Shown here: piece after piece, positions 1-64,000 of the stretch
How the letters are laid out: each line of letters begins with the position of its first letter
How positions within the stretch are numbered: position 1 is the stretch's first letter
Assembly: GCA_964590105.1 (NCBI GenBank)
Contig: CAZPYM010000004.1
Span: 52,198-116,197, forward strand
Reading direction: 5' to 3'
DNA length: 64,000 nucleotides
From: an uncultured Gammaproteobacteria bacterium
GTDB lineage: Bacteria; Patescibacteriota; Patescibacteriia; UBA11705; JABHMO01
Program-made: the position numbers and the translations under genes
The notes under the pieces: model-generated
Told to the model about the DNA's origin: nothing
Databases searched by the model: none
What the model saw: the letters and a program-made list of their open reading frames with translations, nothing else

Positions 1-139
1 CCCGCTCGTTCCAAACCGGCCGCCATATAAGCCAGATCCAGTGGCATACGCAGGCTTGAAGTCAGCCCCCTGGCCGGGACTTGACAGCGGTCATCGCGAA
101 TATATGCCGCGCCCGGAGGATTTATCAACAAGGCTTTTT

Positions 140-685
140 TCATAATCGCGTTTTAACCAAAATAAAAATATGTTGCAGCGGATAGCCCCAAAAAGGTTTC
201 CGCACCGGCTTGATTTCAAAAACGCAATCTAATTGCCCAAGCAAATTTTCCCATTCTGAAATTTTTAAAAAATTTAATGGAACCGGCATCCCCTTGTCAT
301 GAAAAAAATTTAAAGCCACATCAGCGATTCCGGCCGCCAAACTAGGTTGCATTTCAAAAATTAAAAGCCTTTTTCCGACCCGCAATCCTTCGCGAAGCAA
401 TTCCAAAATATTTTCAGAATGATGCAAAACATCATTAAATAAAATCCAAGTAAACTCATTATCCGAAAAAGGCAACTTGTCCGGCCGCACCATTGTTTTA
501 AATTCAAATTTTTCCAGGCGATAATCCTTGATATCCGTCCCAATAATTTTTATTTTCAATCTTTCTTTCAATACCTTGTCAACAATTCCATTCCCGCAAC
601 CAACATCCAAAACACAATCTCCGGCGCCAAGGTAATTGCCGTATAAGTCAGAAATTAATTTTGCCCTAAATTTTGTGGTAAACAT
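140..685 (-). CDS. class I SAM-dependent methyltransferase
   Basis: Motif I VLDVGCGNG near the N-terminus. Size ~180 aa. Stop/start overlap (ATGA at 685) with the upstream glycosyltransferase ORF suggests co-translation. Confidence 0.6.
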   Translation of the reverse strand: MFTTKFRAKLISDLYGNYLGAGDCVLDVGCGNGIVDKVLKERLKIKIIGTDIKDYRLEKFEFKTMVRPDKLPFSDNEFTWILFNDVLHHSENILELLREGLRVGKRLLIFEMQPSLAAGIADVALNFFHDKGMPVPLNFLKISEWENLLGQLDCVFEIKPVRKPFWGYPLQHIFILVKTRL

Positions 686-2274
686 TATTTCTCAAAAAGA
701 ATTAACTGAGTCTGCTGAACACCGGTGATCTTGTCGGGAAAGTAATAGTATTTTACAGGTTTTAATTTTTGTTTCAAGTGGCCAACCAAATACCCTCCTG
801 GATCCTGAACTGACGTCTTTTGGGGCAAATAATTAAACAGCCAGATGCGTTCATAATTCTGAATCAGTTCTTCTGCTAATTTAACGTTTTCCTCCGTCAT
901 AACGTTGTAATCCCAATATAACCAGCGTTTATTTTCATTTTCAGAGACTAATTCATTGTTCAAAGGCAAAAAAAACTTTTTCTCCGCTCCGCCGTGATAG
1001 TAAAAAGGCAAAAGCAAATCATTGAAATGGTCAACTAGAATCAAATCGCCCGGCTGTTCATTGTTTTCAATAAATTGAAAAGCGTCCCTGGCATAATAAA
1101 GAAAACTGTCTGCTCGCGGCGGGAAATATGTCCTGGCCGTTGAGAGCCCGCTGGCTGCGATTATCAAGACCAGGAGACAAACTTTTGCAAATCTTTGGCG
1201 AATCTGAAAAAATACAGCCGCTATAAAAATTACCACGGGAACAGTGAATATCAAAAAATATTTTTCAGCATAAATAAACTTTAAGGCAGCCAGCCCCAAA
1301 AACCCTCCGACAATAAACCAGAACAATATCCGCATTTTTACTTCTGAACGGTATTTGACGGCCAAAACCATCAGCAAAACAAAAACAGCAAACCCGCCGG
1401 CAACAACCAACCAGCTCGATCCGCCAGTACGGCCGAACATTAAATTGTAAAAATATTTTCCGAAAATCAACGGACTGCCATGCGTAAATATTCTTGAAAA
1501 AAGCGGCGCAGGGCCACTACCGCCCGAAAATATATTTGACCAACGCCCAAAAATTAAAAGCTGTGGCAAAAATAAAATAAAGATTAATATATAATAACAA
1601 ACAATTCGCTTAATTTCTTCTCTGCGATAAATTACCATCAAAAAGCCTTGCAAGGCGACTAAAACAAAAGCCGTATAATGCGTGTACAAACAAAGAGTAG
1701 TAAACAAAACATATAACAGCCAATTTTTTTGGCTGGGTTTTTCCAAAATTCTCCACCAAAAGATCATTGACAAACAACTCAAAAAGACCAGCAAAGAGTA
1801 AGCCCTTATTTCAGTGGAATAATCAATATTCAACGCCGACAAACTAAAAAACAGACTACTGAGTAGGCCGATCTTGTAATTAAAAATTTGTTTTCCTAAA
1901 AAAAATATTGCCAAAACGCTTAAAATACTGAAAACAAAAGGCAAAACTGCCAACCCGATGATATTACTGCCAACAACCTTGTGCCAGCCCCACAAAGACA
2001 GATAAAATAAAGGCGGCGTGGAATCATAGGAGGACAATTGAATAACCCTGGAAAAATTCTGCTCAGCAAAATAAATTGAATAAGCCTCATCAAACCAGAT
2101 AATTTTTGACGAATTTATTCCTTGTTCCGGAATTATGGTTCTAAACTCCGGCAGCCGGGCAAAAATCGACAAGACCACGATAAATAACAGCCAACATCCG
2201 AGGTGAATTTTTTTATTCGCAGTCATAATTTTAATTGTTTGATCCGTAAATGTTTTACCCCAAACCGTAATCAA
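685..2274 (-). CDS. polytopic membrane glycosyltransferase, GT39/ArnT/PMT-like (family assignment tentative)
   Basis: Roughly 11-13 predicted TM helices followed by a ~150-aa soluble C-terminal domain. This architecture is typical of the ArnT/PMT_2 family. No catalytic motif was confirmed. Confidence 0.4.
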   Translation of the reverse strand: MITVWGKTFTDQTIKIMTANKKIHLGCWLLFIVVLSIFARLPEFRTIIPEQGINSSKIIWFDEAYSIYFAEQNFSRVIQLSSYDSTPPLFYLSLWGWHKVVGSNIIGLAVLPFVFSILSVLAIFFLGKQIFNYKIGLLSSLFFSLSALNIDYSTEIRAYSLLVFLSCLSMIFWWRILEKPSQKNWLLYVLFTTLCLYTHYTAFVLVALQGFLMVIYRREEIKRIVCYYILIFILFLPQLLIFGRWSNIFSGGSGPAPLFSRIFTHGSPLIFGKYFYNLMFGRTGGSSWLVVAGGFAVFVLLMVLAVKYRSEVKMRILFWFIVGGFLGLAALKFIYAEKYFLIFTVPVVIFIAAVFFQIRQRFAKVCLLVLIIAASGLSTARTYFPPRADSFLYYARDAFQFIENNEQPGDLILVDHFNDLLLPFYYHGGAEKKFFLPLNNELVSENENKRWLYWDYNVMTEENVKLAEELIQNYERIWLFNYLPQKTSVQDPGGYLVGHLKQKLKPVKYYYFPDKITGVQQTQLILFEK

Positions 2275-2300
2275 CGCGAGGCACTCCTTTTATCCACGTG

Positions 2301-3506
2301 TTAAAGCACATTAATTACCAACGCCGCCATCGCCGCCAAAAAAAACGAAGCAATCAGAGATCCGGTTAAAAAGAAAGTCAAAACAACCAGCCCGAGCATC
2401 ACCAGCCGCCCGAGAGTCAGGGCCAGCTCGCGCACCACTGTATATTCGTCGACATAATGCCCCGAATCAGCCGCTCGCTCATACATGAGCGCGTCAAAAG
2501 GAGTGCGCATGATAATATTGGCAAAACTGTGATAAGTACTGGCAATAAAAATCTGAAAGCCCGTGCCAACAAACATTTTTGCTATCCAACCAATAGAATT
2601 TAGAATCGTGCCAAAACGCATCACCCGGCGCTTGTCAAAACGGTCTGAAATATCGCCGAGCAATAACTGCAACACAATACTGCCAAGAATTATAAGTGAA
2701 GAAATTAAACCAACCGCCTGATAGTTTTGATTGAGCAAAAGCCAAATGAAAATCGGCCAAATAACGGTCCCCACTATCTCCTGCATACCGTCAGCGCCGT
2801 ATGACAAGAGCATGCGCCTGTGCTGGCGACTAAAAACTTCCCGATAGCTCTGCAAATAAGTAAAATCAAATTTTTCTCTGGTGTCCGGGATTAAAAAAAG
2901 CGGCACCACTGACATGATATAAATAATAAGCCCAATTAAAAACAAAACCCCGTATCCGTACACAAAAATAATTTCACCGGCGACAAAAGGCATGAAGATA
3001 CTGACCAGTGAAGCGATTGAAATCAAAAATGCCATCTGCTTTCCCCGAGTTTTCTTGTCGGTAAAGCTGGCAAAATCAGTGTGAAACGGCACCCAGTAAA
3101 AAAATCTGTCAATATTTACCGCCACGATCGCCAGCCCGAGGAAAATCAGCGCCCCATTTACTTCAAATGAACGCATGAAGTAAAACCACGCCCAGCCAAA
3201 ACAAACAGACAAAATCAAGGATTTTTTCATGCCGATCCTAGACATTGTTTTCGCGCCAAGCGGCACAATAAAAAACCAGATCAGCAGATTTATAAAATAA
3301 TAAACAGCCACTTTGTACAAAGAAAAATCCAGCATTTTATAAAGAAGGATCGGAACAAAAATCCCGATCAGCCCACCGGCCACCTGCTGGATAATGCGGT
3401 TAGAATAAAGCGCGGTCAGAGCGCCGGACAATTTCGTGTGCCTGAAGTTCTGAACAAATGATTCCACCGATTGATTGTGAGGAAAATGTTTTTCGTGCCG
3501 ATACAT
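2301..3506 (-). CDS. MFS-type transporter / polytopic membrane protein
   Basis: 401 aa with about 12 hydrophobic helices in two halves. It sits in a sugar-modification cluster. Confidence 0.4.
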   Translation of the reverse strand: MYRHEKHFPHNQSVESFVQNFRHTKLSGALTALYSNRIIQQVAGGLIGIFVPILLYKMLDFSLYKVAVYYFINLLIWFFIVPLGAKTMSRIGMKKSLILSVCFGWAWFYFMRSFEVNGALIFLGLAIVAVNIDRFFYWVPFHTDFASFTDKKTRGKQMAFLISIASLVSIFMPFVAGEIIFVYGYGVLFLIGLIIYIMSVVPLFLIPDTREKFDFTYLQSYREVFSRQHRRMLLSYGADGMQEIVGTVIWPIFIWLLLNQNYQAVGLISSLIILGSIVLQLLLGDISDRFDKRRVMRFGTILNSIGWIAKMFVGTGFQIFIASTYHSFANIIMRTPFDALMYERAADSGHYVDEYTVVRELALTLGRLVMLGLVVLTFFLTGSLIASFFLAAMAALVINVL

Positions 3507-3550
3507 AGGCTAAGAAAGAGATAGAGGTGTGAAGAGGCGAGAATTGAGAA

Positions 3551-3770
3551 AAAATTACAAAATACAAACCACAAATTACAAACAATGGGGCCAAAATTAC
3601 AAAGTCCAAACAAAAATGCGGAGAATAAAATACTAAAGCATAATCTATCACGGGACAACTAAGTTTATTATTTCAATTTATGATTTGTGATTCGTAATTT
3701 ATTCTTTGTAATTTGCTTGTAATTTGTTATTTTCGCCATAGGCGGACGAGTGCAATTTGTAATTTACTCC
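3551..3770. repeat. attacaaa-type heptamer-like repeat arrays in inverted arrangement (long imperfect palindrome)
   Basis: Left arm aaaattacaaaatacaaaccacaaattacaaacaat... versus right arm ...tttgtaatttgcttgtaatttgtt. Related attacaaa arrays at 9655-9715, 10290-10330, 20945-20990 and 38905-38965. Confidence 0.5.
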
Positions 3771-4702
3771 TCCTTCCTCTCTCGAACCCAATCTATTGTT
3801 TTTTTAATCCCCTGTTCAATAGAAGTTTGCGGTTCCCAATTTAATTCCCTTTTAATTTTTTCATAACTAAGACAACTGACTGCTTGGCCTGAAAAAACTT
3901 CCGCATGCTTAGGGGTCAGAGGAGAATGCAATTCATCTTTAATAAGCTTAAAAAGTTCATTAACAGTTGTTTGTTTAGCTGTGCCGACATTATATGTGCC
4001 CGATCTTTCGCTTTGAAAAGCCGCCATATTCGCCCGGACAATGTCGCCCACATACACATAGTCGCGCGTCTGGTGGCCGTCGCCGTGAATTATCGGGGTT
4101 AAGTTGTCCAACATTTTCTCAGCAAAAATGGAAATCACACCGGCTTCGCCCTTTGGATTTTGGCGCGGGCCGTAAACATTGGCATAGCGCATGATGGCAA
4201 ATTCCAAACCAAATTGCCGGCGGTAAAAACGAATATATTTTTCCAGCGCCAGCTTGGCCAGGCCGTATGGTGACAACGGTTCGCAGGGATATTTCTCGGG
4301 TGTTGGAACAACTTCCGCTTCGCCGTAAAGAGCGCCGCCGGTGGAGGAAAACAAAATTTTCTTAACTTTATTCTGAAGGCAAAGTTCAAGCACGTTGAGC
4401 CCGCCGAGGATATTTACATCCGCGTCAAACAACGGATCTTCAACTGAACGATTGACGCTGATCTGGGCGGCAAAATGAAACACATATTCCGGCCGCTCCT
4501 TTTCAAAAACTTCAGCTAGCGCTTCTTCACGAATGTCTGTTTTATATATTCTCGCGTTCGGATGCACATTTTTTTCCGAGCCACTGGAAAAATTATCAAC
4601 AACGGCGACGGAATAGCTTTCTTTGATCAGGGCGTCAACCATGTGCGAACCGATAAACCCCGCGCCGCCGGTAACAAGAACAGTTTGTTTGTTTAATACC
4701 AT
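3764..4702 (-). CDS. NAD-dependent epimerase/dehydratase (GalE-like UDP-sugar epimerase, SDR family)
   Basis: N-terminal Rossmann motif VLVTGGAGFIGSH. Catalytic SPYG...K spacing (PLSPYGLAKLALEKY). 312 aa. Confidence 0.75.
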   Translation of the reverse strand: MVLNKQTVLVTGGAGFIGSHMVDALIKESYSVAVVDNFSSGSEKNVHPNARIYKTDIREEALAEVFEKERPEYVFHFAAQISVNRSVEDPLFDADVNILGGLNVLELCLQNKVKKILFSSTGGALYGEAEVVPTPEKYPCEPLSPYGLAKLALEKYIRFYRRQFGLEFAIMRYANVYGPRQNPKGEAGVISIFAEKMLDNLTPIIHGDGHQTRDYVYVGDIVRANMAAFQSERSGTYNVGTAKQTTVNELFKLIKDELHSPLTPKHAEVFSGQAVSCLSYEKIKRELNWEPQTSIEQGIKKTIDWVRERKEE

Positions 4703-4803
4703 AAGATTAAAGTGTTAGCTGTTGAAAAATGAGAAAGTTAATTAAAGTTAATGGGAGTTAATTGATAGTTAATTTAAAGAAGGTTACCAGGGAGGGAAAA
4801 AGT

Positions 4804-5208
4804 CTACTCTTGTTTCCCCTTTTCTTTAAATTTCTCTTTTGTTTCTTGAATATATTTTATGTACTTATTGATCCCAAAAATTAATTTTTTGTAGCGCTCA
4901 ATTAAATTATTACAAACATTTAGCCTCCAGACACGCTTGATCTCAAGCTTTTTTATATGGCCGATAGTTTCATATGCTTCTTTTCTAGAAATCCGCAGGC
5001 AACTGATTTTTACGTTAAAGTAAAACACCCCATGCATTTCTGCAATATTATCTCCAATGGATTGCGATGATCTGTCAATTTGATTTTTATTTCCGCTTTG
5101 TCCTTTTATTTCTTTCAATAGTTCAGTTATCAGCCGATGCAATTCAATCGCTTCCGCCCAAATCCATAATTTTTCCAGCGGTTCGTATTTGCTTCTCTGC
5201 TTTTCCAT
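4804..5208 (-). CDS. four-helix bundle protein (23S rRNA intervening-sequence protein family)
   Basis: 134 aa. The helical pattern and the GQSGNKNQIDRSSQSIGDNIAEMHG core resemble the TIGR02436-type family. Flanked on both sides by ttaattaact repeat arrays. Confidence 0.55.
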   Translation of the reverse strand: MEKQRSKYEPLEKLWIWAEAIELHRLITELLKEIKGQSGNKNQIDRSSQSIGDNIAEMHGVFYFNVKISCLRISRKEAYETIGHIKKLEIKRVWRLNVCNNLIERYKKLIFGINKYIKYIQETKEKFKEKGKQE

Positions 5209-5476
5209 AACTTTTTCTATTATTAACTCTCAGTTTCCGCCATAGGCGGCCCGGCCTATGGCTGGAGCTTTCTCCATCTTCATTTCTCCCATGTTCTTTA
5301 GTTTCTCTAATTAACTTTCTCTTTATTAACTCCTAATTAACTTCTATTAACTTTAATTAACTTTCTCCGTCTTTTCGTCTTCTTACAAATTCAACCTCCC
5401 CCATAATCTTTTGTTTCTCAATCCCGGTAAATTCTATTAACTTTCTCTTGTCAACTTTAATTAACTCTTATTAACT

Positions 5477-6598
5477 TTAATTAACTTTCTCCATCTTTCC
5501 ATCTTTCAAGTCCATGCGCCCCACGATTCTTTCTTTTTCTTTTTCGTCCGCCGGTCGTGGCTGGCTGTAGTCTTCAATAATGACCGGCAAATATTCAATG
5601 TCTTTCACTTCATTTTTACTAAGAATAATTTTTACAGCTACGCCCTCGCGCGTTTCCTCGGACCACATTTGATCAAAAACAAAATTGCCCAGACTGTAAA
5701 AAATATATTTACCCTTGTATTTTTCAACTTCCTGCACCACGTGCGGATGATGGCCGACGACCAGATCGGCGCCACTGTCAATCGCCAGCCTGGCAAAATC
5801 CTGCTGGTGTTTTGAACTTTTATTCTGATATTCCGCGCCGTCGTGCATGGAAACAATTACAAAATCAGTCTGTTCTTGTGCCGCAGTTAAATCAGCTTTC
5901 AACTGCTCGCTATCCATGAGCGCCATGCCCGGATTTTCCGGCCCGACGGCATAATAGTCAGGCCCGTAAGCATAACACAAAAAAGCAATCTTTCTGCCTT
6001 TAATTTCTTTCACAACCATTTGCGCCAAGGGATCTTTTGAATCTTTCATCGCGCCGCAGTAATCAATCCCCTGCGCGCTCAGGTAACCGAAAGTTTTTGT
6101 CAGACCGTCGGTTCCTTTATTTAAAATATGATTGTTCGCCAAGCTCAAAACATCAAAGCCCGCCCAGTCCAGCCCCTCGACGCTCTCGGGATCAGCCCGA
6201 AAAACAAAAGAACCGGTCGGCACAGGAGTTCCCGGCGCGATAGGACTTTCCAAATTGCCAAAACTTATGTCCGCGCCGGAAATTAATTCTTGCACTTTTA
6301 AAAAGGGATAATGATAATCGCCGTATTTTTTCATTTTTGCGCCCACATTTCTTGACAACATTATATCACCGACCAGAACCAATGAAATCTCCTGTTCCAG
6401 CTCCTGGTTTTTTTTGTTTTCTAAATTTTCTGCAGCCTGCGAAACCAAATCAGATTCCCATTTATTAAATGGGACAAATTTGCTGACATCGATCTGCCGA
6501 TTTTCTTGCTCGACCTGATTAATTAATTGAAAATAAAAATAACCGGACGCACTGACTGCGACGAGAACAACAATTGCAATTATCAACCATTTTTTCAT
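5477..6598 (-). CDS. CapA-family (poly-gamma-glutamate/capsule-type metallophosphatase) protein, membrane anchored
   Basis: N-terminal TM helix. Calcineurin-like motifs: VGDIMLSRNV, GNLESPI, ...GHHPHVVQ. 373 aa. Confidence 0.55.
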   Translation of the reverse strand: MKKWLIIAIVVLVAVSASGYFYFQLINQVEQENRQIDVSKFVPFNKWESDLVSQAAENLENKKNQELEQEISLVLVGDIMLSRNVGAKMKKYGDYHYPFLKVQELISGADISFGNLESPIAPGTPVPTGSFVFRADPESVEGLDWAGFDVLSLANNHILNKGTDGLTKTFGYLSAQGIDYCGAMKDSKDPLAQMVVKEIKGRKIAFLCYAYGPDYYAVGPENPGMALMDSEQLKADLTAAQEQTDFVIVSMHDGAEYQNKSSKHQQDFARLAIDSGADLVVGHHPHVVQEVEKYKGKYIFYSLGNFVFDQMWSEETREGVAVKIILSKNEVKDIEYLPVIIEDYSQPRPADEKEKERIVGRMDLKDGKMEKVN

Positions 6599-6645
6599 GA
6601 TTTTTATTTTTTTTATTTTCTTAAAAAACTTTTAACTTTCAACTT

Positions 6646-7743
6646 TTACCTTTTTACATTATGTCGCAAATAAGCTTCAATAAATTCAATCAAATCCCCA
6701 TCCAAAACGGCGTCCACTGAACTTGTTTCAAATTCTGTCCGGTGATCCTTGACCATTTTATACGGATGAATCACATACGACCGCGCCTGATTGCCCCAGG
6801 CAGCCTCGGTATATTCGCCGCGCAATTTTTGCCGCTCCTCCTCTAGTTCGGTGGCATAATATTGCTCCAGTTTTGCGGCCAAAACTTTCATGGCCGTTTC
6901 CCTATTCTGTTGCTGTGAACGTTCATTCTGGCAGGAAACCACTATTTTTGTGGGCAAATGAGTAACGCGGACAGCAGAGTCAGTGGTATTAACGCACTGT
7001 CCGCCATGTCCGCCCGCTCGAAAAGTATCTATTCGTAAATCTTCAGGTTTAATTTCAATTTCCAGTTTTTCTTCCTGGAGCGGCAGGACTTCCACCAGTG
7101 CGAATGAAGTGTGGCGCATTTTTTCCGCGTCAAATGGCGAAATTCTGACCAGTCGATGCACACCAGCCTCAGCTTTTAGATAACCATAGCAATTTTTACC
7201 TTTAACTTCAAAAAGCACGCTCTTGATGCCAGCTTCAGCGCCGGCGGAAATATTGAGAATCTGCGTTTTCCATCCTTGTTTTTCTGCAAAACGCAAATAC
7301 ATACGCAGGAGCATCTCTGCCCAATCCTGCGCATCCGTGCCACCCGCACCAGCATGAATAGCCATGATGGAATCGCTATGGTCATATTTGCCGCTAAATA
7401 ACAAACTAAATTCCAATCGTTCAAATATTTGTTCCAACTTTTCCAGCTGCGCTTCAACTTCTTTTCTTAAACTGACGGCTTGGTCATCTTTGTCCAACTG
7501 GGTTATTTCCAATAAATCAGAAATTTCTTTTTTGATTTTTTCCCAATCAGCCACTTCTGTTTCCAAGTCACTCGCCTGCTGGCTAATCTGCTTGGCCATG
7601 TCCTGATTGTCCCAAAAGCCGGGCTTGCTCATTTCATGCTGCAATTCAATTATTTTTGTGCTTTTCTCATCAACCCGAACCAGCGCCCAGGCTTTTTGCA
7701 GACGCTCCTTCAATTCCATTATTTTATTTATCAAATCCTGCAT
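6646..7743 (-). CDS. prfB: peptide chain release factor 2 (uninterrupted, no +1 frameshift)
   Basis: GGQ motif (GGHGGQCVNTTDSAVRVTHLPT). SPF tripeptide characteristic of RF2 (RISPFDAE). The ORF track extends to 7824, but the extension runs through a conserved noncoding GC double-hairpin element, so the start is placed at MQDLINK (7743). Start confidence is moderate. Confidence 0.85.
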   Translation of the reverse strand: MQDLINKIMELKERLQKAWALVRVDEKSTKIIELQHEMSKPGFWDNQDMAKQISQQASDLETEVADWEKIKKEISDLLEITQLDKDDQAVSLRKEVEAQLEKLEQIFERLEFSLLFSGKYDHSDSIMAIHAGAGGTDAQDWAEMLLRMYLRFAEKQGWKTQILNISAGAEAGIKSVLFEVKGKNCYGYLKAEAGVHRLVRISPFDAEKMRHTSFALVEVLPLQEEKLEIEIKPEDLRIDTFRAGGHGGQCVNTTDSAVRVTHLPTKIVVSCQNERSQQQNRETAMKVLAAKLEQYYATELEEERQKLRGEYTEAAWGNQARSYVIHPYKMVKDHRTEFETSSVDAVLDGDLIEFIEAYLRHNVKR

Positions 7744-7848
7744 ATAATAAAGCCCAAAATCCTCCGCCATAGGCGGATGCGCCTCTGGCGCAAAAGGAAA
7801 TTTAAAGCTCAAAACAAATTCCAAATTAAAAACTCAAAGCGCCGCAGT

Positions 7849-8241
7849 TTATTTTATTAATCTATCAATATTTTCCGGATACAATAAAAGATCCTTCAAT
7901 GCGGAAAGGCGGTGCCATTCCAGGAAATAAATATTGTCTTTTGATTGCCTTGCCAATTCCGGACCACCAAGAGCTAATTTCCCTTTAAATTTTTTTGCGA
8001 GAAAATAATATCCAATTTTTGTCTTACCGTTGACCAATTCTTTTCTCCGGCACAAAAGTCTATCAAGCTCAATATCAAGATTTGTCTCCTCCTTAACTTC
8101 TCTAATAGCGGCGACCCGAGTGGTCTCGCCCTTTTTAATTGATCCGCCGGGAAGCACAAAATATTCTTTACCATTTTTTCGCCGATGAATCAGCAAAACT
8201 TTACCGGTATGCTTGATTATAACCCGGGCGCCGTTCAACAT
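7849..8241 (-). CDS. NUDIX hydrolase
   Basis: Nudix box GSIKKGETTRVAAIREVKEETNL (Gx5Ex7REVxEE). Confidence 0.7.
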   Translation of the reverse strand: MLNGARVIIKHTGKVLLIHRRKNGKEYFVLPGGSIKKGETTRVAAIREVKEETNLDIELDRLLCRRKELVNGKTKIGYYFLAKKFKGKLALGGPELARQSKDNIYFLEWHRLSALKDLLLYPENIDRLIK

Positions 8242-8407
8242 AATAAATAATTATTGTCCCTTCCGAAGAAATAACCATAGTTCTTTTTATGTGTTAACAA
8301 AAAGGGCGATGGTTCTCATCATGGGGAATTGTAAAGCGAACCTTTATCTACCCCTATTGGGTTCCACAGTGCTACGCAACTATAAAACTCTCTTTTGAAA
8401 ACATTGA

Positions 8408-9625
8408 CTATTCCTTGCGCTCTTCAAGAATCACTTTAACTTCTTTTTCTACATTATCATGAACTATCTTCAATGTCACCTCGTCGCCGGGCTTGTATTT
8501 GGCAACTTCATTAACCAAAGAATTTTCCTGACTTACTTTTGCTCCATTTACCTCCAAAATAATATCATTTTCTGTGAGGCCGGCTTTTTCCGCCGGGCTA
8601 TCGGCAACTACTGCCACGTCCGTGGCATTCTGCCCGGGCAAAACCAAAGCGCCATATTCGTATTTCAACTCATTAGCTTTGGCTATTTCCGGATTTAACT
8701 GAATATAACGCACGCCAAGCCATGGACGGATTATTTTGCCAAATTGTTTAACGCTATCAATAACGCTTTTTGCTTGGTTAACAGGAATAGCAAAGCCAAG
8801 CGACTGCCCCTGCCAGTTTACCGCTGTATTAATGCCAATAACCTGCCCGTCCAAATTTAGCAACGGACCGCCAGAATTCCCGGGATTAATTGCCGCGTCA
8901 GTTTGAATCGCGCCCTGAATCAATTCCGATTGTCCACTGCCGTCGCTCGCCGTAACACTCCGGTCCACTCCGCTAACAACGCCGCGGGTGATAGTGTTAC
9001 GATATTCGCTAAGTGCATTACCAATAGCAATCGCTGTCTGGCCAATTTCTATTTTGTCAGAATCACCAAGCTCAACCACCGGTAAATCATTGGCATCAAT
9101 TTTTAAAATCGCAATATCATTAACCGTATCACGGCCCAAAACCGTAGCGTCATAGCGAGTTCCATTATTTAGTATTACTGCATATTCTGCGCTTTCATCA
9201 GCCGCCACATGTTTATTGGTCAAAATCATACCATCGGCTGAAATAATAAATCCTGTGCCACCGCCAATTTCTTGCTTTTCCTTGGTTCCTTGTTCCGGTA
9301 ATTGCACTCCATAATTCCAAAAATCAAATATATCCGGACCGGTCAAATTATAAAAACTATCCAATTCTTTTGAGACCACGATACTTACCACGGACGGAGA
9401 GACTTTTTTTACCACTTCAATGGTGGCGGAATCCTCCGTCACTTCGAAAACTTTTTTCTGACCGGTAAGCTGCTCCGTAACATTGCTGTGAAGAAAACCC
9501 CGCCCCCAATCAGTATTTTCCATGTAAGGTTTGAGAAAAAAAGAACCGCAGGCGCCGGCAAATGCGCCGACCACCAGGCTGACAATGATCGTGAGGGCTA
9601 AATAGCCGCGAGTGCTTGTTGACAT
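8408..9625 (-). CDS. HtrA/DegP-family trypsin-like serine protease with C-terminal PDZ domain
   Basis: N-terminal TM helix. Catalytic Ser motif GNSGGPLLNLDGQVIGINTA, plus a His and an Asp placed as in the trypsin catalytic triad. PDZ-like C-terminal domain. Confidence 0.8.
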   Translation of the reverse strand: MSTSTRGYLALTIIVSLVVGAFAGACGSFFLKPYMENTDWGRGFLHSNVTEQLTGQKKVFEVTEDSATIEVVKKVSPSVVSIVVSKELDSFYNLTGPDIFDFWNYGVQLPEQGTKEKQEIGGGTGFIISADGMILTNKHVAADESAEYAVILNNGTRYDATVLGRDTVNDIAILKIDANDLPVVELGDSDKIEIGQTAIAIGNALSEYRNTITRGVVSGVDRSVTASDGSGQSELIQGAIQTDAAINPGNSGGPLLNLDGQVIGINTAVNWQGQSLGFAIPVNQAKSVIDSVKQFGKIIRPWLGVRYIQLNPEIAKANELKYEYGALVLPGQNATDVAVVADSPAEKAGLTENDIILEVNGAKVSQENSLVNEVAKYKPGDEVTLKIVHDNVEKEVKVILEERKE

Positions 9626-9921
9626 AGTGGATCAATTAATAATTAAAAATTAGTGGTGCGTGGTGAAAAATCACAAATTACAAACAATAAAGCGGAAATT
9701 ACAAATTAGGATCATCAATCTCTGTAATTCCCGCCATCCGGCGGGCAGGCGTATATTCATAAAATCCGCACTTTCGCATCCTCAATAATTCCCGCCATCT
9801 GGCATCCGCCGGACAAGTTCGCCGCACGATCCCCATTTATCTCATCTTTTTTTATTTTCTATTCGCTTCAATCTTCTTTATCCTCTTTCCCATAATAGCA
9901 AAATTTTAGGTTTTTCAAAAC

Positions 9922-9947
9922 AAAAGGCTGTCTTTCGACAGCATAAG
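9922..9947 (-). terminator. rho-independent terminator-like hairpin (gctgtc-tttc-gacagc) followed by a T-run on the minus strand
   Basis: Perfect 6-bp stem read directly. Downstream of the 9961..10281 ORF. Confidence 0.35.
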
Positions 9948-9960
9948 GTTAAAGCTAAAC

Positions 9961-10281
9961 TCATTTTAAAAACGCTTTGATCTGATCGTCGCTCAATCCA
10001 CCCGACATACCACCGATAGCGTTTGACAAACCCGAAGCTTGATTGTCGGTACCCTGGAGCTGACCGACGGAACCTATCACCTGCTTGTATGAATTCGCCG
10101 CCTGCTGAAAATAAGGCATGGCGTAAATGATCGCCAACACAATCGGCACGACAATTAAAACTAATTTAATAATTCCAAATACTTGCTGAAAAATAATATA
10201 GCGCCTGATTTTTTGGGTCATCTCATGAATCTCTCTGGTATATTCCAAGTTTTTGTACAAAAGTTTTTTTAGCTCTTCCAT
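9961..10281 (-). CDS. hypothetical small membrane protein with Gly/Ser-rich C-terminal tail
   Basis: 106 aa with one central TM helix. No recognisable family. No SD upstream. Confidence 0.3.
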   Translation of the reverse strand: MEELKKLLYKNLEYTREIHEMTQKIRRYIIFQQVFGIIKLVLIVVPIVLAIIYAMPYFQQAANSYKQVIGSVGQLQGTDNQASGLSNAIGGMSGGLSDDQIKAFLK

Positions 10282-10334
10282 ATATAAATATAAAAATCAC
10301 AAGTCACAAACAACAAATTACAAACAATAAAGCG

Positions 10335-10425
10335 GAAAAAGGTGAAAGTTAAAAGATAAAAGGTAAAAGTTAAAATCGAAATTCAGTTTACACAATTAAC
10401 CTAATTAACTTAATTAACTTTCCTA
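10335..10425. repeat. composite intergenic repeat: (g)gtaaaag units, then tcgaaattcagtttacacaattaacc, then a taattaact array
   Basis: Near-identical composite copies at 20163-20262 and 36428-36580. A reverse-orientation copy lies upstream of the plus-strand SPFH gene (59570-59700). The ttaattaact arrays alone occur at 4729-4790 and 5305-5493. Confidence 0.6.
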
Positions 10426-10470
10426 CATTAACCCGAGCGAGGAGGAACGACGAGTCGAGGGTCGCGTTTT

Positions 10471-11157
10471 TCACCGCACCCGACAATCGAGGAACCACTC
10501 TTTGAACGGCTGCAAAATCTCATTAAGTTCCCTCTTAGTATAGGTTTTTTCAGAAGTAAAATTCTGATTGACCAGCTTGGCGGACGGACGAAATTGCTGC
10601 AGATAATACTTGCGCGATCCCTTGAGCTGCTGCGCCATCGCTTCAATATCCTCATGGGAATGCAGCGCTGGCAGCACGGTAGAACGAAATTCATAATCAA
10701 TCTTGCCCTGCTTTAATATCATAACACTTTTTTTGATTTTTGATAAGTCTATCGGCCGGCAAACAACTTTGGCGTATTTACGCCAGGGCGCTTTTATATC
10801 CATGGCTGCGTAGTCAACTAATTTTTTATCAATCAACTTTTGCAAAACTTCAGGATTTTGTCCGTTAGTGTCAATTTTAATTAAATATCCAAGTTTTTTT
10901 ATTTTTGTTAAAAAAGAAATAAGCCCGGTCTGAATAGTCGGCTCGCCGCCGGTAATACAAACCGCATCAAGCAATGACTGGCGGCCTTTCAAAAACTTCA
11001 ACACTGTGTCAGTGGAAATAACCCGAGCAATTCCTTTTACAATATCCGGATTATGACAAAAAGAGCAGCGAAAATTACATCCTATGGTAAATATTGTCGC
11101 CGCTACTTTGTCTGGATAATCAAGTAAAGTTGTCTTTTGGAGTCCGCCAATAAGCAT
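10471..11157 (-). CDS. nrdG: anaerobic ribonucleoside-triphosphate reductase activating protein (radical SAM)
   Basis: CNFRCSFCHNPD radical-SAM CxxxCxxC cluster near the N-terminus. ~228 aa. Immediately downstream of the nrdD pieces. Confidence 0.8.
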   Translation of the reverse strand: MLIGGLQKTTLLDYPDKVAATIFTIGCNFRCSFCHNPDIVKGIARVISTDTVLKFLKGRQSLLDAVCITGGEPTIQTGLISFLTKIKKLGYLIKIDTNGQNPEVLQKLIDKKLVDYAAMDIKAPWRKYAKVVCRPIDLSKIKKSVMILKQGKIDYEFRSTVLPALHSHEDIEAMAQQLKGSRKYYLQQFRPSAKLVNQNFTSEKTYTKRELNEILQPFKEWFLDCRVR

Positions 11158-11249
11158 AAAAATCCATGGTGAGTAGTGAGTGAAAAACAGGGATCTACCC
11201 TAATTTCTAGTTCCCAATTTCCAGCTTCCACCTATCTTCTTTATCCTAT

Positions 11250-11396
11250 TCAAATTTTTGTTAAAACTTTGTTAAATGTTTTACGATCGTTGAATTCTGC
11301 TTTTTTACCGTCGTTCCAACGATGAATCGGACTCAGATAACCAACTACCCGAGAATAAACTTCACATTTTTGTCTTTGCAGTTTTTGTAATGACAT
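11250..11396 (-). CDS. mini-ORF (48 aa) encoding the class III RNR glycyl-radical motif, detached from the nrdD body
   Basis: Hand translation gives MSLQKLQRQKCEVYSRVVGYLSPIHRWNDGKKAEFNDRKTFNKVLTKI. The RVxGYL...WNxGKxxE..R pattern matches the C-terminal glycyl-radical region of NrdD (T4/E. coli type RVCGYLG...). Strong SD (AAGGAGGAG) 4 nt upstream of the ATG. Below the 60-aa cutoff of the ORF track. Confidence 0.5.
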   Translation of the reverse strand: MSLQKLQRQKCEVYSRVVGYLSPIHRWNDGKKAEFNDRKTFNKVLTKI

Positions 11397-11495
11397 ATCT
11401 CCTCCTTTTTTTTACGCCGACGCGCGAACCAGCCACGAACAACCGATAAGCTTTGCCTTGGCGCATGTTATGAATTATGTTCTTTTTTGATAATT

Positions 11496-11678
11496 AATTA
11501 TTCTAATTATTCTAATTCCTCTAATTGCCCTAATTATTCTAAATAAGCTCCGGGCGCCAAATCCCAAATTTCAATTTTCAGATTCAGAAATTAGAATAAT
11601 TGGAATATTGGGATTTATTTAGGTTAATTATCCCAAAGGGATCACTTTGGGATAATAATTAGGTTAATTAGAATAATT
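11496..11678. mobile_element. MITE-like long imperfect palindromic element with ~22-bp terminal inverted repeats, inside the nrdD split
   Basis: Left arm aattattctaattattctaatt versus right arm aattaggttaattagaataatt (reverse complements match about 20 of 22). Central perfect hairpin tatcccaaag-ggatca-ctttgggata at 11626-11652. The internal halves are also mutually inverted. Confidence 0.4.
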
Positions 11679-11707
11679 TACTCAGCAAAAGTCAAACGTT
11701 CCTCGCG

Positions 11708-13786
11708 CTACGAGTTATTAATCACTGATTTTTGTTCTGTTTTTATTACTTTGTCAATATAGCCCATCTCTTCATCGCAGTAAGGACAGAATTCATGCTC
11801 ACCTTCAATATATCCATGCGTCGGGCAAACACTGAAAGTCGGCGTAATAGTAAAATATGGCAAACGAAAATTTTCCGCTATTTTTCTAACCAAAGATTTG
11901 GTGCTCTCGGCCGACGGAAGTCTCTCGCCCACAAAACCATGCAAAACAGTCCCGCCGGTATAACGCGTCTGCAAATCGTCCTGCAAGCGCAAAGCCTCAA
12001 AAATATCATCAGTATGGCCGACCGGCAGCTGGGTGGAATTGGTATAGTATGGAGCCGCCTTGGTGCTTTTGTAAGATTCTTCATTGGCAACTATTATGTC
12101 TGGAAATTCTTCCTTGTCAATCCGGGCAAAACGATAAGCCGTGCCTTCGGCCGGGGTGGCTTCAAGATTAAAAAGTTCATTGGTTTCATTTTGATAATCC
12201 ATCAGGCGCTCCCGCATAAAATCCAATATCTGGCGGGCGAATTTGTGGCCTTCCGGAGTGGTAATATCATTGCCCCCCCCTAACAGATTCAAACAAGCTT
12301 CATTAACACCATTTAAACCAATTGTATTAAAATGATTTTTCCAGTACTCACCGAATCTTTCTTTAATCCCACTAAGGTAATGCCTGGAATAAGGATATAA
12401 ACCTCCTTCAGTGAATTTTTCAAGCGCATTTCTTTTTATTTTCAAACTCTTTTTCGCGAGGTCCATCAGGTCAGCCAGCCGGCTGAAAAATTCTTCCTTG
12501 TCTTTTGATAAATAACCGAGACGTGGCATATTGATCGTGACTACGCCAATACTGCCGGTAAGAGGATTGGCGCCAAATAGTCCCCCGCCTCTTTTTCTGA
12601 GTTCACGATTGTCCAGGCGCAACCGGCAACACATACTCCTCGCATCTTCCGGTTTCATATCTGAATTAATAAAATTGGAAAAATATGGAATGCCATACTT
12701 GGCTGTCATAGCCATGATCTTTTCAATAATCGGCGCGTCCCAATCCCAGTCAGAAGTCACATTATAAGTGGGGATCGGCCAACTAAGCACTCGCCCCTTG
12801 CGGTCGCCCTCTGTCATCACTTCGACAAATGCCTGATTAAACATGTCCATTTCTTTTTGAAATTCGCCATAGGTCTCTTTTTGCGGCTCGCCACCAATAA
12901 TTACCGGCTCTTTTGCCAAAGTTGAAGGGACAAACAAATCAAGTGTTACATTTGTAAATGGGGTTTGAAAACCAACTCGCGTCGGCACATTGATATTGAA
13001 TAAAAACATCTGCACTTGCTGTCTGACTTGTTCGTAATTAAGTCCGTCATAGCGAATGAATGGCGCGGCCAAAGTATCCAGATTGGAAACAGCCTGAGCG
13101 CCGGCAGCTTCCCCCTGCAAGGTGTAGAAGAAATTAACCAGTTGACTAAGGGCGGTGGTGAAATGCTTTGGCGGCTTGCTTTCTACCTTGCCGCGCACAC
13201 CGCCAAAACCCCTCATTAATAAATCCTTGAAATCCCAGCCACAGCAATACGGAGCCAAAAGCTGTAAATCATGAATGTGAAGATTGCCTTTGGTATGAGC
13301 ATCTTTGATATCCGGCGAATATACTTTGTTCAGCCAATAATTGGTGCTGATGGATGAGGCTACGAAATTATTCAACCCTTGCAAAGAATAGTCCATGTTG
13401 CTGTTTTCTTTGACTTTCCAGTCCAGCTGCTTCAAATAGCTCTCCATCAACTCGTCCGAATTAATAAGCGACTTGATATCCCTCATCTTGGCATGCTGGT
13501 CGCGATAAATAATATAAGCTTTAACTACCTTGATCAGCTTGTTTTCAATCAGAATTTCCTCAACAATATCCTGAATCTCTTCGACAGCAGGGATAGATCT
13601 TTCGTGAAATTTTTGATTTAAACGCTCAACAACCTGATCTGCTATTTGTTCAGCTTTTCCCTTATCTGGCTGGCTGGTTGCCCTCATGGCATTGAAAACA
13701 GCCAGAGCAATTTTGCTCTGATCAAAATCAACAATCCGATCATCGCGCTTTCTGATCTGAATAATTTTGTTTGCAGTGTATACCAT
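11708..13786 (-). CDS. nrdD: anaerobic ribonucleoside-triphosphate reductase (class III), body lacking the glycyl-radical motif
   Basis: N-terminal ATP-cone (VYTANKIIQIRKRDDRIVDFDQSKIALAV). Large catalytic barrel. C-terminal Zn ribbon CPTHGY...CPYCDEE. No RVxGY glycyl-radical motif before the stop. Confidence 0.85.
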   Translation of the reverse strand: MVYTANKIIQIRKRDDRIVDFDQSKIALAVFNAMRATSQPDKGKAEQIADQVVERLNQKFHERSIPAVEEIQDIVEEILIENKLIKVVKAYIIYRDQHAKMRDIKSLINSDELMESYLKQLDWKVKENSNMDYSLQGLNNFVASSISTNYWLNKVYSPDIKDAHTKGNLHIHDLQLLAPYCCGWDFKDLLMRGFGGVRGKVESKPPKHFTTALSQLVNFFYTLQGEAAGAQAVSNLDTLAAPFIRYDGLNYEQVRQQVQMFLFNINVPTRVGFQTPFTNVTLDLFVPSTLAKEPVIIGGEPQKETYGEFQKEMDMFNQAFVEVMTEGDRKGRVLSWPIPTYNVTSDWDWDAPIIEKIMAMTAKYGIPYFSNFINSDMKPEDARSMCCRLRLDNRELRKRGGGLFGANPLTGSIGVVTINMPRLGYLSKDKEEFFSRLADLMDLAKKSLKIKRNALEKFTEGGLYPYSRHYLSGIKERFGEYWKNHFNTIGLNGVNEACLNLLGGGNDITTPEGHKFARQILDFMRERLMDYQNETNELFNLEATPAEGTAYRFARIDKEEFPDIIVANEESYKSTKAAPYYTNSTQLPVGHTDDIFEALRLQDDLQTRYTGGTVLHGFVGERLPSAESTKSLVRKIAENFRLPYFTITPTFSVCPTHGYIEGEHEFCPYCDEEMGYIDKVIKTEQKSVINNS

Positions 13787-14115
13787 ATATTAGTTACGGA
13801 TTTACAAATTTAGATCGTACCAATTATACAGGTTGAGTCTATTAACTTTTCATCAATCAATCTGCAAAATCTGTATATCGGTACCCCTAATAACAATAAA
13901 AAAATAGCCCCCTTAATTTGCTGCTCCTGTTTTAGAGTTCTTGCTTACATTATATATCAATTTCAAGCTTCATTCAAAATTATTAAAATAACTGCTCTTT
14001 CGCCTAAAATTTGGGGAATTACAAGTGTCGCCAAATCATTCTGAATAAAATAAATTTCAACTGTGGATAAGTTCTCGAATTATAAAAAAAAACAGACGAC
14101 GCTCGCCTGTCCTAC

Positions 14116-14469
14116 TTACAATAAATCAATGGTTTGCAAGAGAGCCAGGTGAAATCCTTCTTGTTTCAGGATGCCTCTCGCACAAAATATTTCGCTTAGA
14201 ATTGTTAATCTGTCTTTTTTAACATCTAAAATTATGCAGATCACTTTTGGGTCCTGTTTTCTCGCCCATTCAATGAGATCTGTGCCATGACGATGGTCTT
14301 GTAACTCCCAGTCAACTACCAGTACCTCAGGGGAAAAACGCAAAAAAGCGTTTTTCCCAGACGGAACATTGTTCGCAATTTCCACCTCGAATCCTTCATT
14401 TTCCAAAAATCCTTTTAGCGTTCCGGTGACATTTGACTGATCATCAACAATCAGGACTTTATTTATCAC
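14116..14469 (-). CDS. single-domain response regulator (CheY-like receiver)
   Basis: Acidic pair VDDQ. Phospho-acceptor Asp in LVVDWEL. ~117 aa with no output domain. No histidine kinase in the window. Confidence 0.65.
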   Translation of the reverse strand: MINKVLIVDDQSNVTGTLKGFLENEGFEVEIANNVPSGKNAFLRFSPEVLVVDWELQDHRHGTDLIEWARKQDPKVICIILDVKKDRLTILSEIFCARGILKQEGFHLALLQTIDLL

Positions 14470-14500
14470 AGCTCCCTCCTATCGCTAAAGAACAATCTTA

Positions 14501-15187
14501 TTATAACTCGTATATTACATTTTTACGTTCCACCACGACTGACCAATTGCGGCGCTTGGCTTCCTGATACAAAGTCAAAGTCGGATTGAAACATATTGGC
14601 TTGCCAACTATTTCAAGTAAATTGATATCGCTCTCACTATCGCCGACACCCCAGATATTTTGTTTTTCAATTTCAGAAAATTCCGGACGATTTATTATTT
14701 TTCGCGCAATACTGGCTTTGTCGCGCGGCACGTGCCGCATGGCGGTGTACCTGCCATCAATTTGTTCAATTGTCGCGCCATGGGACTCATGAATGCCCCA
14801 GGCTTCGGCAAACGGCTTTACAGCCTCTTCCGGCGAACAACTGATCGCGACCACGTACCAATTATCCCTAATTTTTTCTTTAATTAAATCTCGAGTATAA
14901 CGATAAACCAAATCTTTGTGCTCTTCAACCATTTCCCGCGCCAGCAATTCAAAGTCAGCAGCATATACTCCGGAAATTCTGTCTTCAAAAATTGTAATCA
15001 CTTTACTCAAATAATCATCATAACTGCCTTTGCGCTCGCGCCAGATTCTTTCCTCTTTTATAAAATGTTTTTTAATTGTCTGATTAAAAACCCCGACCTC
15101 TATCAATTTATCAATTAGATATAAAAATAATGACCAACGAAATAGCGTGCCGTCAATGTCTAAAAATAATAGTCCGCGATACTGCAT
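14501..15187 (-). CDS. HAD-superfamily hydrolase (subfamily IB-like phosphatase)
   Basis: Motif I FLDIDGTLF (DxDGT). Later GDSESD motif. 228 aa. Confidence 0.6.
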   Translation of the reverse strand: MQYRGLLFLDIDGTLFRWSLFLYLIDKLIEVGVFNQTIKKHFIKEERIWRERKGSYDDYLSKVITIFEDRISGVYAADFELLAREMVEEHKDLVYRYTRDLIKEKIRDNWYVVAISCSPEEAVKPFAEAWGIHESHGATIEQIDGRYTAMRHVPRDKASIARKIINRPEFSEIEKQNIWGVGDSESDINLLEIVGKPICFNPTLTLYQEAKRRNWSVVVERKNVIYEL

Positions 15188-15230
15188 AGTTTTATCAAAA
15201 AAAAGACGTTAATAGCGCCTCCTTTGGTAT

Positions 15231-15369
15231 CAAACCCAAAGCCCAAAACTCAAAATTCAAAGGAAATTCTAAATTCAAAATATAAAATCAAAAGTAACAC
15301 CTTGGAATTTTAAATTTTATTTTTGGAATTTCCTTTGTGCTTTGGATTTTGAATTTTGGGCTTTAAAAG
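15231..15369. mobile_element. long imperfect palindromic element (family with ttttgaattttgggctttgg-type arms)
   Basis: Left arm caaacccaaagcccaaaactcaaaattcaaagg and right arm cctttgtgctttggattttgaattttgggcttt are mutual reverse complements (imperfect). The inner halves ggaaattctaaattcaaaatataaaa and ttttaaattttatttttggaatttcc are also inverted. Related copies at 45951-46088 and 51775-51900. Confidence 0.4.
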
Positions 15370-16584
15370 TTACATCATTTTTCTCCGAATAAACGCCGGG
15401 ATTTCCAGATCCTCGTCATCGCCAGTGCTTGGTTCTGGTTCGATCATTACATCTTCCGGTTTAATTTTATCCGGATCTTCTTGTTCAGGCTCCAATGTTT
15501 TATGTTCTAATTCTTTGGCGTTGAATCCGGATTTTTCTTCTTGAAATTCTGCTTTTTCAATCGGCCGAGAAGCGGAAAAATAGCTTGGCGCGCCCTTTGG
15601 CTGGACTCGCAGTAAATGATTTTTTGTCGCTTGATTGTCAAACCCTGTCGCAACTACCGTTATTCTAATTTGATCTTTTAAATTTTCATCAATCACCGCG
15701 CCAAAAATAATCCTGGCGTCATTGTCAACTGATTCGGTAATAGTTTTGGCCGCTTCACTCACTTCATACATAGTAATGTCAGGCCCGCCCGTTATAGTGA
15801 AAATGATTCCTTTTGCTCCCTCGATTGAAAGCTCAAGCAATGGGCTAGCAATAGCTGCTTTGGCCGCCTCGATTGCCCTATTGTCACCGGAAGCTTCACC
15901 CATACCCATGAGCGCAGAGCCGCTGTTTTCCATAATTGTTTTTACGTCAGCAAAGTCAACATTAATAAGTCCGGGCATGGTAATCAGCTCTGAAATTCCC
16001 TGCACGCCCTGCCGCAAAACCTCATCTACCACGGCAAAAGCTTCCAAAAGCGGTGTTTTTTTATCAATTATTTGCCAAATTCTATCATTGGGAATTGTAA
16101 TTAAAGTATCAACGCGACTGCTCAGTTCATTTAACCCTTCCTCCGCGACCCTTCTTCTCGGCCCGCCTTCAAAAGAAAACGGCTTGGTAACGACAGCCAC
16201 AGTCAGAGCGCCAAGTTCTTTGGCGATTTCCGCGATTTTTGGTCCGGCGCCCGAGCCTGTGCCGCCACCGCACCCATAGGTGATAAAAACCATATCAGCA
16301 CCCTTGAGCATCTCTTTTAGCTCGTTTTGAGCCTCCTCAGCCGCCTTGCGACCGATAGAAGGATTCATACCCGCGCCAAGTCCGCGCGTAGTACTCTTGC
16401 CTATATGCATTTTACTGTTTGATAAACTAGCATGCAAAGCCTGAAGATCAGTATTTACAGCAATAAAATCAACTCCCTTTACGCGAGCTTGAATCATGCG
16501 ATTAATGGCAGAACCACCCCCTCCTCCAACGCCAACGACCTTGATCTTGGCGAAGGTCTGAATTTCCGGTTTTACTTCTGGCAT
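15370..16584 (-). CDS. ftsZ: cell division protein FtsZ
   Basis: Tubulin signature GGGTGSGAGP. N-terminal KIKVVGVGGGGGSAINRM. 404 aa with an acidic C-terminal tail. Confidence 0.95.
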   Translation of the reverse strand: MPEVKPEIQTFAKIKVVGVGGGGGSAINRMIQARVKGVDFIAVNTDLQALHASLSNSKMHIGKSTTRGLGAGMNPSIGRKAAEEAQNELKEMLKGADMVFITYGCGGGTGSGAGPKIAEIAKELGALTVAVVTKPFSFEGGPRRRVAEEGLNELSSRVDTLITIPNDRIWQIIDKKTPLLEAFAVVDEVLRQGVQGISELITMPGLINVDFADVKTIMENSGSALMGMGEASGDNRAIEAAKAAIASPLLELSIEGAKGIIFTITGGPDITMYEVSEAAKTITESVDNDARIIFGAVIDENLKDQIRITVVATGFDNQATKNHLLRVQPKGAPSYFSASRPIEKAEFQEEKSGFNAKELEHKTLEPEQEDPDKIKPEDVMIEPEPSTGDDEDLEIPAFIRRKMM

Positions 16585-16709
16585 AAGTAATGAGTGATGA
16601 ATAATGAATAGTGAGTGGTGAGTGTAAGCCTATTCTAGGTTCCCTTCTTCCACCTCTAGCTTCTTCCATCTTCTTTATCCTCTTGAAACACCACCTTATC
16701 ACAATGAAA

Positions 16710-17960
16710 TTAAGATATCAAATTTTTAAACCAGCCCTTCATTTTTTCGGCTACTTCGCGGACTGAACGTAATTGACTGGTTAAACCAAAGGTCTTTGGT
16801 CCTTTTTCGTTCATAGTATTGTAGCCCCACATCACGAGGCCTAGCGCAGTACAAAAGCTGAGGTCATTAACCTTGTCAACGGCCGTATTGAATCGACGGC
16901 TGCTACCAAGGGAAACCGGCAACATGGTTTTCTTTTTGCCAACTTCCACCATTCCGGCGAGCTTAGCGCCACCGCCAATTAAAATGATTCCCGCCGGCAA
17001 AAGTCCGCTGCGATTAATTTTTTGTAGCTCCTGATCGATTTTTGCAAATATTTCATCAACTCTGGCTTCGATAATTTCAGCAATATATTTTTTGGAAAAA
17101 ACCTGATCATCGCCGCCAAAATCCCGCAGATTTATTTCATTACCTTTTTCAAAATTTTGCGGCAAAGCGCTACCGAGCTCAATCTTGATGCGTTCAGCCA
17201 CGTCGAGAGAAGTCTGCAGGCCTATAGCGAGATCAGCGGTAATATGATCGGCTCCGATCGGCAGAACAGCCACATGAATTGCGTCACCTTCTTCGAACAC
17301 GCTGACTTTGGTTGTGGCTGCGCCAATATCAACCAGCGCCACTCCGAGTTCTTTTTGTCTGGTGGACAAAACTGCTTCTGCAGCTGAGAGACTCGACAGG
17401 ACTAAATCATTTATATCAATTCCAGTGCGATAAATGCATTTTGTTAAATTTTTAACTTGCGAACTCAAACCGCGCACCACTTGCGTTGTTACTTCGAGCC
17501 GTATCCCGGACATGCCAATGGGATCCTTGACGCCTGTCTGATTATCAATGGAAAATGTTTTTGGGATCACATGCAAAACTTCATAATTCACCGGCGCGGC
17601 CACAGCTCTTGCCGCTTCAATCACTCGCTCAACATCGTTTTCCTGAATTTCACCGCTGGTTCTGGAAATCGCAATCACGCCATTGCTTTCCTGCGAACTG
17701 ATATGCGTTCCACCAATGCCAACCCAGGCTGTTTCAATAGGCAGGCCAATCATGCGTTCAGCTTTTTCAAGGCAAGCTGAAATACTCGAGACAACGTCTT
17801 CGATGCTGACGACTGAACCTTTGTTTATTCCGAGAGAAGGCACTTCCACCACGCCGATAACATTCAACTGTTCATTGTCGCCTGACTTTGCCGTCTGGCC
17901 AATAACAATCCTGATGTTCGCCGACCCGATGTCTAATCCTGTAATTATATTTTCCGCCAT
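16710..17960 (-). CDS. ftsA: cell division protein FtsA
   Basis: Actin-like ATPase. N-terminal GLDIGSANIRIVIGQ. Located immediately upstream of ftsZ. Confidence 0.9.
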   Translation of the reverse strand: MAENIITGLDIGSANIRIVIGQTAKSGDNEQLNVIGVVEVPSLGINKGSVVSIEDVVSSISACLEKAERMIGLPIETAWVGIGGTHISSQESNGVIAISRTSGEIQENDVERVIEAARAVAAPVNYEVLHVIPKTFSIDNQTGVKDPIGMSGIRLEVTTQVVRGLSSQVKNLTKCIYRTGIDINDLVLSSLSAAEAVLSTRQKELGVALVDIGAATTKVSVFEEGDAIHVAVLPIGADHITADLAIGLQTSLDVAERIKIELGSALPQNFEKGNEINLRDFGGDDQVFSKKYIAEIIEARVDEIFAKIDQELQKINRSGLLPAGIILIGGGAKLAGMVEVGKKKTMLPVSLGSSRRFNTAVDKVNDLSFCTALGLVMWGYNTMNEKGPKTFGLTSQLRSVREVAEKMKGWFKNLIS

Positions 17961-18142
17961 AAATATTTAGTTGATTGGTTGACTAGTTGATTGATCTACT
18001 GAACGAAACGTTGGTTTCGATCAACAAATAAACTAATAAACAAAGAAACTCTGACTACATTATAATATACTTTTAGCAAAACACCAACAAGCGGATAAAA
18101 AACCCCAAACTTAGAGGCTTTTTCAAAGTTTTGTACACAATT

Positions 18143-18505
18143 TTAGTTCAGCCAAATTATCGGCCCGAATATGAGCAAAGCAACCGCTACGCTAGCCAAG
18201 GCGGTAATCAAAACTACAGCAGACATTATATCCTTTATTTCTTTTACATATTGATGTACTCTCGGCTGCAACATATCAACCAGCCGTTCAACAATTGTAT
18301 TCAGCATTTCCAAAATAAACACAGCGGTAATCATTAAGATTATCAAACACCATTGCCATGTTTTTATTTGAAAATAAACTGACAAAAAGATAACCGCAAT
18401 GGCGGCGATTAAATGCAGGCGAAAATTCTGTTCTTTCTTGATTACGGAAAACAAACCGCTAAAAGCGTTTTTAAAACTACGAAAAAGTTGCTTAATATTA
18501 ACCAT
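18143..18505 (-). CDS. dgkA: diacylglycerol/undecaprenol kinase family protein
   Basis: ~120 aa with three TM helices. Conserved ...LNTIVERLVD... region typical of the DgkA family. Overlaps the ybeY stop by 8 nt. Confidence 0.6.
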   Translation of the reverse strand: MVNIKQLFRSFKNAFSGLFSVIKKEQNFRLHLIAAIAVIFLSVYFQIKTWQWCLIILMITAVFILEMLNTIVERLVDMLQPRVHQYVKEIKDIMSAVVLITALASVAVALLIFGPIIWLN

Positions 18506-18929
18506 AAAATTTTTCTAGTATTTGGTTTTCCATTGCCTTCATTTTGAGAGCTTCACTCGCCCGCCGATGGTCAAACCCATACAAATGCAAATAGCCGTGA
18601 ACAATGAGTCGGAGCAATTCGCCAATAAAACTTTCACCAAATTGCTTGGCTTGTTTTCTCGCTTGCAATGGGCAAATTATTATTTCTCCGGCAAAGTTTC
18701 CGGCCGGAGCGCCTTTTTCAACTTCAGCAAAAGCCAGTACGTCCGTTACTTTATCTTTTTTTCGATACAGTCGATTCAATTTTCTGATTTCGGCCGGCCC
18801 GACAAAAGCCATTGACAATGATTGCTTTTTTTTAATTTTTAATTGCTTTTGCGCCAGCAACAAAACCTGCGAGATTTTCTTTCGAGGCGTGGAAAATTCG
18901 GTTCGATTATTTATTTCAATTTCAGGCAT
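18498..18929 (-). CDS. ybeY: rRNA maturation endoribonuclease YbeY
   Basis: Zinc motif HGYLHLYGFDH (HxxxHxxGxDH). Start placed at MPEIEINN (18929) rather than the ORF-track start at 19076, which would overlap the upstream gene by ~120 nt and add a basic low-complexity extension. Confidence 0.75.
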   Translation of the reverse strand: MPEIEINNRTEFSTPRKKISQVLLLAQKQLKIKKKQSLSMAFVGPAEIRKLNRLYRKKDKVTDVLAFAEVEKGAPAGNFAGEIIICPLQARKQAKQFGESFIGELLRLIVHGYLHLYGFDHRRASEALKMKAMENQILEKFYG

Positions 18930-18954
18930 AGGAGGATTTATTCTTGCCGCGCAT

Positions 18955-20115
18955 TTATTGTTCAATGCTGACCGGCGGCGGAGTATACTCTTCTTCAGCA
19001 ACTGCCGGCGATACTTCCGGCTCAACACTGATTTCCGGGACATCGACTGTTGATAATTCGGCTGGCGTAAATTCAAAACTATTTACCACCATTTGAAAAA
19101 TATTTGGGAAACTGGCTTCTTCCTTCAGTCCGATATTATAATTAATGATAAAGACTCGTCCGTCCTTTTCCAGATATACTGTAAAAGCATCAGGACTTTC
19201 CAACGCTGAATATTCATTAAACGTTTTGTATGTCTTCAAATCTTTTTCCGCCACATTTGGAACTTGCGCCAGATACCATTCTTTCAAACTTTGCTCGGCC
19301 GGCTTTTCATCAATTAGAATATTAATAAATTCATTTTGATTGGAACTGATCATCAGATCACTCGGATCCTGACTATTCAGCGGTTGGATAAGCCAGCTGA
19401 CCGGGTACAAAATTCTATAGCCGTAATTGCTATTGGTATAATATTTAAAATTTTCCATTTCCCACAATCTGACTGAACCCGCGTCTATCGGACTATAAAA
19501 GTTTTCAATTTCTTCCTTGTCTTTGTAAACATCGCCGTCGCTGTCGATCATGTTTTCTTTGGTGCCAAATAAACCTTCTTCAACATCAGTCAGGCCGTCC
19601 TTGTCAGCATCCGGTCCGCTAAGCAGGGACAAGGTGAATTTGTTAATCTTTGACGGATCAAATTTTTCAACTGTCTCGACAACAGGTGTTATCGGCTCTT
19701 CTTCCGGCAAAACAACTTCCGCCGGCTTTTCCTCCTCCACTACCGGCGCTGGTTGCGCGGGCATTGGCTGAATTTCAGCGATCGGCTGCAATTGGGTTTC
19801 CGCCGGCTTTTCATAGCTCTTGTAGAGCAAATAAGCTGAAACACCCACCACGATCACAAGCACGGCGATTATGATAACATTCAAAATCTTTTTTTTCTTG
19901 CCTGGATCCATTGGCGGCCGCGAAACAGCGCCCAGCCTGGATTTTTTTATCGGCTTGCCGGCGTTCGTGGATTCTACAGTCTTGCTTCCCAAATAATATT
20001 CCATCGGCATGGTATAAACCTTGCCATCTGCGTCACTTTTTGCTTCAGGCGTTGCGCCGGCCGGCGTTGGAGCGGCGGGCTGATTATTTTTCTTGTTTTC
20101 TGCGTCTTCAAACAT
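18955..20115 (-). CDS. membrane-anchored protein with thrombospondin type-3-like Ca-binding repeats
   Basis: Pro/Ala-rich N-terminal region, then one TM helix (ILNVIIIAVLVIVVGVSAYLLY). Extracellular part contains DADKDGLTDVEE and DSDGDVYKDKEE (DxDxDGxxDxxE). 386 aa. Confidence 0.45.
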   Translation of the reverse strand: MFEDAENKKNNQPAAPTPAGATPEAKSDADGKVYTMPMEYYLGSKTVESTNAGKPIKKSRLGAVSRPPMDPGKKKKILNVIIIAVLVIVVGVSAYLLYKSYEKPAETQLQPIAEIQPMPAQPAPVVEEEKPAEVVLPEEEPITPVVETVEKFDPSKINKFTLSLLSGPDADKDGLTDVEEGLFGTKENMIDSDGDVYKDKEEIENFYSPIDAGSVRLWEMENFKYYTNSNYGYRILYPVSWLIQPLNSQDPSDLMISSNQNEFINILIDEKPAEQSLKEWYLAQVPNVAEKDLKTYKTFNEYSALESPDAFTVYLEKDGRVFIINYNIGLKEEASFPNIFQMVVNSFEFTPAELSTVDVPEISVEPEVSPAVAEEEYTPPPVSIEQ

Positions 20116-20257
20116 AGGATTATGTTAGAGTTAAAAGTTTCCGCCAAAGGCGGCTGCGCCTATGGCGCAAAAAGGTAAAAGGTAAAAGTTGAAAATCAAA
20201 ATTTAGTTTACACAATTAACCTAATTAACTTAATTAACTTGATTAACTTTATTAACT

Positions 20258-20917
20258 TTACAAACTTTCTTGCGCATTTTTCAGCGCATCTTCAAGGTTC
20301 AAAAGTTTGCCCTCGCCCTTTGGATTGTAACCTTGCAAAACTTCTTCACCGTCAAGATAACCGTCGCCGTCTGTGTCAGGATTCAAGGGATCAGTAAAAT
20401 ATACTTTTACTTCATTAAAATCAAATAAACCGTCGCCATCGCTGTCAATCTGCAAAAAGTTTGTACCAAGTTCTTTTTCTTCATTATCAGTCAGGCCATC
20501 GCTATCGCTGTCATATTCAGGCAAGACAATATCATCTTCAATAATTATCTTTTGTTCCGCTTCTTTCACTTCCACTTTTGGCGCAAATTCCGCTTCCGGC
20601 GCCGGCTGAACCTCCTCCGGCTGATCCACGACCGGCGTGGCCGGTTCCGGGGCTGACATAAATTTATAGCCAACAAAACCAATCAAACCCAACACTACAA
20701 TCGCCGCAACAGCAATTATAATAATCATTTTTTTATTATTACGGGAACTAGGACCGGGAAATCCGGCTGAACCTGCCGGCTGACTTACTGCCGGAGCTGG
20801 CTGAACCGAAGCGCCGGATACTGGCGCGGCGGCCGCTGCTTTATCAACTTCGGCAAACATATCATTCACTCCCGTACTTGGATTTTGAGAAGGTAAATTT
20901 TTTTCTTGTTCTGGCAT
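20258..20917 (-). CDS. membrane-anchored protein with three thrombospondin type-3-like Ca-binding repeats (paralog of 18955..20115)
   Basis: One TM helix (MIIIIAVAAIVVLGLIGFVGY). Repeats DSDSDGLTDNEE, DSDGDGLFDFNE, DTDGDGYLDGEE. Confidence 0.5.
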   Translation of the reverse strand: MPEQEKNLPSQNPSTGVNDMFAEVDKAAAAAPVSGASVQPAPAVSQPAGSAGFPGPSSRNNKKMIIIIAVAAIVVLGLIGFVGYKFMSAPEPATPVVDQPEEVQPAPEAEFAPKVEVKEAEQKIIIEDDIVLPEYDSDSDGLTDNEEKELGTNFLQIDSDGDGLFDFNEVKVYFTDPLNPDTDGDGYLDGEEVLQGYNPKGEGKLLNLEDALKNAQESL

Positions 20918-21064
20918 AAATTTTTTATTAAATAATATCGATTAAATTATAAGTCACAATATACAAATGACAAATTACAAGCAAATTACAATCAATATGT
21001 CTCAATAATTCGTACATTCGCAAGACTCGTAATTTCGTATTATAAATATCAATTAATTTTATCG

Positions 21065-24000
21065 TTAATATATTGCCGGCCCCTTGCAGGTGGCAACTGC
21101 GCCAACTAAATCACCAAGGTTTGCCGAAAGAGTTGTCTCGTCCCCGAGGAAAAATAATCCACCTGTATCATCGGCATATTTTTTGAAAAAAGCCTCTTGA
21201 TTCACTGTCGGAGGACTCCCGTCTTTGCGAATATAAATCAAATGGATGTTAGCATTCTGCTCTTGGGCCAAAGCAATGTCCGCATTTCGAAGCGGCTCAT
21301 CACCTGTGTCACTAGCATCAGTAATCAAAATATAAGTTACTCTATCATAATCACCCTTAATTAAATTTGCGGCCTGAAATTCAACATCTATCCATTTTGC
21401 CATATTACCTGCGCCAACATAGCTTGATGTATTTATTTGGTCCTTCACAAATTGAGGCTCATTGCTTACCGGATCAACTAGCTTAACCTGACTATTTGAC
21501 GTCCAGCCAGCACTCCCGGTAAAACCCGCTCCTGATTGCTGCACCAAATAATAATCGTCCCCATCAAGAACTGTATGCGCCGCATCAACAATTGTGTTCA
21601 AAATTGTTCGATGATACTTTGTTACATCGTTTCCAGGATTATTGTCCATACTTAAGCTTCCATCTATAAAGAATACAAATAATGTCTTGTCGCAACCAGC
21701 TTCTGATTCCGCATCATACTCGTCATTGTCATCGGAAGTTGCGCAACCGAGATCATTGGGATAATCAATAAGTCCGTCACTGTCATTATCAAGCCCGTCT
21801 TTGCACTGCGGCACCTCACCCACTTCTGCCTGCGACGGCAGAGGCTGCCAACCGGAGTCTCCACCGCCCCAGCCTGGCACGAATTTATAGGAATACATAG
21901 GCGATGCATCCTCTTCTAAACTCGGGACTTCAAGGCTGAATTGCAGATCATAAGCAGAGGTATTCCCGGTTTCAAGAGGGTCAACTAGATATGAATACAC
22001 TGAATGCAAGTTTGGGTTTGTATCGTAAAAATTGGAGAACTTCTGATTGGCGCTATTGTAGCAAGTTTGCATATCATAACCAACCGGACAATTAACGCAA
22101 AACTCCTGCGGAACCACGCACTGATAGTCACTGGCTGATCCGCCCACCGGACAAGAATACGTATTTTCACCCGACCCGCCGCATTCCACGCCAGGATTTT
22201 CCTTGGTCGCCTGTTCCCAGGCAAAATGATTAAGCGGATCTGTTGGCAAAGTTTGTCCGAGCGCTTTGCCCAATTCTTTTTGCCACGACGGCCAGATACT
22301 GAAACTGCGTCCGCGCACGTATGTGCCCGCGTCAAGCAAAGGCGCGGCTCCATTGTGCGGCGGCGTTTTTTTGTACAATTCAATGTAGGCGCGCGTCAGC
22401 ACCATATCGCTGATTCTCTGCGTGTCCCTGATAAGCTCTGGTTTAACAATAGAAAGATTATTGGTCACTATATCAGTATTAAACCACAACAAATTTACCA
22501 GCTGGCTATAAATATTTTGAGTGGCCGCGTTCGATCCCTGCGAATAGCCGAGAACATAGATATTATTATAAATATTTACCACATCATCAGCATTGACGGG
22601 CGCCATATTGCTGGCCGCCGCGTAAACCGTGGTGCCGTCCTTGGCGCCGGTATAACAATACTTGCCAAACCGATCCTGCTGACAGTCAATTTTTACCTCT
22701 GCGGTAGTAGGCGCGGGATTTGGCGCGTAGCGCTGATACCAAATATCAGGCGGTAGAGCTTCTGGGTTTTCATAAATTCGAAGTGAAATCACGTCTGATG
22801 AATAATCATTGGTCGGGCCGGCTGATTTGTCGCGGACAAAGAAATATTGTTCAAAAAGCTCCGGATCTTCCCAAGGATCAGTGTCACTTTTGCATTTATG
22901 ATCGCCAATATCAATCAGCCCGTCGCTGTCATTATCTATACCATCATTGCACTGGTTTTCCGTGTCCTGCGCCAGCTCTTCCCAGATATTTTCGGCTCCG
23001 CCAATTAATCCCTTTTCTTTGGCCAATTCAGTCAAATTAATAATATAAAAATTTTCGTTCGGATCGCATTTTGAATCAATATAATCAACTGTGCATTTTG
23101 AAATCGAAGCCAACCCTTTGACATCATTTATATTTTCATCAAATTTCCAATAGCCAACCAAATTCGGCTCGCCCAACGGATTGACGAGATCTTCTGTCTG
23201 CGGATCCTTGGCAATATTCCAAATACGAAAATCATCCACATAGCCAGCCAGAGAAACCAGAGGGACTTGCGTTTTACCAAGTCCGCCGATAAACAAGCTT
23301 TGATAATCATTATCAACGGTGACGTCTTTTTCCGCTTGATTTCTGGGCCAGACATGCAAAACAGTATTTTCATTATCAGCCGGTGTTACGTCCACGCCAT
23401 TAACATACAAGGTTGTATTACCGCCAGCACCATCATATTTTAACGCAATGTGATTAAATCCTTTGCTCAATAAGCCAACTCCATCAGTTGTTGCGCGAAC
23501 AATACCATGAGTTGGCGTCTTTATCGTATAGATGATTGATGCTTTTTCCTCAGCGCAAGTGCAATTATTTGAGTTCGGCCCGTTTTCATACGACCACTCG
23601 CAATCATCGTCGCAATCCAAGCCCCATTTTCGCAAAGCCATCTGCACATGATTATTTGTTTTTCCGTCCTCAAAAGTACTGCTATCGCTTAAATTTTTAT
23701 AAAATATTCTGGCATATCTGTCTTCCGGAATTTCTTCGCTGTACAACCAAGTTTCAATTGTCCATGGATTATTTTCATTATTCATGAAACTCAAATTGCC
23801 GCTTCCTGAATCAGGAACCTTCACATAATCAAATGACTTGTCAAAATATATGCCGTAGCGCGGTTTGGGCGCTTTGCCGGCAAACTCAACTTCGCCGATT
23901 TCCAGTTTTGGCAAATCGTCTTCAAAACCAGGTCCGCCAAAATCACGGCAATAGAACAAGCCGACGTTAAAATTATTTTCGTAAATATAAGTTGTGTGAT

Positions 24001-27000
24001 ACTCGCCCGGCTTTATTTCTGATTGCATTTTTGACCATTTATTATTGCCTTCCTTGTCCGGCGCATAGGCTGCCGGCTCCCACAAATGATCGCAAAGGGT
24101 CACGTTCAAAAGCGCGGTGCCATATTTTTGCGCGCCGAGCGTACCGAGCGCGCCGCCGGTCAGTGGACTCGCTTCGGAAATGTTATCCTTGGTCACCACA
24201 ACATTGGCCATAATAGTGGCCGAGCCATTTTTCGCCAGATTACGAACATTGACAAAGTCGCTATCTTTTTTCTGGTTTGAAAGAGGTTGAATCGGCTCAT
24301 CAACGCAATCAGAACCATCCATTTTACAAGTATGAACAGAATCAACAATAGACATGTCGCTAGCCGTCCAGTCCCACACCCATTCATACGTTCCTGGCAT
24401 TTCTGTTAATTTCTGCTCTCCGCTTCTGGCCGTGGCCCTGAATGTATTGGTTTGATTGGCTTTTGTTACGAAAACCTGTTGCGGCTCAACAATCACATTA
24501 TCAAGCAGACAAATACTGTCGCCGGCAACAAAATTTAATTCAAGATTTACCGGCTCATAGGTTTCATCGCAATTATTTTTCAAGTTTGAAAATTTTAACT
24601 TATACTGCTTGCCGACCTGTAGCACTTGCTTTGGCGTAATGCTAAAATTAGTGTTCCCGACTATATTAGTCGACTCATTCATAGTCATCCCGACCTCGCA
24701 CTCCACAGTGGCTGCAAATCCGACTTTGACTAATAAATTTCGCACAAATTCTTTTGCTTTTGAATACCACGATCCCGCGCCCTGCGACAAGCCTGTCGGA
24801 CAACTACCGTCAGACATTAGATATAATTTTATAATAGCTTCGTCAGAATAAACTTTTTTATTAAAAGAAGTATAAAGCATAGCATTCGGACAAACATCAA
24901 CCGAGCCATTGACCGGTGAGCTCGCGGCATCATCAAAACCAAGCCCCGCCGTAGCTTCGCAAATTATTGGATCAATTATCGAATCATCTTTTTTACTCCA
25001 ATCATCAATATGCGGCAAAATATCTTTATATTTATTAATCAAATCAGGATCATTGGTTCTGAATGCAAAGTCTCCCATTCCGACCTGCGCCTCATCAGCT
25101 GGGTTTTCTTTAGTTGAAGTTTGAATCTCAGTATCGCCGATAATATATCCGGTTGCTACATCATAGAAAAAATTATTTTGCGTTGCGCCGGACTTCAAAG
25201 TTCCGTCCTCATTAAAGTAAACAGAATCCAAATAAACTTCCAAACCGCTCGGAACTGAAGTCGCCATTTGATACGGACTGCCATTCTGTCCATTGCTAAG
25301 GCCTATCGTGCACAACCCGGCATTTATTTCTGCCTGACTGCATTCGCAAATCAGATCCTCTCCAGCCTCCGGCGTACCATTGTTGCAATATGAAGGATTA
25401 TCATACGCATATGAAGAACCCAGATTTAAACATTTGGCGCTACAATAATCAGGCAGGGCGCAGGCACAATCATCTTCACCAAATAAACAAGAGACATATT
25501 CACTGCCGTCCAATTTTTTGCAAGTTGCTTCGCACTCTTCGTCATTCTTGCCATCGCCGTTATAATCCTCGGGTATTCCGTTGCCGCAACAATTGGAACA
25601 CTCACAATCAGGCGAACCAGCTAAGCACGCTTCGGTCTTGCTACCGGTAGCGCAATCTTGGGCCGACACAGCGCAAGACAAGGACAATATTTGTTTTCCG
25701 ACCTCGCCTTGACATGCTGCACAAGAAATCTTTTTCGCGCCGTCTTTTTCACAAAAAGGATTTGTCCCTTTATCGCAACAATCCGCATCAGTTCCTTTGT
25801 TGCACAGTATTTCAATCTGGCCACCTGCGCATTGATTGCAGTCAAGAATTTTTTGGCCGTCACAATCAGGATCATCTTGAAAACACGTTTCTTCTTTATA
25901 TCCGTCAGCGCAGCCATTTGTAACACCCACAATACAGTTGATTGTTTTTGTCTCGCACTCCTCGTCTTCTTGACACGGAATATCCACCGTACCGATACAG
26001 TCCGCTCCCTCGTTGCAAGCGACCTGTTTTTTGCCCACGCATCCGGGATCGCCGGCTTCACTAGCAGAACAAGCAATTTCCTTAGTACAATTACTAGTGC
26101 AAGTCGGGAAGCCTTTCCAAACGCAAGTATTGGTGCAATTGGACTCGCCTTCGCATTCTTCGCCAACCTCTAGAACGCCATTGCCACAAACTGCCGCGGC
26201 TAATTGTTCGCCGAGCTTATAGGCAGATCCTTTATATAAACATTTTTCATTTAATCCTGCTTCGCTGTTTTGCCCACCGAAATCAGCGTCTTCGCCGGAT
26301 TCTTTTTTTCCATTGCCACAAACAAAACCAGCCGCTGTTCCGGTATTCAAACAACCGGCTGTGCAGGCTGATCCCTTGGCCACGCAAGAGCAACCTTGTA
26401 ATCCGGACACCGGCACACAGGCCTGGCCATTAACATCCAGATAATCACAACCTTGGTCGCATTCTTCACCGGGCTCGATCTCGCCATTACCGCAACAATT
26501 AGACTGGGTCTTCGGATCAGCGCAATTGGCCAATGGTTCGCGGAGGCAAATCTCACTGCAGCCATCTTCATTTTCTATATTGCTGTCATCGCATTCTTCA
26601 CCCGGCTCAATCTCGCCATTGCCGCAAACAGCGGCAAAGGGAGTACTGCCAATCGCCTGGCATTTGTCATTGCAATACGGTTTAGTTTCCACCCCGAGGA
26701 GAGTATTGGTAATGCTGGCCACTACCGGCTTGGTACTCAGCCAATCCCAATCATAAGCAAAGGCGTCCAAAAGCTGACCGCTGGCACTGCATTCATCAGG
26801 CGCGGAATATGGCGCGGCCCAGTATTCAACTTTTTCTTTTTCCTGCTCCGACATATATTCTACCGGTGCGGTTTCCACGCGGTCTATTTTGCATTCTTCA
26901 GGATCATCTTTTGTTTTAAATATCCAACTAAAAGCGTCATATTGTCCGCTCGCGCCAATTTCAAATGATGACACAAAAGCGCACTGCGGATCCGGGGCTA

Positions 27001-30000
27001 GATATTCGTTTTCTGTTTGAATTGTTTCCAGTTCTGCCTCGTCAGTAATCACAGCATTATTTTCTTTTAAATTAACACAGGCAAACTGGATATTTTCGTC
27101 ATCCTGACAATTCGGAGTTTTAGAAATTTCAGCAAAAGAAACAATTATACCGGCCGCCTGGTCATAACAGCCGCAGAGATAATCAAGGTTTTTGTCTTCC
27201 GCTCCCACAGCTGAATAACCGCCGCTCACATCCGCTTTGCCGTCGGCGTCATCGTCTTTTCTATTGCCGCAGTCTCCGCCGGGCGCGTTCCCGGTGCTAT
27301 AATTCAGACCGGTCAAATTAACTCCGCTGTAACTTTTTACTCCATTCGTCACAACCATGCGATAATAAGTATTTGGCTCCATTTTATTCGGATGAAGAGA
27401 AATTTTCAATTCATGAATTGACGTGCCGTAATATGGATTCTCCACTTCCTGATAATCAATCTTGCTTTGATCCAGACCAAAATCAGTCAAAACTACGCAA
27501 TCTGACGAATAGCACGAATAAAGCTTGACTGTTTCCGGCATGAAGCTGTCCTTGTCCATGAAAGTATTAAAATTCGCGCCAATACTGGCATTAATACAGG
27601 CAAAATTGCAATTAGGATAATAGGAAATTATTTTCGGGTCAGCAAATTTAACTTTCAAAAAACCTTTTTTATATAAACTGTCAAATGTATCTTTTAATGG
27701 ATCATCTTGTGTCAACTCAGCTTCAGCCGCTATTTCCATTGGTTTGCCCGGAGGAGTTTCAAATGTCTGCCCCTGTCCGAGCTCTGACAAAGACTTCAAC
27801 TGAAAATACCCCGAACTGCTGATAAATTCTTTAGGAGCTTGGCAAATCAGGCCATCCGCTGGCTCAAAACAAGCATAGCCGGCAAATTCTGCTTTCTGCT
27901 TGTCTATGTCTTTGACCATATCCCACTGCCAATCCTTGTCGCTAAGACCGATTTCCTGGCACTGGTATTGGCCGGAAACAGTATATTTTTGCTTGCCGTC
28001 AATAGTTTTAATCAATCCGACCAGCGGACTCATTAGCAATTTATCCGGCACGCAATTCTCGCTTTTGGTTTTAAATTTCCAAGTGTAATCATTGAGCATA
28101 TTGACATAGCCCTCGAAAAAATCGCTGTAAGCGCTCACGCCGCCAGTACCGCCTTTTATTGTCACTTGATACCAAGTGTTTTCGTGTAGATTATGATTGC
28201 CTTCCTGCACGATAGAAGGAACCAAGTCATTTCCTTCGTTTAATAGTGAAGAATCCAAGCTGAATGCTGTCACCTGGTCTCCAATACAAAAACAATTATC
28301 TTTATTTATTTCCGGATCGCAAGTTTCATTACCCGGCTGTCCGTCAATATAGCAAGACAAATTAAGGTTAGTTAAATTAAAATCATTGGAATGCGCGTTG
28401 GTTATTGTCCGCGAAACGCAGTCATTTGGATTGCAAATATCAAAATTACATTCCCCGCCTTGAGTATTTAAGCATCTTTTTATTATAATATTATTTTGAA
28501 AACTATTTGCCTCGGGATCAGTCTTCATTATCATGTTGAAAGTAGCTGAAATAAGGCCGTTCGGACAGGCGTTAGTAGTATTTTTAAATGGCGACGGCGA
28601 CTGCGTATACTGTCCCGGCCAACAGCTCCTCTCAATCACTCGCGGATAAGTCGGCAAGGGGCCAGTACTCATCATCCACATGTATTCGGATGGCTCATAG
28701 CCAACCTCCACCGTACAAGTACCAACCGTCTGACAAACGCCGGTAGAACAACATTCTTCGCCCTCTGCGCAAGAGTTGGCGCTACAACTGCCTACAGTAA
28801 ATGAAACTGAATTACTCTGTTTTTGATCACTTTTCACAAAAACACCGCCGGACAAAGCTTTCTCCGGCACTACCGCATTTTCAATCAATATGGCCGACCA
28901 ATCGCCAAAGCTGGTCGCGATCCCCGGATCCGGAACCTTTGCGCATTGGCAAGTTTCATCCTCGTCTATGTCGCACGGAGCCACGCCATCCGGACAATTG
29001 ATCTTTGGCCCGCCGGTTTTGGAAAAATACACCTCACCTTCATTACCAAAATATTCGCCTTTAAAATCCACGCCAATGCCTTCAGGGCCATTATTCGGAT
29101 CAAGGAGACAAAGCCCTGGACCAGGAGGCCCTTCCACAATTTCATAATCATACGGATCGGTGACCAAACCCTGAGAAGTATATAAAACTATTTTGTATTC
29201 ATCGCTGTAAGCGCTCTCATCGGACAAAGCAGGGCTCGCAAAAGTGTTTAATATTGTTTCCGGAATTTTTATGACAACCTCACTGTCAGACCAGCTTTCC
29301 GGTCCGCAGCCAATCGCCGTAATCCAATCGTAATTGTCGCCGCCAATTAATCGATGAATCTCCACGTGTCCTGTATCATTACCAAAATATTGTCCTGAAA
29401 TAGTAATCAATTGCCCGATTGGCGCGGGCGCCGGCTCCACCATGTCAATTTTTGGCAGATTTTCTGATGGCACTATTTCAAATCGCACTGGATTGCTATA
29501 CAGATTTTTGCAAAGGCAATCAGCTATATTTTCTGGTGTTTGCTCGCAAACTGCTTTAGTTGTTTTATCCAAGCATTGTGGGCCTTTATCAATTACTGTA
29601 TTTTTTTTGCCTTTTTCTAATAACGGAATCTGCAGACTCAAAATTGTTTCCGGACTCCAAGCAAATCCAGCCCCCTGCAAAAAGTTAATGCCCCCGAGAA
29701 ATGCGGCATCGTCATCATCTTTCTGGCCGAAATTATTGCCGCCAACTCTTACTAAATTATTTACCGCCCCTTTATCGCAATGAACTTCAGGTGTCGGTTG
29801 ACAGCCCTGTAGTGTGACAGAACACAAACCAGGATAATTAATATTTGAATCAACAATAAAATCGCCTACCCAGCCGTCGTCATCATCAGTCGTGTCTTCA
29901 TTATTTAAATAATTAACAACCTTAATTGGGCCGGTAATCGCCTGCGCCGGCACTTTGGCAATTATTTGATAATTATTCCAAGCTGAACTAGCCTGACAGC

Positions 30001-31939
30001 CAAGCTCAGCCGGAATATAAGCTCCGCCCGGTCCGGTAAAATAAACCTTGCTGCTATCCGGGTCATAATTCAGAAACCCAGCACCAACAATAGAAACCAT
30101 ATTCCCCGGTCCGCCGGTTTTTGGCGCGACATCGGCAATCACCGGTTCAGTGGCGCAAAAACCAAGGCAAGCCGCGCCATCGCAGTCACTGTCAGTTTCG
30201 CAGGCGTTGGCTTCTTCATTGTCACAATTTTTCACACAAATTCCCGCGCATTCATCGTCACTACTACAGACCTCTCCGTCGCACTTGCCGCAATCCGGAT
30301 GATCCTTGCTACAAACAGGCAGACCATCCTGATCAAAACAATATTCCGGCAAAACTGAAACCTGAATTGTTTTCTCTCCCTTGTGGTCGTTAATATCCTC
30401 CACCTCGGCTTTCAGGCTGTGTTTGCCAATCTCCACGCCATCGGTGTCCCAGATGAAAAAACTGGAATATTCTAGCGGCGATTGACCGTCTGGAGGCGTG
30501 TCAATATCATAATAGGCGCCGTCAACAAACAAGCTGACATTACTCACTCCACCATCGTCAGTCGCATTAGTGTTTACTTCAACATCAGCATTCTGGCTGA
30601 CCGAGGTTGTGGGCGCTGTAAAATATACCTCCGGCGACTTGGTGTCAATTAATTCGCCACTGGTAAAGCTAGTGGAACACAAACTGCCGAGCGAACATGA
30701 GAGCCCCAGATCGCCGGCCAATGTTTTCACACCACCAGATTTCAGAGTTACTTTATAGGCGGTATTTTTATCAAAACAGAATAAATCCTGATTTGGTTCG
30801 GGACAAGCCACGCTCGGAGTAAAAGTAACTTTTTGTTTATTGACCGCGTCAACTTCCAGGTTGCCTTCGACGGCGATTTCTTCACTTTCCACAAAACCTT
30901 CATATTCAACATTCAAATTAATATAATCAAATTTAAGACAATTACCGCCCGTCCTGTACCAGGAAATATAAAACTCGCCATTGTCAGCATTTTCATAGCA
31001 AGTCGCCGGCACATCTACCTCGTTAATGCCCGGTGGCGGCAACCAATCAGTTTTTATCGCTGTTGAAACATCTCCGTTTATTTCATCGCCGCATTTAATA
31101 GTCATCTTCGCGTTGCTACCAGAATTAGCACTCTCAAAAATCAATTTAGCGGCCAAGGGTTCGGCGCTACCTATTTCCGTAATGTCAAAAAACACTTTCA
31201 TCGGCGTGGCACCCAGATACTCATTACTACAAACCACCCATGTATTATTCCATATGTTATCGTCCTTTATTATATCGCTCAAAATTGTTTCGCCGTTGCC
31301 ATTGTCTTCCTGGACTTCATAAGGTTCCAAGTTTTCATTCAACACGCCCTTTTCGCCCTGCTTAGTAATTGTAATATTATCAGCAGTAACCGAGTCAGGA
31401 TTAACTGCTTTGGAAAAAATCATCTTTACTTTAACATTTCTGATTGGTACATTGCCCTGCGGCGATACTGTCTTGACAATGAATGAAATCCCCGGCGGAC
31501 TCGGAATATAGCCCCCAGGAGTATACTCGCCAGTTCCGCCGCCGTCGGTTGCCTCAGACAATTTGGTTAGAACAAATGAAGTGATGGCATAAGCGGAAAA
31601 AATAATCACCAGTCCTATGAGACCATTGATCAACCACTTTTTGGCAGTAGTGACTTTTTCGGCATCGCCACCAGCTGTCATGTACAAAAATCCGGCGTAT
31701 AAAACTATTACCAGTCCTATCACACCGATAAATCCCAAAAATATTTTTATAATTTTCCCGATCGTTACTTTTAAATCCTGATTGCCAAGGCCGGATGCAG
31801 TCCCCACTTGATCAAGGCCGGCAACTGCTCCGTTGTCAGCAAAACTAATTCCGATAGAAAACAAAAATACGCCGGTAATGAGGAGAATCATCATCAGACT
31901 AAAAATTTTCCAATATTTTTTGCTCGGTCTGACCAGCAT
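21065..31939 (-). CDS. giant (3624 aa) multidomain cell-surface protein: signal peptide plus pilin-like two-helix hairpin, IPT/TIG-like domains, Cys-rich CGNGxxExGEECD repeats, LamG-like domain, C-terminal VWA domain
   Basis: Single uninterrupted ORF. N-terminal signal/TM, then the hairpin IIKIFLGFIGVIGLVIVLYAGFLYMTAGGDAEKVTTAKKWLINGLIGLVIIFSAYAITSFVL (~nt 31564-31756). IPT/TIG-like PVIADVAPKTGGPGNMVSIVGAGF. Myxococcus-type Cys repeats VCGNGEIEPGEECDD and CCGNGEIEPGEECDQ (~nt 26400-26700). Cys-bracketed Asp loops CKDGLDNDSDGLID and CNDGIDNDSDGLID. MIDAS-like FFIDGSLSMD near the C-terminus (~nt 21070-21700). Confidence 0.7.
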   Translation of the reverse strand: MLVRPSKKYWKIFSLMMILLITGVFLFSIGISFADNGAVAGLDQVGTASGLGNQDLKVTIGKIIKIFLGFIGVIGLVIVLYAGFLYMTAGGDAEKVTTAKKWLINGLIGLVIIFSAYAITSFVLTKLSEATDGGGTGEYTPGGYIPSPPGISFIVKTVSPQGNVPIRNVKVKMIFSKAVNPDSVTADNITITKQGEKGVLNENLEPYEVQEDNGNGETILSDIIKDDNIWNNTWVVCSNEYLGATPMKVFFDITEIGSAEPLAAKLIFESANSGSNAKMTIKCGDEINGDVSTAIKTDWLPPPGINEVDVPATCYENADNGEFYISWYRTGGNCLKFDYINLNVEYEGFVESEEIAVEGNLEVDAVNKQKVTFTPSVACPEPNQDLFCFDKNTAYKVTLKSGGVKTLAGDLGLSCSLGSLCSTSFTSGELIDTKSPEVYFTAPTTSVSQNADVEVNTNATDDGGVSNVSLFVDGAYYDIDTPPDGQSPLEYSSFFIWDTDGVEIGKHSLKAEVEDINDHKGEKTIQVSVLPEYCFDQDGLPVCSKDHPDCGKCDGEVCSSDDECAGICVKNCDNEEANACETDSDCDGAACLGFCATEPVIADVAPKTGGPGNMVSIVGAGFLNYDPDSSKVYFTGPGGAYIPAELGCQASSAWNNYQIIAKVPAQAITGPIKVVNYLNNEDTTDDDDGWVGDFIVDSNINYPGLCSVTLQGCQPTPEVHCDKGAVNNLVRVGGNNFGQKDDDDAAFLGGINFLQGAGFAWSPETILSLQIPLLEKGKKNTVIDKGPQCLDKTTKAVCEQTPENIADCLCKNLYSNPVRFEIVPSENLPKIDMVEPAPAPIGQLITISGQYFGNDTGHVEIHRLIGGDNYDWITAIGCGPESWSDSEVVIKIPETILNTFASPALSDESAYSDEYKIVLYTSQGLVTDPYDYEIVEGPPGPGLCLLDPNNGPEGIGVDFKGEYFGNEGEVYFSKTGGPKINCPDGVAPCDIDEDETCQCAKVPDPGIATSFGDWSAILIENAVVPEKALSGGVFVKSDQKQSNSVSFTVGSCSANSCAEGEECCSTGVCQTVGTCTVEVGYEPSEYMWMMSTGPLPTYPRVIERSCWPGQYTQSPSPFKNTTNACPNGLISATFNMIMKTDPEANSFQNNIIIKRCLNTQGGECNFDICNPNDCVSRTITNAHSNDFNLTNLNLSCYIDGQPGNETCDPEINKDNCFCIGDQVTAFSLDSSLLNEGNDLVPSIVQEGNHNLHENTWYQVTIKGGTGGVSAYSDFFEGYVNMLNDYTWKFKTKSENCVPDKLLMSPLVGLIKTIDGKQKYTVSGQYQCQEIGLSDKDWQWDMVKDIDKQKAEFAGYACFEPADGLICQAPKEFISSSGYFQLKSLSELGQGQTFETPPGKPMEIAAEAELTQDDPLKDTFDSLYKKGFLKVKFADPKIISYYPNCNFACINASIGANFNTFMDKDSFMPETVKLYSCYSSDCVVLTDFGLDQSKIDYQEVENPYYGTSIHELKISLHPNKMEPNTYYRMVVTNGVKSYSGVNLTGLNYSTGNAPGGDCGNRKDDDADGKADVSGGYSAVGAEDKNLDYLCGCYDQAAGIIVSFAEISKTPNCQDDENIQFACVNLKENNAVITDEAELETIQTENEYLAPDPQCAFVSSFEIGASGQYDAFSWIFKTKDDPEECKIDRVETAPVEYMSEQEKEKVEYWAAPYSAPDECSASGQLLDAFAYDWDWLSTKPVVASITNTLLGVETKPYCNDKCQAIGSTPFAAVCGNGEIEPGEECDDSNIENEDGCSEICLREPLANCADPKTQSNCCGNGEIEPGEECDQGCDYLDVNGQACVPVSGLQGCSCVAKGSACTAGCLNTGTAAGFVCGNGKKESGEDADFGGQNSEAGLNEKCLYKGSAYKLGEQLAAAVCGNGVLEVGEECEGESNCTNTCVWKGFPTCTSNCTKEIACSASEAGDPGCVGKKQVACNEGADCIGTVDIPCQEDEECETKTINCIVGVTNGCADGYKEETCFQDDPDCDGQKILDCNQCAGGQIEILCNKGTDADCCDKGTNPFCEKDGAKKISCAACQGEVGKQILSLSCAVSAQDCATGSKTEACLAGSPDCECSNCCGNGIPEDYNGDGKNDEECEATCKKLDGSEYVSCLFGEDDCACALPDYCSAKCLNLGSSYAYDNPSYCNNGTPEAGEDLICECSQAEINAGLCTIGLSNGQNGSPYQMATSVPSGLEVYLDSVYFNEDGTLKSGATQNNFFYDVATGYIIGDTEIQTSTKENPADEAQVGMGDFAFRTNDPDLINKYKDILPHIDDWSKKDDSIIDPIICEATAGLGFDDAASSPVNGSVDVCPNAMLYTSFNKKVYSDEAIIKLYLMSDGSCPTGLSQGAGSWYSKAKEFVRNLLVKVGFAATVECEVGMTMNESTNIVGNTNFSITPKQVLQVGKQYKLKFSNLKNNCDETYEPVNLELNFVAGDSICLLDNVIVEPQQVFVTKANQTNTFRATARSGEQKLTEMPGTYEWVWDWTASDMSIVDSVHTCKMDGSDCVDEPIQPLSNQKKDSDFVNVRNLAKNGSATIMANVVVTKDNISEASPLTGGALGTLGAQKYGTALLNVTLCDHLWEPAAYAPDKEGNNKWSKMQSEIKPGEYHTTYIYENNFNVGLFYCRDFGGPGFEDDLPKLEIGEVEFAGKAPKPRYGIYFDKSFDYVKVPDSGSGNLSFMNNENNPWTIETWLYSEEIPEDRYARIFYKNLSDSSTFEDGKTNNHVQMALRKWGLDCDDDCEWSYENGPNSNNCTCAEEKASIIYTIKTPTHGIVRATTDGVGLLSKGFNHIALKYDGAGGNTTLYVNGVDVTPADNENTVLHVWPRNQAEKDVTVDNDYQSLFIGGLGKTQVPLVSLAGYVDDFRIWNIAKDPQTEDLVNPLGEPNLVGYWKFDENINDVKGLASISKCTVDYIDSKCDPNENFYIINLTELAKEKGLIGGAENIWEELAQDTENQCNDGIDNDSDGLIDIGDHKCKSDTDPWEDPELFEQYFFVRDKSAGPTNDYSSDVISLRIYENPEALPPDIWYQRYAPNPAPTTAEVKIDCQQDRFGKYCYTGAKDGTTVYAAASNMAPVNADDVVNIYNNIYVLGYSQGSNAATQNIYSQLVNLLWFNTDIVTNNLSIVKPELIRDTQRISDMVLTRAYIELYKKTPPHNGAAPLLDAGTYVRGRSFSIWPSWQKELGKALGQTLPTDPLNHFAWEQATKENPGVECGGSGENTYSCPVGGSASDYQCVVPQEFCVNCPVGYDMQTCYNSANQKFSNFYDTNPNLHSVYSYLVDPLETGNTSAYDLQFSLEVPSLEEDASPMYSYKFVPGWGGGDSGWQPLPSQAEVGEVPQCKDGLDNDSDGLIDYPNDLGCATSDDNDEYDAESEAGCDKTLFVFFIDGSLSMDNNPGNDVTKYHRTILNTIVDAAHTVLDGDDYYLVQQSGAGFTGSAGWTSNSQVKLVDPVSNEPQFVKDQINTSSYVGAGNMAKWIDVEFQAANLIKGDYDRVTYILITDASDTGDEPLRNADIALAQEQNANIHLIYIRKDGSPPTVNQEAFFKKYADDTGGLFFLGDETTLSANLGDLVGAVATCKGPAIY

Positions 31940-32098
31940 GGACAGTCAAGTTATATTTTAAATCAAGATAAATTTACAAATTTCTACAAATGTTACTAAT
32001 GAACCGGCACGGAAAGCTTCAATAATTCGTAAATTCGTATTTTCGAACTCTTATGTAAATTTGTCTTTCGGTTTATTTTCAATTAATCTTTTAAAACT

Positions 32099-34183
32099 CT
32101 AATGCTCTGGCACACTACACTCAGTTTTGTCTTCTCCGACCAAATTGAACTCCCCCTTTTGTGGACAACAGGAAGTACCAGGGCCACCAATACTTGAACA
32201 TATGCTCTCAGCAACTCCCCCAGTATCTTTTGTCGGGCTATAACAATTCATTCGTGTATCTTTTACTTCTGATTTAATAACCGGCGCGTAAATCGGAATC
32301 ATGGGACTGGCTTCATCATATTCAGCAAAAGGTCCATGGCTAATGGATATTTGGGTAGCCAGAGGCTGAATCATCCCCCCGGCATCAAGATATTCTCCCA
32401 TGTTGGGATCATACCAGCGACTAAAATCTGACTCATCAGAATTCTTGCCGAGAAGCTCAACCTCGGTATCAACCGAATAAGCGTCCAAATCTTCATTAAA
32501 ATTCGCTGTAATCAATATTTGTAAATCCTCAATATTTTCAGTCTTATTATCCGGCAAAACATTTTCGAGAAATGGCGGAGTCAGGTCGAGCGTCTTGCCG
32601 GTTAAAAAATCCCAAAAATAATTATCTATTTGAGCTACTTTGTCGTCGGCGTCGGCATTGATATTGCCTGGGCCCTCGGCTTTGTCATTGGCATTGCCGT
32701 CAAGAGAATTGCCACCCATGTCCATGATGCCCGTGCCGGGTAGAGCCACGCCCTCGCCGACTAATTTCGCCGCTAGAATTTTGGTAACCAAAGTGGCGTC
32801 AGTAGGCAAGCAAAAGGCCGGCTCGCCGCAGGAATTTTTCGCGCCGCCGGCGCACTCGGTGCCTGAAATAAACTGAATGGTTTTATATTTATTGATGCCG
32901 ACTTTCCACTTGCCCGGCAAATGGTTGGTCGAACAATCGCCAATATTTCCGTTCAAAGAAATAATTTGCGCTTCATTATCTTCATCCCCTCCTTTGCACC
33001 CTTGCGTCTGGGTCAAGGGCGGAATTACCGGTTCATTAAAATAAACATAAACACCTTGATTTAAATAGACTTTGTGATCGCAATCCACTTTGGAACAGCC
33101 GATTTCTTTTGGCGAACATTTACAGCCAGCCGGATTACTGACCGGATAGCTGACATCAGCCGGCAAAACCGCGCTGATTTTCGGCGGAGTCAAGTCAAGC
33201 ATGGTGCTGGTGGTAAACCGCCACTTGTAATCAGGATTTTCCGATGTAAATACTGTTTGCGCCGGATTATTTTCTTTTTTAATGCCATTTTTCAAATAAA
33301 CAATATAAGCCATATCTTCTTCAGGACTACCCAGATGATCTTTTTTGCTATCGCCATAAGGATTGAAAATAATGGTCTGATGATCTTCAGTCAAAATTGC
33401 GTAACCAGGAACCAATTTTAAATCATCGTTTATATCCTTAACGTCTGACGCAAGGCAAGTAATCTCAGCCGGATTATCATAATTTTCCGCAATCATATCC
33501 GAGCATTTGAAAACGCGGAAAGCATCTGCTTTCAAAGCGCCGCAATTTGCCAGCTTCGAACCGTCCGGCATATCAGGGCAAAGTCCATTAACATCCATGT
33601 CAATAACCGAACTCGGCAGAACCGGTGTTTTGAAAGTAACAAGAATCATAGTATTGCGCGGCACGCCGGTTTGTTCCGGCGCCGGATAATGGCTTTGGAT
33701 CACATCGCCAAAAGCGCCATTGGACAATCCATATCCGCCGCCAAGAAAACCCGCTTTTTGATATACGGTTCCCGCCGGACTCATTTCCTGGCCGGAAAAC
33801 ATTTTCAATAAAAATGCTGTAATGGAATAAGCGGAAAATATTATCGCAAGACCAATGACAGCATTTATCAGCCACTTTTTGGCTTTAGTGACTTTTTCAG
33901 GATCACCGCCGGCCGTCATGTACAAAAATCCGGCATATAAAACAATACAAATAGCGATAATACCAATCACGCTTAAAAATATTTTTATGATATTGCCGAT
34001 TATTACCCGTAAATCCTGTTTTACCATTCCCGCTTCCTGCGCCACAATATCAAGATTGGCCGCGGCATCATTGCTCTGCGCATGCGCAATAACCGGAACA
34101 AACAAAAAAACTGCCAATATAAATACAAAACAACCGGCAGTTATTTTTGTGGCTAACTGAAATGAGTTTTTGCGAAAAATCAT
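32099..34183 (-). CDS. large (about 695-709 aa) surface protein with N-terminal signal peptide and the same pilin-like hairpin as the giant protein
   Basis: Signal peptide ...FVPVIAHAQS. Hairpin IIKIFLSVIGIIAICIVLYAGFLYMTAGGDPEKVTKAKKWLINAVIGLAIIFSAYSITAFLL is about 80% identical to the giant-protein hairpin. The rest is extracellular and Cys-containing. Start at 34183 (SD-like GAGGGG upstream) is preferred over 34228. Confidence 0.6.
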   Translation of the reverse strand: MIFRKNSFQLATKITAGCFVFILAVFLFVPVIAHAQSNDAAANLDIVAQEAGMVKQDLRVIIGNIIKIFLSVIGIIAICIVLYAGFLYMTAGGDPEKVTKAKKWLINAVIGLAIIFSAYSITAFLLKMFSGQEMSPAGTVYQKAGFLGGGYGLSNGAFGDVIQSHYPAPEQTGVPRNTMILVTFKTPVLPSSVIDMDVNGLCPDMPDGSKLANCGALKADAFRVFKCSDMIAENYDNPAEITCLASDVKDINDDLKLVPGYAILTEDHQTIIFNPYGDSKKDHLGSPEEDMAYIVYLKNGIKKENNPAQTVFTSENPDYKWRFTTSTMLDLTPPKISAVLPADVSYPVSNPAGCKCSPKEIGCSKVDCDHKVYLNQGVYVYFNEPVIPPLTQTQGCKGGDEDNEAQIISLNGNIGDCSTNHLPGKWKVGINKYKTIQFISGTECAGGAKNSCGEPAFCLPTDATLVTKILAAKLVGEGVALPGTGIMDMGGNSLDGNANDKAEGPGNINADADDKVAQIDNYFWDFLTGKTLDLTPPFLENVLPDNKTENIEDLQILITANFNEDLDAYSVDTEVELLGKNSDESDFSRWYDPNMGEYLDAGGMIQPLATQISISHGPFAEYDEASPMIPIYAPVIKSEVKDTRMNCYSPTKDTGGVAESICSSIGGPGTSCCPQKGEFNLVGEDKTECSVPEH

Positions 34184-34253
34184 TGTCCCCTCTGCGTTTG
34201 ACAACCAGTCAGCTCTCTCAGGCGCCAAAACGCTATTATTCTTTTATTTTTGT

Positions 34254-34706
34254 TTAAGCTGACAAAACCTCTTTTACAATGGCGGAAACTGCCGCGCCAT
34301 CTGCCTGTCCTTTTAGTTCGGACATAACTGCGGACATTGCTTTGCCAAAGTTGGCTCTGTCTTCTTCAGTAAGTGCTGCTATTATCCTTTCAACTTTTGC
34401 TTTTAAATCTCCTGTGGATAATTCGGCAGGTAAATATTTTTGCAGAACTTTGATTTCTGAAAGTTCTTGGGTCTGTAAATCCGGCCTCGATCCCTGCGCG
34501 TACGCTTCTGCAGAATCTTTTCTTTTTTTGATTTCACTTCTAATTACGGCAATAATATCCGCTTCCTGCAATTCTTTTTTTAATTCAATGGACTTATTTT
34601 TGAGCGCAGCTCGAAGCATTCTGAGAACAGCAAGACCAGCCTCATTTTTTGTTTTCATGGCTTCGATAAAATCTTGGTCAATGCGTTTTGCCAATTCCAT
34701 ATTCAT
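34254..34706 (-). CDS. GatB/YqeY domain protein
   Basis: 150 aa helical protein. The ...AMKTKNEAGLAVLRMLRAALKNK... pattern is typical of the YqeY family. Adjacent to rpsU, as is common. Confidence 0.75.
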   Translation of the reverse strand: MNMELAKRIDQDFIEAMKTKNEAGLAVLRMLRAALKNKSIELKKELQEADIIAVIRSEIKKRKDSAEAYAQGSRPDLQTQELSEIKVLQKYLPAELSTGDLKAKVERIIAALTEEDRANFGKAMSAVMSELKGQADGAAVSAIVKEVLSA

Positions 34707-34737
34707 TATACTATAGTTTTAAAAAATAAAAAACTTT

Positions 34738-34986
34738 TTACCTGCGCCTGCCTTTTTTCGGTTCTTCTTCAGGCAATCGCCCAGTTTTTTTCAGGTATTC
34801 TCTTTTGCTTTTGTACACCTTGCGAGCCAATGTTTCCGTTTGCCGTCGATTGCGACTAACCGGCTTTTTTTTGTAGCTCTTTTTTTTGAAATCCAAAATA
34901 GTACCGCTTTGCATCATCTTGCGATTAAATCGTCGGACAAAAGATTCAAAAGTTTCTCCTTTTTTTCTTTTTGCTTCTACTACCAT
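34738..34986 (-). CDS. rpsU: 30S ribosomal protein bS21
   Basis: 82 aa, very basic. ...ETFESFVRRFNRKMMQSG... KKPVSRNRR... matches the bS21 pattern. Confidence 0.85.
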   Translation of the reverse strand: MVVEAKRKKGETFESFVRRFNRKMMQSGTILDFKKKSYKKKPVSRNRRQTETLARKVYKSKREYLKKTGRLPEEEPKKGRRR

Positions 34987-35101
34987 GTTGTAACCCCTTT
35001 CTTATTTTTTAAACTCGTGAAATGTGAGATTTGAAATTTAAATATCACTTCTCACTTCCGGCCCATACACTCCTTAATATTAAACGAATTTAAGCTAAAA
35101 G

Positions 35102-36427
35102 TCAAGCTTGTTTTTCTTTGAGTCTTTTTCGGAGTTCTTTTATAACTTTACTAATATTTACGACTTCCTGTATCCCGCTGTCAAGGTCGCGCAATAATAT
35201 TGTCCCCTCGACTACTTCTTTCTGACCGAGGATTACTACGAACTTTGCTCCCAGCTTGATGGCTGAATCCAATTGCGCTTTTAGACTACTTTTGGAAAAA
35301 TTAGCTTTGACGCTAAAGTCTTCTTTGCGCAGTTCCTCAAAAAAGGCAAATGCTCTCTGCCTAGCCTGCTCCCCAATCTGGGCGAGAAAAACATCAGGCG
35401 CCGGTGGCAATGGAATTTCAATTTTCCGCGTCTTTATCTGATTCACCACGCGCTCGAGCCCCATGCTAAAGCCGGCTGCAGGCATCTCGGGTCCGCCAAG
35501 CATTTCCGTCAAATAATCATAACGCCCGCCGCCGACCAAAGTAACTTTTTCCTGATCCTCGCCGCCCACCGGATCAATTTCAAAAACTGTTTTTGTGTAA
35601 TAATCATATGTCCGGACCAAATTTGAATCCAAGCGGTAGGAAATTTTTGATTCATCTAAATATTCCAACACTCGAAATAAATGATTTCTGCAATCGTCGC
35701 ACAGCCAATCCACAGTTTGCGGAGCCTCTTCCTTTAATCGCACACACTTACTATTGGTGCAGGTCAAAAATCGCGACGGATCCTTGGTTGCCCGTTTGCG
35801 GCAGTCGGGACAGAGAGCGCCGCGCTTTGCTTTCAAATAACCGCCTAGCGCTTTGTTGTATTCCAGACGACACACCAGACAGCCAACGCTATTCAATCGC
35901 ACCTCTGATTCTAATTTAAAATTTTTCAATAACGAACAAGCGATAATAATCAGCTCTGAGTCAATGGCCGCACTTTTGTCTCCGAGAATTTCAAAATTGA
36001 CTTGGGTAAATTCCCTCAGCTTATTTGTTTCAATTTTTCCTTGCCGAAAAACCGGCCCCCATGAATAAAATTTCAAAGGCATGGTTTGGCCGGACATATT
36101 GTGCTGGATAAAAGACCGGGCGACTGATGAAGTAAATTCTGGCCGCAAAATTAATTTTTGCCCGCGGTCGATAAAATAAAAAGCGTCTTTTTCCAATGTT
36201 CCGCTTTGTTTAAATAATGTGTGATTAAACAGCTCATACTTTTCAATAAGCGGCGTGGACATTCTTTTAAAACTATAATCATTAATCACCGCTCTGATTT
36301 TTTTCTCCATATACAGCCAGTATTTTTCATCAGCCGGCAAAACATCTCTCATACCGTCAACCGAAGCAGGCGTTTTTATTTTTTTAATTTCTTCTTGTGG
36401 TTGTTCTTCTTTTTTGCGTCGAGGCAT
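35102..36427 (-). CDS. hisS: histidine--tRNA ligase
   Basis: N-terminal GMRDVLP signature. Class II aaRS motifs. C-terminal anticodon-binding domain. 441 aa. Confidence 0.9.
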   Translation of the reverse strand: MPRRKKEEQPQEEIKKIKTPASVDGMRDVLPADEKYWLYMEKKIRAVINDYSFKRMSTPLIEKYELFNHTLFKQSGTLEKDAFYFIDRGQKLILRPEFTSSVARSFIQHNMSGQTMPLKFYSWGPVFRQGKIETNKLREFTQVNFEILGDKSAAIDSELIIIACSLLKNFKLESEVRLNSVGCLVCRLEYNKALGGYLKAKRGALCPDCRKRATKDPSRFLTCTNSKCVRLKEEAPQTVDWLCDDCRNHLFRVLEYLDESKISYRLDSNLVRTYDYYTKTVFEIDPVGGEDQEKVTLVGGGRYDYLTEMLGGPEMPAAGFSMGLERVVNQIKTRKIEIPLPPAPDVFLAQIGEQARQRAFAFFEELRKEDFSVKANFSKSSLKAQLDSAIKLGAKFVVILGQKEVVEGTILLRDLDSGIQEVVNISKVIKELRKRLKEKQA

Positions 36428-36626
36428 AAGTTAAAAGTTAAAAGGTAAAAGTTAAAAGTAATGAAGGGTGGGAAAAGGGAAAAGATGAAAGTGAAAGAGA
36501 AAAACAAAAAGGGAAAAATTAAAAGGGAAAATCGAAATTCAGTTTAGTCAATTAACTTAATTAACCTAATTAACTGAGCTTACTCAAATTATGCGTCCCG
36601 TGCTACACGCTACGCGCTATGCGACT

Positions 36627-37244
36627 CTACGCGCCATAATCAACTGCTGAAAAATGCGTAAACCGCCAGAACGGCCAACCACGAAGCCAGACTCTGCCGA
36701 CAATAAGATCGCGAAAAACCGGTCCAAAACTTCGCGAGTCCAGACTGAATTCGCGATTATCGCCAAGAACATAATATTCATCAGGCCCGAGCGTCCATGA
36801 TTTGTTGCCAACTGTTTTAACTCCGTCCGGAATATATTTTTCATCCAGCATAAACTTGGTCATGCCGACTTTGTTTGGATAAATATAGATTTGATTATCA
36901 ACCATTTCCACTTTTTCGCCCGGTAAACCAATCACACGTTTAATAAAATATTGCGACGGATCTTTTGGATATTTAAAAACAACTATGTCCCCGCGATCTG
37001 CTTCTGAAAAACGATAACTGATTTCATCAATAATCAAATATTCATGATCATAAAAGCTCGGCTCCATTGACGCACCCTTGACATAAAAAGGTTGAATCAA
37101 AAAATATCTGACCGGAATTATGATCGCGAGCGACACGCAGACAACTTTCAAAAGATCCCAAAAAAACTGGATCGTCTTTTGAACCGGCGTTAAAGTTTTT
37201 TCATATATTTCCTTGTCGACAAAACCCATTTTTTTTTGCGGCAA
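36627..37244 (-). CDS. lepB: signal peptidase I (S26 family)
   Basis: TM anchor. Catalytic Ser box KGASMEPSF. Lys box KRVIGLPGE. GDNREFSLDSR box. Confidence 0.85.
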   Translation of the reverse strand: MPQKKMGFVDKEIYEKTLTPVQKTIQFFWDLLKVVCVSLAIIIPVRYFLIQPFYVKGASMEPSFYDHEYLIIDEISYRFSEADRGDIVVFKYPKDPSQYFIKRVIGLPGEKVEMVDNQIYIYPNKVGMTKFMLDEKYIPDGVKTVGNKSWTLGPDEYYVLGDNREFSLDSRSFGPVFRDLIVGRVWLRGWPFWRFTHFSAVDYGA

Positions 37245-37485
37245 AACTATCTGTACTTACCGCCAATTATAAAATTACTTATCCACTTTTCATGAACTAT
37301 TAACAATAACTTCTAAAACAGCATATCATAAAATTGAGAACTAGTAAACTGGCCCAACCCGAGCCATCCGCCCGCCTTGCCATAAGCTGTTTTTTCTTGT
37401 ACAATCAACTTCAGAAAGTGCTTTGTTTTTATTTGTAAATTAATTTGACCAAAAAAACTCGTTTTCAATTGACAGCTAACTAGCT

Positions 37486-38898
37486 ATGGACAATTATCCC
37501 AAAAACAGCAACCCCATAATAGATCCCCGTATCAATCTGCTCAACCGACAAGACAACCAATATCCCCGGGGAAAAAAAATTTTTAAGGTCAGCAAATTTA
37601 TTCTTTATCTGCTGATCGTTTTGATAATCGCTTTTCTGGTCTTTTCATATCAAGTGCTGTTTACCAATAATAGCGTATCGGAAATATTCAGCGGAAAAAT
37701 AAATATATTCAAGCAACTAAACACTCTGGCGCGAGAAGGGAGTAGATTGCAAGGCGAAAATGAAGATCGCATCAATATCCTGCTACTCGGCATGGGCGGC
37801 GCCGGACATGAGGGACCATATTTAACAGATACGATAATTCTTGTCAGTATCAAGCCGTCAACAAAAAAAATAGCCATGATCTCTATTCCACGAGACCTGC
37901 TGGTGGAAATCCCCGGCTATGGCTGGTGGAAAGTTAACAATGCCAATGCTTTTGGCGAACAAAAAAGTCCGAGCCACGGAGCCGAACTGGCAAAAACAAC
38001 TTTGCAACAAACTTTTGACCAACCAATTGATTATTATGTCAGAGTTGACTTTTCCGGCTTTGAAAAAATCATTGACGATCTCGGCGGCCTGAAAATTTTT
38101 GTTGATAATGGCTTTACTGATTATCAATATCCAACTGAAGATTTTAAATATCAAGTTGTTTCTTTTGAACAAGGCTGGCAAACAATGGATGGCGACAGTG
38201 CGTTGAAATTTTCCCGGTCGAGGCATGGCAACAATGGCGAAGCGTCCGATTTTGCCAGGAGCCAGCGCCAGCAGAAAATTTTGCAAGCATTAAAAGACCG
38301 CGTTTTTTCCTACAGCTTTTTGCTAAGTCCAAGCAAAATCAACAAACTAACAAAAGAATTATCCAATCATTTAAAAACAGATATGGAGCCGTGGGAAGTG
38401 GTCATCCTAGCCAAACTCATGGAAAAAGTTGACACAGAAAACATCATCACTAAAGTCTTAGATGATAGCCCAGGAGGACTGCTGTATGCAAGTATTGTCA
38501 ACGACGCTTATGTTCTCCAGCCAAAAGGCGATGACTTTGCCCAAATAAAATATCTTATTGATAATGCATTTAAAACCCAAGAAACGCTGGAAGAAAAGAA
38601 AACTGTTTTTGCGGAAATATTAAACGGCACGGAAACACCGGGACTCGCGTCAACAAGCGCGCAGGAATTAAAGCTAATCGGCTATCGAATTAATAAGATC
38701 GGCAACGCGCCGGAACAAAATTATTTAAATACAAAAATATATAAATTATCCGCGAAAAACTTAGAACAAGAAATTACCTTGCTCGAAACAAAATACAAAA
38801 CATCGGTTGAAACCAGCCAAATCCCGGACTGGGCAAATGAGATTACCGCGCCGGAAACTGATTTCCTTATTATTCTCGGACAGGCCGCAAGAGAGTGA
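37486..38898 (+). CDS. LCP (LytR-CpsA-Psr) family cell-envelope polymer transferase
   Basis: N-terminal TM helix. LCP core INILLLGMGGAGHEGPYLTDTIILVSI...ISIPRDL. C-terminal LytR_C-like domain. Confidence 0.8.
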   Translation: MDNYPKNSNPIIDPRINLLNRQDNQYPRGKKIFKVSKFILYLLIVLIIAFLVFSYQVLFTNNSVSEIFSGKINIFKQLNTLAREGSRLQGENEDRINILLLGMGGAGHEGPYLTDTIILVSIKPSTKKIAMISIPRDLLVEIPGYGWWKVNNANAFGEQKSPSHGAELAKTTLQQTFDQPIDYYVRVDFSGFEKIIDDLGGLKIFVDNGFTDYQYPTEDFKYQVVSFEQGWQTMDGDSALKFSRSRHGNNGEASDFARSQRQQKILQALKDRVFSYSFLLSPSKINKLTKELSNHLKTDMEPWEVVILAKLMEKVDTENIITKVLDDSPGGLLYASIVNDAYVLQPKGDDFAQIKYLIDNAFKTQETLEEKKTVFAEILNGTETPGLASTSAQELKLIGYRINKIGNAPEQNYLNTKIYKLSAKNLEQEITLLETKYKTSVETSQIPDWANEITAPETDFLIILGQAARE

Positions 38899-39066
38899 GA
38901 GGTGAGAGATGAGTAAATTACAAATTACAAACGACAAATTACAAACAATAAAACGAAAATCACAAATCACAAACGCGAAAAAGTAGTGAGGCGTGAGAAG
39001 TGAAATGTGAAATAGAGAGAAAAGATAGTAACCCCAATTTCTAGTTTCTAATTTCAGGTTTGCTTT

Positions 39067-40446
39067 ATGAAAACAATAATTCAAAACTATCCGATTGCCG
39101 TGATCATCGGTCGAACCAATGTCGGTAAATCAACTCTTTTCAATAAACTGACTGACAATCAGCGGGCTTTGGTTTCCTCGATCGCCGGCACCACCAGAGA
39201 CAAGCGATACGGCCAATGCCTGTGGCAAGGAAAAACATTTTTACTCGCCGACACCGCCGGCCTTGACGTGGAATCAGAACAAGACATTGACGAGAGAGCG
39301 GTCAAGCAGGCAATAAGCGGCATGGAAGAAGCAGACCTGGTATTATTTATGGTAGACGCGCGCGACGGCGTCATGCCGCAGGACAAGGAATATAGCCGTT
39401 TGATAGAAAAATCCGGCAAACCAACTATTCTGGTAGTCAATAAAGTGGATTCGCAAAGGCTAATGAAAAATCTACCTGAATTTTATCAGCTTGGATTTAA
39501 AGATATGGAAGCCGTCTCTGCCAAAACCGGCGCCGGCACCGGCGATCTATTGGAAACGATTCATGAAAAATTTAAAAGTAAACTTGCCAAACAAAAAAAT
39601 CCTGCGCCAACGACGCCGACAACAAATATCAAAACAGCAATCATCGGCAAGCCGAATGTTGGCAAATCATCATTATTAAATAAATTGATCGGAGAAGACA
39701 AAGTCATTGTTTCCGCCATCCCCCACACTACCCGCGACAGCCAGGATATAACAATCGCTTATGCGAGAGATGATTCACCTCTCGCCACCAAGTACTCCCT
39801 TACTTTCATCGACACTGCCGGAATAATCAAACGAAGGAAAATCAGCGACAAATTGCAAGAAATGAGTATTGAGCAGAGCTTTTATAACTTGCGCAATAGC
39901 GACCTGGCGCTTCTGGTAATTGACGCTTCTGAACCAATAACTGTGCAGGACAAAGTTTTGGCCGGTGAAATTATTGAAGCCAGTAAATCCATGATTTTTG
40001 TTGTGAATAAATGGGATCTGGTCGAAAATAAAAGCACAAAAAGCGACAAAGAATATATTAATTTTCTACATGGCCATTTTCCATTTTTAATCTGGGCGCC
40101 GGTAATATTTGTTTCTGCCAAAACCGGGTTCAAAGTCCCGCGACTAATTGAAACGGCAATTGAAATATATGAGAATCAACACAAAGAAATATCATCTACG
40201 CAGCTACATGAATTTTTACAGCATTTATTAAAGAAAAAAGCACCGCCAATTAGTAAAGGAACAAAGCGCCCATTCATGCACAGCATCAAACAAACCAATA
40301 CTGATCCGCTCAGTTTTGAAATAATCGCCTCGCAAGCAGAAAACATCCCTACTTTTTACCGCCGATTCATTATCAGTAAACTGCGAGAATATTTTAACTT
40401 TGCGGGTTGTGGCATCAAACTAGTGATCACTAGTGATACAAAATAG
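39067..40446 (+). CDS. der: ribosome-biogenesis GTPase Der (EngA), two G domains plus KH-like domain
   Basis: Two P-loops GRTNVGKSTLFN and GKPNVGKSSLLN. NKVD and NKWD G4 motifs. Confidence 0.9.
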   Translation: MKTIIQNYPIAVIIGRTNVGKSTLFNKLTDNQRALVSSIAGTTRDKRYGQCLWQGKTFLLADTAGLDVESEQDIDERAVKQAISGMEEADLVLFMVDARDGVMPQDKEYSRLIEKSGKPTILVVNKVDSQRLMKNLPEFYQLGFKDMEAVSAKTGAGTGDLLETIHEKFKSKLAKQKNPAPTTPTTNIKTAIIGKPNVGKSSLLNKLIGEDKVIVSAIPHTTRDSQDITIAYARDDSPLATKYSLTFIDTAGIIKRRKISDKLQEMSIEQSFYNLRNSDLALLVIDASEPITVQDKVLAGEIIEASKSMIFVVNKWDLVENKSTKSDKEYINFLHGHFPFLIWAPVIFVSAKTGFKVPRLIETAIEIYENQHKEISSTQLHEFLQHLLKKKAPPISKGTKRPFMHSIKQTNTDPLSFEIIASQAENIPTFYRRFIISKLREYFNFAGCGIKLVITSDTK

Positions 40447-40465
40447 CGCTATTCATGACAAACAT

Positions 40466-41017
40466 ATGAAGCTCATCATCGGACTTGGAAATTTTGAAAA
40501 AAAATATTTCAATACCCGCCACAATATCGGCTTTGCCATGCTTGATTATATTTTTGATGAATATCTGAAGGCCGAGGGCTTTTCCGATTGGAGTGAAAAC
40601 AAAAAATTTCAGGCCATAATTTCCGAAGGAAATTTAAATGGCGAAAAAATCATTCTTGCCAAACCAACGACTTATATGAATAATTCTGGGAGCGCGGTCC
40701 AAGCATTAATTTCATTTTATAAAATTAATCCAAAAGATTTAATAGTTATTCATGATGAAATTGATTTAAGTTTTGGCAATTACAAAATTCAAACTGACAA
40801 ATCCAGCGCCGGCCACCGCGGCATTGATTCTATTATTGGAAGAATCGGCACGCAGGAATTTACCCGCGTCAGGATCGGCATTGGCAAAGAGGATCGGAAA
40901 AAACAAGGCGACACAGCCGATTTTGTTTTGAATAGGTTTAATTTATTTGAAAAACTTAAACTCAAAGAATTAAAAAAGAAAATTCTGCAAGACGTCAAGA
41001 ATGAATTGAAAATTTAA
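40466..41017 (+). CDS. pth: peptidyl-tRNA hydrolase
   Basis: MKLIIGLGN...YFNTRHNIGF signature with catalytic His. Start placed at ATG 40466 rather than the track start at 40433. Confidence 0.85.
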   Translation: MKLIIGLGNFEKKYFNTRHNIGFAMLDYIFDEYLKAEGFSDWSENKKFQAIISEGNLNGEKIILAKPTTYMNNSGSAVQALISFYKINPKDLIVIHDEIDLSFGNYKIQTDKSSAGHRGIDSIIGRIGTQEFTRVRIGIGKEDRKKQGDTADFVLNRFNLFEKLKLKELKKKILQDVKNELKI

Positions 41018-41041
41018 TTAGCAAAAAATTTATAAAAAAAA

Positions 41042-41072
41042 GACCCCGTCGATTGCTCGACGGGGGTTTTGT
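41042..41072 (+). terminator. rho-independent terminator after pth (stem ccccgtcg/cgacgggg, loop attgct, then GTTTTGTT)
   Basis: Read directly. Marks the left edge of the high-GC island. Confidence 0.6.
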
Positions 41073-41088
41073 TCGATTTACGTACCGG

Positions 41089-41994
41089 CTAGCGCCGGCG
41101 ACCTCCTCGCGAACCGCGAGACGATCTGCCTGCTCCGACCGCCGGCGCAGAACGCCCTCGACCGGATCCACGCACACTAGCGCCCTTTGCCTTGCCGGAC
41201 GAGCGCTTCTTGCTCGACTTCGCAGCCGGCCGCGAATGCGACCTTGCCCGCGAATGCGCACTGTAGTTCGTGCCACGGCTACGGTGCTGACTGCTCCGAA
41301 ACTTCGGCTTGCCCTGCACCCGTATCCGCGTAGCGGCTGAATGGTGCTGGGTTTTTCCCTGATACGTGGCTTTACCCTTGGACTTGGCTTTGCCCTTGGG
41401 CTTGGCTTTGCCTTGATACGTGGCTTTGCCCTTGGGCTTGGCTTTGCCAGAATTTACCTTGTGCTTCTGGTGGCTCGAGTGAGCCGCCGTCTGCTTGTGG
41501 TGAGCGCCGTGATTGCCGTGCCCCTTCCACTGAACTCCCCAGTGATGGGGGTGGGCGTAGGACTGATGCGGCCGATGACGCCAGTACCACGGATGCACCC
41601 AATAGCTGTGTCCGCCGTACGAGTAGGAATGGTACCGGTGATAGCCGTTGTGATACCAGAAGAACGGCCAGCCGGAATAGTAGATGTACGACCCGACATA
41701 GAATCTGGGCCAGGCATCCACATACACCACGGTAGTCGGCTCTTCAAAGTAGTAGCCGTTCCACCCCTCGCACTGCTCCCAGCAGTCACACTCTTCCTCT
41801 TCCCGGTTGGAACACTGTTCCCAGCAAGGACATTCTTGCTCGCTCTCGCCAGCCTCGACAGCCGAGTCAGAGTCTCCAGCGGAGCCCTCTTCCTGATCCC
41901 ATGACGACTCATAGTCGCCGTAGGACTGCCCGCTGGCGAACGAACTGAACGCGAACATCATCGCGAACACAAAATAACAAAGAACTGTTCTCAT
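41089..41994 (-). CDS. secreted low-complexity protein: CxC/CW motifs, Trp/Tyr/His-rich core, Lys/Gly-rich KAKPKGKATYQGK repeats, Arg/Ser-rich tail
   Basis: Strong SD GGAGGTGA 5 nt upstream of ATG 41994 (MRTVLCYFVF...). Signal peptide ends ...FASGQSYG. The gene carries tandem DNA repeats at 41340-41460. GC is far above the window average. Confidence 0.45.
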   Translation of the reverse strand: MRTVLCYFVFAMMFAFSSFASGQSYGDYESSWDQEEGSAGDSDSAVEAGESEQECPCWEQCSNREEEECDCWEQCEGWNGYYFEEPTTVVYVDAWPRFYVGSYIYYSGWPFFWYHNGYHRYHSYSYGGHSYWVHPWYWRHRPHQSYAHPHHWGVQWKGHGNHGAHHKQTAAHSSHQKHKVNSGKAKPKGKATYQGKAKPKGKAKSKGKATYQGKTQHHSAATRIRVQGKPKFRSSQHRSRGTNYSAHSRARSHSRPAAKSSKKRSSGKAKGASVRGSGRGRSAPAVGAGRSSRGSRGGRRR

Positions 41995-42149
41995 TTTCTC
42001 ACCTCCGTGTTGTTGTTTCAAACTCTATACTTCATTCTAAGTTTAGCACAAAAGAAAAAATTTGTCAAGGGTGGCAAATGTCCAGATTACTCGCATATCA
42101 ACTTCGAATCTGTATATAGATTTGTAGATCTGTACCCTTTAAAAAAAAT

Positions 42150-42180
42150 GGAGCCCCGTCGGTATGAACGACAGGGCTCC
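42150..42180 (-). terminator. terminator-like hairpin (gagccccgtcg...cgacagggctc, one mismatch) with an A-run on the plus strand (T-run on the minus strand)
   Basis: Read directly. Downstream of the 42189..42470 gene. Confidence 0.4.
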
Positions 42181-42188
42181 GTTGAGAA

Positions 42189-42470
42189 CTAGTAGCGATA
42201 CGCCCAGCGGGCGCGATGGGCGCGATGGGTACGGTGGGGACGATGAGTGCAATGGGCGCGGTGGGCGCGATACTTGCAGTTCAAGGATCGGTAACTACGG
42301 TGCGACCGGTAAGAAGAACGGCAGTAATCGCCGTCGTAGTAGTAACCGTAGGAACACGCCGGTCGCCGGTAGGAGGCGTCATCGTACGTGTAACCGTACG
42401 TGCCGCAGCAGCCACCGAGGCCCAGAATTACCAGAGCGAAAAGAACAACGATCAAAAGGACTTTCTTCAT
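42189..42470 (-). CDS. small lipoprotein-like secreted protein, Tyr/Arg/His-rich
   Basis: SD AAAGGAGA upstream of ATG 42470. Signal peptide MKKVLLIVVLFALVILGLGGC with a lipobox-like LGGC. Mature part is Tyr/Cys/Arg/His-rich (YGYYYDGDYC, HRAHRTHRAHRAR). Confidence 0.4.
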   Translation of the reverse strand: MKKVLLIVVLFALVILGLGGCCGTYGYTYDDASYRRPACSYGYYYDGDYCRSSYRSHRSYRSLNCKYRAHRAHCTHRPHRTHRAHRARWAYRY

Positions 42471-42534
42471 GACGATCTCCTTTTTCCCCGCCCATGGCGG
42501 GGATCTTTGTGGATTTTCCTTCTTCAAGTTTGCT

Positions 42535-43056
42535 TCAGAGTCCGACAGTGCTCATGTCGCAGAGCAGATCCAGTCCCGGTGTTTGTCCCAGGAAACCACC
42601 GCCGGCAACTATGCACGCCTGCAGTTTTTCCGTGTAGAAGGCATTCCCCTCCATTCCGGGAATCACGCAGATGACGGAATTTCCGCTGCCTTTCAACAGT
42701 TGCCCCTGTCCGGGAAACTCCTTGCAGAGCTTTTCCAGGCTGTCGAGGCGGACGTTGTTGTAGTGGAATGTTGCGCCTTGCTCCGACGCCTCGCTGGCCT
42801 TGCTCATCTGATCTCCGGCATCCACCGCGCCGAATCCTTCCGTTGCGGTGACCACGACACCAGTGCCGAAATCGCCGACGACCGACTTCTCCGCCAATGC
42901 CGTCGCCGTCTCGATCTGCTCGACCGTCGCGCTACCACACCGACCCGTCACTTCCCGCTTGATCTCGTCCAGCCTACGTAACGTGATTGCACCGAAACAC
43001 ACCACGAGCGCATACACCACTATGCCACAAAGCATCACCACTGATTTCGTCGACAT
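42535..43056 (-). CDS. membrane-anchored hypothetical protein (paralog of 43114..43512)
   Basis: SD GGAGGAAGGAGA upstream of ATG 43056. N-terminal TM (VVMLCGIVVYALVVCFGAI). C-terminal ICVIPGMEGNAFYTEKLQACIVAGGGF...LLCDM is conserved with the next gene. Confidence 0.4.
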   Translation of the reverse strand: MSTKSVVMLCGIVVYALVVCFGAITLRRLDEIKREVTGRCGSATVEQIETATALAEKSVVGDFGTGVVVTATEGFGAVDAGDQMSKASEASEQGATFHYNNVRLDSLEKLCKEFPGQGQLLKGSGNSVICVIPGMEGNAFYTEKLQACIVAGGGFLGQTPGLDLLCDMSTVGL

Positions 43057-43113
43057 GTTCCTTTCTCCTTCCTCCGCCGCAGGCGAAGAGTTTTGGTTAC
43101 TTCTTCATTTCAC

Positions 43114-43512
43114 TCACAAACCGCACAAGATATGCAATCCTCCATACCGCACCGGCATTCCTCCTTCCCGTTCACAGGCAGCCCACTTTTCATCGAAGCC
43201 GTTCCCAGCCGCCTTGGGAATGACGCAAATCTCCACATGGCCATTGGTAGACACTGTCGACCAAATCTCGCCCTGAACTCTTTCGCAGTCTTTCGCCTGC
43301 GCCGGTGTCAGCCTCTCTATCGGAACCGCGGCCATCAGACGCGCGCCATGCGCCATCGGGACCTCCTTGACGTCGCCCAGCGACGGCTCCTTCACCTTCT
43401 CGAACACCGCTGGCCGCCCAGTGGTTTCTTCGTCCGGTCCGAGCAGGCAAAAGAAAAACATCGCAACAATCGCCACAAAAATTCCGCCAACTACGATACC
43501 AAGTGGTCTCAT
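43114..43512 (-). CDS. membrane-anchored hypothetical protein (paralog of 42535..43056)
   Basis: SD AAGGAGGA upstream of ATG 43512. N-terminal TM (IVVGGIFVAIVAMFFFCLLG). C-terminal ICVIPKAAGNGFDEKWAACEREGG...LHILCGL shares the Cys pattern with its neighbour. Confidence 0.4.
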   Translation of the reverse strand: MRPLGIVVGGIFVAIVAMFFFCLLGPDEETTGRPAVFEKVKEPSLGDVKEVPMAHGARLMAAVPIERLTPAQAKDCERVQGEIWSTVSTNGHVEICVIPKAAGNGFDEKWAACEREGGMPVRYGGLHILCGL

Positions 43513-44020
43513 CGCTTCCTCCTTAAAATGTTAACTTCAAAGCTCAAAGCTAAAAACCAACATTCAAATTGATTTGCAACTTTCAACTATTAAAATACTT
43601 GATTTACGTGATTTATTACGTGATATTACATGATAATCACGAACAATATCTTGGCGCGAAGCTATCACCTCTCATTACGTAGCCATCACGTAAACCACGT
43701 CTTTTATAAAAAAACAGCTGACCCGCACAATCAAGCTTACCAGCTCAAGTTCCTTCAGTAAACTGACTGAACTTGACTTGCGGTTACTCCACAGCATAGG
43801 AGGGGACACTGCTTTTCTCCACTGGCAAGCATGATTTCACGGACCAGCTTGTATAATATGATACAGAATTGCTGATCAAACTTGTTTCATCCAGATTTTA
43901 TATTATCCCCGATTAAGTTGTCAAGGATTTCTCATGTAATTAACCATTTCATTATATCATATTTTTGACAAAAAGTCAATAGGCGATTAATAATTCAAAA
44001 TGCTTTGGCTTAAATTAAAC

Positions 44021-44044
44021 AAAAACGCCCCGCTTTGGCGGGGC
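44021..44044 (-). terminator. rho-independent terminator for the 44051..44725 gene (stem cgccccgc/gcggggc, loop tttg, A-run on the plus strand)
   Basis: Read directly. Confidence 0.55.
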
Positions 44045-44050
44045 AGTTTA

Positions 44051-44725
44051 TTAAATGCTTTGGGCTAGAGCCCACATGGAAAGAACAGAACAAAGCGGCA
44101 CGAAAAAATTGTCCCAATTCACGCACCAGAACTCAACCAGTGTTGCCACCAGACAGCCGGAGGCAATTACGTTCCAAGGAACAATATAACCAGCTAAATT
44201 ACAAAAAACCACAGCTGAGAGCAGACCGAAAAAGAAAAAAGAAATTGAGCCAATCATGGTTTTCCTGCCAAATGTCAGCATCTCGCGCGTGGCCGAATCA
44301 ACCAGCCCGTTAAAGCCGGTTTCTTTCCACTCTTTGCCGATCAGCCGCGCCATTGGATCGCCCACCGCCAGGAACATGGCCGCGGCAATCATAATGAACT
44401 TCGGCAAGCCGCAAAACAGATACAGGCTGACAATGATCAACCCGGCATAAATAAAATGGCTGGAAGTGCTAAGATGATTTCTTTCTTTTTCACGGAGCGC
44501 ATTAAAAAACAATTGGCCGGTGAAAGCCCGAATGACTGCCTTCATCCAACGGACATTTCTGGCTCTGCCGTAGTCAAAAGCCAGAAAAACCAGACCGAAA
44601 ACAATAAGTCCAAGCAGAGCAGAACTGTCTGCCAGATGAAAAATTATCGCTGCGCCGGAAATGCTAAGCACGTGCCATATCCCTCGAACTAGCTCTTTAC
44701 GCTTCAATATCTGTTCAAAGAACAT
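44051..44725 (-). CDS. polytopic integral membrane protein, function uncertain (possibly lipid/polyprenol-phosphate-metabolism family)
   Basis: 224 aa with about 6 TM helices. No confident motif. Confidence 0.35.
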   Translation of the reverse strand: MFFEQILKRKELVRGIWHVLSISGAAIIFHLADSSALLGLIVFGLVFLAFDYGRARNVRWMKAVIRAFTGQLFFNALREKERNHLSTSSHFIYAGLIIVSLYLFCGLPKFIMIAAAMFLAVGDPMARLIGKEWKETGFNGLVDSATREMLTFGRKTMIGSISFFFFGLLSAVVFCNLAGYIVPWNVIASGCLVATLVEFWCVNWDNFFVPLCSVLSMWALAQSI

Positions 44726-44860
44726 GATTACCTCCTTGGTGAATTATTCTAATTGTTCTATTTGAACTTTCCGAAAACCAGTGTTATCATAACATAATGC
44801 AAAAGAAGGGCAAGACACCGTAAATACAGACGCAAAATTTTACGTCTCTACTCATCACCT

Positions 44861-45949
44861 ATGTCACTGAAATTCCACGTCGCGTTTTCGCAAATAAATC
44901 GGATCGGCGCGAAAAAATTCACTTTACTTAAAAATTATTTTTCCACTCTGGAACAAGCCTGGAATGCTTCTTGTTTCGAATTAATTGAAGCCGGCATTGA
45001 ACACGGTCTGGCCGAAGAAATTGTTCTGCGCAGAAAAAATATTAATCCTGATGAAGAACTTGAAAAACTTCAAAAAGAAAATATCAGCGCCGTGGCTCTT
45101 GACGATGAGCATTATCCTAAATTATTAAAACAAACTTACTCGCCCCCTTTCCTTTTATATTACAAAGGCGATTTAAATAATATTCACGAACAATCACTCG
45201 CAGTGGTCGGCTCGCGCAACATTACCAATTACGGCAAACAAATAACTCCACAGATCGTAGAACAATTACTCGGCCAGAACATCTTAATTGTTAGCGGGCT
45301 GGCGCTCGGCGTTGATTCACTCGCCCACTTAACTTGCGTTCGTAACAAAAAACCAACTGTCGCCGTGCTTGGTTCCGGTCTCGACAAACAAAATATTTAT
45401 CCGTCAATCAATCGCTCGCTCGCCGGGGAAATTCTTGCTAACGGCGGGCTTCTGGTTTCTGAATTTCCGGTCGGCATGATGCCGCTCCGCCACAATTTTC
45501 CCGCGCGCAACCGAGTTATTTCGGGCTTATGCCTTGGAACCTTAGTCATTGAAGCCGGCGAATCATCGGGCGCGCTCATTACCGCGCATTTTGCTCTGGA
45601 ACAAAACCGCGAAGTGTTCGCCATCCCAGGATCCATCAATCTGCCAATGTCAATCGGCACAAATAATTTGATCAAACGCGGCGCCAAGCTGGTAATGTCG
45701 GCTGAAGATATTTTTGAAGAACTTAATTTAAAACAGCTAAAACAATTTCAAACCGCGGAACAAACAATTCCTGATTCGCCGGAAGAGGGCGCAATTATTA
45801 AACATTTAAAAACAGAACCGCTTCACATAAACGAAATTGTTAAATTAAGCGACTTAACAATGCAGGAAGTTAATTCAACGCTGATGATGTTAGAAATGAA
45901 GGGGAAGGTTAGAAATTTGGGAAATAATTCCTATATCGCGGCAGGGTGA
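44861..45949 (+). CDS. dprA: DNA-processing protein DprA (Smf)
   Basis: Rossmann-like core LAVVGSRNITNYG...IVSGLALGVDSLAH...AVLGSGLD...VIEAGESSGALITA. C-terminal winged-helix-like extension. 362 aa. Confidence 0.85.
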   Translation: MSLKFHVAFSQINRIGAKKFTLLKNYFSTLEQAWNASCFELIEAGIEHGLAEEIVLRRKNINPDEELEKLQKENISAVALDDEHYPKLLKQTYSPPFLLYYKGDLNNIHEQSLAVVGSRNITNYGKQITPQIVEQLLGQNILIVSGLALGVDSLAHLTCVRNKKPTVAVLGSGLDKQNIYPSINRSLAGEILANGGLLVSEFPVGMMPLRHNFPARNRVISGLCLGTLVIEAGESSGALITAHFALEQNREVFAIPGSINLPMSIGTNNLIKRGAKLVMSAEDIFEELNLKQLKQFQTAEQTIPDSPEEGAIIKHLKTEPLHINEIVKLSDLTMQEVNSTLMMLEMKGKVRNLGNNSYIAAG

Positions 45950-45950
45950 A

Positions 45951-46088
45951 GTTCAAAATCCAAAGCACAAAACCCAAAGTAAATTCTAAATTTAAAATTC
46001 TAAATTCCAAGGTCTTCCTTGATATTTTAAATTTTTGGCTTTAAATTTCCCTTGCATTTTGAATTTTGGGCTTTGGGTTTTAAAACAA
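45951..46088. mobile_element. long imperfect palindromic element, same family as 15231-15369
   Basis: Arms gttcaaaatccaaagcacaaaacccaaag and ttttgaattttgggctttgggttttaaaac are inverted. AT-rich interior with an inverted aaattctaaattt / aaatttttggcttt pair. Confidence 0.35.
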
Positions 46089-46127
46089 AAAAGGCTTCTG
46101 AATTCGATCAGTTGCCTTTTGTTGTAG

Positions 46128-46319
46128 TTATTCCACCCGCAATGCATCCCCGATTTCAACCGCCGCAACGAGAGTTGCGCAGCGATAATCAATGGACATG
46201 ATGCAACCGACTGCGGTTCCGAAATTGGAAACAGTTTGCGAAACACCGAACCGATATACATCCGAACCAAGGCCGGCAAGAACGGCCAATACAAACAAAA
46301 CGATTGCTGTTTTTTTCAT
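46128..46319 (-). CDS. small secreted peptide (63 aa) with Sec signal peptide and two Cys
   Basis: SD GGAGGA 6 nt upstream. MKKTAIVLFVLAVLAGLG signal. Mature part about 40 aa with 2 Cys. ATGA start/stop overlap with the upstream 72-aa ORF. Confidence 0.35.
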   Translation of the reverse strand: MKKTAIVLFVLAVLAGLGSDVYRFGVSQTVSNFGTAVGCIMSIDYRCATLVAAVEIGDALRVE

Positions 46320-46534
46320 GGCTTTTCCTCCACGGTCAGATTTTTGACTTTTCTTCCCGAATCGTCAAATTCAACAACCACAACATTCCCCTTTTTCAAC
46401 TTCTTGCACCGCGCCATCATTTCTCCGTCTTCGAGCAAAAGCATGAACGGAGCACCGGTTTCATCCTCGTTTTCATCAGGATGAAGATGCAAAACACCGA
46501 ACATTTCATTGTTCACACAATATCTAACTTTCAT
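46316..46534 (-). CDS. small acidic hypothetical protein (72 aa)
   Basis: SD GGGAGGG 5 nt upstream of the ATG. No family recognised. Translationally coupled to the downstream secreted peptide. Confidence 0.3.
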   Translation of the reverse strand: MKVRYCVNNEMFGVLHLHPDENEDETGAPFMLLLEDGEMMARCKKLKKGNVVVVEFDDSGRKVKNLTVEEKP

Positions 46535-46609
46535 GACGCCCTCCCATTATTTCAATTGTTAAACAACAGACATAAAACAATATCACTCTAAATATATTTT
46601 GTCAATATC

Positions 46610-46638
46610 TTGCATTTCGCAAGTAAATTTAGTATATT
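46610..46638 (+). promoter_or_regulatory. sigma70-like promoter candidate (TTGCAT, 17 nt, TATATT) upstream of the folC-like gene
   Basis: Hexamers and spacing read directly, about 100 nt upstream of ATG 46742. Confidence 0.3.
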
Positions 46639-46741
46639 AGTAAAATAAAACTGATAATAGTTAATACCTGATTTACAAATTTATACTGATATACTGACTG
46701 AATCTAGTTATTCAGTATCTCATGTAAAAGTCACGTATGTC

Positions 46742-48085
46742 ATGTATTACTCTAATCTTCCTATGAACTTCCAATTATATAAACAATATTTAGAGGCTGA
46801 ACAATATCTCGAATCCATCGGCAACATGAGCAATGTTAATTTTTTCGAAGGAACGTCCAATCCGGAGCACCATTTCGCGCGCGCCAAATATCTTTTGAAA
46901 TTGGCCGGAAATCCTGACAAAGGCCTGAAAATAATTCATGTGGCCGGCACCAGCGGCAAGGGCTCGGTCGTGAATTATATTTATAACATTTTGCAAAAAG
47001 CGGGTTATAAAGTCGGGGCCCACTTCTCCCCTTTTATTTCCGTGTCCACGGAAAAAGCGCAAATCAACGGCCGCTTCATTTCCGCAAAAAATTTCATTGA
47101 GCTGGTGGAACAAATAAAACCGATCATGCAAAAATGCCATGAAACTTTTGATACGCCGAGTTATTTTGAATGCTGGCTATTAATTGCCCTGCTCTATTTC
47201 AAAAAACAAAAATGCGATTACGTCGTGCTTGAAACCGGCTGTGGCGGGCGCTATGACGCCACGAACGCTGTTCAAAAAACACTTGTTTCAGTTATCACCA
47301 ATATCGGCCTTGATCACATGCATATACTCGGGAACACGATAAAACAAATCGCTTATGAAAAAGCCGGCATCATCCGCCGGCGCGGAAAAGTTTTTACGGC
47401 CGCGCAAAAACCGGCGGCGCTGAAAGTTATTCAAGATACGTGCGACAAATTATTTGCTGACCTTACAATCGTGATTAACAGTCAAAAAACAAAAAATCAA
47501 AAAAACGAAAAACCAAGCCGGCTCGATCAACCAATCAACCAATCAACCAATCAACTTTTAGCCGCTGAAGTCGCCGAACACTTGGAAATTTCTCATAAAG
47601 ACATTGAACGCGGCATTGAACAAGTTAATCCCCTGCCGGCGCGCCTCGAAATCATCCGGCATAATCCTTTAGTTATTCTCGACGGCGCGCATAATCCTGA
47701 CAAACTTGACTATTTGGCAGAAAAAATTAAAAATCTGAAATTCAAAAAGCTCCACTTAATCTGCGCTTTGGGTCAGCACAAAAAACCAAAAAATTGTTTT
47801 AAAGAATTAATTAAACAAACCGATTCTCTGTATACAACTCGTTCGCTTTTGGCTTTCAGGAAGTTCATTGATCCCATTGTGGTTGCCAAAGAGTTGAAAA
47901 AAATAAAACAAATTCCAACACAAATTTTTCTCGATCCGCAAGATGCGCTGGCGACCGCTCTAAAAAAAGCCAAAAAAAATGATTTAATTTTAATCACCGG
48001 TTCATTTTTTCTTTGTAGCGATTTAAGAAAAAACTGGGTCAGCGAGGAAAAACAGCTTGAGCAGAGAACAAGTTTTCCAAAATAA
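46742..48085 (+). CDS. folC: Mur-ligase-family folylpolyglutamate synthase / dihydrofolate synthase-like protein
   Basis: P-loop IIHVAGTSGKGSV. Mur ligase middle and C-terminal domains (LILITGSFFL). Contains an NQPINQSTNQ low-complexity insert. Confidence 0.7.
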   Translation: MYYSNLPMNFQLYKQYLEAEQYLESIGNMSNVNFFEGTSNPEHHFARAKYLLKLAGNPDKGLKIIHVAGTSGKGSVVNYIYNILQKAGYKVGAHFSPFISVSTEKAQINGRFISAKNFIELVEQIKPIMQKCHETFDTPSYFECWLLIALLYFKKQKCDYVVLETGCGGRYDATNAVQKTLVSVITNIGLDHMHILGNTIKQIAYEKAGIIRRRGKVFTAAQKPAALKVIQDTCDKLFADLTIVINSQKTKNQKNEKPSRLDQPINQSTNQLLAAEVAEHLEISHKDIERGIEQVNPLPARLEIIRHNPLVILDGAHNPDKLDYLAEKIKNLKFKKLHLICALGQHKKPKNCFKELIKQTDSLYTTRSLLAFRKFIDPIVVAKELKKIKQIPTQIFLDPQDALATALKKAKKNDLILITGSFFLCSDLRKNWVSEEKQLEQRTSFPK

Positions 48086-48096
48086 ATTTTTTAAAT

Positions 48097-48140
48097 AAAA
48101 AAACCCGTCTCGAATATTATCAAGAGACGGGGTTTTGCAT
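48097..48140. terminator. bidirectional rho-independent terminator (stem cccgtctc/gagacggg flanked by an A-run and a T-run)
   Basis: Read directly between convergent genes at 46742..48085 (+) and 48141..48605 (-). Confidence 0.6.
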
Positions 48141-48605
48141 TTAAACGATCTTTTTCCAGCCTTTGTCAGTTTTCGCAAAATAGTTATAACCGAATCGAAT
48201 AAGCGCGAACTCACTCGAAAAAACTCGCCACGACACCAAATACTTGAACAGCTTTTCCGACAAAGTTCTTGCCCTTTTCAATTTTCTGCCGACCTCGCTA
48301 TTCACGTCAAAACCGACCAAAAGCATTTCTAAAGACAGCCCATTGACTGAACGAGTCCTTTTCTTAATTTGCATCTCCACTCTTGATAATCCAAAGTGCG
48401 AACGCGCATCCTCGTCAACCCAAATCATCACGCCGCCGCTTTTCCAGAATTCATCATTAGCCTCTCCGGCCACTGCGGCATATCCTTCTTTTTTATTGCG
48501 CAGATTTTCTTGCGCCGCCGCTATTGCCTTTTCCGCTTCTCTTACCGCGGCTTTCTTTACCCGACATTCCTGCAATTTTGCCCTTAAGGCTGTTAAATCT
48601 TTCAT
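48141..48605 (-). CDS. hypothetical soluble protein (154 aa)
   Basis: SD GGAGGT 4-5 nt upstream of ATG 48605 (MKDLTAL...). The track start at 48677 would overlap the upstream gene by 70 nt. GC is above background. Confidence 0.35.
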   Translation of the reverse strand: MKDLTALRAKLQECRVKKAAVREAEKAIAAAQENLRNKKEGYAAVAGEANDEFWKSGGVMIWVDEDARSHFGLSRVEMQIKKRTRSVNGLSLEMLLVGFDVNSEVGRKLKRARTLSEKLFKYLVSWRVFSSEFALIRFGYNYFAKTDKGWKKIV

Positions 48606-48607
48606 CT

Positions 48608-49069
48608 TCAACCTCCATCGTTCACATTCAAAATATCTTCCAACGCGCCGGCATAATGCCTCCAAAACTCTATCCAATTTAACAGCAATTTTGTATAGGC
48701 ATTATTAAACCACACAAGCGGAAAAAATGCCCCGGAAAAAAGGAAAAAAAGTCCCAAAGACCCGAAAGCATCGTGAAGACCGCACAAACTCAAAACAACT
48801 GCTACGAAGAAAAACACAATTGCCACCACGACCATCCAATGGATCATTCGAATACGACCCAACAAAATTCGATCCCAATGCGCCACCTCTTCCATGTCAG
48901 CCGTAAGCCGCTCTTTCACCTTTGAAGAAAGTCCGGTTCTTACCAGCGTTTCTTTCCACTCGGACAGATCAAACACTTCTAATTGCCCGAACATCAATCT
49001 AGCGCCAACCTTTTTGCCGGTCTGTTCGGTTTTTCTGCGGAATTCAAGTATGTTGTTCTTGTCATTCAT
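48608..49069 (-). CDS. hypothetical membrane protein (153 aa, 2-3 TM helices)
   Basis: SD GGAGGT 6 nt upstream of the ATG. Hydrophobic core IHWMVVVAIVFFFVAVVLSLCGL and LGLFFLFSGAFFPLVWF. Coupled to the downstream gene with a 2-nt gap. Confidence 0.35.
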   Translation of the reverse strand: MNDKNNILEFRRKTEQTGKKVGARLMFGQLEVFDLSEWKETLVRTGLSSKVKERLTADMEEVAHWDRILLGRIRMIHWMVVVAIVFFFVAVVLSLCGLHDAFGSLGLFFLFSGAFFPLVWFNNAYTKLLLNWIEFWRHYAGALEDILNVNDGG

Positions 49070-49324
49070 CTTTTACCTCCGCGTAGATTTCAAGCCAAGT
49101 TAAGAGATCATTGTCAACAAACAATATTCATCCGAGATTACCACGCAAAAATCGTTTTGTCAATAAGGCAAAAACTAAAAATTGGAAATTGGAAATTAGG
49201 ATTGAAGCCGATAAATTTTTCAGCCAACCGCAACCCCGGTTTCGAATTTCCAGTTTCCAATTTCTTTCCCCGCATTTGACAAACTTTTTCATGTCTGTCA
49301 TATTAACACGTGAAAAACGCAAAC

Positions 49325-49462
49325 GAATTAAGAGATTAAGTTAATTACGTTAATCAAGTTAATTGAGTTAATCGAGCCCCCTTAAATTCTCTAATTCGCT
49401 AATTCTCTAATTAGCCAATTCACTAATTCGCTAATTCACTAATTCGCTTAATCTCTTAATTC
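49325..49462. mobile_element. 138-bp palindromic element with perfect 16-bp terminal inverted repeats and internal 9-10-bp tandem units, ending 9 nt before the topA ATG
   Basis: Left gaattaagagattaag (49325-49340) is the exact reverse complement of right cttaatctcttaattc (49447-49462). The interior has gttaatNNN repeats in the left half and ctaattNNN repeats in the right half. Confidence 0.45.
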
Positions 49463-49470
49463 GCTTTTTT

Positions 49471-51690
49471 ATGAAGCTAGTCATCGTCGAATCACCGACC
49501 AAAGCCAAAACAATTTCCAAATTTTTGCCGAGCGGTTACAAAGTCGAATCTTCATTCGGCCATGTGCGCGATCTGCCGGCCAAGCAGATGGGCATTGATA
49601 TTGAAAATAATTTTGAACCGACCTATGAAGTCAGCGAAAAATCTGAAAAACATGTCGCCAAACTAAAACAACTGGCCAAACAAAGCGAGCAGATTTTGTT
49701 TGCTTCTGACGAAGACCGCGAAGGAGAGGCGATTTCATGGCATTTGAAAGAAATTTTAAAACCAAAAAATTACGAACGCATTACTTTTCACGAAATCACG
49801 AAAAAAGCAATTGAACAGGCGCTGGAAAGTCCGCGCGATATTGACATGAATTTGGTTGACGCCCAGCAGGCGCGCAGAATTCTCGATCGGCTGGTGGGGT
49901 TTGAATTATCCCCATTTCTTTGGAAAAAAGTGGCGCGCGGATTGTCGGCCGGACGAGTTCAATCAGTGGCTGTGCGGCTGGTCGTGGAAAAAGAACGGGA
50001 AATTGAAGCATTTAAAACTGATGAATATTGGACGCTGGACGCGATTTTTAGTCCTGATGAAAAAAATAAATTCGAAGCCAAACTCCATGCCAGAGACGGC
50101 CAGACATTAAAAAAGTTTGATATTAATAATGAAAAACAAGCAAAAGAACTGACGGATGAACTGGAAAAGAAAAAATATCAAGTCGCCAACATCGAAGCAA
50201 AAGAATCCAAGAAAAAAGTGCCTGAACCATTCCGCACCTCCACCCTTCAACAGGCCGCCGGCAACCGACTTTATATGTCAGCCAAGGACACCATGCGCGT
50301 GGCGCAACAATTATATGAAGGAATTAAGCTCGGCGAAAAAGGCGCTGTCGGACTTATCACCTACATGCGCACTGATTCATTAAATCTTTCCAATGAATTT
50401 TTAAATCCCTGCCACGACTACATAAAAGAAAAATTCGGCAAAGAATACGTCCCGGCCAAGCCGCGCATTTTCAAAACCAAAAGCAAAGGTGCGCAGGAAG
50501 CACACGAAGCGATCAGGCCCACACACGTACATTTTGCGCCGGACGAGATCAGACAATATTTGGACGACAAGCAATTCAAAGTTTATAATTTGATCTGGCA
50601 GAGGGCAGTGGCCAGCCAGATGAAGGAAGCGCTGGTCAGCTCAACTACGATCGACATCAATTCAGATGATAATAATTTTACTTTTCGCGCTACAGGGCAG
50701 ACAATTAAATTCGACGGCTATCTAAAAGTTTACCCGACAGACACAAAAGAAACTCTTTTGCCTGAACTAAAACAGGCGCAGGTAGTTGATCTTGACGAAC
50801 TCAAACCAAACCAGCACTTTACCCAGCCGCCGGCGCGCTATACTGAAGCCGCGCTGATCAAAGCGCTGGAAGATTACGGCATCGGCCGGCCGTCGACCTA
50901 TGCGCCGACCATTTCCACTATTCAGGAACGCAACTATGTTATTAAGGAAGAAAAAAAACTAAAACCGACCGACATGGGAAAAATAGTCAATGACATTTTG
51001 GTGGAACATTTTCCCGACATTGTTGATTATCAATTCACCGCGGAAATGGAAAACAACCTGGATAAAATCGCCGACGGCAAGAAAAAATGGCAACCGGTCA
51101 TTAAAGCTTTTTATACTCCATTCCATTCCAACCTCGAAAAAAAGAGCAAAACATTGACTAAAAAAGAATTGACCGAAGAAGCGACTGAAGAAAAATGCGA
51201 AAAATGCGGCGCTCCCATGGTTATCAAAACCGGCCGATTCGGCCGCTTCATGGCTTGCTCCGCTTATCCCGAATGCAAAACAACAAAACCTGTTCCCGGG
51301 TCAGAAGAAGAAAATCATGAGCCAGAATTGGTTGATGAAAAATGTCCTGATTGCGGCGCTGCGCTGGCCAAACGGCGCGGCCGATACGGCGCGTTCCTCG
51401 GCTGTTCAAATTATCCTGATTGCAAATTCATAAAAAAATTCAGCCAATCAACAGGAATCAAATGCCCTGAATGCGGCGAGGGTGAAATTGTTTCGCGACG
51501 AGGCCGCAGCAAACGAATCTTCTTTGGTTGCGACAAATATCCAAAATGCAAATTTACTCTCTGGGGCAAACCAACAGGCGAAAAATGCCCGGCCTGCGAA
51601 TCGCTCATGATTCAAAAGGGCAAAAACGAAGTTTGTTCAAACAAAGATTGCAAGACTAATAAAAAAGAAACTCCTGAAGAAAAAAGTTAA
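49471..51690 (+). CDS. topA: DNA topoisomerase I with four C-terminal C4 zinc ribbons
   Basis: Toprim N-terminus MKLVIVESPTKAKTI. Type IA catalytic region. C-terminal CEKCGAPM..C, CPDCGAAL..C, CPECGEG..C, CPACESLM..C ribbons. 739 aa. Confidence 0.9.
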   Translation: MKLVIVESPTKAKTISKFLPSGYKVESSFGHVRDLPAKQMGIDIENNFEPTYEVSEKSEKHVAKLKQLAKQSEQILFASDEDREGEAISWHLKEILKPKNYERITFHEITKKAIEQALESPRDIDMNLVDAQQARRILDRLVGFELSPFLWKKVARGLSAGRVQSVAVRLVVEKEREIEAFKTDEYWTLDAIFSPDEKNKFEAKLHARDGQTLKKFDINNEKQAKELTDELEKKKYQVANIEAKESKKKVPEPFRTSTLQQAAGNRLYMSAKDTMRVAQQLYEGIKLGEKGAVGLITYMRTDSLNLSNEFLNPCHDYIKEKFGKEYVPAKPRIFKTKSKGAQEAHEAIRPTHVHFAPDEIRQYLDDKQFKVYNLIWQRAVASQMKEALVSSTTIDINSDDNNFTFRATGQTIKFDGYLKVYPTDTKETLLPELKQAQVVDLDELKPNQHFTQPPARYTEAALIKALEDYGIGRPSTYAPTISTIQERNYVIKEEKKLKPTDMGKIVNDILVEHFPDIVDYQFTAEMENNLDKIADGKKKWQPVIKAFYTPFHSNLEKKSKTLTKKELTEEATEEKCEKCGAPMVIKTGRFGRFMACSAYPECKTTKPVPGSEEENHEPELVDEKCPDCGAALAKRRGRYGAFLGCSNYPDCKFIKKFSQSTGIKCPECGEGEIVSRRGRSKRIFFGCDKYPKCKFTLWGKPTGEKCPACESLMIQKGKNEVCSNKDCKTNKKETPEEKS

Positions 51691-51734
51691 TTGGGGTAGT
51701 TCAGTTTGAGAAGATCTAGTTAATCAAGAAGATA

Positions 51735-51768
51735 TCAAAAAAGATCCGGCTCCGCGCCGGTCTTTTTT
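51735..51768 (+). terminator. rho-independent terminator after topA (ccggc-tccgc-gccgg then TCTTTTTT)
   Basis: Read directly. A second stem-loop (cccgc-taat-gcggg with flanking A-run and T-run) at 51894-51921. Confidence 0.5.
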
Positions 51769-52259
51769 GATTTGTAAGTTGAGTTGATTTTGAATTTTGA
51801 ACTTTGGGTTTCTCAAAAAGCTGCCGCCTGCATTTTCCCCTTTGGATTTGAAGCAACTTCCTTTGAATTTTGAACTTAGACTTTTGGATTTCTCAAAAAA
51901 CCCGCTAATGCGGGCTTTTTGAGTGTAGGGTTCTGGATTGAAACCCCAATTAAAGTTGATGATAGGGTATCACAGAGACCCTACGTGACTATAATAACAA
52001 ATGATTGACAGACTGACAAGGGCATTAATGTAATTCAGAATCTTTTCCCTTTACATTACAAAAAATAACTAAATTAACTATTTAAAACGAAAACTCCTAG
52101 ATCAGAGACCCAGGAGCTTTCAAATTGAGATTCTAACCTACCATCAACAAAGGCATTATAGCAAACTTTAGCCAACTTGTCAAGTGCCCCAACAAAAACG
52201 AACCCCGTAAAACTAATCCTCTATTGATTTTTTCCTAAAATATGCTTAAATAATAGTAT

Positions 52260-53903
52260 ATGCCGGTCAATGAAATAATCCAATCAATCAGGAAAAAACA
52301 ACCCGAATCCTCAATTAAAAAATTTGAGAACAGTTATAATCTACTCAAAAAAAATACCTCGGACCTGACTTTTATTGATAAAAAAAATGTTATTCGCAAA
52401 GCGCTTGAAAGAGCGCTTTTTGCTGCCAAAGAAAATGCTTGCATTGAATACACTTGCGCGGTGATGTTTTTCGATCTCGGAAAAAGAGACAAAAATATTT
52501 ATAAGGAAATAAAATCAACTCTTGGCGAAGACATTGAGCGCGTTGTCAAAAGTTACAACTATGCAGAACAGCATCTGGGACCGGAAAAAAAATATTTGCT
52601 GGATCATTCCGAGCGCATCGCCCTCGACCTCGCCTACGCCAAGCTTGACTCCGCCGCCATCTGCACCGCGCTTTTGCATGAAGTACCCAACAACACGCAA
52701 ATAACAATAGAGGATATTGAAAAATTATTTGGCAGTGAAATCGGAACCCTGTCGCGCAATTTCCAAAAAATTCGAGCCATCAAAACCACCAACAATCAGC
52801 AATACATTTCTCATTTACGGGAAATGACCGTGGCCATGGCCGCTGACTTGCGGGTAATTATTATAAAAATGTGTTCCAATATTGACCGCATGCTAAACCC
52901 CACAGTGGAATCAGAAGAAAAACTGATGAACATTGCCCTTGAATCGCGGGAAATATTCGCCCCCCTGGCCGACCTTCTGGGAATCTGGCAGCTGCGCTGG
53001 CGACTTGAGGATTATTCTTTCAAAATTCTTGAACCGCAAGAATATGAAAAAATTTCCCGCAGATTTCACGTTGACGAGAAAAAAAACAGGAACAAATACA
53101 TTCAAAAAACAATCAGCCTCCTGCAAAATGCGGCCAAAGAAAATAAGATCGTCTGTTCAATTGACGGCCGCTTCAAACATTTTTATAGCATTCACGCAAA
53201 GATGAAAGCCAAGAAAAAAAGTTTCGATGACATCTGCGATGTTTTTGCTTTGCGAGTAATTGTTGAAAAGGTTGATGACTGCTATAGAATGCTTGGTCTT
53301 ATTCATAATCTCTGGCGCCCCAAAAACCGGCGCATCAAAGATTATATTGCCGCTCCAAAAAGCAATAAATATCGCAGTCTGCACACAACTGTTTTCGGCT
53401 TGAACGGACGAGCGACTGAATTCCAAATCCGCACAAGAGAAATGCATGAAGAAGCCAACTATGGCATCACGGCGCATTGGCATTATAAAAATCCAAGAAA
53501 AAAAATCCCGCCATGGATCCAGGAATTACTGCTCAAACAACAAGAATACACGAGCGATGAAGAATTTATAAACAAATTTAAATCAGATGTACTGGGCGAC
53601 AGAATTTATGTTTACAGCCCAAAGGGAGATGTCATTTCCCTGCCGGCCAATTCCACCCCTATTGATTTTGCTTATCACATTCACTCTGAAATCGGACACA
53701 AATGCAGTGAAGCTCTGGTCAATGATATTCCCGTGCCGCTAAACTACAACCTGGCAACTAATGATATTGTTCAAATAATACTGGATCGCAATCAGCGGGG
53801 GCCAAAAGCAAACTGGCTCGATTTCGTCAAAACAAACGCCGCCAGAAATCATATTGAAGACTATTTAAAACGCAAGCCAGTGGAAAGAAGCTTTAGACTT
53901 TGA
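52260..53903 (+). CDS. RelA/SpoT homologue with degenerate hydrolase domain (HD changed to HE, ED changed to NN), intact synthetase and TGS domain; no ACT/C-terminal regulatory domains
   Basis: Hydrolase-region ALLHEVPNNTQIT versus the canonical LHDVxED. Synthetase motifs RVIVEKVDDCYRMLGLIHNLWRP, YRSLHTTV, EFQIRTREMH. TGS IYVYSPKGDVISLPANSTPIDFAYHIHSEIG. 547 aa. Confidence 0.8.
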   Translation: MPVNEIIQSIRKKQPESSIKKFENSYNLLKKNTSDLTFIDKKNVIRKALERALFAAKENACIEYTCAVMFFDLGKRDKNIYKEIKSTLGEDIERVVKSYNYAEQHLGPEKKYLLDHSERIALDLAYAKLDSAAICTALLHEVPNNTQITIEDIEKLFGSEIGTLSRNFQKIRAIKTTNNQQYISHLREMTVAMAADLRVIIIKMCSNIDRMLNPTVESEEKLMNIALESREIFAPLADLLGIWQLRWRLEDYSFKILEPQEYEKISRRFHVDEKKNRNKYIQKTISLLQNAAKENKIVCSIDGRFKHFYSIHAKMKAKKKSFDDICDVFALRVIVEKVDDCYRMLGLIHNLWRPKNRRIKDYIAAPKSNKYRSLHTTVFGLNGRATEFQIRTREMHEEANYGITAHWHYKNPRKKIPPWIQELLLKQQEYTSDEEFINKFKSDVLGDRIYVYSPKGDVISLPANSTPIDFAYHIHSEIGHKCSEALVNDIPVPLNYNLATNDIVQIILDRNQRGPKANWLDFVKTNAARNHIEDYLKRKPVERSFRL

Positions 53904-53945
53904 TATAATGGTAAAGCGATAAAGAAAACTGGGACAGTGATAAAT

Positions 53946-53973
53946 GAGAAGTGAAATTTAAATGTCACTTCTC
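53946..53973 (+). promoter_or_regulatory. perfect 9-bp inverted repeat gagaagtga-N10-tcacttctc in the leader of the second RSH gene
   Basis: Read directly. Related sequence tgaaatttaaatRtcacttctcac upstream of rpsU (35024-35056), and gagaagtgaaat upstream of der (38990-39010). Confidence 0.4.
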
Positions 53974-53995
53974 ACATCCCACCTCCCCCCGCTAT

Positions 53996-55447
53996 ATGAC
54001 AATCCGCCAATTGATTGAAACAATGAAAGAAAATTATTCTGCCGACGAGATTAGATTAGTCGAGCAGGCTTATGATTTTGCCGCTGAAGCTCACAAAGGG
54101 CAAAAAAGATCAACCGGCGACGATTACATTGAACACTCTTTGCAGACCAGCAAAACCCTAGCCGAGCTAAAACTTCCGGCGCCAATGATCGCGGCCGGCA
54201 TGCTCCACGACGTACCGGAAGACACCAAAAGAACGCTTGACGAAATTACAAAATTATTCGGCACAGACATCGCCAAAATGGTTGAAGGCATTACAAAAGT
54301 TGGCCGCGTTAAATATAGAGGGATTGATCGATACGTTGAAAACCTGCGCAAAATGTTTGTAGCCATGGCCGAAGATATCCGGGTGATAATCATTAAATTT
54401 GCTGACCGCTTGCACAATCTGCAAACTCTCTATGCCCGACCCGCCGATAAACAAAGAAGAATAGCGCTCGAAACTCTGGAAATATATGCGCCAATTGCCA
54501 ATCGACTAGGAATTGGAGAACTCCAAGCCAGACTTGAAGATGCTGCATTTAAATACGCTTATCCGGAAGAATACATCAAAACAGAACAAATGATAAAAAA
54601 GAATTTTCCGATCAAAAAGAAAACGCTAAATAACATGATCCGAAAAATAAAAAATAAATTAGACAAAGACTCTATTAAATATTATGATATATATGGACGA
54701 ACAAAACATTATTACAGTTTTTACAGAAAATTTCTTAAATACAACAGGGACATAAAACAAATATACGATTTGGTGGCCATGCGTATCATCGTGAACTCTG
54801 TTGCTGATTGTTACGCTACGCTCGGCGTGATCCACAATCTCTGGCGGCCAATCCGTGGTAAAATCAAGGATTACATTGCTCAGCCAAAACCAAACGGCTA
54901 TCAATCACTGCACACTGCAGTATTTGGCGATGATCAGGAAATTGTTGAAATACAAATTCGAACGCAAAAAATGCACGAGCAGGCAGAACTCGGTATTGCC
55001 AGCCACTGGCGCTACAAAGAAATGCCGAAAGCCGGCAAAAAAGAAATTGAATGGGTCAGCGAGCTAGCCAGCTGGCTAAAAAATGTCAAAAACAACGACC
55101 AACTTTTGGAAGGCGCAAAAATTGATGTTTTCCAAAACAGAATTTTTGTATTCACGCCACAGGGCGATGTTATTGATCTGCCTGACGGCGCCACACCGGT
55201 TGATTTTGCTTATCACATCCACACGGAAATCGGCAATAAATGCTCCAGGGCCATGGTTAATACTGAAATCGTGTCGCTCGACCGAAAACTAAAAAACGGC
55301 GACGTGGTGCAAATTATTACTGACAAAAATCGAAAAGGGCCAAATCCTGAATGGCTTAAATTCATAAAAACCAGAACCGCCCGCGCCCACGTCGAATCTC
55401 AAAAAAATAAAAACTGGAAAAAATTCATTCCAAAATTTTCCAAATAA
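53996..55447 (+). CDS. bifunctional RelA/SpoT homologue ((p)ppGpp synthetase/hydrolase) with intact HD domain, synthetase and TGS; no ACT domain
   Basis: HD motif EHSLQ...AGMLHDVPEDT. Synthetase RIIVNSVADCYATLGVIHNLWRP, YQSLHTAV, EIQIRTQKMH. TGS IFVFTPQGDVIDLPDGATPVDFAYHIHTEIG. ATG at 53996 preferred over the GTG at 53951, which lies inside the leader hairpin. Confidence 0.85.
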   Translation: MTIRQLIETMKENYSADEIRLVEQAYDFAAEAHKGQKRSTGDDYIEHSLQTSKTLAELKLPAPMIAAGMLHDVPEDTKRTLDEITKLFGTDIAKMVEGITKVGRVKYRGIDRYVENLRKMFVAMAEDIRVIIIKFADRLHNLQTLYARPADKQRRIALETLEIYAPIANRLGIGELQARLEDAAFKYAYPEEYIKTEQMIKKNFPIKKKTLNNMIRKIKNKLDKDSIKYYDIYGRTKHYYSFYRKFLKYNRDIKQIYDLVAMRIIVNSVADCYATLGVIHNLWRPIRGKIKDYIAQPKPNGYQSLHTAVFGDDQEIVEIQIRTQKMHEQAELGIASHWRYKEMPKAGKKEIEWVSELASWLKNVKNNDQLLEGAKIDVFQNRIFVFTPQGDVIDLPDGATPVDFAYHIHTEIGNKCSRAMVNTEIVSLDRKLKNGDVVQIITDKNRKGPNPEWLKFIKTRTARAHVESQKNKNWKKFIPKFSK

Positions 55448-55472
55448 AAAATAAAAATAACTTAAAAAAAAT

Positions 55473-58400
55473 ATGAAGCGATTGCCGGCTTTCCTGTTTA
55501 TTTTTACGATTAGCATTGTTTTATTTATCTTCTTACCGATCGCTCCGGCCGAGGCGGCTATTTGGGACATCCAGTACAATGGCGCGAATTATTGCTGCAA
55601 CAGTTCTTACAACACTTGCTACAATGCTTTCGACTGGGCCTACTTGATTTACAATGATAATAAAAGCAAAAGCGACGCCAACCCAAATAACGACACAAAT
55701 ATTGCAACAGACACTGCCAGCATGTGTCGTGAAATCGGCGACTGCATAGCAACAACCTGCGAAAACAAACCTGATCCGCTGACAGCCAAATGCAGTATTA
55801 ATAAACCATCCGCCTGCAAAAATGAATTCCAATGCGACCAACAAAATCCTGACGACGCCCTACCGACAGATCCTAAATTAGTCTGGGACGGCGCTAAATG
55901 TCTCTCAAACGGCATTAACTGCAGCAGTAAATCAGATTGCCCTGCTCAACAATATTGCTGTCTCAGCAAACATGACGACTGCACACCCTACACTTGCACT
56001 ATCGTTAAGCCAACTTATGATATTACTTGCGACGAAAACATTAGTAATTGCTTGAAAACCGCGCCACAGCAGTGCGAAGAGGACTGTATACAAGCAAAAC
56101 AAGACAAATGTGACGAATGTAGACAAGAAAAAATAGAAAAATGTAATACTGCCTGCGACGACCTAACGGAAAACCAAGATGACTGTAAAACCGGCTGCCC
56201 AGACGGAGTAGACGACGCAATAGATAACCTAGAAATATGTCAAAATGACTGCCAAAACATACAAGGCGCAGCAACCTATGTGTGCACCAAGCCCTGTCTA
56301 GATCAGGCGCTCAAAGATTGTCGAAACGAACAACCTGGAGGGGCCTGCAAAGAATGTGAGCAAGATTATGAATGTATTACAGAAAACTGCGCTTCCATAG
56401 ACACCACTATAGGAGAACAAGCGATAAGCCCACTTGAGATGGTAAAATTTGTCTGTCGAGCAAAACCATGTGTAAAAAATAAAGATTGTACAGACGCCGG
56501 ACTCTACGGAACATACTGCCACATTGACAATTTAGACCCGAACCATAATGAATGTCTTCCGCTAAAACAACTCGGGGATTCATGCCTAAGCAGTGACGAC
56601 TGCGCACCAGGATTGCATTGTCCGAATTTTGTTTGTGTAGCCGAATGCATAGATGACGCTGAATGTCCGAAATCTCAATATTGTAATTGGTACGGACTTA
56701 ATGGTAGCCCGACTATAAAGGGTGATCCAAATTCAGATCATATATGCTATGACCTAGTACCAGTAGGAGGCTCTTGTAAGTATTCAAATCAATGCTTGTC
56801 CGGCCTCACCTGCAGTGGCGGAAAATGCTCCAAAGCCGGCCCGCCACCACCGCCGTCTACCGATGAAAAATATTTCACCGGATCCAAATGCTACAATGCT
56901 ATCACCTCGCTAAAAGATCTATGCCCAACGGAAAAATTTCACATGTGGGATGGCATCAAGTGCAATAATACTATTTTTCTTATAAAAACATATTGCAACA
57001 CCTCGTTTTCTTACGACAGTTATACTCAAATGGACGCTGCGGTTCTGGCCGGCGAGGACGTGTCCCAAATGTTAGCTGCAGAAGCAAACATGTTTGATGA
57101 TCCGGCGGACGCAGATCTATATATCAATCCCTTGACCACAATTTCGTTCCCCTGCGGAATTATAGATGATCAATTAATCAACTGCGACACGAAAGGAAAA
57201 TGCGATATTTTATTCCCCTTCCCTCTGGATAACTGGTACGACGATCAATGCCACAAAGACGCGCAAGCTTGCGACACGCACGCCGACTGTACTGTAGAAA
57301 AATATTGCGACCCCACGACAAAAAAATGCTTTGCTAAAAAATACGCAGGAGAATCAGCGCCGGATGTTTTTGCCTGTTTTGGCGGTTATTTTTCCAATAA
57401 ATGCACCTGCACAGGAGGGACAACTGTCGGCTGTCCTGCCGGCCTGGAATGCGAAAGCATGTTCAACTGCGCCGCGCCCAAAGCCTGCGGTCCGAGCAAT
57501 CCCGACTGTCCCGCCGGAAAATTCTGCAATATTGATAATCAAAAACTACCGATAAATCAGTGTTTGGCAAAACAAGAAAAAGGAAAAGGCTGCGTTTCCC
57601 CTAATGAGTGCATCACTGATATGTGCTTTGATGGAAAATGCGACGATGCATATGCACCGGGAACAAAAAAAGAGGGTGAGTCTTGCACAGCTAATCCCAA
57701 AACGCCCGACTGCGTCAAAGGATTTTACTGCGATCCCGCCGGCAATACATGCTCTGCTCAAAAAAAGACAGGAGATGAATGTGCGTTTGCAGTTGAATGT
57801 CTCTCCATAAAATGCACAGCCAATAAATGCGAGCCCATGCCGGGAGAACAAAAATATGGCACCAAAGCAGAAGGCGTCGCCTGCACTGACTATGCAACAA
57901 TCAAACAAAATGATTGTAGCAGTGGTCTATTCTGCTCCGAAGGAACTCAAAAAGTTTGCGTTAAACAAGCTCCGGTCGGTGAAAGTTGCTCCGCCAATTA
58001 TTATTGCATATCAAATTCCTGCGATCTAGCGTCGGGCGGAACAAAAAAGTGTCTCTCTGTAGCCGGCGCGCCAGGAGAAGTCTGCTCCCCCGCCTGCAAT
58101 GCCTGGGAAACTTGTTCCAATAGCGCCTGTAAACTAAATGCCGGCGCCTGCAAGGTCGAAGCTGACTGCGCAGCTGAAGCCACAAATAAATATTGCAATA
58201 CCACAACAAATAAATGCGAAGCGCCAAAGCTATGCACTGATGCAAAGGACTGCACTGATGCACAATATTGCGCCACTACCTGCAAAGATAAACTGACGAG
58301 TGGCTTGGCCTGCACTGCCCCTGAACAATGTTTTTCTTCGGAAGGTTGCCTTGAGAGCAAATGCGCCTGTACTGACACCAAAGAATGCCCGAAAGACAAT

Positions 58401-59519
58401 TATTGCGCTGCAAAAAAATGCACCGCTAAATTGGGCGAGGGCGGAGTCTGCACCGACGCCACCAAAGATATCTGTCTGTCCGGCGAATGTAAAGATGAAA
58501 AGTGCGTGGCTCCGGCAACCGGACCACCCCCGCCGGCCCCGGTCTGCACTCCTACTTGTACTAATGCCTGGGAAGAATGCCAGGCCGGCACGCCCAATGC
58601 CTGCAAACTAAAAGCCGGCATGTGCAACCTAGAAGCTGACTGCGCGGCGGCTACCGACAAAAAAACCTACTGCAATACGACAAAACATGAATGTGAAACA
58701 CCAAAAGCCTGCAAAAAAACAAGCGACTGCACAGCGACACAATATTGCGACACCAAAGCAAAAGCTTGCAAAGACAAACTGGCTTCAGGATTAGCCTGCG
58801 AAGATGCTACTCAATGTCTTTCAATCAACGGCTGCACGAACAAAAAATGCGCCTGCGAAAAATCAGCTGATTGTCCAAAATCTCAATACTGCGGTGGGAC
58901 AACTTTTGAATGCATCGAAAAAACAAAAGTCGGAGACTCTTGTCCGTTCAGCACTACATTTTGCAAAGATATTTGCATCAGTGGTATCGCCAAAGCCGAT
59001 CCCGCAGATGCAACAAAAAGTATCTGCATTTGTGATAATACCTCTCAATGCGAAGACGGCAAATACTGTTCAAATAACGGCGCCGAAAAAGACAAATGTG
59101 TTGACAAGCTGGCGGAAGGGGCAAAGTGCGCAATGGACGGCGTGTGCAAATCAGGGAAATGCCTTATAGATAGTGGAAGTGGAAAAACAGAAGGCGTGTG
59201 TTCAAAACCGGCGGCAGTGGCGCCAGGCGGAGCAGGCGGCGGAACGCCGGTTGTCTCAATCCTCCTGCCAAATTTTCTCGGCACTGATGACCCGTCCGAT
59301 GTTATCGGCCGTGTTATCAATTATATTGTCGGACTAGCCGGCACCGCGGCCATGGTCATGTTTATTTACGGCGGAGCGATGTGGCTGATTTCAGCCGGCC
59401 GGCCGGAATATGTTAGTAAAGGGAGAGACACCATGATGTGGGCGGCGATCGGACTGTTTCTGATTTTTACGAGTTATGTGCTGATTAAATTTATTGTTAA
59501 ATTGCTCGGTTCAGGATAA
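55473..59519 (+). CDS. 1348-aa Cys-rich secreted protein with N-terminal signal peptide and a C-terminal pilin-like two-helix hairpin
   Basis: Signal peptide MKRLPAFLFIFTISIVLFIFLPIAPAEA. Hundreds of Cys in repeated CxxDCxxxQYC-type modules, with an internal tandem duplication of about 560 nt (~57980-58540 versus ~58540-59100). C-terminal VINYIVGLAGTAAMVMFIYGGAMWLISAGRPEYVSKGRDTMMWAAIGLFLIFTSYVLIKF is homologous in architecture to the N-terminal hairpins of the 3624-aa and 709-aa proteins. Confidence 0.65.
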   Translation: MKRLPAFLFIFTISIVLFIFLPIAPAEAAIWDIQYNGANYCCNSSYNTCYNAFDWAYLIYNDNKSKSDANPNNDTNIATDTASMCREIGDCIATTCENKPDPLTAKCSINKPSACKNEFQCDQQNPDDALPTDPKLVWDGAKCLSNGINCSSKSDCPAQQYCCLSKHDDCTPYTCTIVKPTYDITCDENISNCLKTAPQQCEEDCIQAKQDKCDECRQEKIEKCNTACDDLTENQDDCKTGCPDGVDDAIDNLEICQNDCQNIQGAATYVCTKPCLDQALKDCRNEQPGGACKECEQDYECITENCASIDTTIGEQAISPLEMVKFVCRAKPCVKNKDCTDAGLYGTYCHIDNLDPNHNECLPLKQLGDSCLSSDDCAPGLHCPNFVCVAECIDDAECPKSQYCNWYGLNGSPTIKGDPNSDHICYDLVPVGGSCKYSNQCLSGLTCSGGKCSKAGPPPPPSTDEKYFTGSKCYNAITSLKDLCPTEKFHMWDGIKCNNTIFLIKTYCNTSFSYDSYTQMDAAVLAGEDVSQMLAAEANMFDDPADADLYINPLTTISFPCGIIDDQLINCDTKGKCDILFPFPLDNWYDDQCHKDAQACDTHADCTVEKYCDPTTKKCFAKKYAGESAPDVFACFGGYFSNKCTCTGGTTVGCPAGLECESMFNCAAPKACGPSNPDCPAGKFCNIDNQKLPINQCLAKQEKGKGCVSPNECITDMCFDGKCDDAYAPGTKKEGESCTANPKTPDCVKGFYCDPAGNTCSAQKKTGDECAFAVECLSIKCTANKCEPMPGEQKYGTKAEGVACTDYATIKQNDCSSGLFCSEGTQKVCVKQAPVGESCSANYYCISNSCDLASGGTKKCLSVAGAPGEVCSPACNAWETCSNSACKLNAGACKVEADCAAEATNKYCNTTTNKCEAPKLCTDAKDCTDAQYCATTCKDKLTSGLACTAPEQCFSSEGCLESKCACTDTKECPKDNYCAAKKCTAKLGEGGVCTDATKDICLSGECKDEKCVAPATGPPPPAPVCTPTCTNAWEECQAGTPNACKLKAGMCNLEADCAAATDKKTYCNTTKHECETPKACKKTSDCTATQYCDTKAKACKDKLASGLACEDATQCLSINGCTNKKCACEKSADCPKSQYCGGTTFECIEKTKVGDSCPFSTTFCKDICISGIAKADPADATKSICICDNTSQCEDGKYCSNNGAEKDKCVDKLAEGAKCAMDGVCKSGKCLIDSGSGKTEGVCSKPAAVAPGGAGGGTPVVSILLPNFLGTDDPSDVIGRVINYIVGLAGTAAMVMFIYGGAMWLISAGRPEYVSKGRDTMMWAAIGLFLIFTSYVLIKFIVKLLGSG

Positions 59520-59771
59520 TAAACAATTCATTTCAAATAAAAAATTTCCCGGCAATATCTTTGTCCGGGGAATTTTTGTTTTTCTTTATTTTCCCTTTTC
59601 CCTTCTCGCGTCCAACTTTTACCTTTTACCTGATTCTTTCCCTTCGGCAATTGAGCTAATACTTTTACCTTTTACTTTCCTCCTTTTCCCCCTATTGACA
59701 AAACACTATCATTAAGTTAAGCTATCATATTAAAGTAATGTTCATTGACAACAAAACCCGAGGAGGGAAGA

Positions 59772-60794
59772 ATGAGTCCAATAACAATCAGTGCGATAGT
59801 TTTGGCCATTGCCCTCGCGGCAATGTATATTTCAAAATGTCTGCTCAAAACATCGAAAATCACAATCACGGTACTCGATGAATTCGGCGCCGAGCCAGTG
59901 GACATCCGTATGCCAGGCTGGTCCTGGATCTGGTGGCCAAAAAATACTGTTCACGATGTAATCCCGACTGACGAGCGGGCCTACAACGTAACGGAATTTG
60001 AAATGGTTTGCCTGGTGGAAAATGGCGATATTCAGGTTGGCTCTGCTCACAGACAGCACGGACTCGGCCGAGTGGCGTCCGATGAAATCAGCTTTGGCTA
60101 CAGAGTCAAATTTCATACAGAATATGAGCAAAGAAACTATTTAAGGACTCTGGGAAAAAATAACCAAAGGGTTTTCACTATCAAAGAACAGCTGGACAAA
60201 TACTATTCGCTGGTAAAAGTCGCGCCTGATGGCACGAGAGATATCAGCCGTCTGGAAAATGAAAGAATCCGAGACTTGATTCAATCTCTCTTTAGAAAAG
60301 AAGTTTCTGCCATGTTTTTGTTTCATGCTATTAAAATCACCTCTGCCGACGTAAAACATCTACGCGGCATTATTGAAGAGCGTTTCCAAGAGGAAGCTCT
60401 TCCTCTCGTCTGCACTGACCTGTCTATCAATAATCCATTTGAACCGGCGACTAAAAAACTTCAGGATGCGATAAGCAAGCGCTCTGAAGCGGCGCTGGAA
60501 ATGGAAGCTGCCGTTGTAAACGCGGAAAAAGACAGAAAGCTGGCGGAGATCGGCATCAAGACTGCCGAAGCCAATGCCAAGGCAATGCTGGTTTCCGCGG
60601 AAATGCTGGCCAAAGCCTGGGGCATTGACAAATTGCCGCCGGAACAGCAGGTTACCACTTTCCTGAAGAAAGAAGCGATTCAAGCATTCCGCGACATCGG
60701 CTCAAGTCAGAGCACAAAGATCTTGATTGGCACCAATCTGATGGGTGAAATCAATTCAGCCCTGGGAAAAGTGCTGGACTCGGGAGCTAAGTGA
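59772..60794 (+). CDS. SPFH/band-7 domain membrane protein (stomatin/prohibitin/HflKC-like)
   Basis: SD GAGGAGGG 5 nt upstream of ATG 59772. N-terminal TM ITISAIVLAIALAAMYI. SPFH-like core. C-terminal Ala/Glu-rich coiled coil (AEANAKAMLVSAEMLAKA). Confidence 0.65.
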   Translation: MSPITISAIVLAIALAAMYISKCLLKTSKITITVLDEFGAEPVDIRMPGWSWIWWPKNTVHDVIPTDERAYNVTEFEMVCLVENGDIQVGSAHRQHGLGRVASDEISFGYRVKFHTEYEQRNYLRTLGKNNQRVFTIKEQLDKYYSLVKVAPDGTRDISRLENERIRDLIQSLFRKEVSAMFLFHAIKITSADVKHLRGIIEERFQEEALPLVCTDLSINNPFEPATKKLQDAISKRSEAALEMEAAVVNAEKDRKLAEIGIKTAEANAKAMLVSAEMLAKAWGIDKLPPEQQVTTFLKKEAIQAFRDIGSSQSTKILIGTNLMGEINSALGKVLDSGAK

Positions 60795-61498
60795 TGAACA
60801 ATAAACCCGCTCGAATCTTTTTCGCATTCATTGCCGCGGCCGCTGTCAGCATGATAATCATCGAGCTGACAGTGGCCACCTGGCCGTTTGAACACAAGAT
60901 CATCCTGCCGCTGGCGATCGTCATCACCGGCCTAATCAAATTGCTGACTGACATTTTCAAAACCAAAAAAAAGCCGGCACCGGCTTCTGCCGCTCCGCCC
61001 GCAACTCCCGCCGAACCGGCTCCGCCAAGAAACGAAACCGGAAGTAAAGCAATCAACTTTTTCGTCGGCCTGGTGTTCCTGTGTTTTTGGATTATAGTTC
61101 TGGCTACCATGGTGTGGGCCGGCATCTGGCTGTACAACTCAATGCGAAAAGATATCCGGGAAATCATTAACTCCAGTCATGAAATCAAAGCGATTGAACC
61201 ACTACCCATAGGACACTCTAATAATCAGCAAGTTGACTTTGAAAAGGATCTCTGGCTGGTGCCGGGCACTGTTTACGACGCTTTTACGCTTGAGCAAGGA
61301 CAGCAGTGGAAATGGAGTGTGCTGTCGAAAGATATCTACTACCGCGTGAAGCAAACTGGCCAAGAAGAATTTTCGCTGATTGATCGCGAACAGAACCAAG
61401 GCCATAACCATTCCGCTAATTACGACGGTATATTGCAATTGAAAACAGAACACCGCCACACGCATGTGACGGTGATCAGAATGTTCCGAACAAAATAA
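60794..61498 (+). CDS. hypothetical membrane protein (3 TM helices, Pro/Ala-rich linker)
   Basis: TGATG overlap with the SPFH gene stop, which suggests a coupled operon. No family recognised. Confidence 0.35.
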   Translation: MNNKPARIFFAFIAAAAVSMIIIELTVATWPFEHKIILPLAIVITGLIKLLTDIFKTKKKPAPASAAPPATPAEPAPPRNETGSKAINFFVGLVFLCFWIIVLATMVWAGIWLYNSMRKDIREIINSSHEIKAIEPLPIGHSNNQQVDFEKDLWLVPGTVYDAFTLEQGQQWKWSVLSKDIYYRVKQTGQEEFSLIDREQNQGHNHSANYDGILQLKTEHRHTHVTVIRMFRTK

Positions 61499-61548
61499 AA
61501 GCGCTCCGATGCAAGATCGGAGCCTTTTTTATTTTTCTTTATAAATAA

Positions 61549-62118
61549 CTATTTATCAATCGTAATTGAATTATTATCATAAAACTTCAAACTATTAACA
61601 ATAATTTTTGAAGTTTCCCAATTGCCACTGATTTCGACTTCAACTATTCTGTCGCCAAGATCGAAGACAATCAGGTCAACCAGTTTTTCCGGATAAGCAG
61701 CCACCCGGCCTTTGACATTTTTTAACCACAAGCCAGCCTGGCCGTTAATCTCCACATCTTCTCTCGGAGCATCTGCCTTCAATATATCCACCGACTGATT
61801 TTCATAAAACTCCTGCAAACTAAATTGTTGCTTCCAATTGGTATAGCCCAGGATTTTGACCGAATCATCAGCCGCATTGGCTGAAAAAAATCTAGCGATC
61901 AGACCATCTTCACCGCTATCTGTGACTCGCCAGCCTTGCGGGAATCGCAGTTCATATCGAAAAGCCGGATTAGTATACAATTGCCAGCCTTTGACACTCT
62001 GCTTGACGGCTGATTCCTTCATTATTAATTCATTGGTAACTTGCTTTTGCTGTTTTTCACAGCCTATAATGAAAAATGCCATTGCGCAAATAACCATCAC
62101 GGACAAAAATTTTTTCAT
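61549..62118 (-). CDS. hypothetical lipoprotein
   Basis: Signal peptide MKKFLSVMVICAMAFFIIGC with a lipobox-like IIGC. 189 aa, soluble beta-rich body. Confidence 0.4.
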   Translation of the reverse strand: MKKFLSVMVICAMAFFIIGCEKQQKQVTNELIMKESAVKQSVKGWQLYTNPAFRYELRFPQGWRVTDSGEDGLIARFFSANAADDSVKILGYTNWKQQFSLQEFYENQSVDILKADAPREDVEINGQAGLWLKNVKGRVAAYPEKLVDLIVFDLGDRIVEVEISGNWETSKIIVNSLKFYDNNSITIDK

Positions 62119-62141
62119 AATTATTTTGCCCCTCCGTTATA

Positions 62142-63020
62142 TTATTTTATAATTTGTTCAATAATATTACCCAGCTCTTCTTCAGAATAAAATTCTATCA
62201 CAATCTGCCCCTGCTCTCCTCGTTTTATTATTTTTACTTTGGTGTTTAATTGACTGCGCAACATATCTTCTTTTTCAGCCAGCAAAGGATCTTGACTTGG
62301 AATTCTTTGTTTTCTTTTTAGCCCGCTTTTACCAATTCTTTGCTCAGTGTCGCGAACAGTGTAGCCGTGCAGTAATATTTTTTGTAAAAAATTATTTTGT
62401 TCTTTTTCGTTTTCCAAACTAACCAAAATTTTTGCGTGCCCCTCGGATATTCGTTCTTCGGCAATTGCTTTTTGTGCTTCTTCTGTCAAACCGAGCAATC
62501 TGACAGTATTGGCCACAGCAGAGCGACTGACCCCGAGCTTTTGGGCTACTTGCTCCTGCGTTAAATTAAATTCATCCATCAAACGCTGGTACGCCACGGC
62601 CTTTTCAATTGGATTCAAGCTTTTTCTTTGAACATTTTCAATAATGGCCAACTCTAATTTTTCCTGTTCCTCGGCTTGGCGCACAATCGCCGGTACAGTT
62701 TCAAGGCCAATTATCCTAGCCGCTCTGAGACGTCTTTCTCCAGCGATTAGCTGATATCCACCCTCAACTTTGGTAACAATGATCGGTTGAATAATTCCAT
62801 AAACCTTGATTGATTCAATTAATTCTTCCAAATCTTCGTGACCAAAAGTTTTTCTTGGTTGCATTGGATTAACCTCGATCGCATCAACAGGAATCTGAAA
62901 TATTTTACTACTGTCCTCCGCTAATAAAAATTCCTTATTTTTTTCAGAAATAATATTTTCAGGAATCCTTTTGGGAATCAAGGAGCTAAGCCCTCTGCCT
63001 AAACCTGTAAGTTTTGCCAT
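62142..63020 (-). CDS. parB: chromosome partitioning protein ParB (Spo0J)
   Basis: ParB box GERRLRAAR. HTH region. Length 292 aa. Located downstream of parA. Confidence 0.85.
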   Translation of the reverse strand: MAKLTGLGRGLSSLIPKRIPENIISEKNKEFLLAEDSSKIFQIPVDAIEVNPMQPRKTFGHEDLEELIESIKVYGIIQPIIVTKVEGGYQLIAGERRLRAARIIGLETVPAIVRQAEEQEKLELAIIENVQRKSLNPIEKAVAYQRLMDEFNLTQEQVAQKLGVSRSAVANTVRLLGLTEEAQKAIAEERISEGHAKILVSLENEKEQNNFLQKILLHGYTVRDTEQRIGKSGLKRKQRIPSQDPLLAEKEDMLRSQLNTKVKIIKRGEQGQIVIEFYSEEELGNIIEQIIK

Positions 63021-63043
63021 GTTGTTTGCGTTTAATTTTTATT

Positions 63044-63805
63044 TTAAATATTTTCAATCAATTCGCGCGCTAATTTTTGGTAAGCCTTGCCGCCTTTTGA
63101 AAAAGGATCGTATTGCAATATTGATTGTCCGTGGCTTGGGGCCTCGGTCAGTCGGACATTTCTCGGAATCACAGTGCGAAAAATTTTGTCCGGAAAATAT
63201 TTGTATAATTCCTGCATTACTTGCTCAGTCAGCTTCAACCTTTTGTCAAACATAGTGATAACTGCGCCAAGAATGGACAATTCCGGCTTGATGTTTTCCT
63301 GAACAAGATTAATAGTATTAATTAATTGTCCCAATCCCTCGAGCGCATAATATTCCGCCTGCACCGGAATCAAAATATAATCAGAAGCAACCAAACCATT
63401 GATCGTTAGCAAGCCAAGTGAAGGCGGACAGTCAATCAAAATAATGTCATAATCGCCTCGCACTTCAAGCAATGCTTCGGAAAGACGGAATTCTCGGTTC
63501 TCTAGATTGACTAATTCAACATTTGCTCCGGCCAGCGCCTGAGTAGCAGGCGCTATGCGATAGCCCAGATGATTAGTTGATTTGATTATTTCACGAAGCA
63601 AAAACTCGCCGGAAATAGCTTCATATATACCCTTTTCCAAATTTTGATAATCGATGCCAAGTCCAGAAGTAGCATTCGCCTGCGGGTCAAGATCAACCAA
63701 CAAAACATACTTGCCGTGGTCAGCCAGATACGCGCCCAAATTAACTGCGGTCGTCGTCTTGCCGACTCCCCCTTTTTGGTTAACCACCGCGATAACTTTT
63801 GCCAT
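63044..63805 (-). CDS. parA: chromosome partitioning ATPase ParA (Soj)
   Basis: Deviant Walker A KGGVGKTTTAVNLGAYLA. Start placed at MAKVIAVVNQ (63805); the track start at 63868 adds a hydrophobic 21-aa extension. Confidence 0.9.
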   Translation of the reverse strand: MAKVIAVVNQKGGVGKTTTAVNLGAYLADHGKYVLLVDLDPQANATSGLGIDYQNLEKGIYEAISGEFLLREIIKSTNHLGYRIAPATQALAGANVELVNLENREFRLSEALLEVRGDYDIILIDCPPSLGLLTINGLVASDYILIPVQAEYYALEGLGQLINTINLVQENIKPELSILGAVITMFDKRLKLTEQVMQELYKYFPDKIFRTVIPRNVRLTEAPSHGQSILQYDPFSKGGKAYQKLARELIENI

Positions 63806-63907
63806 AATTATAAAAATTATGAAGATAACTTCTTTTGATATTATATTACATAAACATGGCTTTGACAAGCTGGTTTTTATATTCTATAATCATATCACCT
63901 TTGTTCT

Positions 63908-63993
63908 GCCGCCGTGGCGAAACTGGTAGACGCGCACGACTCAAAATCGTGTGGAGTTCCTCCATGTCGGTTCGACTCCGACCGGCGGCACCA
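63908..63993 (+). tRNA. tRNA-Leu (anticodon CAA), class II with long variable arm, CCA encoded
   Basis: gccgccgtggcgaaactggtagacgcgcacgactcaaaatcgtgtggagttcctccatgtcggttcgactccgaccggcggcacca. The 7-bp acceptor stem gccgccg/cggcggc pairs. The anticodon loop CUCAAAA gives CAA. Near-identical in layout to E. coli tRNA-Leu(CAA). Confidence 0.85.
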
Positions 63994-64000
63994 TAAATCA

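Follow-up and report, generated by a model that had tools for sequence, protein, structure and literature searches.

Glycyl-radical enzymes are viewed as single chains, in which a buried C-terminal loop must swing out to reach the activase, and oxygen cleaves these enzymes at the radical glycine. The canonical systems of the class III ribonucleotide reductase (RNR), in which NrdD is served by the activase NrdG, are those of T4, E. coli, T. maritima and P. copri. The locus described here, located on the minus strand of a 64,000-nucleotide stretch of DNA (the window), contains the same domains in the same order, and likewise has an adjacent NrdG2-type radical-SAM activase. In contrast to canonical NrdD, its glycyl-radical loop forms a product apart, of 48 aa, whose ORF lies 311 nt downstream, and its second zinc ligand is His (CPTH) rather than Cys. 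The original prediction for this stretch, that NrdD is split into a loopless body and a radical-bearing 48-aa mini ORF, is borne out, since all of these elements are present on the minus strand.

A precedent for a free-standing radical module is found in GrcA/YfiD which, like the mini, is a small stand-alone protein that holds only the radical module of a large glycyl-radical enzyme. Phage T4 reportedly also encodes a GrcA-type protein (Y06I, attributed to Wagner et al. 2001). YfiD restores oxygen-cleaved pyruvate formate-lyase (PFL), and GrcA/YfiD is presumed to be activated by the activase of the enzyme, acting in trans (PMC8683613). According to a review of June 2026, spare-part proteins are known only for the formate lyases, and PFL-AE is able to activate a peptide of 7 residues (PMC13450708). 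The analogy with GrcA/YfiD had been drawn before, and it holds for the mode of action, though not for family membership: the homology of GrcA is with the C-terminal end of PFL, whereas the mini belongs to the NrdD family, with NRDD as its sole Pfam match and no match to Pfam Gly_radical at E-values up to 1. GrcA also coexists with a PFL that bears its own loop, and works only after oxygen damage, whereas the body in the window is loopless and no full-length enzyme accompanies the mini within the 64 kb. Judged from this window, the mini is a predicted obligate subunit and not a spare, because the adjoining body itself lacks a radical loop; if a full-length nrdD or an RNR of another class lies outside the window, the split copy might be dispensable.

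Two further kinds of divided RNR have been described. NrdJa/NrdJb, the split class II RNR of Pseudomonas aeruginosa, is also divided close to its C-terminal end, giving a large catalytic chain and a smaller one that are both required and are active as a complex (PMC4520616; PMC9669993), and a 2015 paper regarded it as a unique split RNR in a free-living organism (PMC4520616). However, it belongs to the B12-dependent class, and NrdJb provides a zinc finger and a dithiol tail for re-reduction but no radical site. Phage RNR genes are also found in pieces, including T-even nrdD (group I intron), Aeh1 nrdA-a/nrdA-b (mobE) and phiAS4 nrdD (PMC3653736). These phage splits involve introns, inteins or homing endonucleases at varied sites, unlike the split in the window, which yields a conserved, selected radical peptide of ~45 aa with no mobile element at the break. 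A literature search on split class III RNRs or an NrdD spare part found no description on point, and this applies to the NrdD split itself, to its recurrence in bacteria and archaea and to the phage-borne minis. In one paper a viral anaerobic RNR was inferred from a 144-aa fragment (PMC4372165).

Organization of the Locus

The nrdD body (13786..11708, minus strand, as are all features below) encodes 692 aa with an ATP-cone, a catalytic barrel and a zinc ribbon, and is without a glycyl-radical loop. The ATP-cone domain covers residues 9-99 (13490..13762; Pfam PF03477, E 3.1e-20). From their sequence position and from knowledge of the NrdD finger loop (PMC9669993), Cys386-Cys387 in SMCCRL (12626..12631) are presumed to be the finger-loop thiyl-radical site. 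The predicted zinc ribbon, C654-x2-H657-x9-C667-x2-C670 (11777..11827), lies entirely inside the body, its four ligands being colinear with CLDC...CPKC in an alignment to P. copri NrdD, and the CPxHGY...CPxC pattern is also present in relatives whose body and loop are fused. The translated C-terminus reads ...FSVC(654)PTH(657)GYIEGEHEFC(667)PYC(670)DEEMGYIDKVIKTEQKSVINNS; the ORF ends after the zinc ribbon with no RVxGY motif, just as had been claimed.

A TAG stop codon follows residue 692, after which come 311 nt with stops in every frame (11397..11707; the length had been given as 310 nt) and then a Shine-Dalgarno site and an ATG. This non-coding spacer has a G+C content of 34%, and harbors AATTAG-type repeats and a 12-bp hairpin, AUUAUCCCAAAG-UGAUCC-CUUUGGGAUAAU (11627..11656), which appears in both the minimum-free-energy and the centroid structures some 50 nt past the body stop codon. 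The barrel and the radical loop are hence on two ORFs and not on one chain, in a departure from canonical single-chain NrdD.

The mini ORF (11250..11396) encodes the 48-aa product MSLQKLQRQKCEVYSRVVGYLSPIHRWNDGKKAEFNDRKTFNKVLTKI, which constitutes a whole glycyl-radical loop, CEVYSRVVGY...WNDGKKAEFNDRK, including Cys11, Gly19 within RVVGY and the WNDGKKAEFNDRK helix. Gly19, which its alignment to RI(V/T)GY motifs predicts to bear the radical, is encoded by GGT at 11340..11342. The Shine-Dalgarno site AAGGAGGAG (11399..11407) and the ATG are read as a translation start of its own. A spacing of 4 nt had been proposed for this site, which is right if counted from the GGAGG core, but AAGGAGGAG itself ends 2 nt before the ATG. 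The nrdG gene (10471..11157) is intact 92 nt downstream of the mini, as originally noted, and encodes a 228-aa radical-SAM protein (Pfam Radical_SAM) that scores 210.9 bits against the NrdG2 model TIGR02495 (cut-off 131.15), in keeping with a cognate activase.

Homology of the Two Products to NrdD

The suggested alignment of the 692-aa and 48-aa products against NrdD families resulted in an exact tiling. Residues 127-678 of the body match positions 1-537 of the 562 in Pfam NRDD (E 5e-181), and the body also scores 1050.7 bits against NCBIfam NF006126 (cut-off 548; profile positions 3-663 of 684) and 520.3 bits against TIGR02487 (cut-off 326), which identifies the NrdD catalytic barrel. It shares 59-65% identity with fused full-length NrdDs over residues ~5-681. 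The mini takes up where the body leaves off, at Pfam NRDD positions 531-562 (E 3.9e-10), and of the 581 positions of TIGR02487 the body matches 1-549 and the mini 549-580, so that the pattern seen in the mini is indeed that of the NrdD radical loop. The sequences from PDB entries are tiled in the same manner, P. copri NrdD by the body up to residue 710 and the mini at 712-737, and T. maritima NrdD by the body at 99-610 and the mini at 616-646. Gly19 aligns with the RI(V/T)GY motif of both of these sequences and is invariant in alignment A1. The radical motif and its helix (RVVGY...WNDGKKAEFNDRK) are present, but on a separate product. Given the tiling of Pfam, NCBIfam and PDB sequences, the match of the mini to NrdD is not due to chance, a possibility that had been raised.

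Cys11 was considered as a fourth zinc ligand, and dropped. The C-x2-H...C-x2-C arrangement already present in the body is colinear with the four Cys ligands in P. copri, and in some fused relatives Cys11 is replaced by Thr or Ala.

Position of the Break

It had been thought that a fusion should restore a canonical spacing, of about 15-17 residues, from the last zinc Cys to the radical Gly. This range proved too narrow, as the distance in fused relatives of the subfamily runs from 11 residues (Bathyarchaeia, CPxCGAKCEVYSRVVG) to 26 (in the locus L009, CSICDEENGYVEGMVVDEKRQKCEVFSRIVG), with the linker between CxxC and C-EVYSR varying from 3 to ~18 residues. The fused L009 sequence, CDEENGYVEGMVVDEKRQKCEVFSRIVGY, is colinear with the tail of the window body (CDEEMGYID...) and the head of the mini (...LQRQKCEVYSRVVGY), and the break therefore falls inside the linker. 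Because the length of this linker is naturally variable, cutting there costs little structure.

Distribution of the Split Form

A search of related genomes for the same split, as originally proposed, covered the 80 best GTDB species-level genome loci with flanks of up to 6 kb on each side. The gene is fused in 42 and cleanly split in 28; eight have the motif without a body within up to 6 kb on each side, and the remaining two (L063 and L071) look like frameshifted fused genes and were left out of the clean splits. The order body-mini-nrdG is found in 21 of the 28 and body-nrdG-mini in 7. The clean splits include Patescibacteria, DPANN archaea, Halanaerobiales, Synergistales-like bacteria and Acetothermia. 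One of those from the Halanaerobiales comes not from a MAG but from a sequenced strain, Halanaerobium saccharolyticum MA284_T2, which makes the split testable at the bench. In this strain (NZ_SNWX01000002), whose mini has 44 aa, and on a 2.9-Mb Synergistales-like contig, a complete nrdG lies between body and mini, and in a Falkowbacteria genome the mini follows mraZ-rsmH and is unlinked, with no body within 6 kb.

Stand-alone mini homologues of 41-84 aa form at least 122 clusters at 90% identity, some of them on contigs of 0.5-2.9 Mb. The locus of the window is on a 594-kb contig, and the split locus L019 on a Dojkabacteria contig of 724 kb. In every split locus (30 besides the window) a start codon lies 4-12 codons ahead of the conserved Cys, in many cases with GGAGG. 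When the bodies are placed in a distance tree, those of split loci are intermingled with fused ones (L024/L058, L059/L045, L010/L034, and the clade of the window with L009). This suggests that the split arose by recurrent events, although the number of independent splits is uncertain given that the tree is a crude neighbor-joining one on tblastn-anchored columns, with unreliable deep nodes.

Phage-Borne and Autonomous Forms

On phage contigs, recognizable by terminase, portal, head and tail genes, the mini is present by itself, and one phage-borne mini is 86% identical to that of the window. The autonomous mini gene is thereby seen both as unlinked and as phage-borne copies, from which we infer action in trans. 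Longer autonomous versions of ~116 aa, with a Cys-rich N-terminal domain of their own, occur beside full-length NrdD in Desulfobacterota and also in an archaeal virus, ANMV-1. The Desulfobacterales MAGs JASFPT01 and CBFCZJ01 each hold both the ~116-aa protein and a full-length NrdD, and these show the GrcA-type coexistence. An AlphaFold2 model of the ~116-aa family has a mean pLDDT of 61.6, with the Gly-loop part below 50, and a Foldseek search of this model against the PDB gave nothing significant. The phage minis and the ~116-aa versions fit, and point to, a putative trans-acting radical module that would be exchangeable and replaceable.

Alternative Explanations for the Split

An intervening sequence was the other possibility offered originally, in which a group I or group II intron, or some other self-splicing RNA, interrupts nrdD and splicing restores the single chain, as in T-even phage nrdD. 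Phage nrdD genes split by group I introns or homing endonucleases are on record (PMC3653736), and the predicted fold of the spacer is somewhat more stable than that of shuffled sequence (z -3.4), but this z-score comes from local hairpins and repeats that are absent in relatives. No Rfam intron family was found in the permissive E-value mode over 10900-12200, nor in gathering mode over the whole window, where a tRNA at 63908-63990 was the only match to reach threshold. Among relatives with 84% identical bodies the spacer is conserved neither in length, at 104 nt (L004), 199 nt (L084) and 311 nt (window), nor in sequence, that of the window being unalignable with the other two. The mini, moreover, has its own Shine-Dalgarno site and ATG, conserved across lineages; elsewhere it is separated from the body by nrdG, or is unlinked, and phages carry it alone. 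An intron is on these grounds very improbable. Trans-splicing by a split intein at the conserved Cys11, which would join both products into one chain, might be imagined from the intein-rich NrdD bodies of relatives (L084, for instance, has one of 322 aa at Q274/T275) and from the mini Cys right before EVYSR, a potential +1 extein residue. Yet the body continues for just 22 residues after its last zinc Cys, and the mini has no more than 10 ahead of Cys11, far too few for intein halves, and Pfam detects no intein domain in body or mini. The Cys is conserved equally in fused relatives and replaced by Thr or Ala in some, and the insertions in relatives are at body positions ~274, 335, 370-387, 549 and 610-617, none of them at the break, leaving this explanation barely credible.

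The possibility of a decaying pseudogene, whereby a recent repeat-rich insertion broke nrdD and left the 48-aa ORF behind, derives from the AATTAG-type repeats, of which 7 of the 9 matches in the window fall in the spacer, and from the greater length of the spacer than in relatives. However, the split is common to the entire clade (window, L004, L084, L008, L030, L082 and L018), the body is an unbroken 692-aa ORF with 1050 bits against its equivalog model, and nrdG is intact. Against its closest relatives the mini has a saturated pS of 0.88-0.95 with a pN of only 0.014-0.054, the pN/pS ratios being 0.015 (L084) and 0.057 (L004). As judged from these sequence comparisons, the mini is under strong purifying selection, and, with saturated synonymous sites but hardly any change in its amino acids, it is no pseudogene; decay is a highly improbable account of the locus. 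An artefact of assembly or sequencing, such as a chimeric join or a frameshift, had also been raised for the gap, and 2 of the 30 split GTDB loci (L063 and L071) do resemble frameshifted fused genes. In the window, by contrast, the body ends with its TAG and the next 311 nt hold stops in all frames. Furthermore, over 651 nt that run from the end of the body through the spacer and the mini into the start of nrdG, five independent assemblies (ENA, JGI, Logan) agree with 100% identity, and a sixth is 100% identical over 603 nt, where its contig stops. With six independent assemblies from different samples in such agreement the locus is no assembly artefact, and the chance that it is one is negligible. 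The other alternative advanced originally, a separate subunit, is supported: the mini starts with an ATG and a Shine-Dalgarno site, as do the equivalent ORFs of 30 other split loci, is under strong purifying selection, and elsewhere lies downstream of nrdG or unlinked.

Proposed Mechanism and Significance

We consider it highly probable that the locus encodes a true two-polypeptide class III RNR, in which a radical peptide would be made separately, dock non-covalently and be activated by NrdG. That the mini is translated separately, assembles non-covalently, is activated by NrdG and serves in replacement is in each case a prediction from sequence. The 692-aa body would supply the ATP-cone, the catalytic barrel with the finger-loop cysteines and a complete Cys3His zinc ribbon, and the 48-aa mini, translated from its own Shine-Dalgarno site and ATG, would supply the radical loop and a short C-terminal helix. 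The mini may dock in the barrel where single-chain NrdD has its C-terminal tail. NrdG would then abstract the hydrogen at the C-alpha of Gly19, acting on either the free peptide or a flipped-out loop, and the radical would pass from Gly19 to the finger-loop Cys, as in canonical NrdD. A likely benefit is that oxygen would destroy just the 5-kDa mini, to be replaced, and spare the 80-kDa body, although this is a speculative conjecture to which we give at best an even chance. Alternatively, the split could have been neutral, and tolerated because it falls in a flexible linker.

Taken together, the different occurrences might be read as a single phenomenon, in which the NrdD glycyl-radical loop is a free-standing and exchangeable protein cofactor that is consumable and exploited by phages; this reading is a tentative one, and we hold it to be somewhat less probable than not. 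The cofactor would come in three forms. One would be an obligate subunit, 41-60 aa long, of those NrdDs that are split, as seems to have happened repeatedly across Patescibacteria, DPANN archaea, Halanaerobiales, Synergistales-like bacteria and others. Another would be the ~116-aa protein as a GrcA-like spare part for class III RNR, and the last an auxiliary gene that phages deliver with neither body nor activase. The radical peptide would be the consumable, rate-limiting part of anaerobic dNTP synthesis, activated by NrdG in trans and swapped after oxygen damage, and phages would thereby boost the host enzyme.

The two-polypeptide arrangement bears on how a radical loop meets its activase, and on how cells deal with the irreversible cleavage that oxygen causes at the glycine. 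If true, it would take the spare-part idea beyond the formate lyases, and the phage-borne minis suggest a new kind of auxiliary metabolic gene. A separate radical peptide of ~5 kDa is also an experimental handle, which could be made synthetically, isotope-labelled, activated alone and titrated into the body. There is a consequence for annotation too: the bodies are now called complete NrdD, and the minis are called hypothetical or mis-called 'NrdD'.

Some minor features of the locus and its relatives may be added. The spacer hairpin has no T-tract, and is at most a candidate terminator. A weak terminator-like match at 11568-11549 and a weak consensus promoter-like match (9/12) at 11560-11533 also fall in the spacer, and neither was counted as evidence. 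When the 322 aa inserted in the L084 body were scanned against Pfam, no intein domain was returned; the ends of this insertion are intein-like (CMSADTEIL... ...FITGN|T).

Two genes that jointly encode one NrdD

The NrdD of the window is encoded by two genes, both conserved and under selection and each with its own translation signals, that jointly complete the enzyme beside an intact activase gene. The first encodes the body (13786..11708, minus strand), a protein of 692 aa that harbors an ATP-cone and the NrdD barrel. The zinc ribbon of the body is complete (C654-PT-H657...C667-PY-C670) and is followed by a C-terminal tail of 22 residues; inspection of the 692-aa ORF found no RVxGY motif. A spacer of 311 nt (11707..11397, minus strand), rather than the 310 nt of the original prediction, separates the body stop from the second gene, the mini (11396..11250, minus strand), which is preceded by AAGGAGGAG and encodes a 48-aa glycyl-radical peptide, MSLQKLQRQKCEVYSRVVGYLSPIHRWNDGKKAEFNDRKTFNKVLTKI. 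The radical-SAM gene nrdG (11157..10471, minus strand; 228 aa) lies 92 nt past the mini and encodes an NrdG2-type activase by profile, with a score that exceeds the curated cut-off. The predicted arrangement of a body devoid of the radical motif, a mini-ORF bearing the RVxGY loop and a downstream nrdG is confirmed.

The two products tile the family profiles with no gap and hardly any overlap. The body covers positions 1-537 of Pfam NRDD and the mini 531-562; the respective ranges are 1-549 and 549-580 in the 581 positions of NCBIfam TIGR02487, and 3-663 and 649-682 in the 684 positions of NF006126. When aligned in sequence with the NrdDs of solved structure, the body reaches residue 710 of the P. 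copri enzyme and the mini spans 712-737, whereas in T. maritima they correspond to 99-610 and 616-646. By all sequence criteria the split enzyme belongs to the NrdD family, the sole exception being the single-chain architecture.

Site of the break

Fused relatives, single chains with their own radical loop, share the pattern CPxHGY...CPxC-(linker)-CEVYSRVVGYLRP...WNxGKxAEF, with a linker whose length ranges from 3 residues (CGAKC, Bathyarchaeia) to about 18 (loci L009 and L058). The cut falls within this variable-length linker, between the zinc ribbon and the radical loop, because the fused L009 sequence, CSICDEENGYVEGMVVDEKRQKCEVFSRIVGY, is colinear with the tail of the window body (CPYCDEEMGYID...) and the head of the mini (...KLQRQKCEVYSRVVGY). 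A spacing of 15-17 residues, proposed originally as a test of fusion, is not diagnostic, as fused members span 11 to 26 residues from the last zinc Cys to the radical Gly. Just ahead of EVYSRVVGY, Cys11 of the mini (11364-11366) is invariant in 21 aligned minis; fused relatives mostly have Cys at this position, with Thr in the fused NrdDs of Desulfobacterales and Ala in L026. This residue is dispensable for the C-H-C-C zinc site.

In a neighbor-joining tree of the bodies, the deep nodes of which are unreliable, split and fused forms are interleaved (e.g., L024/L058, L059/L045, and L010/L034) and the window clade adjoins the fused L009, which suggests that splits or fusions occurred several times independently. 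The break showed neither a mobile element nor an intein, and the inteins of relatives occupy other positions. The body ORF of L084 (754-3801) contains a 322-aa insertion at Q274/T275 (residues 275-596) with intein-like ends (CMSADTEIL...FITGN|T) and no Pfam intein match. Large in-frame insertions are also found in the NrdD bodies of L017, L018, L019, L022, L023, L029, L045, L058, and L060, the last with a frame that stays open for at least 2038 aa, past the edge of the contig; insertion sites in relatives lie at about body positions 274/275, 335, 370-387, 549, and 610-617.

Distribution and gene order

With the mini as query, at least 122 protein clusters were found, and the 120 listed encompass proteins of 41-84 aa with NRDD as their sole Pfam domain. 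Their sources include Patescibacteria (Kuenen- and Falkowbacteria), Synergistales, Elusimicrobia, Bathyarchaeota, and other archaea, and some of the contigs measure 0.4-2.9 Mb. The split that was to be sought in relatives is clean in 28 of the best 80 loci from a GTDB scan of one genome per species. A further 42 encode a fused canonical NrdD of 708-795 aa, or a longer one with inteins, 2 have the appearance of a frameshifted fused gene (L063, L071), and in 8 the motif is present but the up to 6 kb examined on each side contain no NrdD body.

Among the 28 split loci, 21 share the gene order of the window (body-mini-nrdG), and the mini often begins as little as about 1-50 nt past the body stop; in L059 its ATG comes immediately after that stop. 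In the remaining 7, nrdG precedes the mini (body-nrdG-mini). On a Synergistales-like 2.9-Mb contig of this kind, nrdG and the body overlap by 4 nt and the mini lies 36 nt past nrdG. In the sequenced strain Halanaerobium saccharolyticum MA284_T2, the nrdG ATG comes right after the body TAG, and a mini preceded by GAAAGGAGG lies 130 nt past nrdG. In Falkowbacteria RIFOXYC2_FULL_36_12 (L005, 6001-6147), a 48-aa mini stands directly past mraZ-rsmH in the cell-division cluster, and neither an NrdD body nor nrdG occurs within 6 kb; this same protein (P0028) is recorded from 20 contigs. At all split loci a start codon lies 4-12 codons ahead of the invariant Cys, in many cases with a GGAGG site.

Artefact, pseudogene and intervening sequence

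An assembly artefact is rejected, as the locus is identical in independent assemblies: 651 nt comprising the body end, spacer, mini and nrdG start are 100% identical to the window in five (ENA, JGI, and three Logan runs), and a sixth agrees over the 603 nt that its contig contains. The exact 48-aa protein is recorded from 14 contigs. Decay to a pseudogene is likewise rejected, because between the window and L004/L084 amino-acid change in the mini is low (pN 0.014-0.054) while synonymous sites are saturated (pS 0.88-0.95). The resulting pN/pS of 0.015-0.057 indicates that the mini is a translated gene under selection.

The original prediction offered either a separate subunit or an intervening sequence. 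Against the latter, a permissive Rfam search of the spacer found no group I or II intron, nor any other family (over the whole window, a single family, a tRNA, exceeds the threshold), and the spacers of the closest relatives, whose bodies are 84% identical to that of the window, are unalignable with its own. Spacer length is 104 nt in L004 and 199 nt in L084, which has repeats of its own, unlike the AATTAG-type repeats and hairpin of the window spacer. RNA splicing or ribosomal bypassing is incompatible with the alternative gene orders, the unlinked mini and the start codons at split loci. The separate subunit is the alternative favored by these start codons, by purifying selection, by the orders with nrdG in between and by the unlinked mini.

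Repeats resembling AATTAGAATAATTAG occur in 9 copies in the window (up to 2 mismatches) against 0.4 expected, 7 in the nrdD spacer (11494-11544, 11589-11603, and 11657-11680) and 2 near 44.75 kb (44740-44763). AATTA-rich strings of a similar kind are also found past nrdG (about 10400-10430).

Proposed mechanism and known systems

The mini peptide would dock into the barrel in place of the C-terminal tail of single-chain NrdD, NrdG would make the radical on Gly19 of the mini, and the radical would then transfer to the finger-loop Cys (C386/C387) as usual. This mechanism is plausible because the PFL activase is able to activate a 7-residue peptide (PMC13450708), YfiD/GrcA binds oxygen-cleaved PFL and restores its activity (PMC8683613), and NrdJa/NrdJb, a split class II RNR, functions as a complex (PMC4520616). 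As a possible advantage, offered as conjecture, no more than a 5-kDa peptide would be lost when oxygen cleaves at the radical glycine.

The mini resembles GrcA/YfiD, an autonomous radical module, in its way of working. However, GrcA/YfiD is homologous to PFL and the mini to NrdD, so the mini is not a member of that family; moreover, GrcA/YfiD is a spare, whereas the mini is predicted, from the 64 kb of genome visible, to be obligate. The likeness to NrdJa/NrdJb, described in 2015 as a unique split RNR in a free-living organism (PMC4520616), ends with the C-terminal split. In phages, nrdD is known to be split by introns or homing endonucleases (PMC3653736), and according to a June 2026 review formate lyases are the only enzymes for which spare-part proteins are known (PMC13450708). 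No paper describing a class III RNR whose glycyl-radical peptide is a separate chain came up in our literature search.

Viral copies and autonomous proteins

Short motif ORFs (41-99 aa) are found in 54 of the best 80 IMG/VR loci (L097-L176), none with a tblastn match to the NrdD body or NrdG of the window in up to 4 kb on each side; 9 of the 80 encode a fused NrdD. The genes next to the mini confirm that the mini-bearing contigs are phages: both terminase subunits, small and large, directly past the mini in L099 (1351-1476), a portal protein in L098, a tail fibre in L097 (22-129), the mini of which is 86% identical to that of the window, a Mu-F-like head protein and a Gp46 scaffold flanking the mini of L106 (4001-4120), and head-tail adaptor and head assembly proteins in L124 and L132. 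PHROGs has no family for these proteins, and the viral mini may be a new auxiliary metabolic gene. In the archaeal virus ANMV-1 (L177, 3686-4120; KP703175), a 144-aa CDS annotated in GenBank as 'anaerobic ribonucleoside triphosphate reductase' (AJP62049.1), from which an oxygen-sensitive RNR was inferred for the virus (PMC4372165), consists of an autonomous Cys-rich domain and the Gly loop, and nothing else.

Desulfobacterales and Thermodesulfobacteriota harbor a family of ~116-aa proteins (at least 588 clusters; P0121-P0240), presently annotated as 'NrdD' or hypothetical, in which a Cys-rich N-terminal domain (CHDC...CxxC) precedes the same loop (CEVYSRVVGYLRPVxQWND...). The genes are solitary and in varied contexts (e.g., L011 5767-6120, L021, L035, L036, L073, and L081), and the up to 6 kb examined on each side contain neither an NrdD body nor nrdG. 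In two MAGs (L035+L061 and L036+L077) this protein occurs alongside a full-length fused NrdD, much as GrcA is a spare part beside a full-length enzyme, and the family may supply class III RNR with a GrcA-like spare part. Together with the phage minis, these proteins would be further evidence for action in trans. An autonomous protein of ~119 aa on a 2.4-Mb contig (L094, 6001-6360) has a hybrid-cluster protein (Prismane) and a Crp/Fnr-type regulator nearby, a neighborhood that hints at a tie to redox or oxygen stress and that is not conserved in L095 and L096.

What the first reader, a model, noticed from the sequence alone, without database searches (positions are those of the whole stretch)
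11397..11707. TIR-bounded palindromic (MITE-like) element occupies the gap that splits nrdD
- The spacer between the nrdD body and the radical mini-ORF holds an ~180-bp element.
- It has ~22-bp imperfect terminal inverted repeats: aattattctaattattctaatt and aattaggttaattagaataatt.
- It has a perfect central hairpin at 11626-11652 (tatcccaaag-ggatca-ctttgggata) and internally inverted halves.
- Its ctaatt units resemble the other intergenic repeat families in this genome.
- This suggests the split arose by insertion of a miniature mobile or palindromic element into an ancestral contiguous nrdD. The reading frames were then repaired by a new stop, SD and start.
- The alternative is that the element is a self-splicing intron.
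Basis: seen in the sequence. Interest (0 to 1): 0.65.

Follow-up and report, generated by a model that had tools for sequence, protein, structure and literature searches.

The report
Palindromic repeat element in nrdD spacer
A real 183-bp palindromic repeat element lies between the two pieces of a split anaerobic ribonucleotide reductase gene, but it did not cause the split; it is one copy of a widespread hairpin-element family, not found described in the literature I could search, that lodges between genes in Patescibacteria.

Summary
Window 11496-11678 is a 183-bp element. Its 22-nt ends match 20/22 as inverted repeats, better than all 100 shuffles. The ends are tandem arrays of 9-bp CTAATT-type units. 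The 'central' hairpin (11627-11656) lies inside the right arm.

The causal reading fails. Of 72 resolvable relatives, 61 have the same split (NrdD body plus a ~48-aa glycyl-radical mini-protein). Their spacers are unrelated in sequence and run from -53 to 411 nt (median 58.5). Removing the element leaves 128 nt, within the range of the closest relatives. Rfam finds no intron, and the mini-ORF has its own Shine-Dalgarno site and start codon.

'MITE-like' is partly right. The same arms and inner motif recur in many metagenome contigs, including Nealsonbacteria and Moranbacteria. Hairpin-type members there sit flush between a stop codon and the next start codon. Some contigs carry several copies; one has two ~270-nt, largely identical copies. 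Eight loci have the same arms around a PF05635 (23S rRNA intervening-sequence protein) gene.

Best reading: an ORF-less, intervening-sequence-like palindromic element in a pre-existing spacer. Cutting of its RNA stem by RNase III is inferred, not shown. No target-site duplication or transposase was found.

The parts
11708..13786 (-). nrdD body (692 aa): ATP-cone, catalytic barrel and Zn ribbon. It ends ...CPYCDEEMGYIDKVIKTEQKSVINNS* and has no glycyl-radical domain.
   Evidence: Pfam NRDD positions 1-537 of 562 plus ATP-cone. NCBIfam NF006126 positions 3-663 of 684.
11397..11707 (-). 311-nt intercistronic spacer between the body's stop codon and the mini-ORF's start codon
   Evidence: Second longest spacer in the set of 63 split loci (62 other loci plus this one; only L007, 411 nt, is longer).
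11496..11678 (.). 183-bp palindromic element bounded by inverted arrays of 9-bp units
   Evidence: It folds about equally on both strands (+ -61.8, - -55.7 kcal/mol).
11495..11542 (+). Left arm: tandem array of TAATTATTC, 5.3 copies (units ATTCT, CCTCT, GCCCT)
   Evidence: (family D1).
11559..11616 (.). Inner inverted repeat AAATCCCAAATTTCAATTT / AATTGGAATATTGGGATTT
   Evidence: pair I9; stem seen in the folds.
11607..11630 (+). Family inner-boundary motif ATTGGGATTTATTTAGGTTAATTA
   Evidence: Found in many family members by BLAST. TTGGGATTTRTTTAG is exact in 13 other loci (12 independent; L121 and L200 are the same locus).
11627..11656 (.). Perfect 12-bp stem with 6-nt loop (ATTATCCCAAAG GGATCA CTTTGGGATAAT), inserted inside the right arm
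   Evidence: (I11). Look-alikes in intergenic DNA of L045 and L018.
11654..11678 (+). Right arm: inverse array AATAATTAG / GTTAATTAG / AATAATT
11415..11464 (-). G+C-rich hairpin in the residual spacer, just upstream of the mini-ORF's ribosome-binding site
   Evidence: Fold. Analogous hairpins occur in relatives' spacers without sequence conservation.
11399..11405 (-). Shine-Dalgarno GGAGGAG, 2 nt before the mini-ORF's ATG
   Evidence: Read directly from the sequence.
11250..11396 (-). Mini-ORF (48 aa) carrying the glycyl-radical motif EVYSRVVGY
   Evidence: Pfam NRDD positions 531-562 of 562; NF006126 positions 649-682 of 684. 122 stand-alone homologues of 41-84 aa.
10471..11157 (-). nrdG activase (radical SAM)
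   Evidence: TIGR02495 NrdG2, 210.9 bits against a cut-off of 131.

Best explanation
The 183-bp object is an ORF-less copy of a modular palindromic element family found across Patescibacteria.

Architecture of the family:
- Each arm is a tandem array of 7-9-bp units with a CTAATT core. The two arms are in inverted orientation.
- Inside lie a second layer of inverted motifs (CTAAATAAATCCCAAT ... ATTGGGATTTATTTAG), a variable centre, and optional small G+C-rich hairpins.
- Members occupy the spacer between the stop codon of one gene and the start codon of the next co-directional gene.
- Longer relatives carry a PF05635 '23S rRNA intervening-sequence protein' gene between the same arms. This is the topology of rRNA intervening sequences (IVS).

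In this genome one copy arrived, or grew, in a spacer that already existed. nrdD was split into a body and a separately translated ~48-aa glycyl-radical subunit long before. Without the element the spacer is 128 nt, like those of the nearest relatives.

Shown: family membership, the typical location, multi-copy behaviour in other genomes, the link with PF05635 cassettes, and the antiquity of the split.

Inferred: in the nrdD-mini-ORF-nrdG transcript the arms pair into a long A/U-rich stem. Like an rRNA IVS, this stem is probably a substrate for RNase III. The element would then be tolerated, and could separate the body message from the mini-ORF/nrdG message. The mini-ORF keeps its own Shine-Dalgarno site and start codon.

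Unknown: how the family spreads.
For: Split predates the element:
- Of 72 resolvable NrdD relatives (62-85% identical), 61 have the same break. The body ends ...CDEE(M/I)GY..., and the mini-protein starts M..(K/R)Q.CEVYSRVVGY.
- Their spacers run from -53 to 411 nt, median 58.5, and are unrelated in sequence.
- Body and mini-ORF tile the NrdD profiles: Pfam 1-537 and 531-562; NF006126 3-663 and 649-682.
- 311 - 183 = 128 nt. Compare L001 at 128, L006 at 105, L004 at 103.

Family membership:
- The exact 22-mer occurs in at least 120 metagenome contigs.
- Besides the window, 35 of them have an inverted partner within 330 nt and the same modular build.
- The unselected inner motif TTGGGATTTRTTTAG is exact in 13 of those loci (12 independent; L121 and L200 are the same locus). 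It is absent from the 80 NrdD-selected control loci.
- Named hosts are Candidatus Nealsonbacteria and Candidatus Moranbacteria. The window's own NrdD is nearest to a Kuenenbacteria sequence.

Location: of the 26 elements with both flanks resolved (window included), 24 sit between co-directional genes. The upstream stop codon is mostly within about 8 nt and the downstream start codon mostly within about 15 nt.

Multi-copy behaviour:
- About 3-4 elements in each of three contig stretches of 11-13 kb (L134, L102, L210).
- L129 has two inverted ~270-nt copies that are largely identical, including unique interior sequence. They differ mainly in tandem-unit number.

IVS link:
- PF05635 genes (118-133 aa; E = 1.3e-15 for the one scanned) are flanked by the same arms in 8 loci. 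L168 holds an internally deleted remnant.
- The L116 cassette folds arm to arm around the ORF.
- IVS elements are bordered by inverted repeats, may carry this ORF, and are cut by RNase III (PMC4990558). PF05635 ORFs and short ORF-less inserts occur in rRNA genes of candidate phyla radiation (CPR) bacteria (PMC11270868).

Not an artefact: identical sequence in independent assemblies, five of which span the element.
Against: - No target-site duplication is visible here or in family members.
- There is no second copy in the 64-kb window, only short related arrays. The rest of the genome could not be searched.
- PF05635 is not a known transposase.
- The two arms of one element are no more complementary to each other than to arms of other elements (0.635 against 0.618, permutation p about 0.09). 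The element also folds equally well on either strand. So there is no positive evidence that an RNA stem is under selection.
- Many unrelated tandem-repeat hairpins occur in other spacers of this genome and in relatives' nrdD spacers. A local mutational origin cannot be excluded.
- Two species both keep an element upstream of rpsP (L152, L188). That fits vertical retention or function as well as mobility.
Confidence: 0.65

Rival explanations
1. Purely local origin. The spacer accumulated short tandem repeats by replication slippage and acquired inverted symmetry by template switching. The resemblance to other elements reflects a shared mutational bias in AT-rich spacers, not common descent or mobility.
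For: - The window has short-period arrays in most intergenic regions. Eight of 28 spacers have inverted repeats that beat all 30 shuffles.
- Relatives' nrdD spacers hold unrelated repeat-built hairpins, for example L089, L001, L021 and L007. Thirteen of the 32 spacers of at least 60 nt (the window's included) have z < -2.
- Copies differ in unit number.
- Arms are not specifically matched within an element.
Against: - A non-repetitive 15-mer (TTGGGATTTRTTTAG) and the arm vocabulary are shared exactly with elements in distant lineages and unrelated loci.
- Two largely identical ~270-nt copies lie at different loci of one contig.
- The same arms flank a protein gene in 8 loci.
Confidence: 0.18
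2. A selected cis-regulatory module of the nrd operon. It could be an internal promoter, an attenuator or terminator, or an array of binding sites for a DNA-binding protein. It would set the ratio of NrdD body to radical mini-subunit and activase.
For: - The arm next to the downstream gene carries repeated TAGAAT (-10-like) boxes. In many family members it ends 0-15 nt from a start codon.
- The conserved feature of the arms is the CTAATT core rather than base pairing.
- The Falkowbacteria relatives L009, L010, L011 and L013 have a DnaA box and a promoter-like TATAAAAT in the same spacer.
Against: - It is absent from the same spacer in every other species examined.
- No -35 element was found, and the consensus scan gave only weak sites.
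- The stem is A/U-rich and is not followed by a U-run, so it is a poor intrinsic terminator.
- Family members occur in either orientation relative to transcription.
Confidence: 0.12
3. One reading: insertion of a miniature mobile element into a contiguous nrdD created the split, followed by repair with a new stop codon, Shine-Dalgarno site and start codon.
For: The element lies exactly between the two pieces. A few relatives have a contiguous gene (11 of 72). One of them (L037) reads ...CPKCDEDDMSPQKLERQKCEVYSR..., which resembles a fused form.
Against: - 61 relatives across many Patescibacteria lineages, and some archaeal bins, share the same break point with spacers of -53 to 411 nt that lack this element.
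- Stand-alone mini-proteins number at least 122 clusters.
- No target-site duplication was found.
Confidence: 0.03
4. The spacer is a self-splicing group I or group II intron.
For: nrdD of phage T4 carries a group I intron (my own knowledge, not checked here). The spacer is structured (z = -3.5).
Against: - No intron family match at Rfam gathering thresholds or at E <= 10.
- The body has an in-frame stop codon, and the mini-ORF has its own GGAGGAG site and ATG.
- The two ORFs overlap on the family profile, so no splice is needed.
- Homologous spacers of 4-60 nt or overlapping ORFs cannot be introns.
- 311 nt is far too short for group II.
Confidence: 0.02

Closest known systems
rRNA intervening sequences (IVS) with the S23p / PF05635 ORF (Leptospira, Coxiella; PMC4990558), and PF05635-bearing or short ORF-less inserts in rRNA genes of CPR bacteria (PMC11270868)
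   Same: Terminal inverted repeats form a long stem around an optional PF05635 ORF. ORF-less short versions exist. Distribution is sporadic and the means of spread is unknown.
   Different: The elements here lie in spacers between protein-coding genes (one case flanks a tRNA gene), not in 23S helices 9, 25 or 45. Their arms are tandem arrays of 7-9-bp CTAATT units rather than unique complementary ends. RNase III excision is untested.
Correia elements (NEMIS/CREE) of Neisseria (from my own knowledge)
   Same: Small (about 100-155 bp) intergenic elements bounded by inverted repeats, often co-transcribed with neighbouring genes. Their RNA hairpins are cut by RNase III and their ends can act as promoters.
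   Different: Correia elements have unique 26-bp terminal repeats, a TA target duplication and hundreds of near-identical copies. None of these was seen here.
BOX elements of Streptococcus pneumoniae (from my own knowledge)
   Same: Modular intergenic repeats with a variable number of internal tandem subunits and partly complementary ends that form stem-loops.
   Different: BOX modules are 45-59 nt, not 7-9-nt units. There is no sequence relation and no associated ORF-bearing form.
REP / BIME / REPIN elements mobilised by RAYT transposases (from my own knowledge)
   Same: Palindromic, intergenic, located between co-directional or convergent genes, and occurring as inverted doublets that form hairpins.
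   Different: REPs have a conserved GTAG head and a cognate RAYT gene. Neither was seen. Here the arms are arrays with variable unit number.
YfiD/GrcA spare-part glycyl-radical protein of pyruvate formate-lyase, and the split class II reductase NrdJa/NrdJb (context of the split, not of the element)
   Same: A small separate polypeptide carries the glycyl-radical domain (YfiD), and a ribonucleotide reductase is encoded as two chains (NrdJa/b; PMC9669993).
   Different: Here the large chain has no radical domain of its own, so the mini-protein would be an obligatory subunit rather than a spare. Reviews state that spare-part proteins are known only for formate lyases (PMC13450708, PMC8683613).

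Membership tests
MITE (miniature inverted-repeat transposable element) | Terminal inverted repeats | tested here: met
   20/22 complementary, beating 100 of 100 shuffles. The repeats are tandem arrays, so their boundaries are fuzzy.
MITE (miniature inverted-repeat transposable element) | Target-site duplication flanking the element | tested here: not met
   The flanks GATAATT| and |TACTCAG share no direct repeat. None is evident in 36 family members or in the two L129 copies.
MITE (miniature inverted-repeat transposable element) | Small size and no coding capacity | tested here: met
   183 bp. The only ORF overlapping it is a 30-aa ORF made of repeat units.
MITE (miniature inverted-repeat transposable element) | Multiple similar copies in the same genome | tested here: inconclusive
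   No second copy in the 64-kb window, and the rest of this genome could not be searched. In other genomes the family is multi-copy: about 3-4 elements per 11-13 kb in L134, L102 and L210, and two largely identical copies in L129.
MITE (miniature inverted-repeat transposable element) | A longer autonomous relative with the same ends that encodes a transposase | tested here: not met
   Longer relatives with the same ends exist, but they encode PF05635 (a four-helix-bundle IVS protein), which is not a recognised transposase.
Group I / group II self-splicing intron | Match to the intron covariance models | tested here: not met
   No intron hit in Rfam 15 at gathering thresholds or at E <= 10 over 11100-11900.
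Group I / group II self-splicing intron | Removal restores one continuous reading frame, with no independent translation signals | tested here: not met
   The body has a stop codon and the mini-ORF has GGAGGAG plus ATG. The two ORFs overlap on the profile. Relatives have spacers too short for an intron.
rRNA-type intervening sequence (IVS) | Complementary termini that form a long stem enclosing the insert | tested here: met
   Outer stem of 14 + 6 bp in the minimum-energy fold. In the ORF-bearing relative L116 a 22-bp stem joins the arms.
rRNA-type intervening sequence (IVS) | Optional internal ORF of the S23p / PF05635 family | tested here: not met
   This copy has no such ORF (tblastn found nothing in the window). 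Eight relatives with the same arms do have one, and L168 holds a deleted remnant.
rRNA-type intervening sequence (IVS) | Location in 23S (or 16S) rRNA helices | tested here: not met
   It lies between two protein-coding cistrons. No rRNA was found in the window or in 20 family loci.
rRNA-type intervening sequence (IVS) | Excision from the transcript by RNase III without ligation | not testable with these tools
   Needs RNA end-mapping or in-vitro cleavage.
REP/REPIN | Conserved GTAG-headed 20-40-nt palindromic unit and a cognate RAYT gene | not tested
   No GTAG-headed unit is apparent in the sequence. RAYT genes were not searched for.
Split (two-gene) class III ribonucleotide reductase, as context | Body and radical mini-ORF together cover the NrdD profile, each with its own translation signals, and the arrangement is conserved in relatives | tested here: met

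The most novel reading that the evidence does not exclude
The element may be a visible tip of an undescribed class of genetic element. Under this reading, IVS-type cassettes (a PF05635 four-helix-bundle gene between inverted arrays of CTAATT units) and their far more numerous ORF-less derivatives colonise stop-to-start spacers throughout Patescibacteria. They would act as general intercistronic 'punctuation', excised or cut at the RNA level, so they can sit even inside an essential two-gene enzyme. The PF05635 protein would be part of their propagation machinery. The host gene adds a second novelty: an obligatory two-chain class III reductase whose glycyl-radical domain is a replaceable ~48-aa subunit.
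Probability: 0.3. Interest if true: 0.72.

Novelty: new variant of a known kind. Interest (0 to 1): 0.5.

Why it matters
**Correcting the story.** The split of nrdD is ancient and conserved. It is not a recent accident caused by a mobile element, so the two-piece enzyme should be treated as a functional design.

**A testable link for intervening sequences.** The element connects spacers between protein-coding genes to the long-puzzling rRNA intervening sequences and their PF05635 ORF. Neither their function nor their means of spread is known. A family with many ORF-bearing and ORF-less copies in compact genomes offers comparative material to address this.

**Practical consequences.**
- These repeat-built palindromes break short-read assemblies.
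- They inflate intergenic regions.
- They sit directly against start codons in genomes with few Shine-Dalgarno sites, so they matter for gene calling and operon prediction in candidate phyla radiation (CPR) genomes.

Tried and rejected
- **Introns.** Rfam over the whole window and a permissive scan of 11100-11900 found no intron, riboswitch or sRNA family.
- **Promoters and terminators.** The consensus scan gave only weak, unconvincing sites in the spacer.
- **Second copy in the window.** Pattern searches and sensitive BLAST found only short related arrays.
- **Central hairpin in metagenomes.** An exact 40-mer around it had 0 hits, so this organism appears to be missing from that collection.
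- **Strand asymmetry as a sign of RNA-level selection.** None was found: + -61.8 against - -55.7 kcal/mol.
- **Arm-to-arm matching.** Complementarity within elements compared with between elements was not significant.
- **Leaderless-promoter idea.** It rested on missing Shine-Dalgarno sites next to the elements. It was weakened because such sites are rare in those genomes generally: 13% against 11% background.
- **Near-identical whole elements in different contexts across contigs.** Only arm-level similarity was found, apart from the L129 pair and one duplicate locus.
- **rRNA genes near family members.** None in 20 loci.
- **PDB search with the junction peptide.** No hit.
- **Literature.** Searches for a split NrdD in CPR bacteria, and for intergenic palindromes in CPR or Parcubacteria, found nothing relevant.

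Full report
**What is at the coordinates.** All relevant genes read on the minus strand. They are the nrdD body (11708-13786, 692 aa), a 311-nt spacer (11397-11707), a 48-aa ORF with the glycyl-radical motif EVYSRVVGY (11250-11396), and nrdG (10471-11157). The body matches Pfam NRDD positions 1-537 of 562, and the mini-ORF matches 531-562. On NCBIfam NF006126 the two cover 3-663 and 649-682 of 684. nrdG passes the NrdG2 cut-off. The mini-ORF is preceded by GGAGGAG two bases before its ATG. This is therefore a cleanly split gene, not a truncated one.

**Checking the observation.**
- The spacer contains a 183-bp element at 11496-11678. Its ends, AATTATTCTAATTATTCTAATT and AATTAGGTTAATTAGAATAATT, are 20/22 complementary.
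- No dinucleotide shuffle out of 100 reached that score; the best were 18 and 19. The 22-mer with up to 3 mismatches occurs five times in the window against zero expected.
- The ends are not unique sequences. They are tandem arrays of 9-bp units: TAATTATTC 5.3 times at 11495-11542, and inverse arrays at 11589-11611 and 11654-11678.
- The perfect hairpin is at 11629-11654, or 12 bp at 11627-11656. It interrupts the right arm rather than forming the centre.
- The spacer folds to -79.2 kcal/mol, z = -3.5. The element folds about equally on either strand.
- The sequence is identical in independent assemblies from three sources, five of which span the element.

**Did the element split nrdD? No.**
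- A scan of one genome per species returned 80 loci encoding NrdD relatives at 62-85% identity, almost all from Patescibacteria.
- In 61 of the 72 loci that could be resolved, the gene is split at the same place. The body ends ...CDEE(M/I)GY plus a short variable tail. A separate ORF begins about ten residues before CEVYSRVVGY.
- Adding the closest relative found by exact-protein look-up (L089; mini-protein 91% identical) gives 62 split loci. Their spacers range from -53 (overlapping ORFs) to 411 nt, with a median of 58.5. Only one other is 200 nt or more.
- The spacers are unrelated in sequence.
- A protein search with the mini-ORF returned 122 clusters of stand-alone proteins of 41-84 aa, from Patescibacteria and several other bacterial and archaeal lineages.
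- Subtracting 183 bp from the 311-nt spacer leaves 128 nt. The nearest relatives have 128, 105, 103 and 90 nt. The element sits in a spacer that was already there.

**Is it an intron? No.**
- Rfam finds no intron, at gathering thresholds over the window or at E <= 10 over 11100-11900.
- The body has its own stop codon, and the mini-ORF has its own ribosome-binding site.
- The two products overlap on the family profile.
- Many relatives have spacers far too short for an intron.

**What is the element?**
- Within the window it has no second copy. Only short related arrays occur (44741-44763) and a shared 14-mer with arrays at 10394, 20214 and 36558.
- The window is full of other repeat-built hairpins. 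Eight of 28 intergenic regions have inverted repeats that beat all shuffles, and most carry 7-10-bp tandem arrays. At this stage a local, slippage-driven origin looked likely.
- A metagenome scan changed the picture. The exact 22-mer occurs in at least 120 contigs.
- Besides the window, 35 of these have an inverted partner within 330 nt and the same modular build. The outer arms are made of AATTATTCT, AATTGACCT or AATTAACCT units. The opposite arms are made of AGGTTAATT, AGGTCAATT or AGAATAATT units. An inner layer reads CTAAATAAATCCCAAT ... ATTGGGATTTATTTAG, and the centre is variable.
- The inner 15-mer TTGGGATTTRTTTAG was not part of the query. It is exact in 13 of those loci (12 independent; L121 and L200 are the same locus) and in none of the 80 control loci. 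The window copy carries it at 11608-11622.
- Two host proteins could be named: Candidatus Nealsonbacteria and Candidatus Moranbacteria. With the Kuenenbacteria-like window, the family spans distant Patescibacteria.

**Behaviour of the family.**
- Of the 26 elements with both flanks resolved (window included), 24 lie between co-directional genes, in either orientation. The upstream stop codon is mostly within about 8 nt and the next start codon mostly within about 15 nt.
- Single contigs hold several members: about 3-4 in each of three contig stretches of 11-13 kb (L134, L102, L210).
- L129 has two ~270-nt copies in opposite orientation at different loci. They are largely identical, including unique interior sequence, and differ mainly in the number of tandem units. 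That is a dispersed repeat, with slippage after duplication.
- Two species both keep an element upstream of rpsP, with conserved arms and a diverged centre.
- No target-site duplication is visible anywhere.

**The link to intervening sequences.**
- In eight loci the same arms flank a complete gene of 118-133 aa. [quoted passage not shown] The left array follows the upstream stop codon, and the right array, preceded by TTGGGATTT.TTTAG, abuts the next start codon.
- L168 has the arms around an internally deleted remnant of this gene.
- A ninth case among the control loci (L024) has a PF05635-like ORF between inverted arrays of different units.
- Folded as RNA, the L116 cassette pairs arm with arm in a 22-bp stem around the ORF.
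- This is the architecture of rRNA intervening sequences. Those are bordered by complementary ends, may encode S23p, are excised by RNase III, and have long been suspected of mobility (PMC4990558).
- PF05635 ORFs and short unclassified ORF-less inserts are reported in rRNA genes of candidate phyla radiation (CPR) bacteria (PMC11270868).
- I found no paper describing such elements in spacers between protein-coding genes.

**Mechanism.**
- Shown: family membership, typical location, multi-copy behaviour, association with PF05635 cassettes, and the antiquity of the split.
- Inferred: the element was acquired by, or expanded in, the existing spacer. Its transcript forms a long A/U-rich stem (14 + 6 bp outer helix plus inner hairpins). 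By analogy with IVS and Correia elements this stem may be cut by RNase III. That would make it harmless, and possibly separate the body message from the mini-ORF/nrdG message.
- Against an RNA-structure role: arms of one element are no better matched to each other than to arms of other elements (0.635 against 0.618, p about 0.09), and there is no strand asymmetry. What is conserved is the CTAATT core. This leaves room for a DNA-level role, such as protein binding or promoter-like TAGAAT boxes facing the downstream gene.
- Shine-Dalgarno motifs are rare in these genomes, so their absence next to the elements says nothing.

**Comparison with known families.**
- The closest are rRNA IVS: same topology and same optional ORF, but a different location and array-type arms.
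- Correia elements share the co-transcribed intergenic inverted repeats cut by RNase III. They have unique terminal repeats and a TA duplication.
- BOX elements share modular tandem subunits.
- REPINs share hairpin doublets between genes, but have a GTAG head and a RAYT transposase.
- As a MITE in the strict sense the element fails on target duplication and on a transposase-encoding parent. 'MITE-like' describes how it looks, not a demonstrated membership.

**Verdict.** The proposed history, that insertion split nrdD, is wrong, and so is the intron alternative. It is best filed as an ORF-less member of an IVS-like palindromic element family that appears to be undescribed outside rRNA genes. 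That makes it a new variant of a known kind. Interest is moderate for the element itself. The conserved two-chain class III reductase around it is arguably the more important observation. Reviews state that separate glycyl-radical 'spare-part' proteins are known only for pyruvate formate-lyase (PMC13450708, PMC8683613).

Noticed in passing
window 11250-11396 and 11708-13786; loci L001-L080: The split of NrdD into a body and a stand-alone ~48-aa glycyl-radical protein is conserved in 61 of 72 resolvable relatives. It also appears as 122 clusters of 41-84-aa proteins from Patescibacteria, several archaeal bins, Synergistales and Elusimicrobia. Reviews say separate glycyl-radical 'spare-part' proteins are known only for pyruvate formate-lyase, so this obligatory two-chain class III reductase seems undescribed.
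   Followed up: partly
L116, L124, L137, L100, L208, L139, L102, L153 (and L168, L024): Genes of the PF05635 '23S rRNA intervening-sequence protein' family (118-133 aa) sit between inverted arrays of CTAATT-type units. The cassettes lie flush between neighbouring genes. L168 holds an internally deleted remnant, and L024 has the same layout with different repeat units.
   Followed up: partly
L009, L010, L011, L013: spacer between nrdD body and mini-ORF: These Falkowbacteria-type relatives all carry a perfect DnaA box (TTATCCACA, seen as tgtggataa) just after the body's stop codon. It is followed by a promoter-like gttataaaata. This suggests an internal, DnaA-controlled promoter for the mini-ORF and nrdG.
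   Followed up: no
L089-L093 (closest other species): The NrdD body carries a 322-aa insertion after ...PTRVGFQ. It begins with Cys and ends ...ITGN, followed by Thr, which looks like an intein. The window's gene lacks it.
   Followed up: partly
window 10391-10460, 20170-20240, 36470-36600: A true dispersed repeat is present (94% identity over 71 nt between the first two copies). Its sequence is AAGTTAATTAAGTTAATTAGGTTAATTGTGTAAACTGAATTTCGATTTT.ACTTTTACCTTTT. It lies just downstream of minus-strand genes, including nrdG.
   Followed up: partly
window 3507-3763, 15188-15369, 43573-44050, 49280-49470: Other intergenic regions are long hairpins built from different short tandem units, with fold z-scores down to -6.8. 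The region 49324-49465 uses 8-bp CTAATTCN units and ends 8 nt before the next start codon.
   Followed up: partly
window 11415-11464: A G+C-rich hairpin lies immediately upstream of the mini-ORF's ribosome-binding site. Structurally analogous but unrelated hairpins precede the mini-ORF in several relatives (L001, L009, L011, L013, L046).
   Followed up: no
L134 3712-4032: A tRNA gene (3924-3996) is flanked on both sides by CTAATT-type arrays. The family is therefore not restricted to spacers between protein-coding genes.
   Followed up: no
L129 11712-11999 and 8365-8634: The interior of these elements contains runs of CCCTAAA/TCCTAAA (about 8 units) and their inverse. Centres of different elements carry different private tandem repeats, for example CTATAAA five times in L105.
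   Followed up: no
L095, L106, L113, L115, L117, L119, L127, L128, L132 and others: About a third of the contigs with the 22-mer have a different context: the 22-mer is followed by TCTTTCC(G/T)ATAAA. These look like an unrelated repeat family that shares the 9-bp unit.
   Followed up: no
window-wide; family loci: Shine-Dalgarno-like motifs are scarce upstream of ORFs: 26% against 6% background in the window, and 13% against 11% in the family loci. The mini-ORF's strong GGAGGAG is therefore unusual for this genome.
   Followed up: partly
L086, L087, L088 (contig ends at window 11397, 11440, 11470): Several short-read assemblies of the same organism break inside or at the edge of the nrdD spacer, and others break at 10385-10391. 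These repeat regions hinder assembly.
   Followed up: no
L037: One relative has a contiguous NrdD reading ...CPKCDEDDMSPQKLERQKCEVYSRVVGY... It resembles a fusion of a body end with a mini-protein start. It is either an ancestral intermediate or a secondary re-fusion.
   Followed up: no
window 21065-31939: A single 3624-aa ORF lies on the minus strand. It was not examined.
   Followed up: no

Follow-up and report, generated by a model that had tools for sequence, protein, structure and literature searches.

Sequence analysis supports the view that two neighbouring genes of an ultrasmall bacterium (Patescibacteria/CPR) encode modular VirB2-type pilins, a giant protein (G) and a medium-sized one (M), each of which joins a complete pilin precursor to a large extracellular array on the outside-facing C-terminus. 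A third protein in the window (the whole stretch of 64,000 nucleotides that was analysed) carries its extracellular array on the N-terminus of the module instead. The reading that we favour, at a probability of about one half, is that M and G are anchored by their pilin hairpins and act as an adhesin-like pair. The pilin family itself is already known, since VirB2-like pilins of Patescibacteria have been published, and NCBI names some relatives of M "pilin" or "TrbC/VirB2 family protein", so that the pilin identity is no new insight. What appears to be new is the conserved, adjacent medium-plus-giant module in a housekeeping neighbourhood instead of a T4SS cluster, the build of the giants, whose scaffold is conserved and whose inserts and C-terminal tips vary, and the concerted evolution of the M and G hairpins within each genome.

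The features discussed here are the following.

21065-31939, minus strand: G, giant protein of 3624 aa in which a signal peptide and a VirB2-like pilin module are followed by a flexible Gly/Pro linker and an ectodomain of ~3490 aa
31838-31939, minus strand: signal peptide of G (aa 1-34, ...GISFA↓DN), with basic N-terminus, hydrophobic core and AXA-like site
31556-31819, minus strand: pilin module of G (aa 41-128), consisting of pre-helix, helix 1, loop TAGGDAEKVTTAKKW and helix 2
32099-34183, minus strand: M, 694-aa protein in which a signal peptide and a pilin module lead through a disordered linker to a beta-rich ectodomain of tandem Ig-like (Big_5) domains
33794-34072, minus strand: pilin module of M (aa 38-130 of the 694-aa protein)
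55473-59519, plus strand: 1348-aa protein with signal peptide, Cys-rich ectodomain and C-terminal pilin module
59274-59516, plus strand: C-terminal pilin module of the 1348-aa protein (aa 1268-1348)
36627-37244, minus strand: signal peptidase I (LepB; PF10502, 149 bits), four genes upstream
20258-20917, minus strand: 219-aa single-pass membrane protein with extracellular TSP3/EF-hand-like Ca-binding repeats (PF18884; topology)
18955-20115, minus strand: 386-aa single-pass membrane protein with TSP3-like repeats, the next gene downstream of the 219-aa gene

The reading frames of the preliminary description stand as given, except that M, listed there with 709 aa, has this size only as an ORF read from a TTG (32099-34228, minus strand). 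Public gene callers pick an internal Met, and an identical 694-aa protein is on public record; the true start is probably this Met, at 34183. An identical 3624-aa protein is on record for G as well, on a 594,201-bp contig.

The pilin module and its topology

G and M had been described as sharing a signal peptide and a two-helix hairpin, and this is borne out by modules that are 64% identical across ~90 residues and match the T4SS_pilin family PF18895. In both proteins, an AXA-type cleavage site (SFA↓D in G, AHA↓Q in M) is followed by a pre-helix of ~20 residues, a hydrophobic helix, the loop TAGGD(A/P)EKVT(T/K)AKKW and a second hydrophobic helix. The hairpin reported at the C-terminus of the 1348-aa protein is likewise present; it is only 25% identical, has the same layout and also matches PF18895, and shorter relatives of this protein (P0186, P0243) end in the same module. 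Searched with a hairpin HMM, the six-frame translation of the window yielded exactly these three copies (E 1e-42 to 1e-45) and no fourth (next best E 0.22).

PF18895 finds one copy per protein, with whole-protein scores of 35.1 bits in G, 46.0 in M and 41.4 in the 1348-aa protein against a curated gathering cut-off of 26.6 bits; isolated modules score 42.5-52 bits, which gives overall ranges of 35-42, 46-52 and 41-49 bits, respectively. When aligned by hhalign with eight VirB2/TrbC proteins whose genes lie between virB1 and virB3, the module matched at the moderately significant level of E=1.4e-4 (probability 53%, 59 columns in register) over pre-helix, helix 1, loop and helix 2, and it matched the single Ti-plasmid VirB2 at E=6.7e-4 over 66 columns. 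The membrane hairpin of the ATP synthase c subunit (AtpE), which served as control, gave E=0.4 and one aligned column. Residues 1-140 of G, including a signal peptide that aligns with theirs, are collinear with 58 stand-alone pilin precursors, and G keeps all of their invariant or near-invariant residues (G72, Y81, G83, M87, G91, A99, I108-L110, I112, Y117-I119). These small relatives are 106-168 aa long and reach 65% identity to the module, and small pilin genes form arrays of 6-8 in other genomes; G, M and the 1348-aa protein have 560-3490 extracellular residues beyond the module. Conservation outside the host genome, which had been set beforehand as a point on which the pilin reading could fail, was found in 67,685 cluster representatives at E<=1e-3.

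It could be argued that the pilin likeness is an artefact of hydrophobic composition and that the hairpin, without kinship to VirB2, is a membrane anchor of the ordinary two-helix kind. A sequence-profile search of the PDB with the module returned chance transmembrane matches only, and the TrbC/VirB2 profile PF04956 (gathering score 27.9 bits), although exceeded by M (28.7 bits whole, 30.5 for the isolated module), is not reached by G (18.1 and 26.3) or by the 1348-aa protein (16.2 and 22.8), just as NCBIfam NF045849 stays under threshold in all three. However, hydrophobicity does not account for the conserved loop and the polar and glycine positions Y81, G83, M87 and G91, nor for stand-alone array pilins with up to 65% identity, and the passing of the PF18895 cut-off in all three proteins, together with the hhalign match over the whole layout and the failure of the AtpE control, largely refutes the artefact, which we consider scarcely credible. 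The pilin interpretation of the preliminary description is thereby supported, and the hairpin falls into the T4SS pilin family, not into a family of ordinary TM anchors.

Hydropathy analysis finds only three hydrophobic segments, two hydrophobic helices in the module of the 1348-aa protein, and no further membrane segment in any of the three proteins. The loop is net positive, that of the 1348-aa protein included, and is therefore probably inside, with the hairpin termini outside. In this predicted topology the ectodomain is joined to an outside-facing terminus whether the module is N-terminal or C-terminal, which fits the outside display of ectodomains proposed earlier. AF2 models depict a helical hairpin (in G, helices 56-88 and 93-133 with pLDDT about 90), a disordered linker and a beta-rich ectodomain predicted with confidence (in M, above 90, for a mean pLDDT of 86). 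The signal peptides of all three proteins are of the Sec/SPase I type, and the class III leader motif (G↓F/M-x-x-x-E) is absent from their first 45 residues. LPXTG is absent from the last 60 residues; M has a single internal LPGTG (aa 481) with no membrane segment after it.

The gene pair and its ectodomains

The M-G pair is conserved across a whole class of these bacteria: in 77 of 81 related loci the gene right after M encodes a giant whose module is N-terminal, and complete giants measure 907-3461 aa (median 2828). The neighbourhood reads lepB-hisS-yqeY-M-G-TSP3 genes-ftsA/ftsZ, and in the window the order 5' of M is lepB-hisS-rpsU-yqeY-M. With lepB, hisS and yqeY upstream in 65-71 of the 81 loci (lepB in 69) and without GC anomaly, this is a native core locus. 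LepB, of the enzyme class predicted to process the three precursors, counts here as gene context only. Directly downstream of G, the 219-aa TSP3 protein is kept in 18 loci whose flank extends that far, and the 386-aa protein in 14.

The hairpin is the most conserved segment of M (66% identity to orthologues versus 46% for the ectodomain). M and G hairpins are 60% identical within the same genome versus 50% across genomes, the own-genome partner is the best hairpin match in 26 of 78 cases, and codon identity between the two hairpins is 0.49 versus 0.40 expected. Part of the similarity may stem from gene conversion, so that it is no proof of contact.

The ectodomain of G comprises Big_7, TIG, Big_5, four CGNG Cys repeats, a LamG-like region and a lineage-specific C-terminal tip; Big_5 and Big_7 are confirmed in the ectodomains. 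Among the domains named in the preliminary description, TIG (31.9 bits, cut-off 20.9) and the CGNG Cys repeats (TIGR02232, 34.8 versus 20.8; four CGNG..E.GE copies at residues 1772-1929 of G) held up. LamG is under threshold in G itself (22-24 bits versus 27.6), whereas orthologues show it clearly (96 bits in P0231), and the terminal VWA domain of G, for which the evidence is weak, was not confirmed (PF00092, E=0.038, 14.7 bits). The C-terminus of G contains a DGSLS (DxSxS) motif and is similar to no orthologue's C-terminus. Comparison with orthologues divides G into conserved blocks and variable inserts, and the tips of the giants vary by genome, with VWA in 8 of 42 and also fn3, TIG and Kazal. 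The ectodomain of M has invariant Cys, Trp, Asn and Pro positions across orthologues, and Foldseek relates it to generic BIg (Ig-like) domains and to nothing more specific; the good conservation of this ectodomain speaks against M having variable host ligands. The ectodomain of the 1348-aa protein is 11% Cys and Dickkopf_N/EB-like. Other proteins join the module to PKD, TIG/GEVED, LamG and Dickkopf-like arrays, and it also occurs in tandem multi-module proteins.

Anchor, pilus or scaffold

Our preferred model runs as follows. The precursors would be exported by Sec and cleaved by signal peptidase I, and the two hydrophobic helices would enter the membrane as a hairpin whose ends both face outward while its Lys-rich loop lies in the cytoplasm, as in the membrane storage state of VirB2-type pilins. 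The hairpin would then remain in the membrane as an anchor, and the flexible Gly/Pro linker would take the array of Ig-like, TIG, Cys-repeat and lectin-like domains through the monoderm cell wall. M and G would work as a pair in which M, with its conserved ectodomain, is probably the base or partner, and G a long fibril whose conserved scaffold carries a variable distal tip that touches a host or a surface. The strong conservation and concerted evolution of the hairpins might reflect contact with each other, with a pool of small pilins or with a T4SS platform. From the types of domain we infer the role in adhesion or host attachment.

Alternatively, M and G may be modular minor or tip pilins, whose hairpins a T4SS would extract from the membrane and build into a polymer with small VirB2-like major pilins. 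M and G would then sit at the tip or sparsely along a pilus that bears adhesin modules, an arrangement mirroring PilB (vWA) and PilC (lectin), which are modular type IV pilins of Streptococcus sanguinis (PMC8179133, PMC9934059). The fusions retain the whole precursor layout, every invariant residue of the stand-alone pilins and the loop motif. As the cytoplasmic loop motif and the family-invariant residues are superfluous for a plain anchor, they suggest continued recognition by some machinery, which weighs against mere anchoring and fits the polymerised state too. The hairpins of M and G are 50-52% identical between genomes, compared with an average of 25% for array pilins (PMC12102498), and there is a single pair at the locus as against 6-8 small pilins per array in other genomes; conserved initiator or minor subunits beside variable major ones would fit this difference in conservation. 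In solved conjugative pili both termini are on the outside and the positive loop is turned towards the lumen, so that an extension on a terminus points outward, and 2,417 of 3,035 Patescibacteria assemblies contain VirB4. However, neither T4SS genes (ATPase, channel; virB4, virB6, virB3) nor a tandem pilin array or small-pilin gene is found near the pair within the 64-kb window, a T4SS pilus has never been observed in Patescibacteria, and the literature searched contained no T4SS pilin with a grafted domain. An ectodomain of 3500 aa would also have to get past the assembly site and the cell wall. Conjugative pili have a rise of ~12 A and C5 symmetry (PMC12037004); an appendage of ~3500 residues per subunit is hard to fit in a pilus, and this, like the location outside any T4SS or pilin-array locus, favours anchoring over polymerisation. 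We regard the polymerised state as somewhat unlikely.

The pair might instead be a structural part of the envelope, a conserved scaffold that spans the wall or belongs to a surface layer and may be linked to division, for which the pilin hairpin was co-opted as membrane anchor with no link to type IV secretion left. Its vertically inherited core locus amid housekeeping and division genes in most relatives speaks for this, as do the strongly conserved ectodomain of M with its invariant residues and the conserved Ca-binding TSP3 neighbours, and the pairing of the module with many unrelated ectodomains and its tandem occurrence resemble a generic membrane module. However, the variable inserts and distal tips of G look like ligand-facing diversification, the retention of the pilin-family loop motif tells against full decoupling of the anchor, and gene neighbourhood is weak functional evidence in small, streamlined genomes. 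A scaffold seems to us decidedly improbable.

Comparison with known systems

The closest relatives are the VirB2-like pilins described for the T4SSs of Patescibacteria (Quinonero-Coronel et al., 2025, PMC12102498; Wang et al., 2023, PMC10633639), which belong to the same family (up to 65% identity) and the same phylum and share the precursor layout of signal peptide, pre-helix, helix, LY[AG]G..[WY]MT[AS]GG loop with Lys, and helix. The small PF18895 proteins are predicted pilins only, no localisation experiment existing for any PF18895 protein (PMC12857230). They come in arrays of 2-11, often near virB4, whereas M and G form a fixed pair of one medium and one giant protein at a housekeeping locus, with a more conserved hairpin. 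With the TrbC/VirB2 pilins of diderms (Ti-plasmid VirB2, TraA, TrhA), M and G share the helix-loop-helix with positive loop and both termini on the outer side, and the homology is at profile level (PF04956 in M, hhalign). TrbC/VirB2 conjugative pilins have a long signal peptide that is cut by signal peptidase I, a trait that M and G are predicted to share. M and G differ from them in being far larger, in not lying between virB1 and virB3 and in their monoderm host; cyclisation, lipid binding and polymerisation are not evidenced for M and G.

PilB and PilC of S. sanguinis also present adhesive domains on the outward end of a pilin module in a monoderm, as low-copy subunits beside plain pilins (PMC8179133, PMC9934059), and their vWA and lectin modules have counterparts in the giant orthologues, some of which end in VWA, and in the lectin-fold LamG. 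They belong to an unrelated pilin superfamily, M and G are without a class III leader and have grafts 10-50 times larger, and the likeness is functional only. The giant proteins of Omnitrophota, another phylum of small-celled, probably host-dependent bacteria, are similar in their multi-thousand-residue Ig-like and lectin-like repeats; they reach a far greater size (tens of thousands of residues), adjoin T2SS/T4P-like secretion loci and have no VirB2-type module described (bioRxiv 10.1101/2023.11.21.568195). PrgB-type conjugation adhesins of Gram-positive bacteria are LPXTG-anchored, whereas M and G have a probable pilin-hairpin anchor and no sorting signal, lie outside a T4SS operon and bear no sequence relationship to them. 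Like PrgB, however, M and G are large and extracellular and have a tie to a monoderm T4SS, at least by the ancestry of their anchor. The PrgB-type role is reported missing from the T4SS gene sets of Patescibacteria, a dataset in which no adhesins were detected (PMC12102498), and the M-G pair may be adhesins that this survey of Patescibacteria type IV secretion systems missed.

Three proteins with a pilin module

The preliminary description had placed three open reading frames in the window, and all three are present:

21065-31939, minus strand: G, the giant protein, 3624 aa
32099-34228, minus strand: M, its partner, 709 aa from a TTG start
55473-59519, plus strand: the 1348-aa protein

Public gene callers start M at an internal methionine, giving a protein of 694 aa (32099-34183), and exactly this 694-aa protein is on record; the exact proteins lie on a contig of 594,201 bp, and public names are on record for none of the three. 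G and M begin with Sec-type signal peptides with an AXA-like end (SFA followed by D35 in G, AHA followed by Q36 in M), after which come about 20 residues, a long hydrophobic helix, the loop TAGGD(A/P)EKVT(T/K)AKKW and a second hydrophobic helix. That the two proteins share signal peptide and hairpin, as had been claimed, is borne out by modules that are 64% identical and have the same loop. The 1348-aa protein carries the module at its extreme C-terminus, where a third copy had been reported, in unchanged layout and with 25% identity. A hairpin HMM run against the six-frame translation of the window detected the three copies and no others (E 1e-42 to 1e-45; next best 0.22). Hydropathy gives no further membrane segments in the three proteins, and the inter-helix loop has a net positive charge of +1 to +2. 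Predicted topology puts the Lys-rich loop inside and the module termini and all appended domains outside, in agreement with the extracellular position that had been assigned to everything beyond the hairpin. In an AlphaFold2 model of M (mean pLDDT 86), the hairpin is joined by an 18-residue disordered linker to a compact, beta-rich ectodomain, for which a fold search returned likeness to generic tandem bacterial Ig-like domains only.

Profile searches upheld the original VirB2/TrbC-like reading of the hairpin. The three copies score 35-52 bits against PF18895 (T4SS_pilin; curated cut-off 26.6), which places all of them in the pilin family of type IV secretion systems (T4SS). Against PF04956 (TrbC/VirB2), M passes (28.7 vs 27.9), and G and the 1348-aa protein come near, below the cut-off; the only NCBIfam matches, at 20-34 bits and below the threshold of 40, were to NF045849, a pilin-like family of Mycoplasma ICEs. 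With the hairpin alone as query, 58 stand-alone pilins of 106-168 aa were recovered, up to 65% identical and almost all annotated with PF18895 only. Residues 1-140 of G are collinear with an entire stand-alone pilin precursor in the alignment, and G and M keep all invariant and near-invariant residues of the small pilins. Two of the stand-alone pilins are encoded in tandem arrays, one of six and one of eight pilin genes, matching the arrangement described for Patescibacteria; no Pfam match to VirB4 was found within 10 kb of these two arrays. Profile-profile comparison of the module with eight annotated VirB2/TrbC genes, located between virB1 and virB3 on MPF_T plasmids, gave E=1.4e-4 and a probability of 53%, with pre-helix, helix 1, loop and helix 2 in register; Ti-plasmid VirB2 alone gave E=6.7e-4 over 66 columns. 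The control, ATP synthase c subunit as an unrelated two-helix membrane hairpin, gave E=0.4 and a single aligned column. An artefact of hydrophobicity is essentially excluded as the source of the pilin likeness. A sequence-profile search of the PDB with the hairpin returned chance transmembrane matches only (E>0.3) and no solved structure for any PF18895 relative. Judged by its sequence, the hairpin is a conjugative-type pilin module.

The hairpin is also conserved outside this genome. Searched against 1.84 billion cluster representatives, a profile of the three copies in the window matched 67,685 at E<=1e-3, of which 18,902 reached E<=1e-10. Among the best 150 matches are further giants of 2341-4039 aa that have a single N-terminal module, proteins that combine a Cys-rich ectodomain with a single C-terminal module, and small stand-alone pilins. 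Many of the 150 have 2-15 tandem PF18895 modules per polypeptide (P0121, P0126, P0136, P0177 and others) and no signal peptides between the modules; P0121 has 7 modules in 606 aa, and P0126 has 15-17 in 1775 aa. Such proteins make up 125 of about 147 top matches, in a ranking that favours multi-module proteins because scores are additive. No description of these “polypilins” was found in the literature examined. Fusion partners of the module comprise PKD, TIG/GEVED, LamG, Big_5/Big_7 and Dickkopf-like arrays; grafting extracellular domains onto the module is a habit found throughout the phylum.

The M-G gene pair and its neighbourhood

The window is housekeeping chromosome, with NrdD, FtsZ, FtsA, HisRS, LepB, LytR, EngA, Pth, DprA, a Mur ligase, TopA, two RelA/SpoT, ParB, RF and a tRNA-Leu; virB4, virB6, virD4 and small pilin genes are absent from its 64 kb. 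Relatives of M occur in Falkowbacteria, Magasanikbacteria, Komeilibacteria and Uhrbacteria, which form part of the GTDB class ABY1, and in unclassified Patescibacteria.

We compared 81 related loci, from 80 species-representative genomes and one metagenome contig. In 77 of them, a gene for a giant whose pilin module is N-terminal lies immediately downstream of an M-like gene and in the same orientation; the four exceptions are truncated by contig or locus ends. Among the genomes with the pair, CP129476.1, OY970357.1 and OZ246408.1 are complete. The M-like genes measure about 570-840 aa from stop to stop. The complete giants have a median length of 2828 aa (907-3461), and 30 further giants, incomplete at the sequence end, extend up to at least 3660 aa. 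The two ORFs overlap or come close to abutting in the majority of related loci, unlike in the window, where an AT-rich spacer of 159 nt (31940-32098) separates them; a promoter and terminator scan of the locus detected no terminator-like site between M and G. Conserved upstream genes are lepB (69/81), hisS (71/81) and yqeY (65/81). Where the downstream flank is long enough, genes for two single-pass membrane proteins of TSP3/EF-hand type are followed by ftsA/ftsZ. The recurrence of the pair together with its conserved flanks therefore identifies it as an old, vertically inherited core locus of the lineage, neither a strain-specific island nor part of a T4SS cluster. Horizontal acquisition was rejected, given conserved synteny and a flat GC content, which is unremarkable over the M-G locus.

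The downstream proteins are found in the window as well:

18955-20917, minus strand: single-pass membrane proteins of 219 and 386 aa with extracellular TSP3/EF-hand calcium-binding repeats, directly downstream of G

They recur 3' of giants in related genomes and may belong to the same surface system as the giant. A strong promoter-like site (11/12) lies upstream of the 219-aa gene, at 20946-20973.

Dozens of species-representative records that carry M-G (L011-L013, L018, L019 and others) are titled “uncultured Gammaproteobacteria bacterium” despite their Patescibacteria-type synteny, which probably reflects mislabelling in the MAG sets as submitted. Beyond the left end of the window, some 4 kb from its position 1, contig SRR8437217_11955 (L006) carries a further very large gene (11889-17642), which encodes at least 1918 aa and reaches the contig edge. 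Its product combines a signal/anchor at the N-terminus with an extracellular region rich in Cys and is without the pilin module, so the genome has several giant surface proteins with different anchors. Extension past the right end of the window yielded short contigs only. Further features of the window are:

52260-55447, plus strand: RelA/SpoT-family genes in tandem (547 and 498 aa), both with HD_4, RelA_SpoT and TGS domains
62142-63020: ParB, at the right window end
63044-63868: ParA-like ORF, at the right window end
63908-63993: tRNA-Leu(CAA), at the right window end

The RelA/SpoT pair, a duplication unusual for a small genome, is directly upstream of the 1348-aa protein. Overlapping ORFs at 41089-43572, a GC-richer segment (0.50 vs 0.43), have no family matches and plausibly encode small secreted low-complexity proteins; one product (310 aa) has a signal peptide, a core rich in His, Tyr and Trp, and a tail rich in Lys, Arg and Ser. 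GC skew is negative throughout the window with no switch, and the replication origin therefore lies outside it.

Evolution of hairpins, ectodomains and tips

The hairpin is the most conserved segment of M, with 66% identity to 38 orthologues and a peak of 73% near the helix 1 end and the loop; the ectodomain stands at 46%. In 78 genomes, the M and G hairpins of one genome are 60% identical, as against 50% for M and G of different genomes, 50% between M orthologues and 52% between G orthologues. The G of the same genome is the best match to the M hairpin in 26 of the 78 and among the top five in 48. Identical residues are encoded by identical codons at a frequency of 0.49 in same-genome M-G pairs; codon usage would predict 0.40, and the value between genomes is 0.36. 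This modest excess suggests that occasional gene conversion contributes; it is too modest for gene conversion to be the sole source of the likeness. “Concerted evolution” is a safe description of the M-G hairpins, and physical co-adaptation of the two is a hypothesis.

G has a mosaic structure, in which residues 1-200, 400-1900, 2400-2700 and 3000-3300 are common to most orthologues and residues 200-400, 1900-2400, 2700-3000 and the last 320 or so are lineage-specific. The C-terminal 260 residues of the giants vary by genome, with VWA in 8 of 42, fn3 in 4 of 42 and TIG, Kazal or Cys-rich modules in some others. The tip of the window G resembles none of the other 41 C-termini compared and has no domain match at E<0.01; the terminal VWA domain proposed for it was not confirmed, with a weak Pfam match (E=0.038) and a DxSxS motif as its only traces.

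Anchor, pilus or scaffold

Together, our data favour membrane-anchored display for the M-G pair, with a probability of about 0.5. Both proteins would be exported by Sec and cleaved by signal peptidase I, and their two helices would insert into the membrane as a hairpin, the state in which VirB2-type pilins are held prior to assembly. The ectodomain would then project through the wall of a monoderm cell, where it would make contact with a host or a surface. Judging by the domain types, M and G are candidate adhesins. If it consists mostly of tandem beta-sandwich domains, G could have a reach on the order of 100 nm, by our own estimate of about 4 nm per domain of about 100 residues.

We prefer anchoring because an appendage of 3500 residues on every subunit is hard to fit into the lattice of a conjugative pilus, with its rise of about 12 A and five-fold symmetry (PMC12037004), and because the pair lies outside any T4SS or pilin-array locus. 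Both points speak against the main rival, in which a T4SS pilus would contain M and G as genuine minor or tip subunits, a serious alternative that we nevertheless consider unlikely. Its case is made by the full pilin-family residue set of the fusions, including a cytoplasmic loop motif that would be superfluous for a mere anchor, and by M-G hairpins that are more conserved than reported for array pilins (25% identity on average; PMC12102498). The termini face outward in solved conjugative pili, and type IV pili set a precedent with modular pilins that bear vWA or lectin modules (PMC8179133, PMC9934059). According to the literature, about 80% of Patescibacteria assemblies have a T4SS. More doubtful still is a wider proposal, in which M and G would be the first modular VirB2-family pilins and would initiate or tip a T4SS-assembled pilus in a monoderm, a filament bearing a giant adhesin with a genome-specific tip and serving as the host-attachment organelle of ABY1-class Patescibacteria. 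A structural envelope scaffold that has lost its link to the T4SS seems improbable.

Patescibacteria are a large part of bacterial diversity, and their cultivated members are host-attached. For the missing contact apparatus, a conserved pilin-module pair whose large ectodomains resemble adhesins offers a concrete candidate. Published studies, which treat pilins as small proteins, make arrays of VirB2-like pilins a hallmark of the T4SS in Patescibacteria (PMC12102498, PMC10633639, PMC12857230). In Southlakia epibionticum, the sole species tested, the T4SS and a VirB2-like pilin array are essential for epibiotic growth (PMC10633639), and a phylum-wide T4SS survey detected no associated adhesins (PMC12102498). 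If the pair does act through a T4SS pilus in host attachment, it would supply the adhesin that escaped the survey and help explain why the T4SS pilins are essential in that one species. As large conserved epitopes, the ectodomains could be labelled to tell membrane-bound from filamentous PF18895 proteins.

The pilin family of the module is already known, as PF18895 and the NCBI names of some M relatives attest (“pilin”, “TrbC/VirB2 family protein”, “MMCAP2_0565 family pilin-like conjugal transfer protein”). Full-text searches of the literature brought up no account of fusions between VirB2-type modules and large ectodomains, and none of the conserved M-G pair or its concerted evolution. By size and genomic context, M and G are not plain members of the small-pilin family; together with the 1348-aa protein, they differ from type IV pilins in having no prepilin leader and from sortase substrates in having no C-terminal LPXTG. 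If M and G polymerise, the modular-pilin principle known from type IV pili would hold for conjugative-type pili as well. Otherwise, the pilin fold would have been reused as a general surface-display anchor, built on a module that is extremely abundant in the phylum (67,685 representatives).
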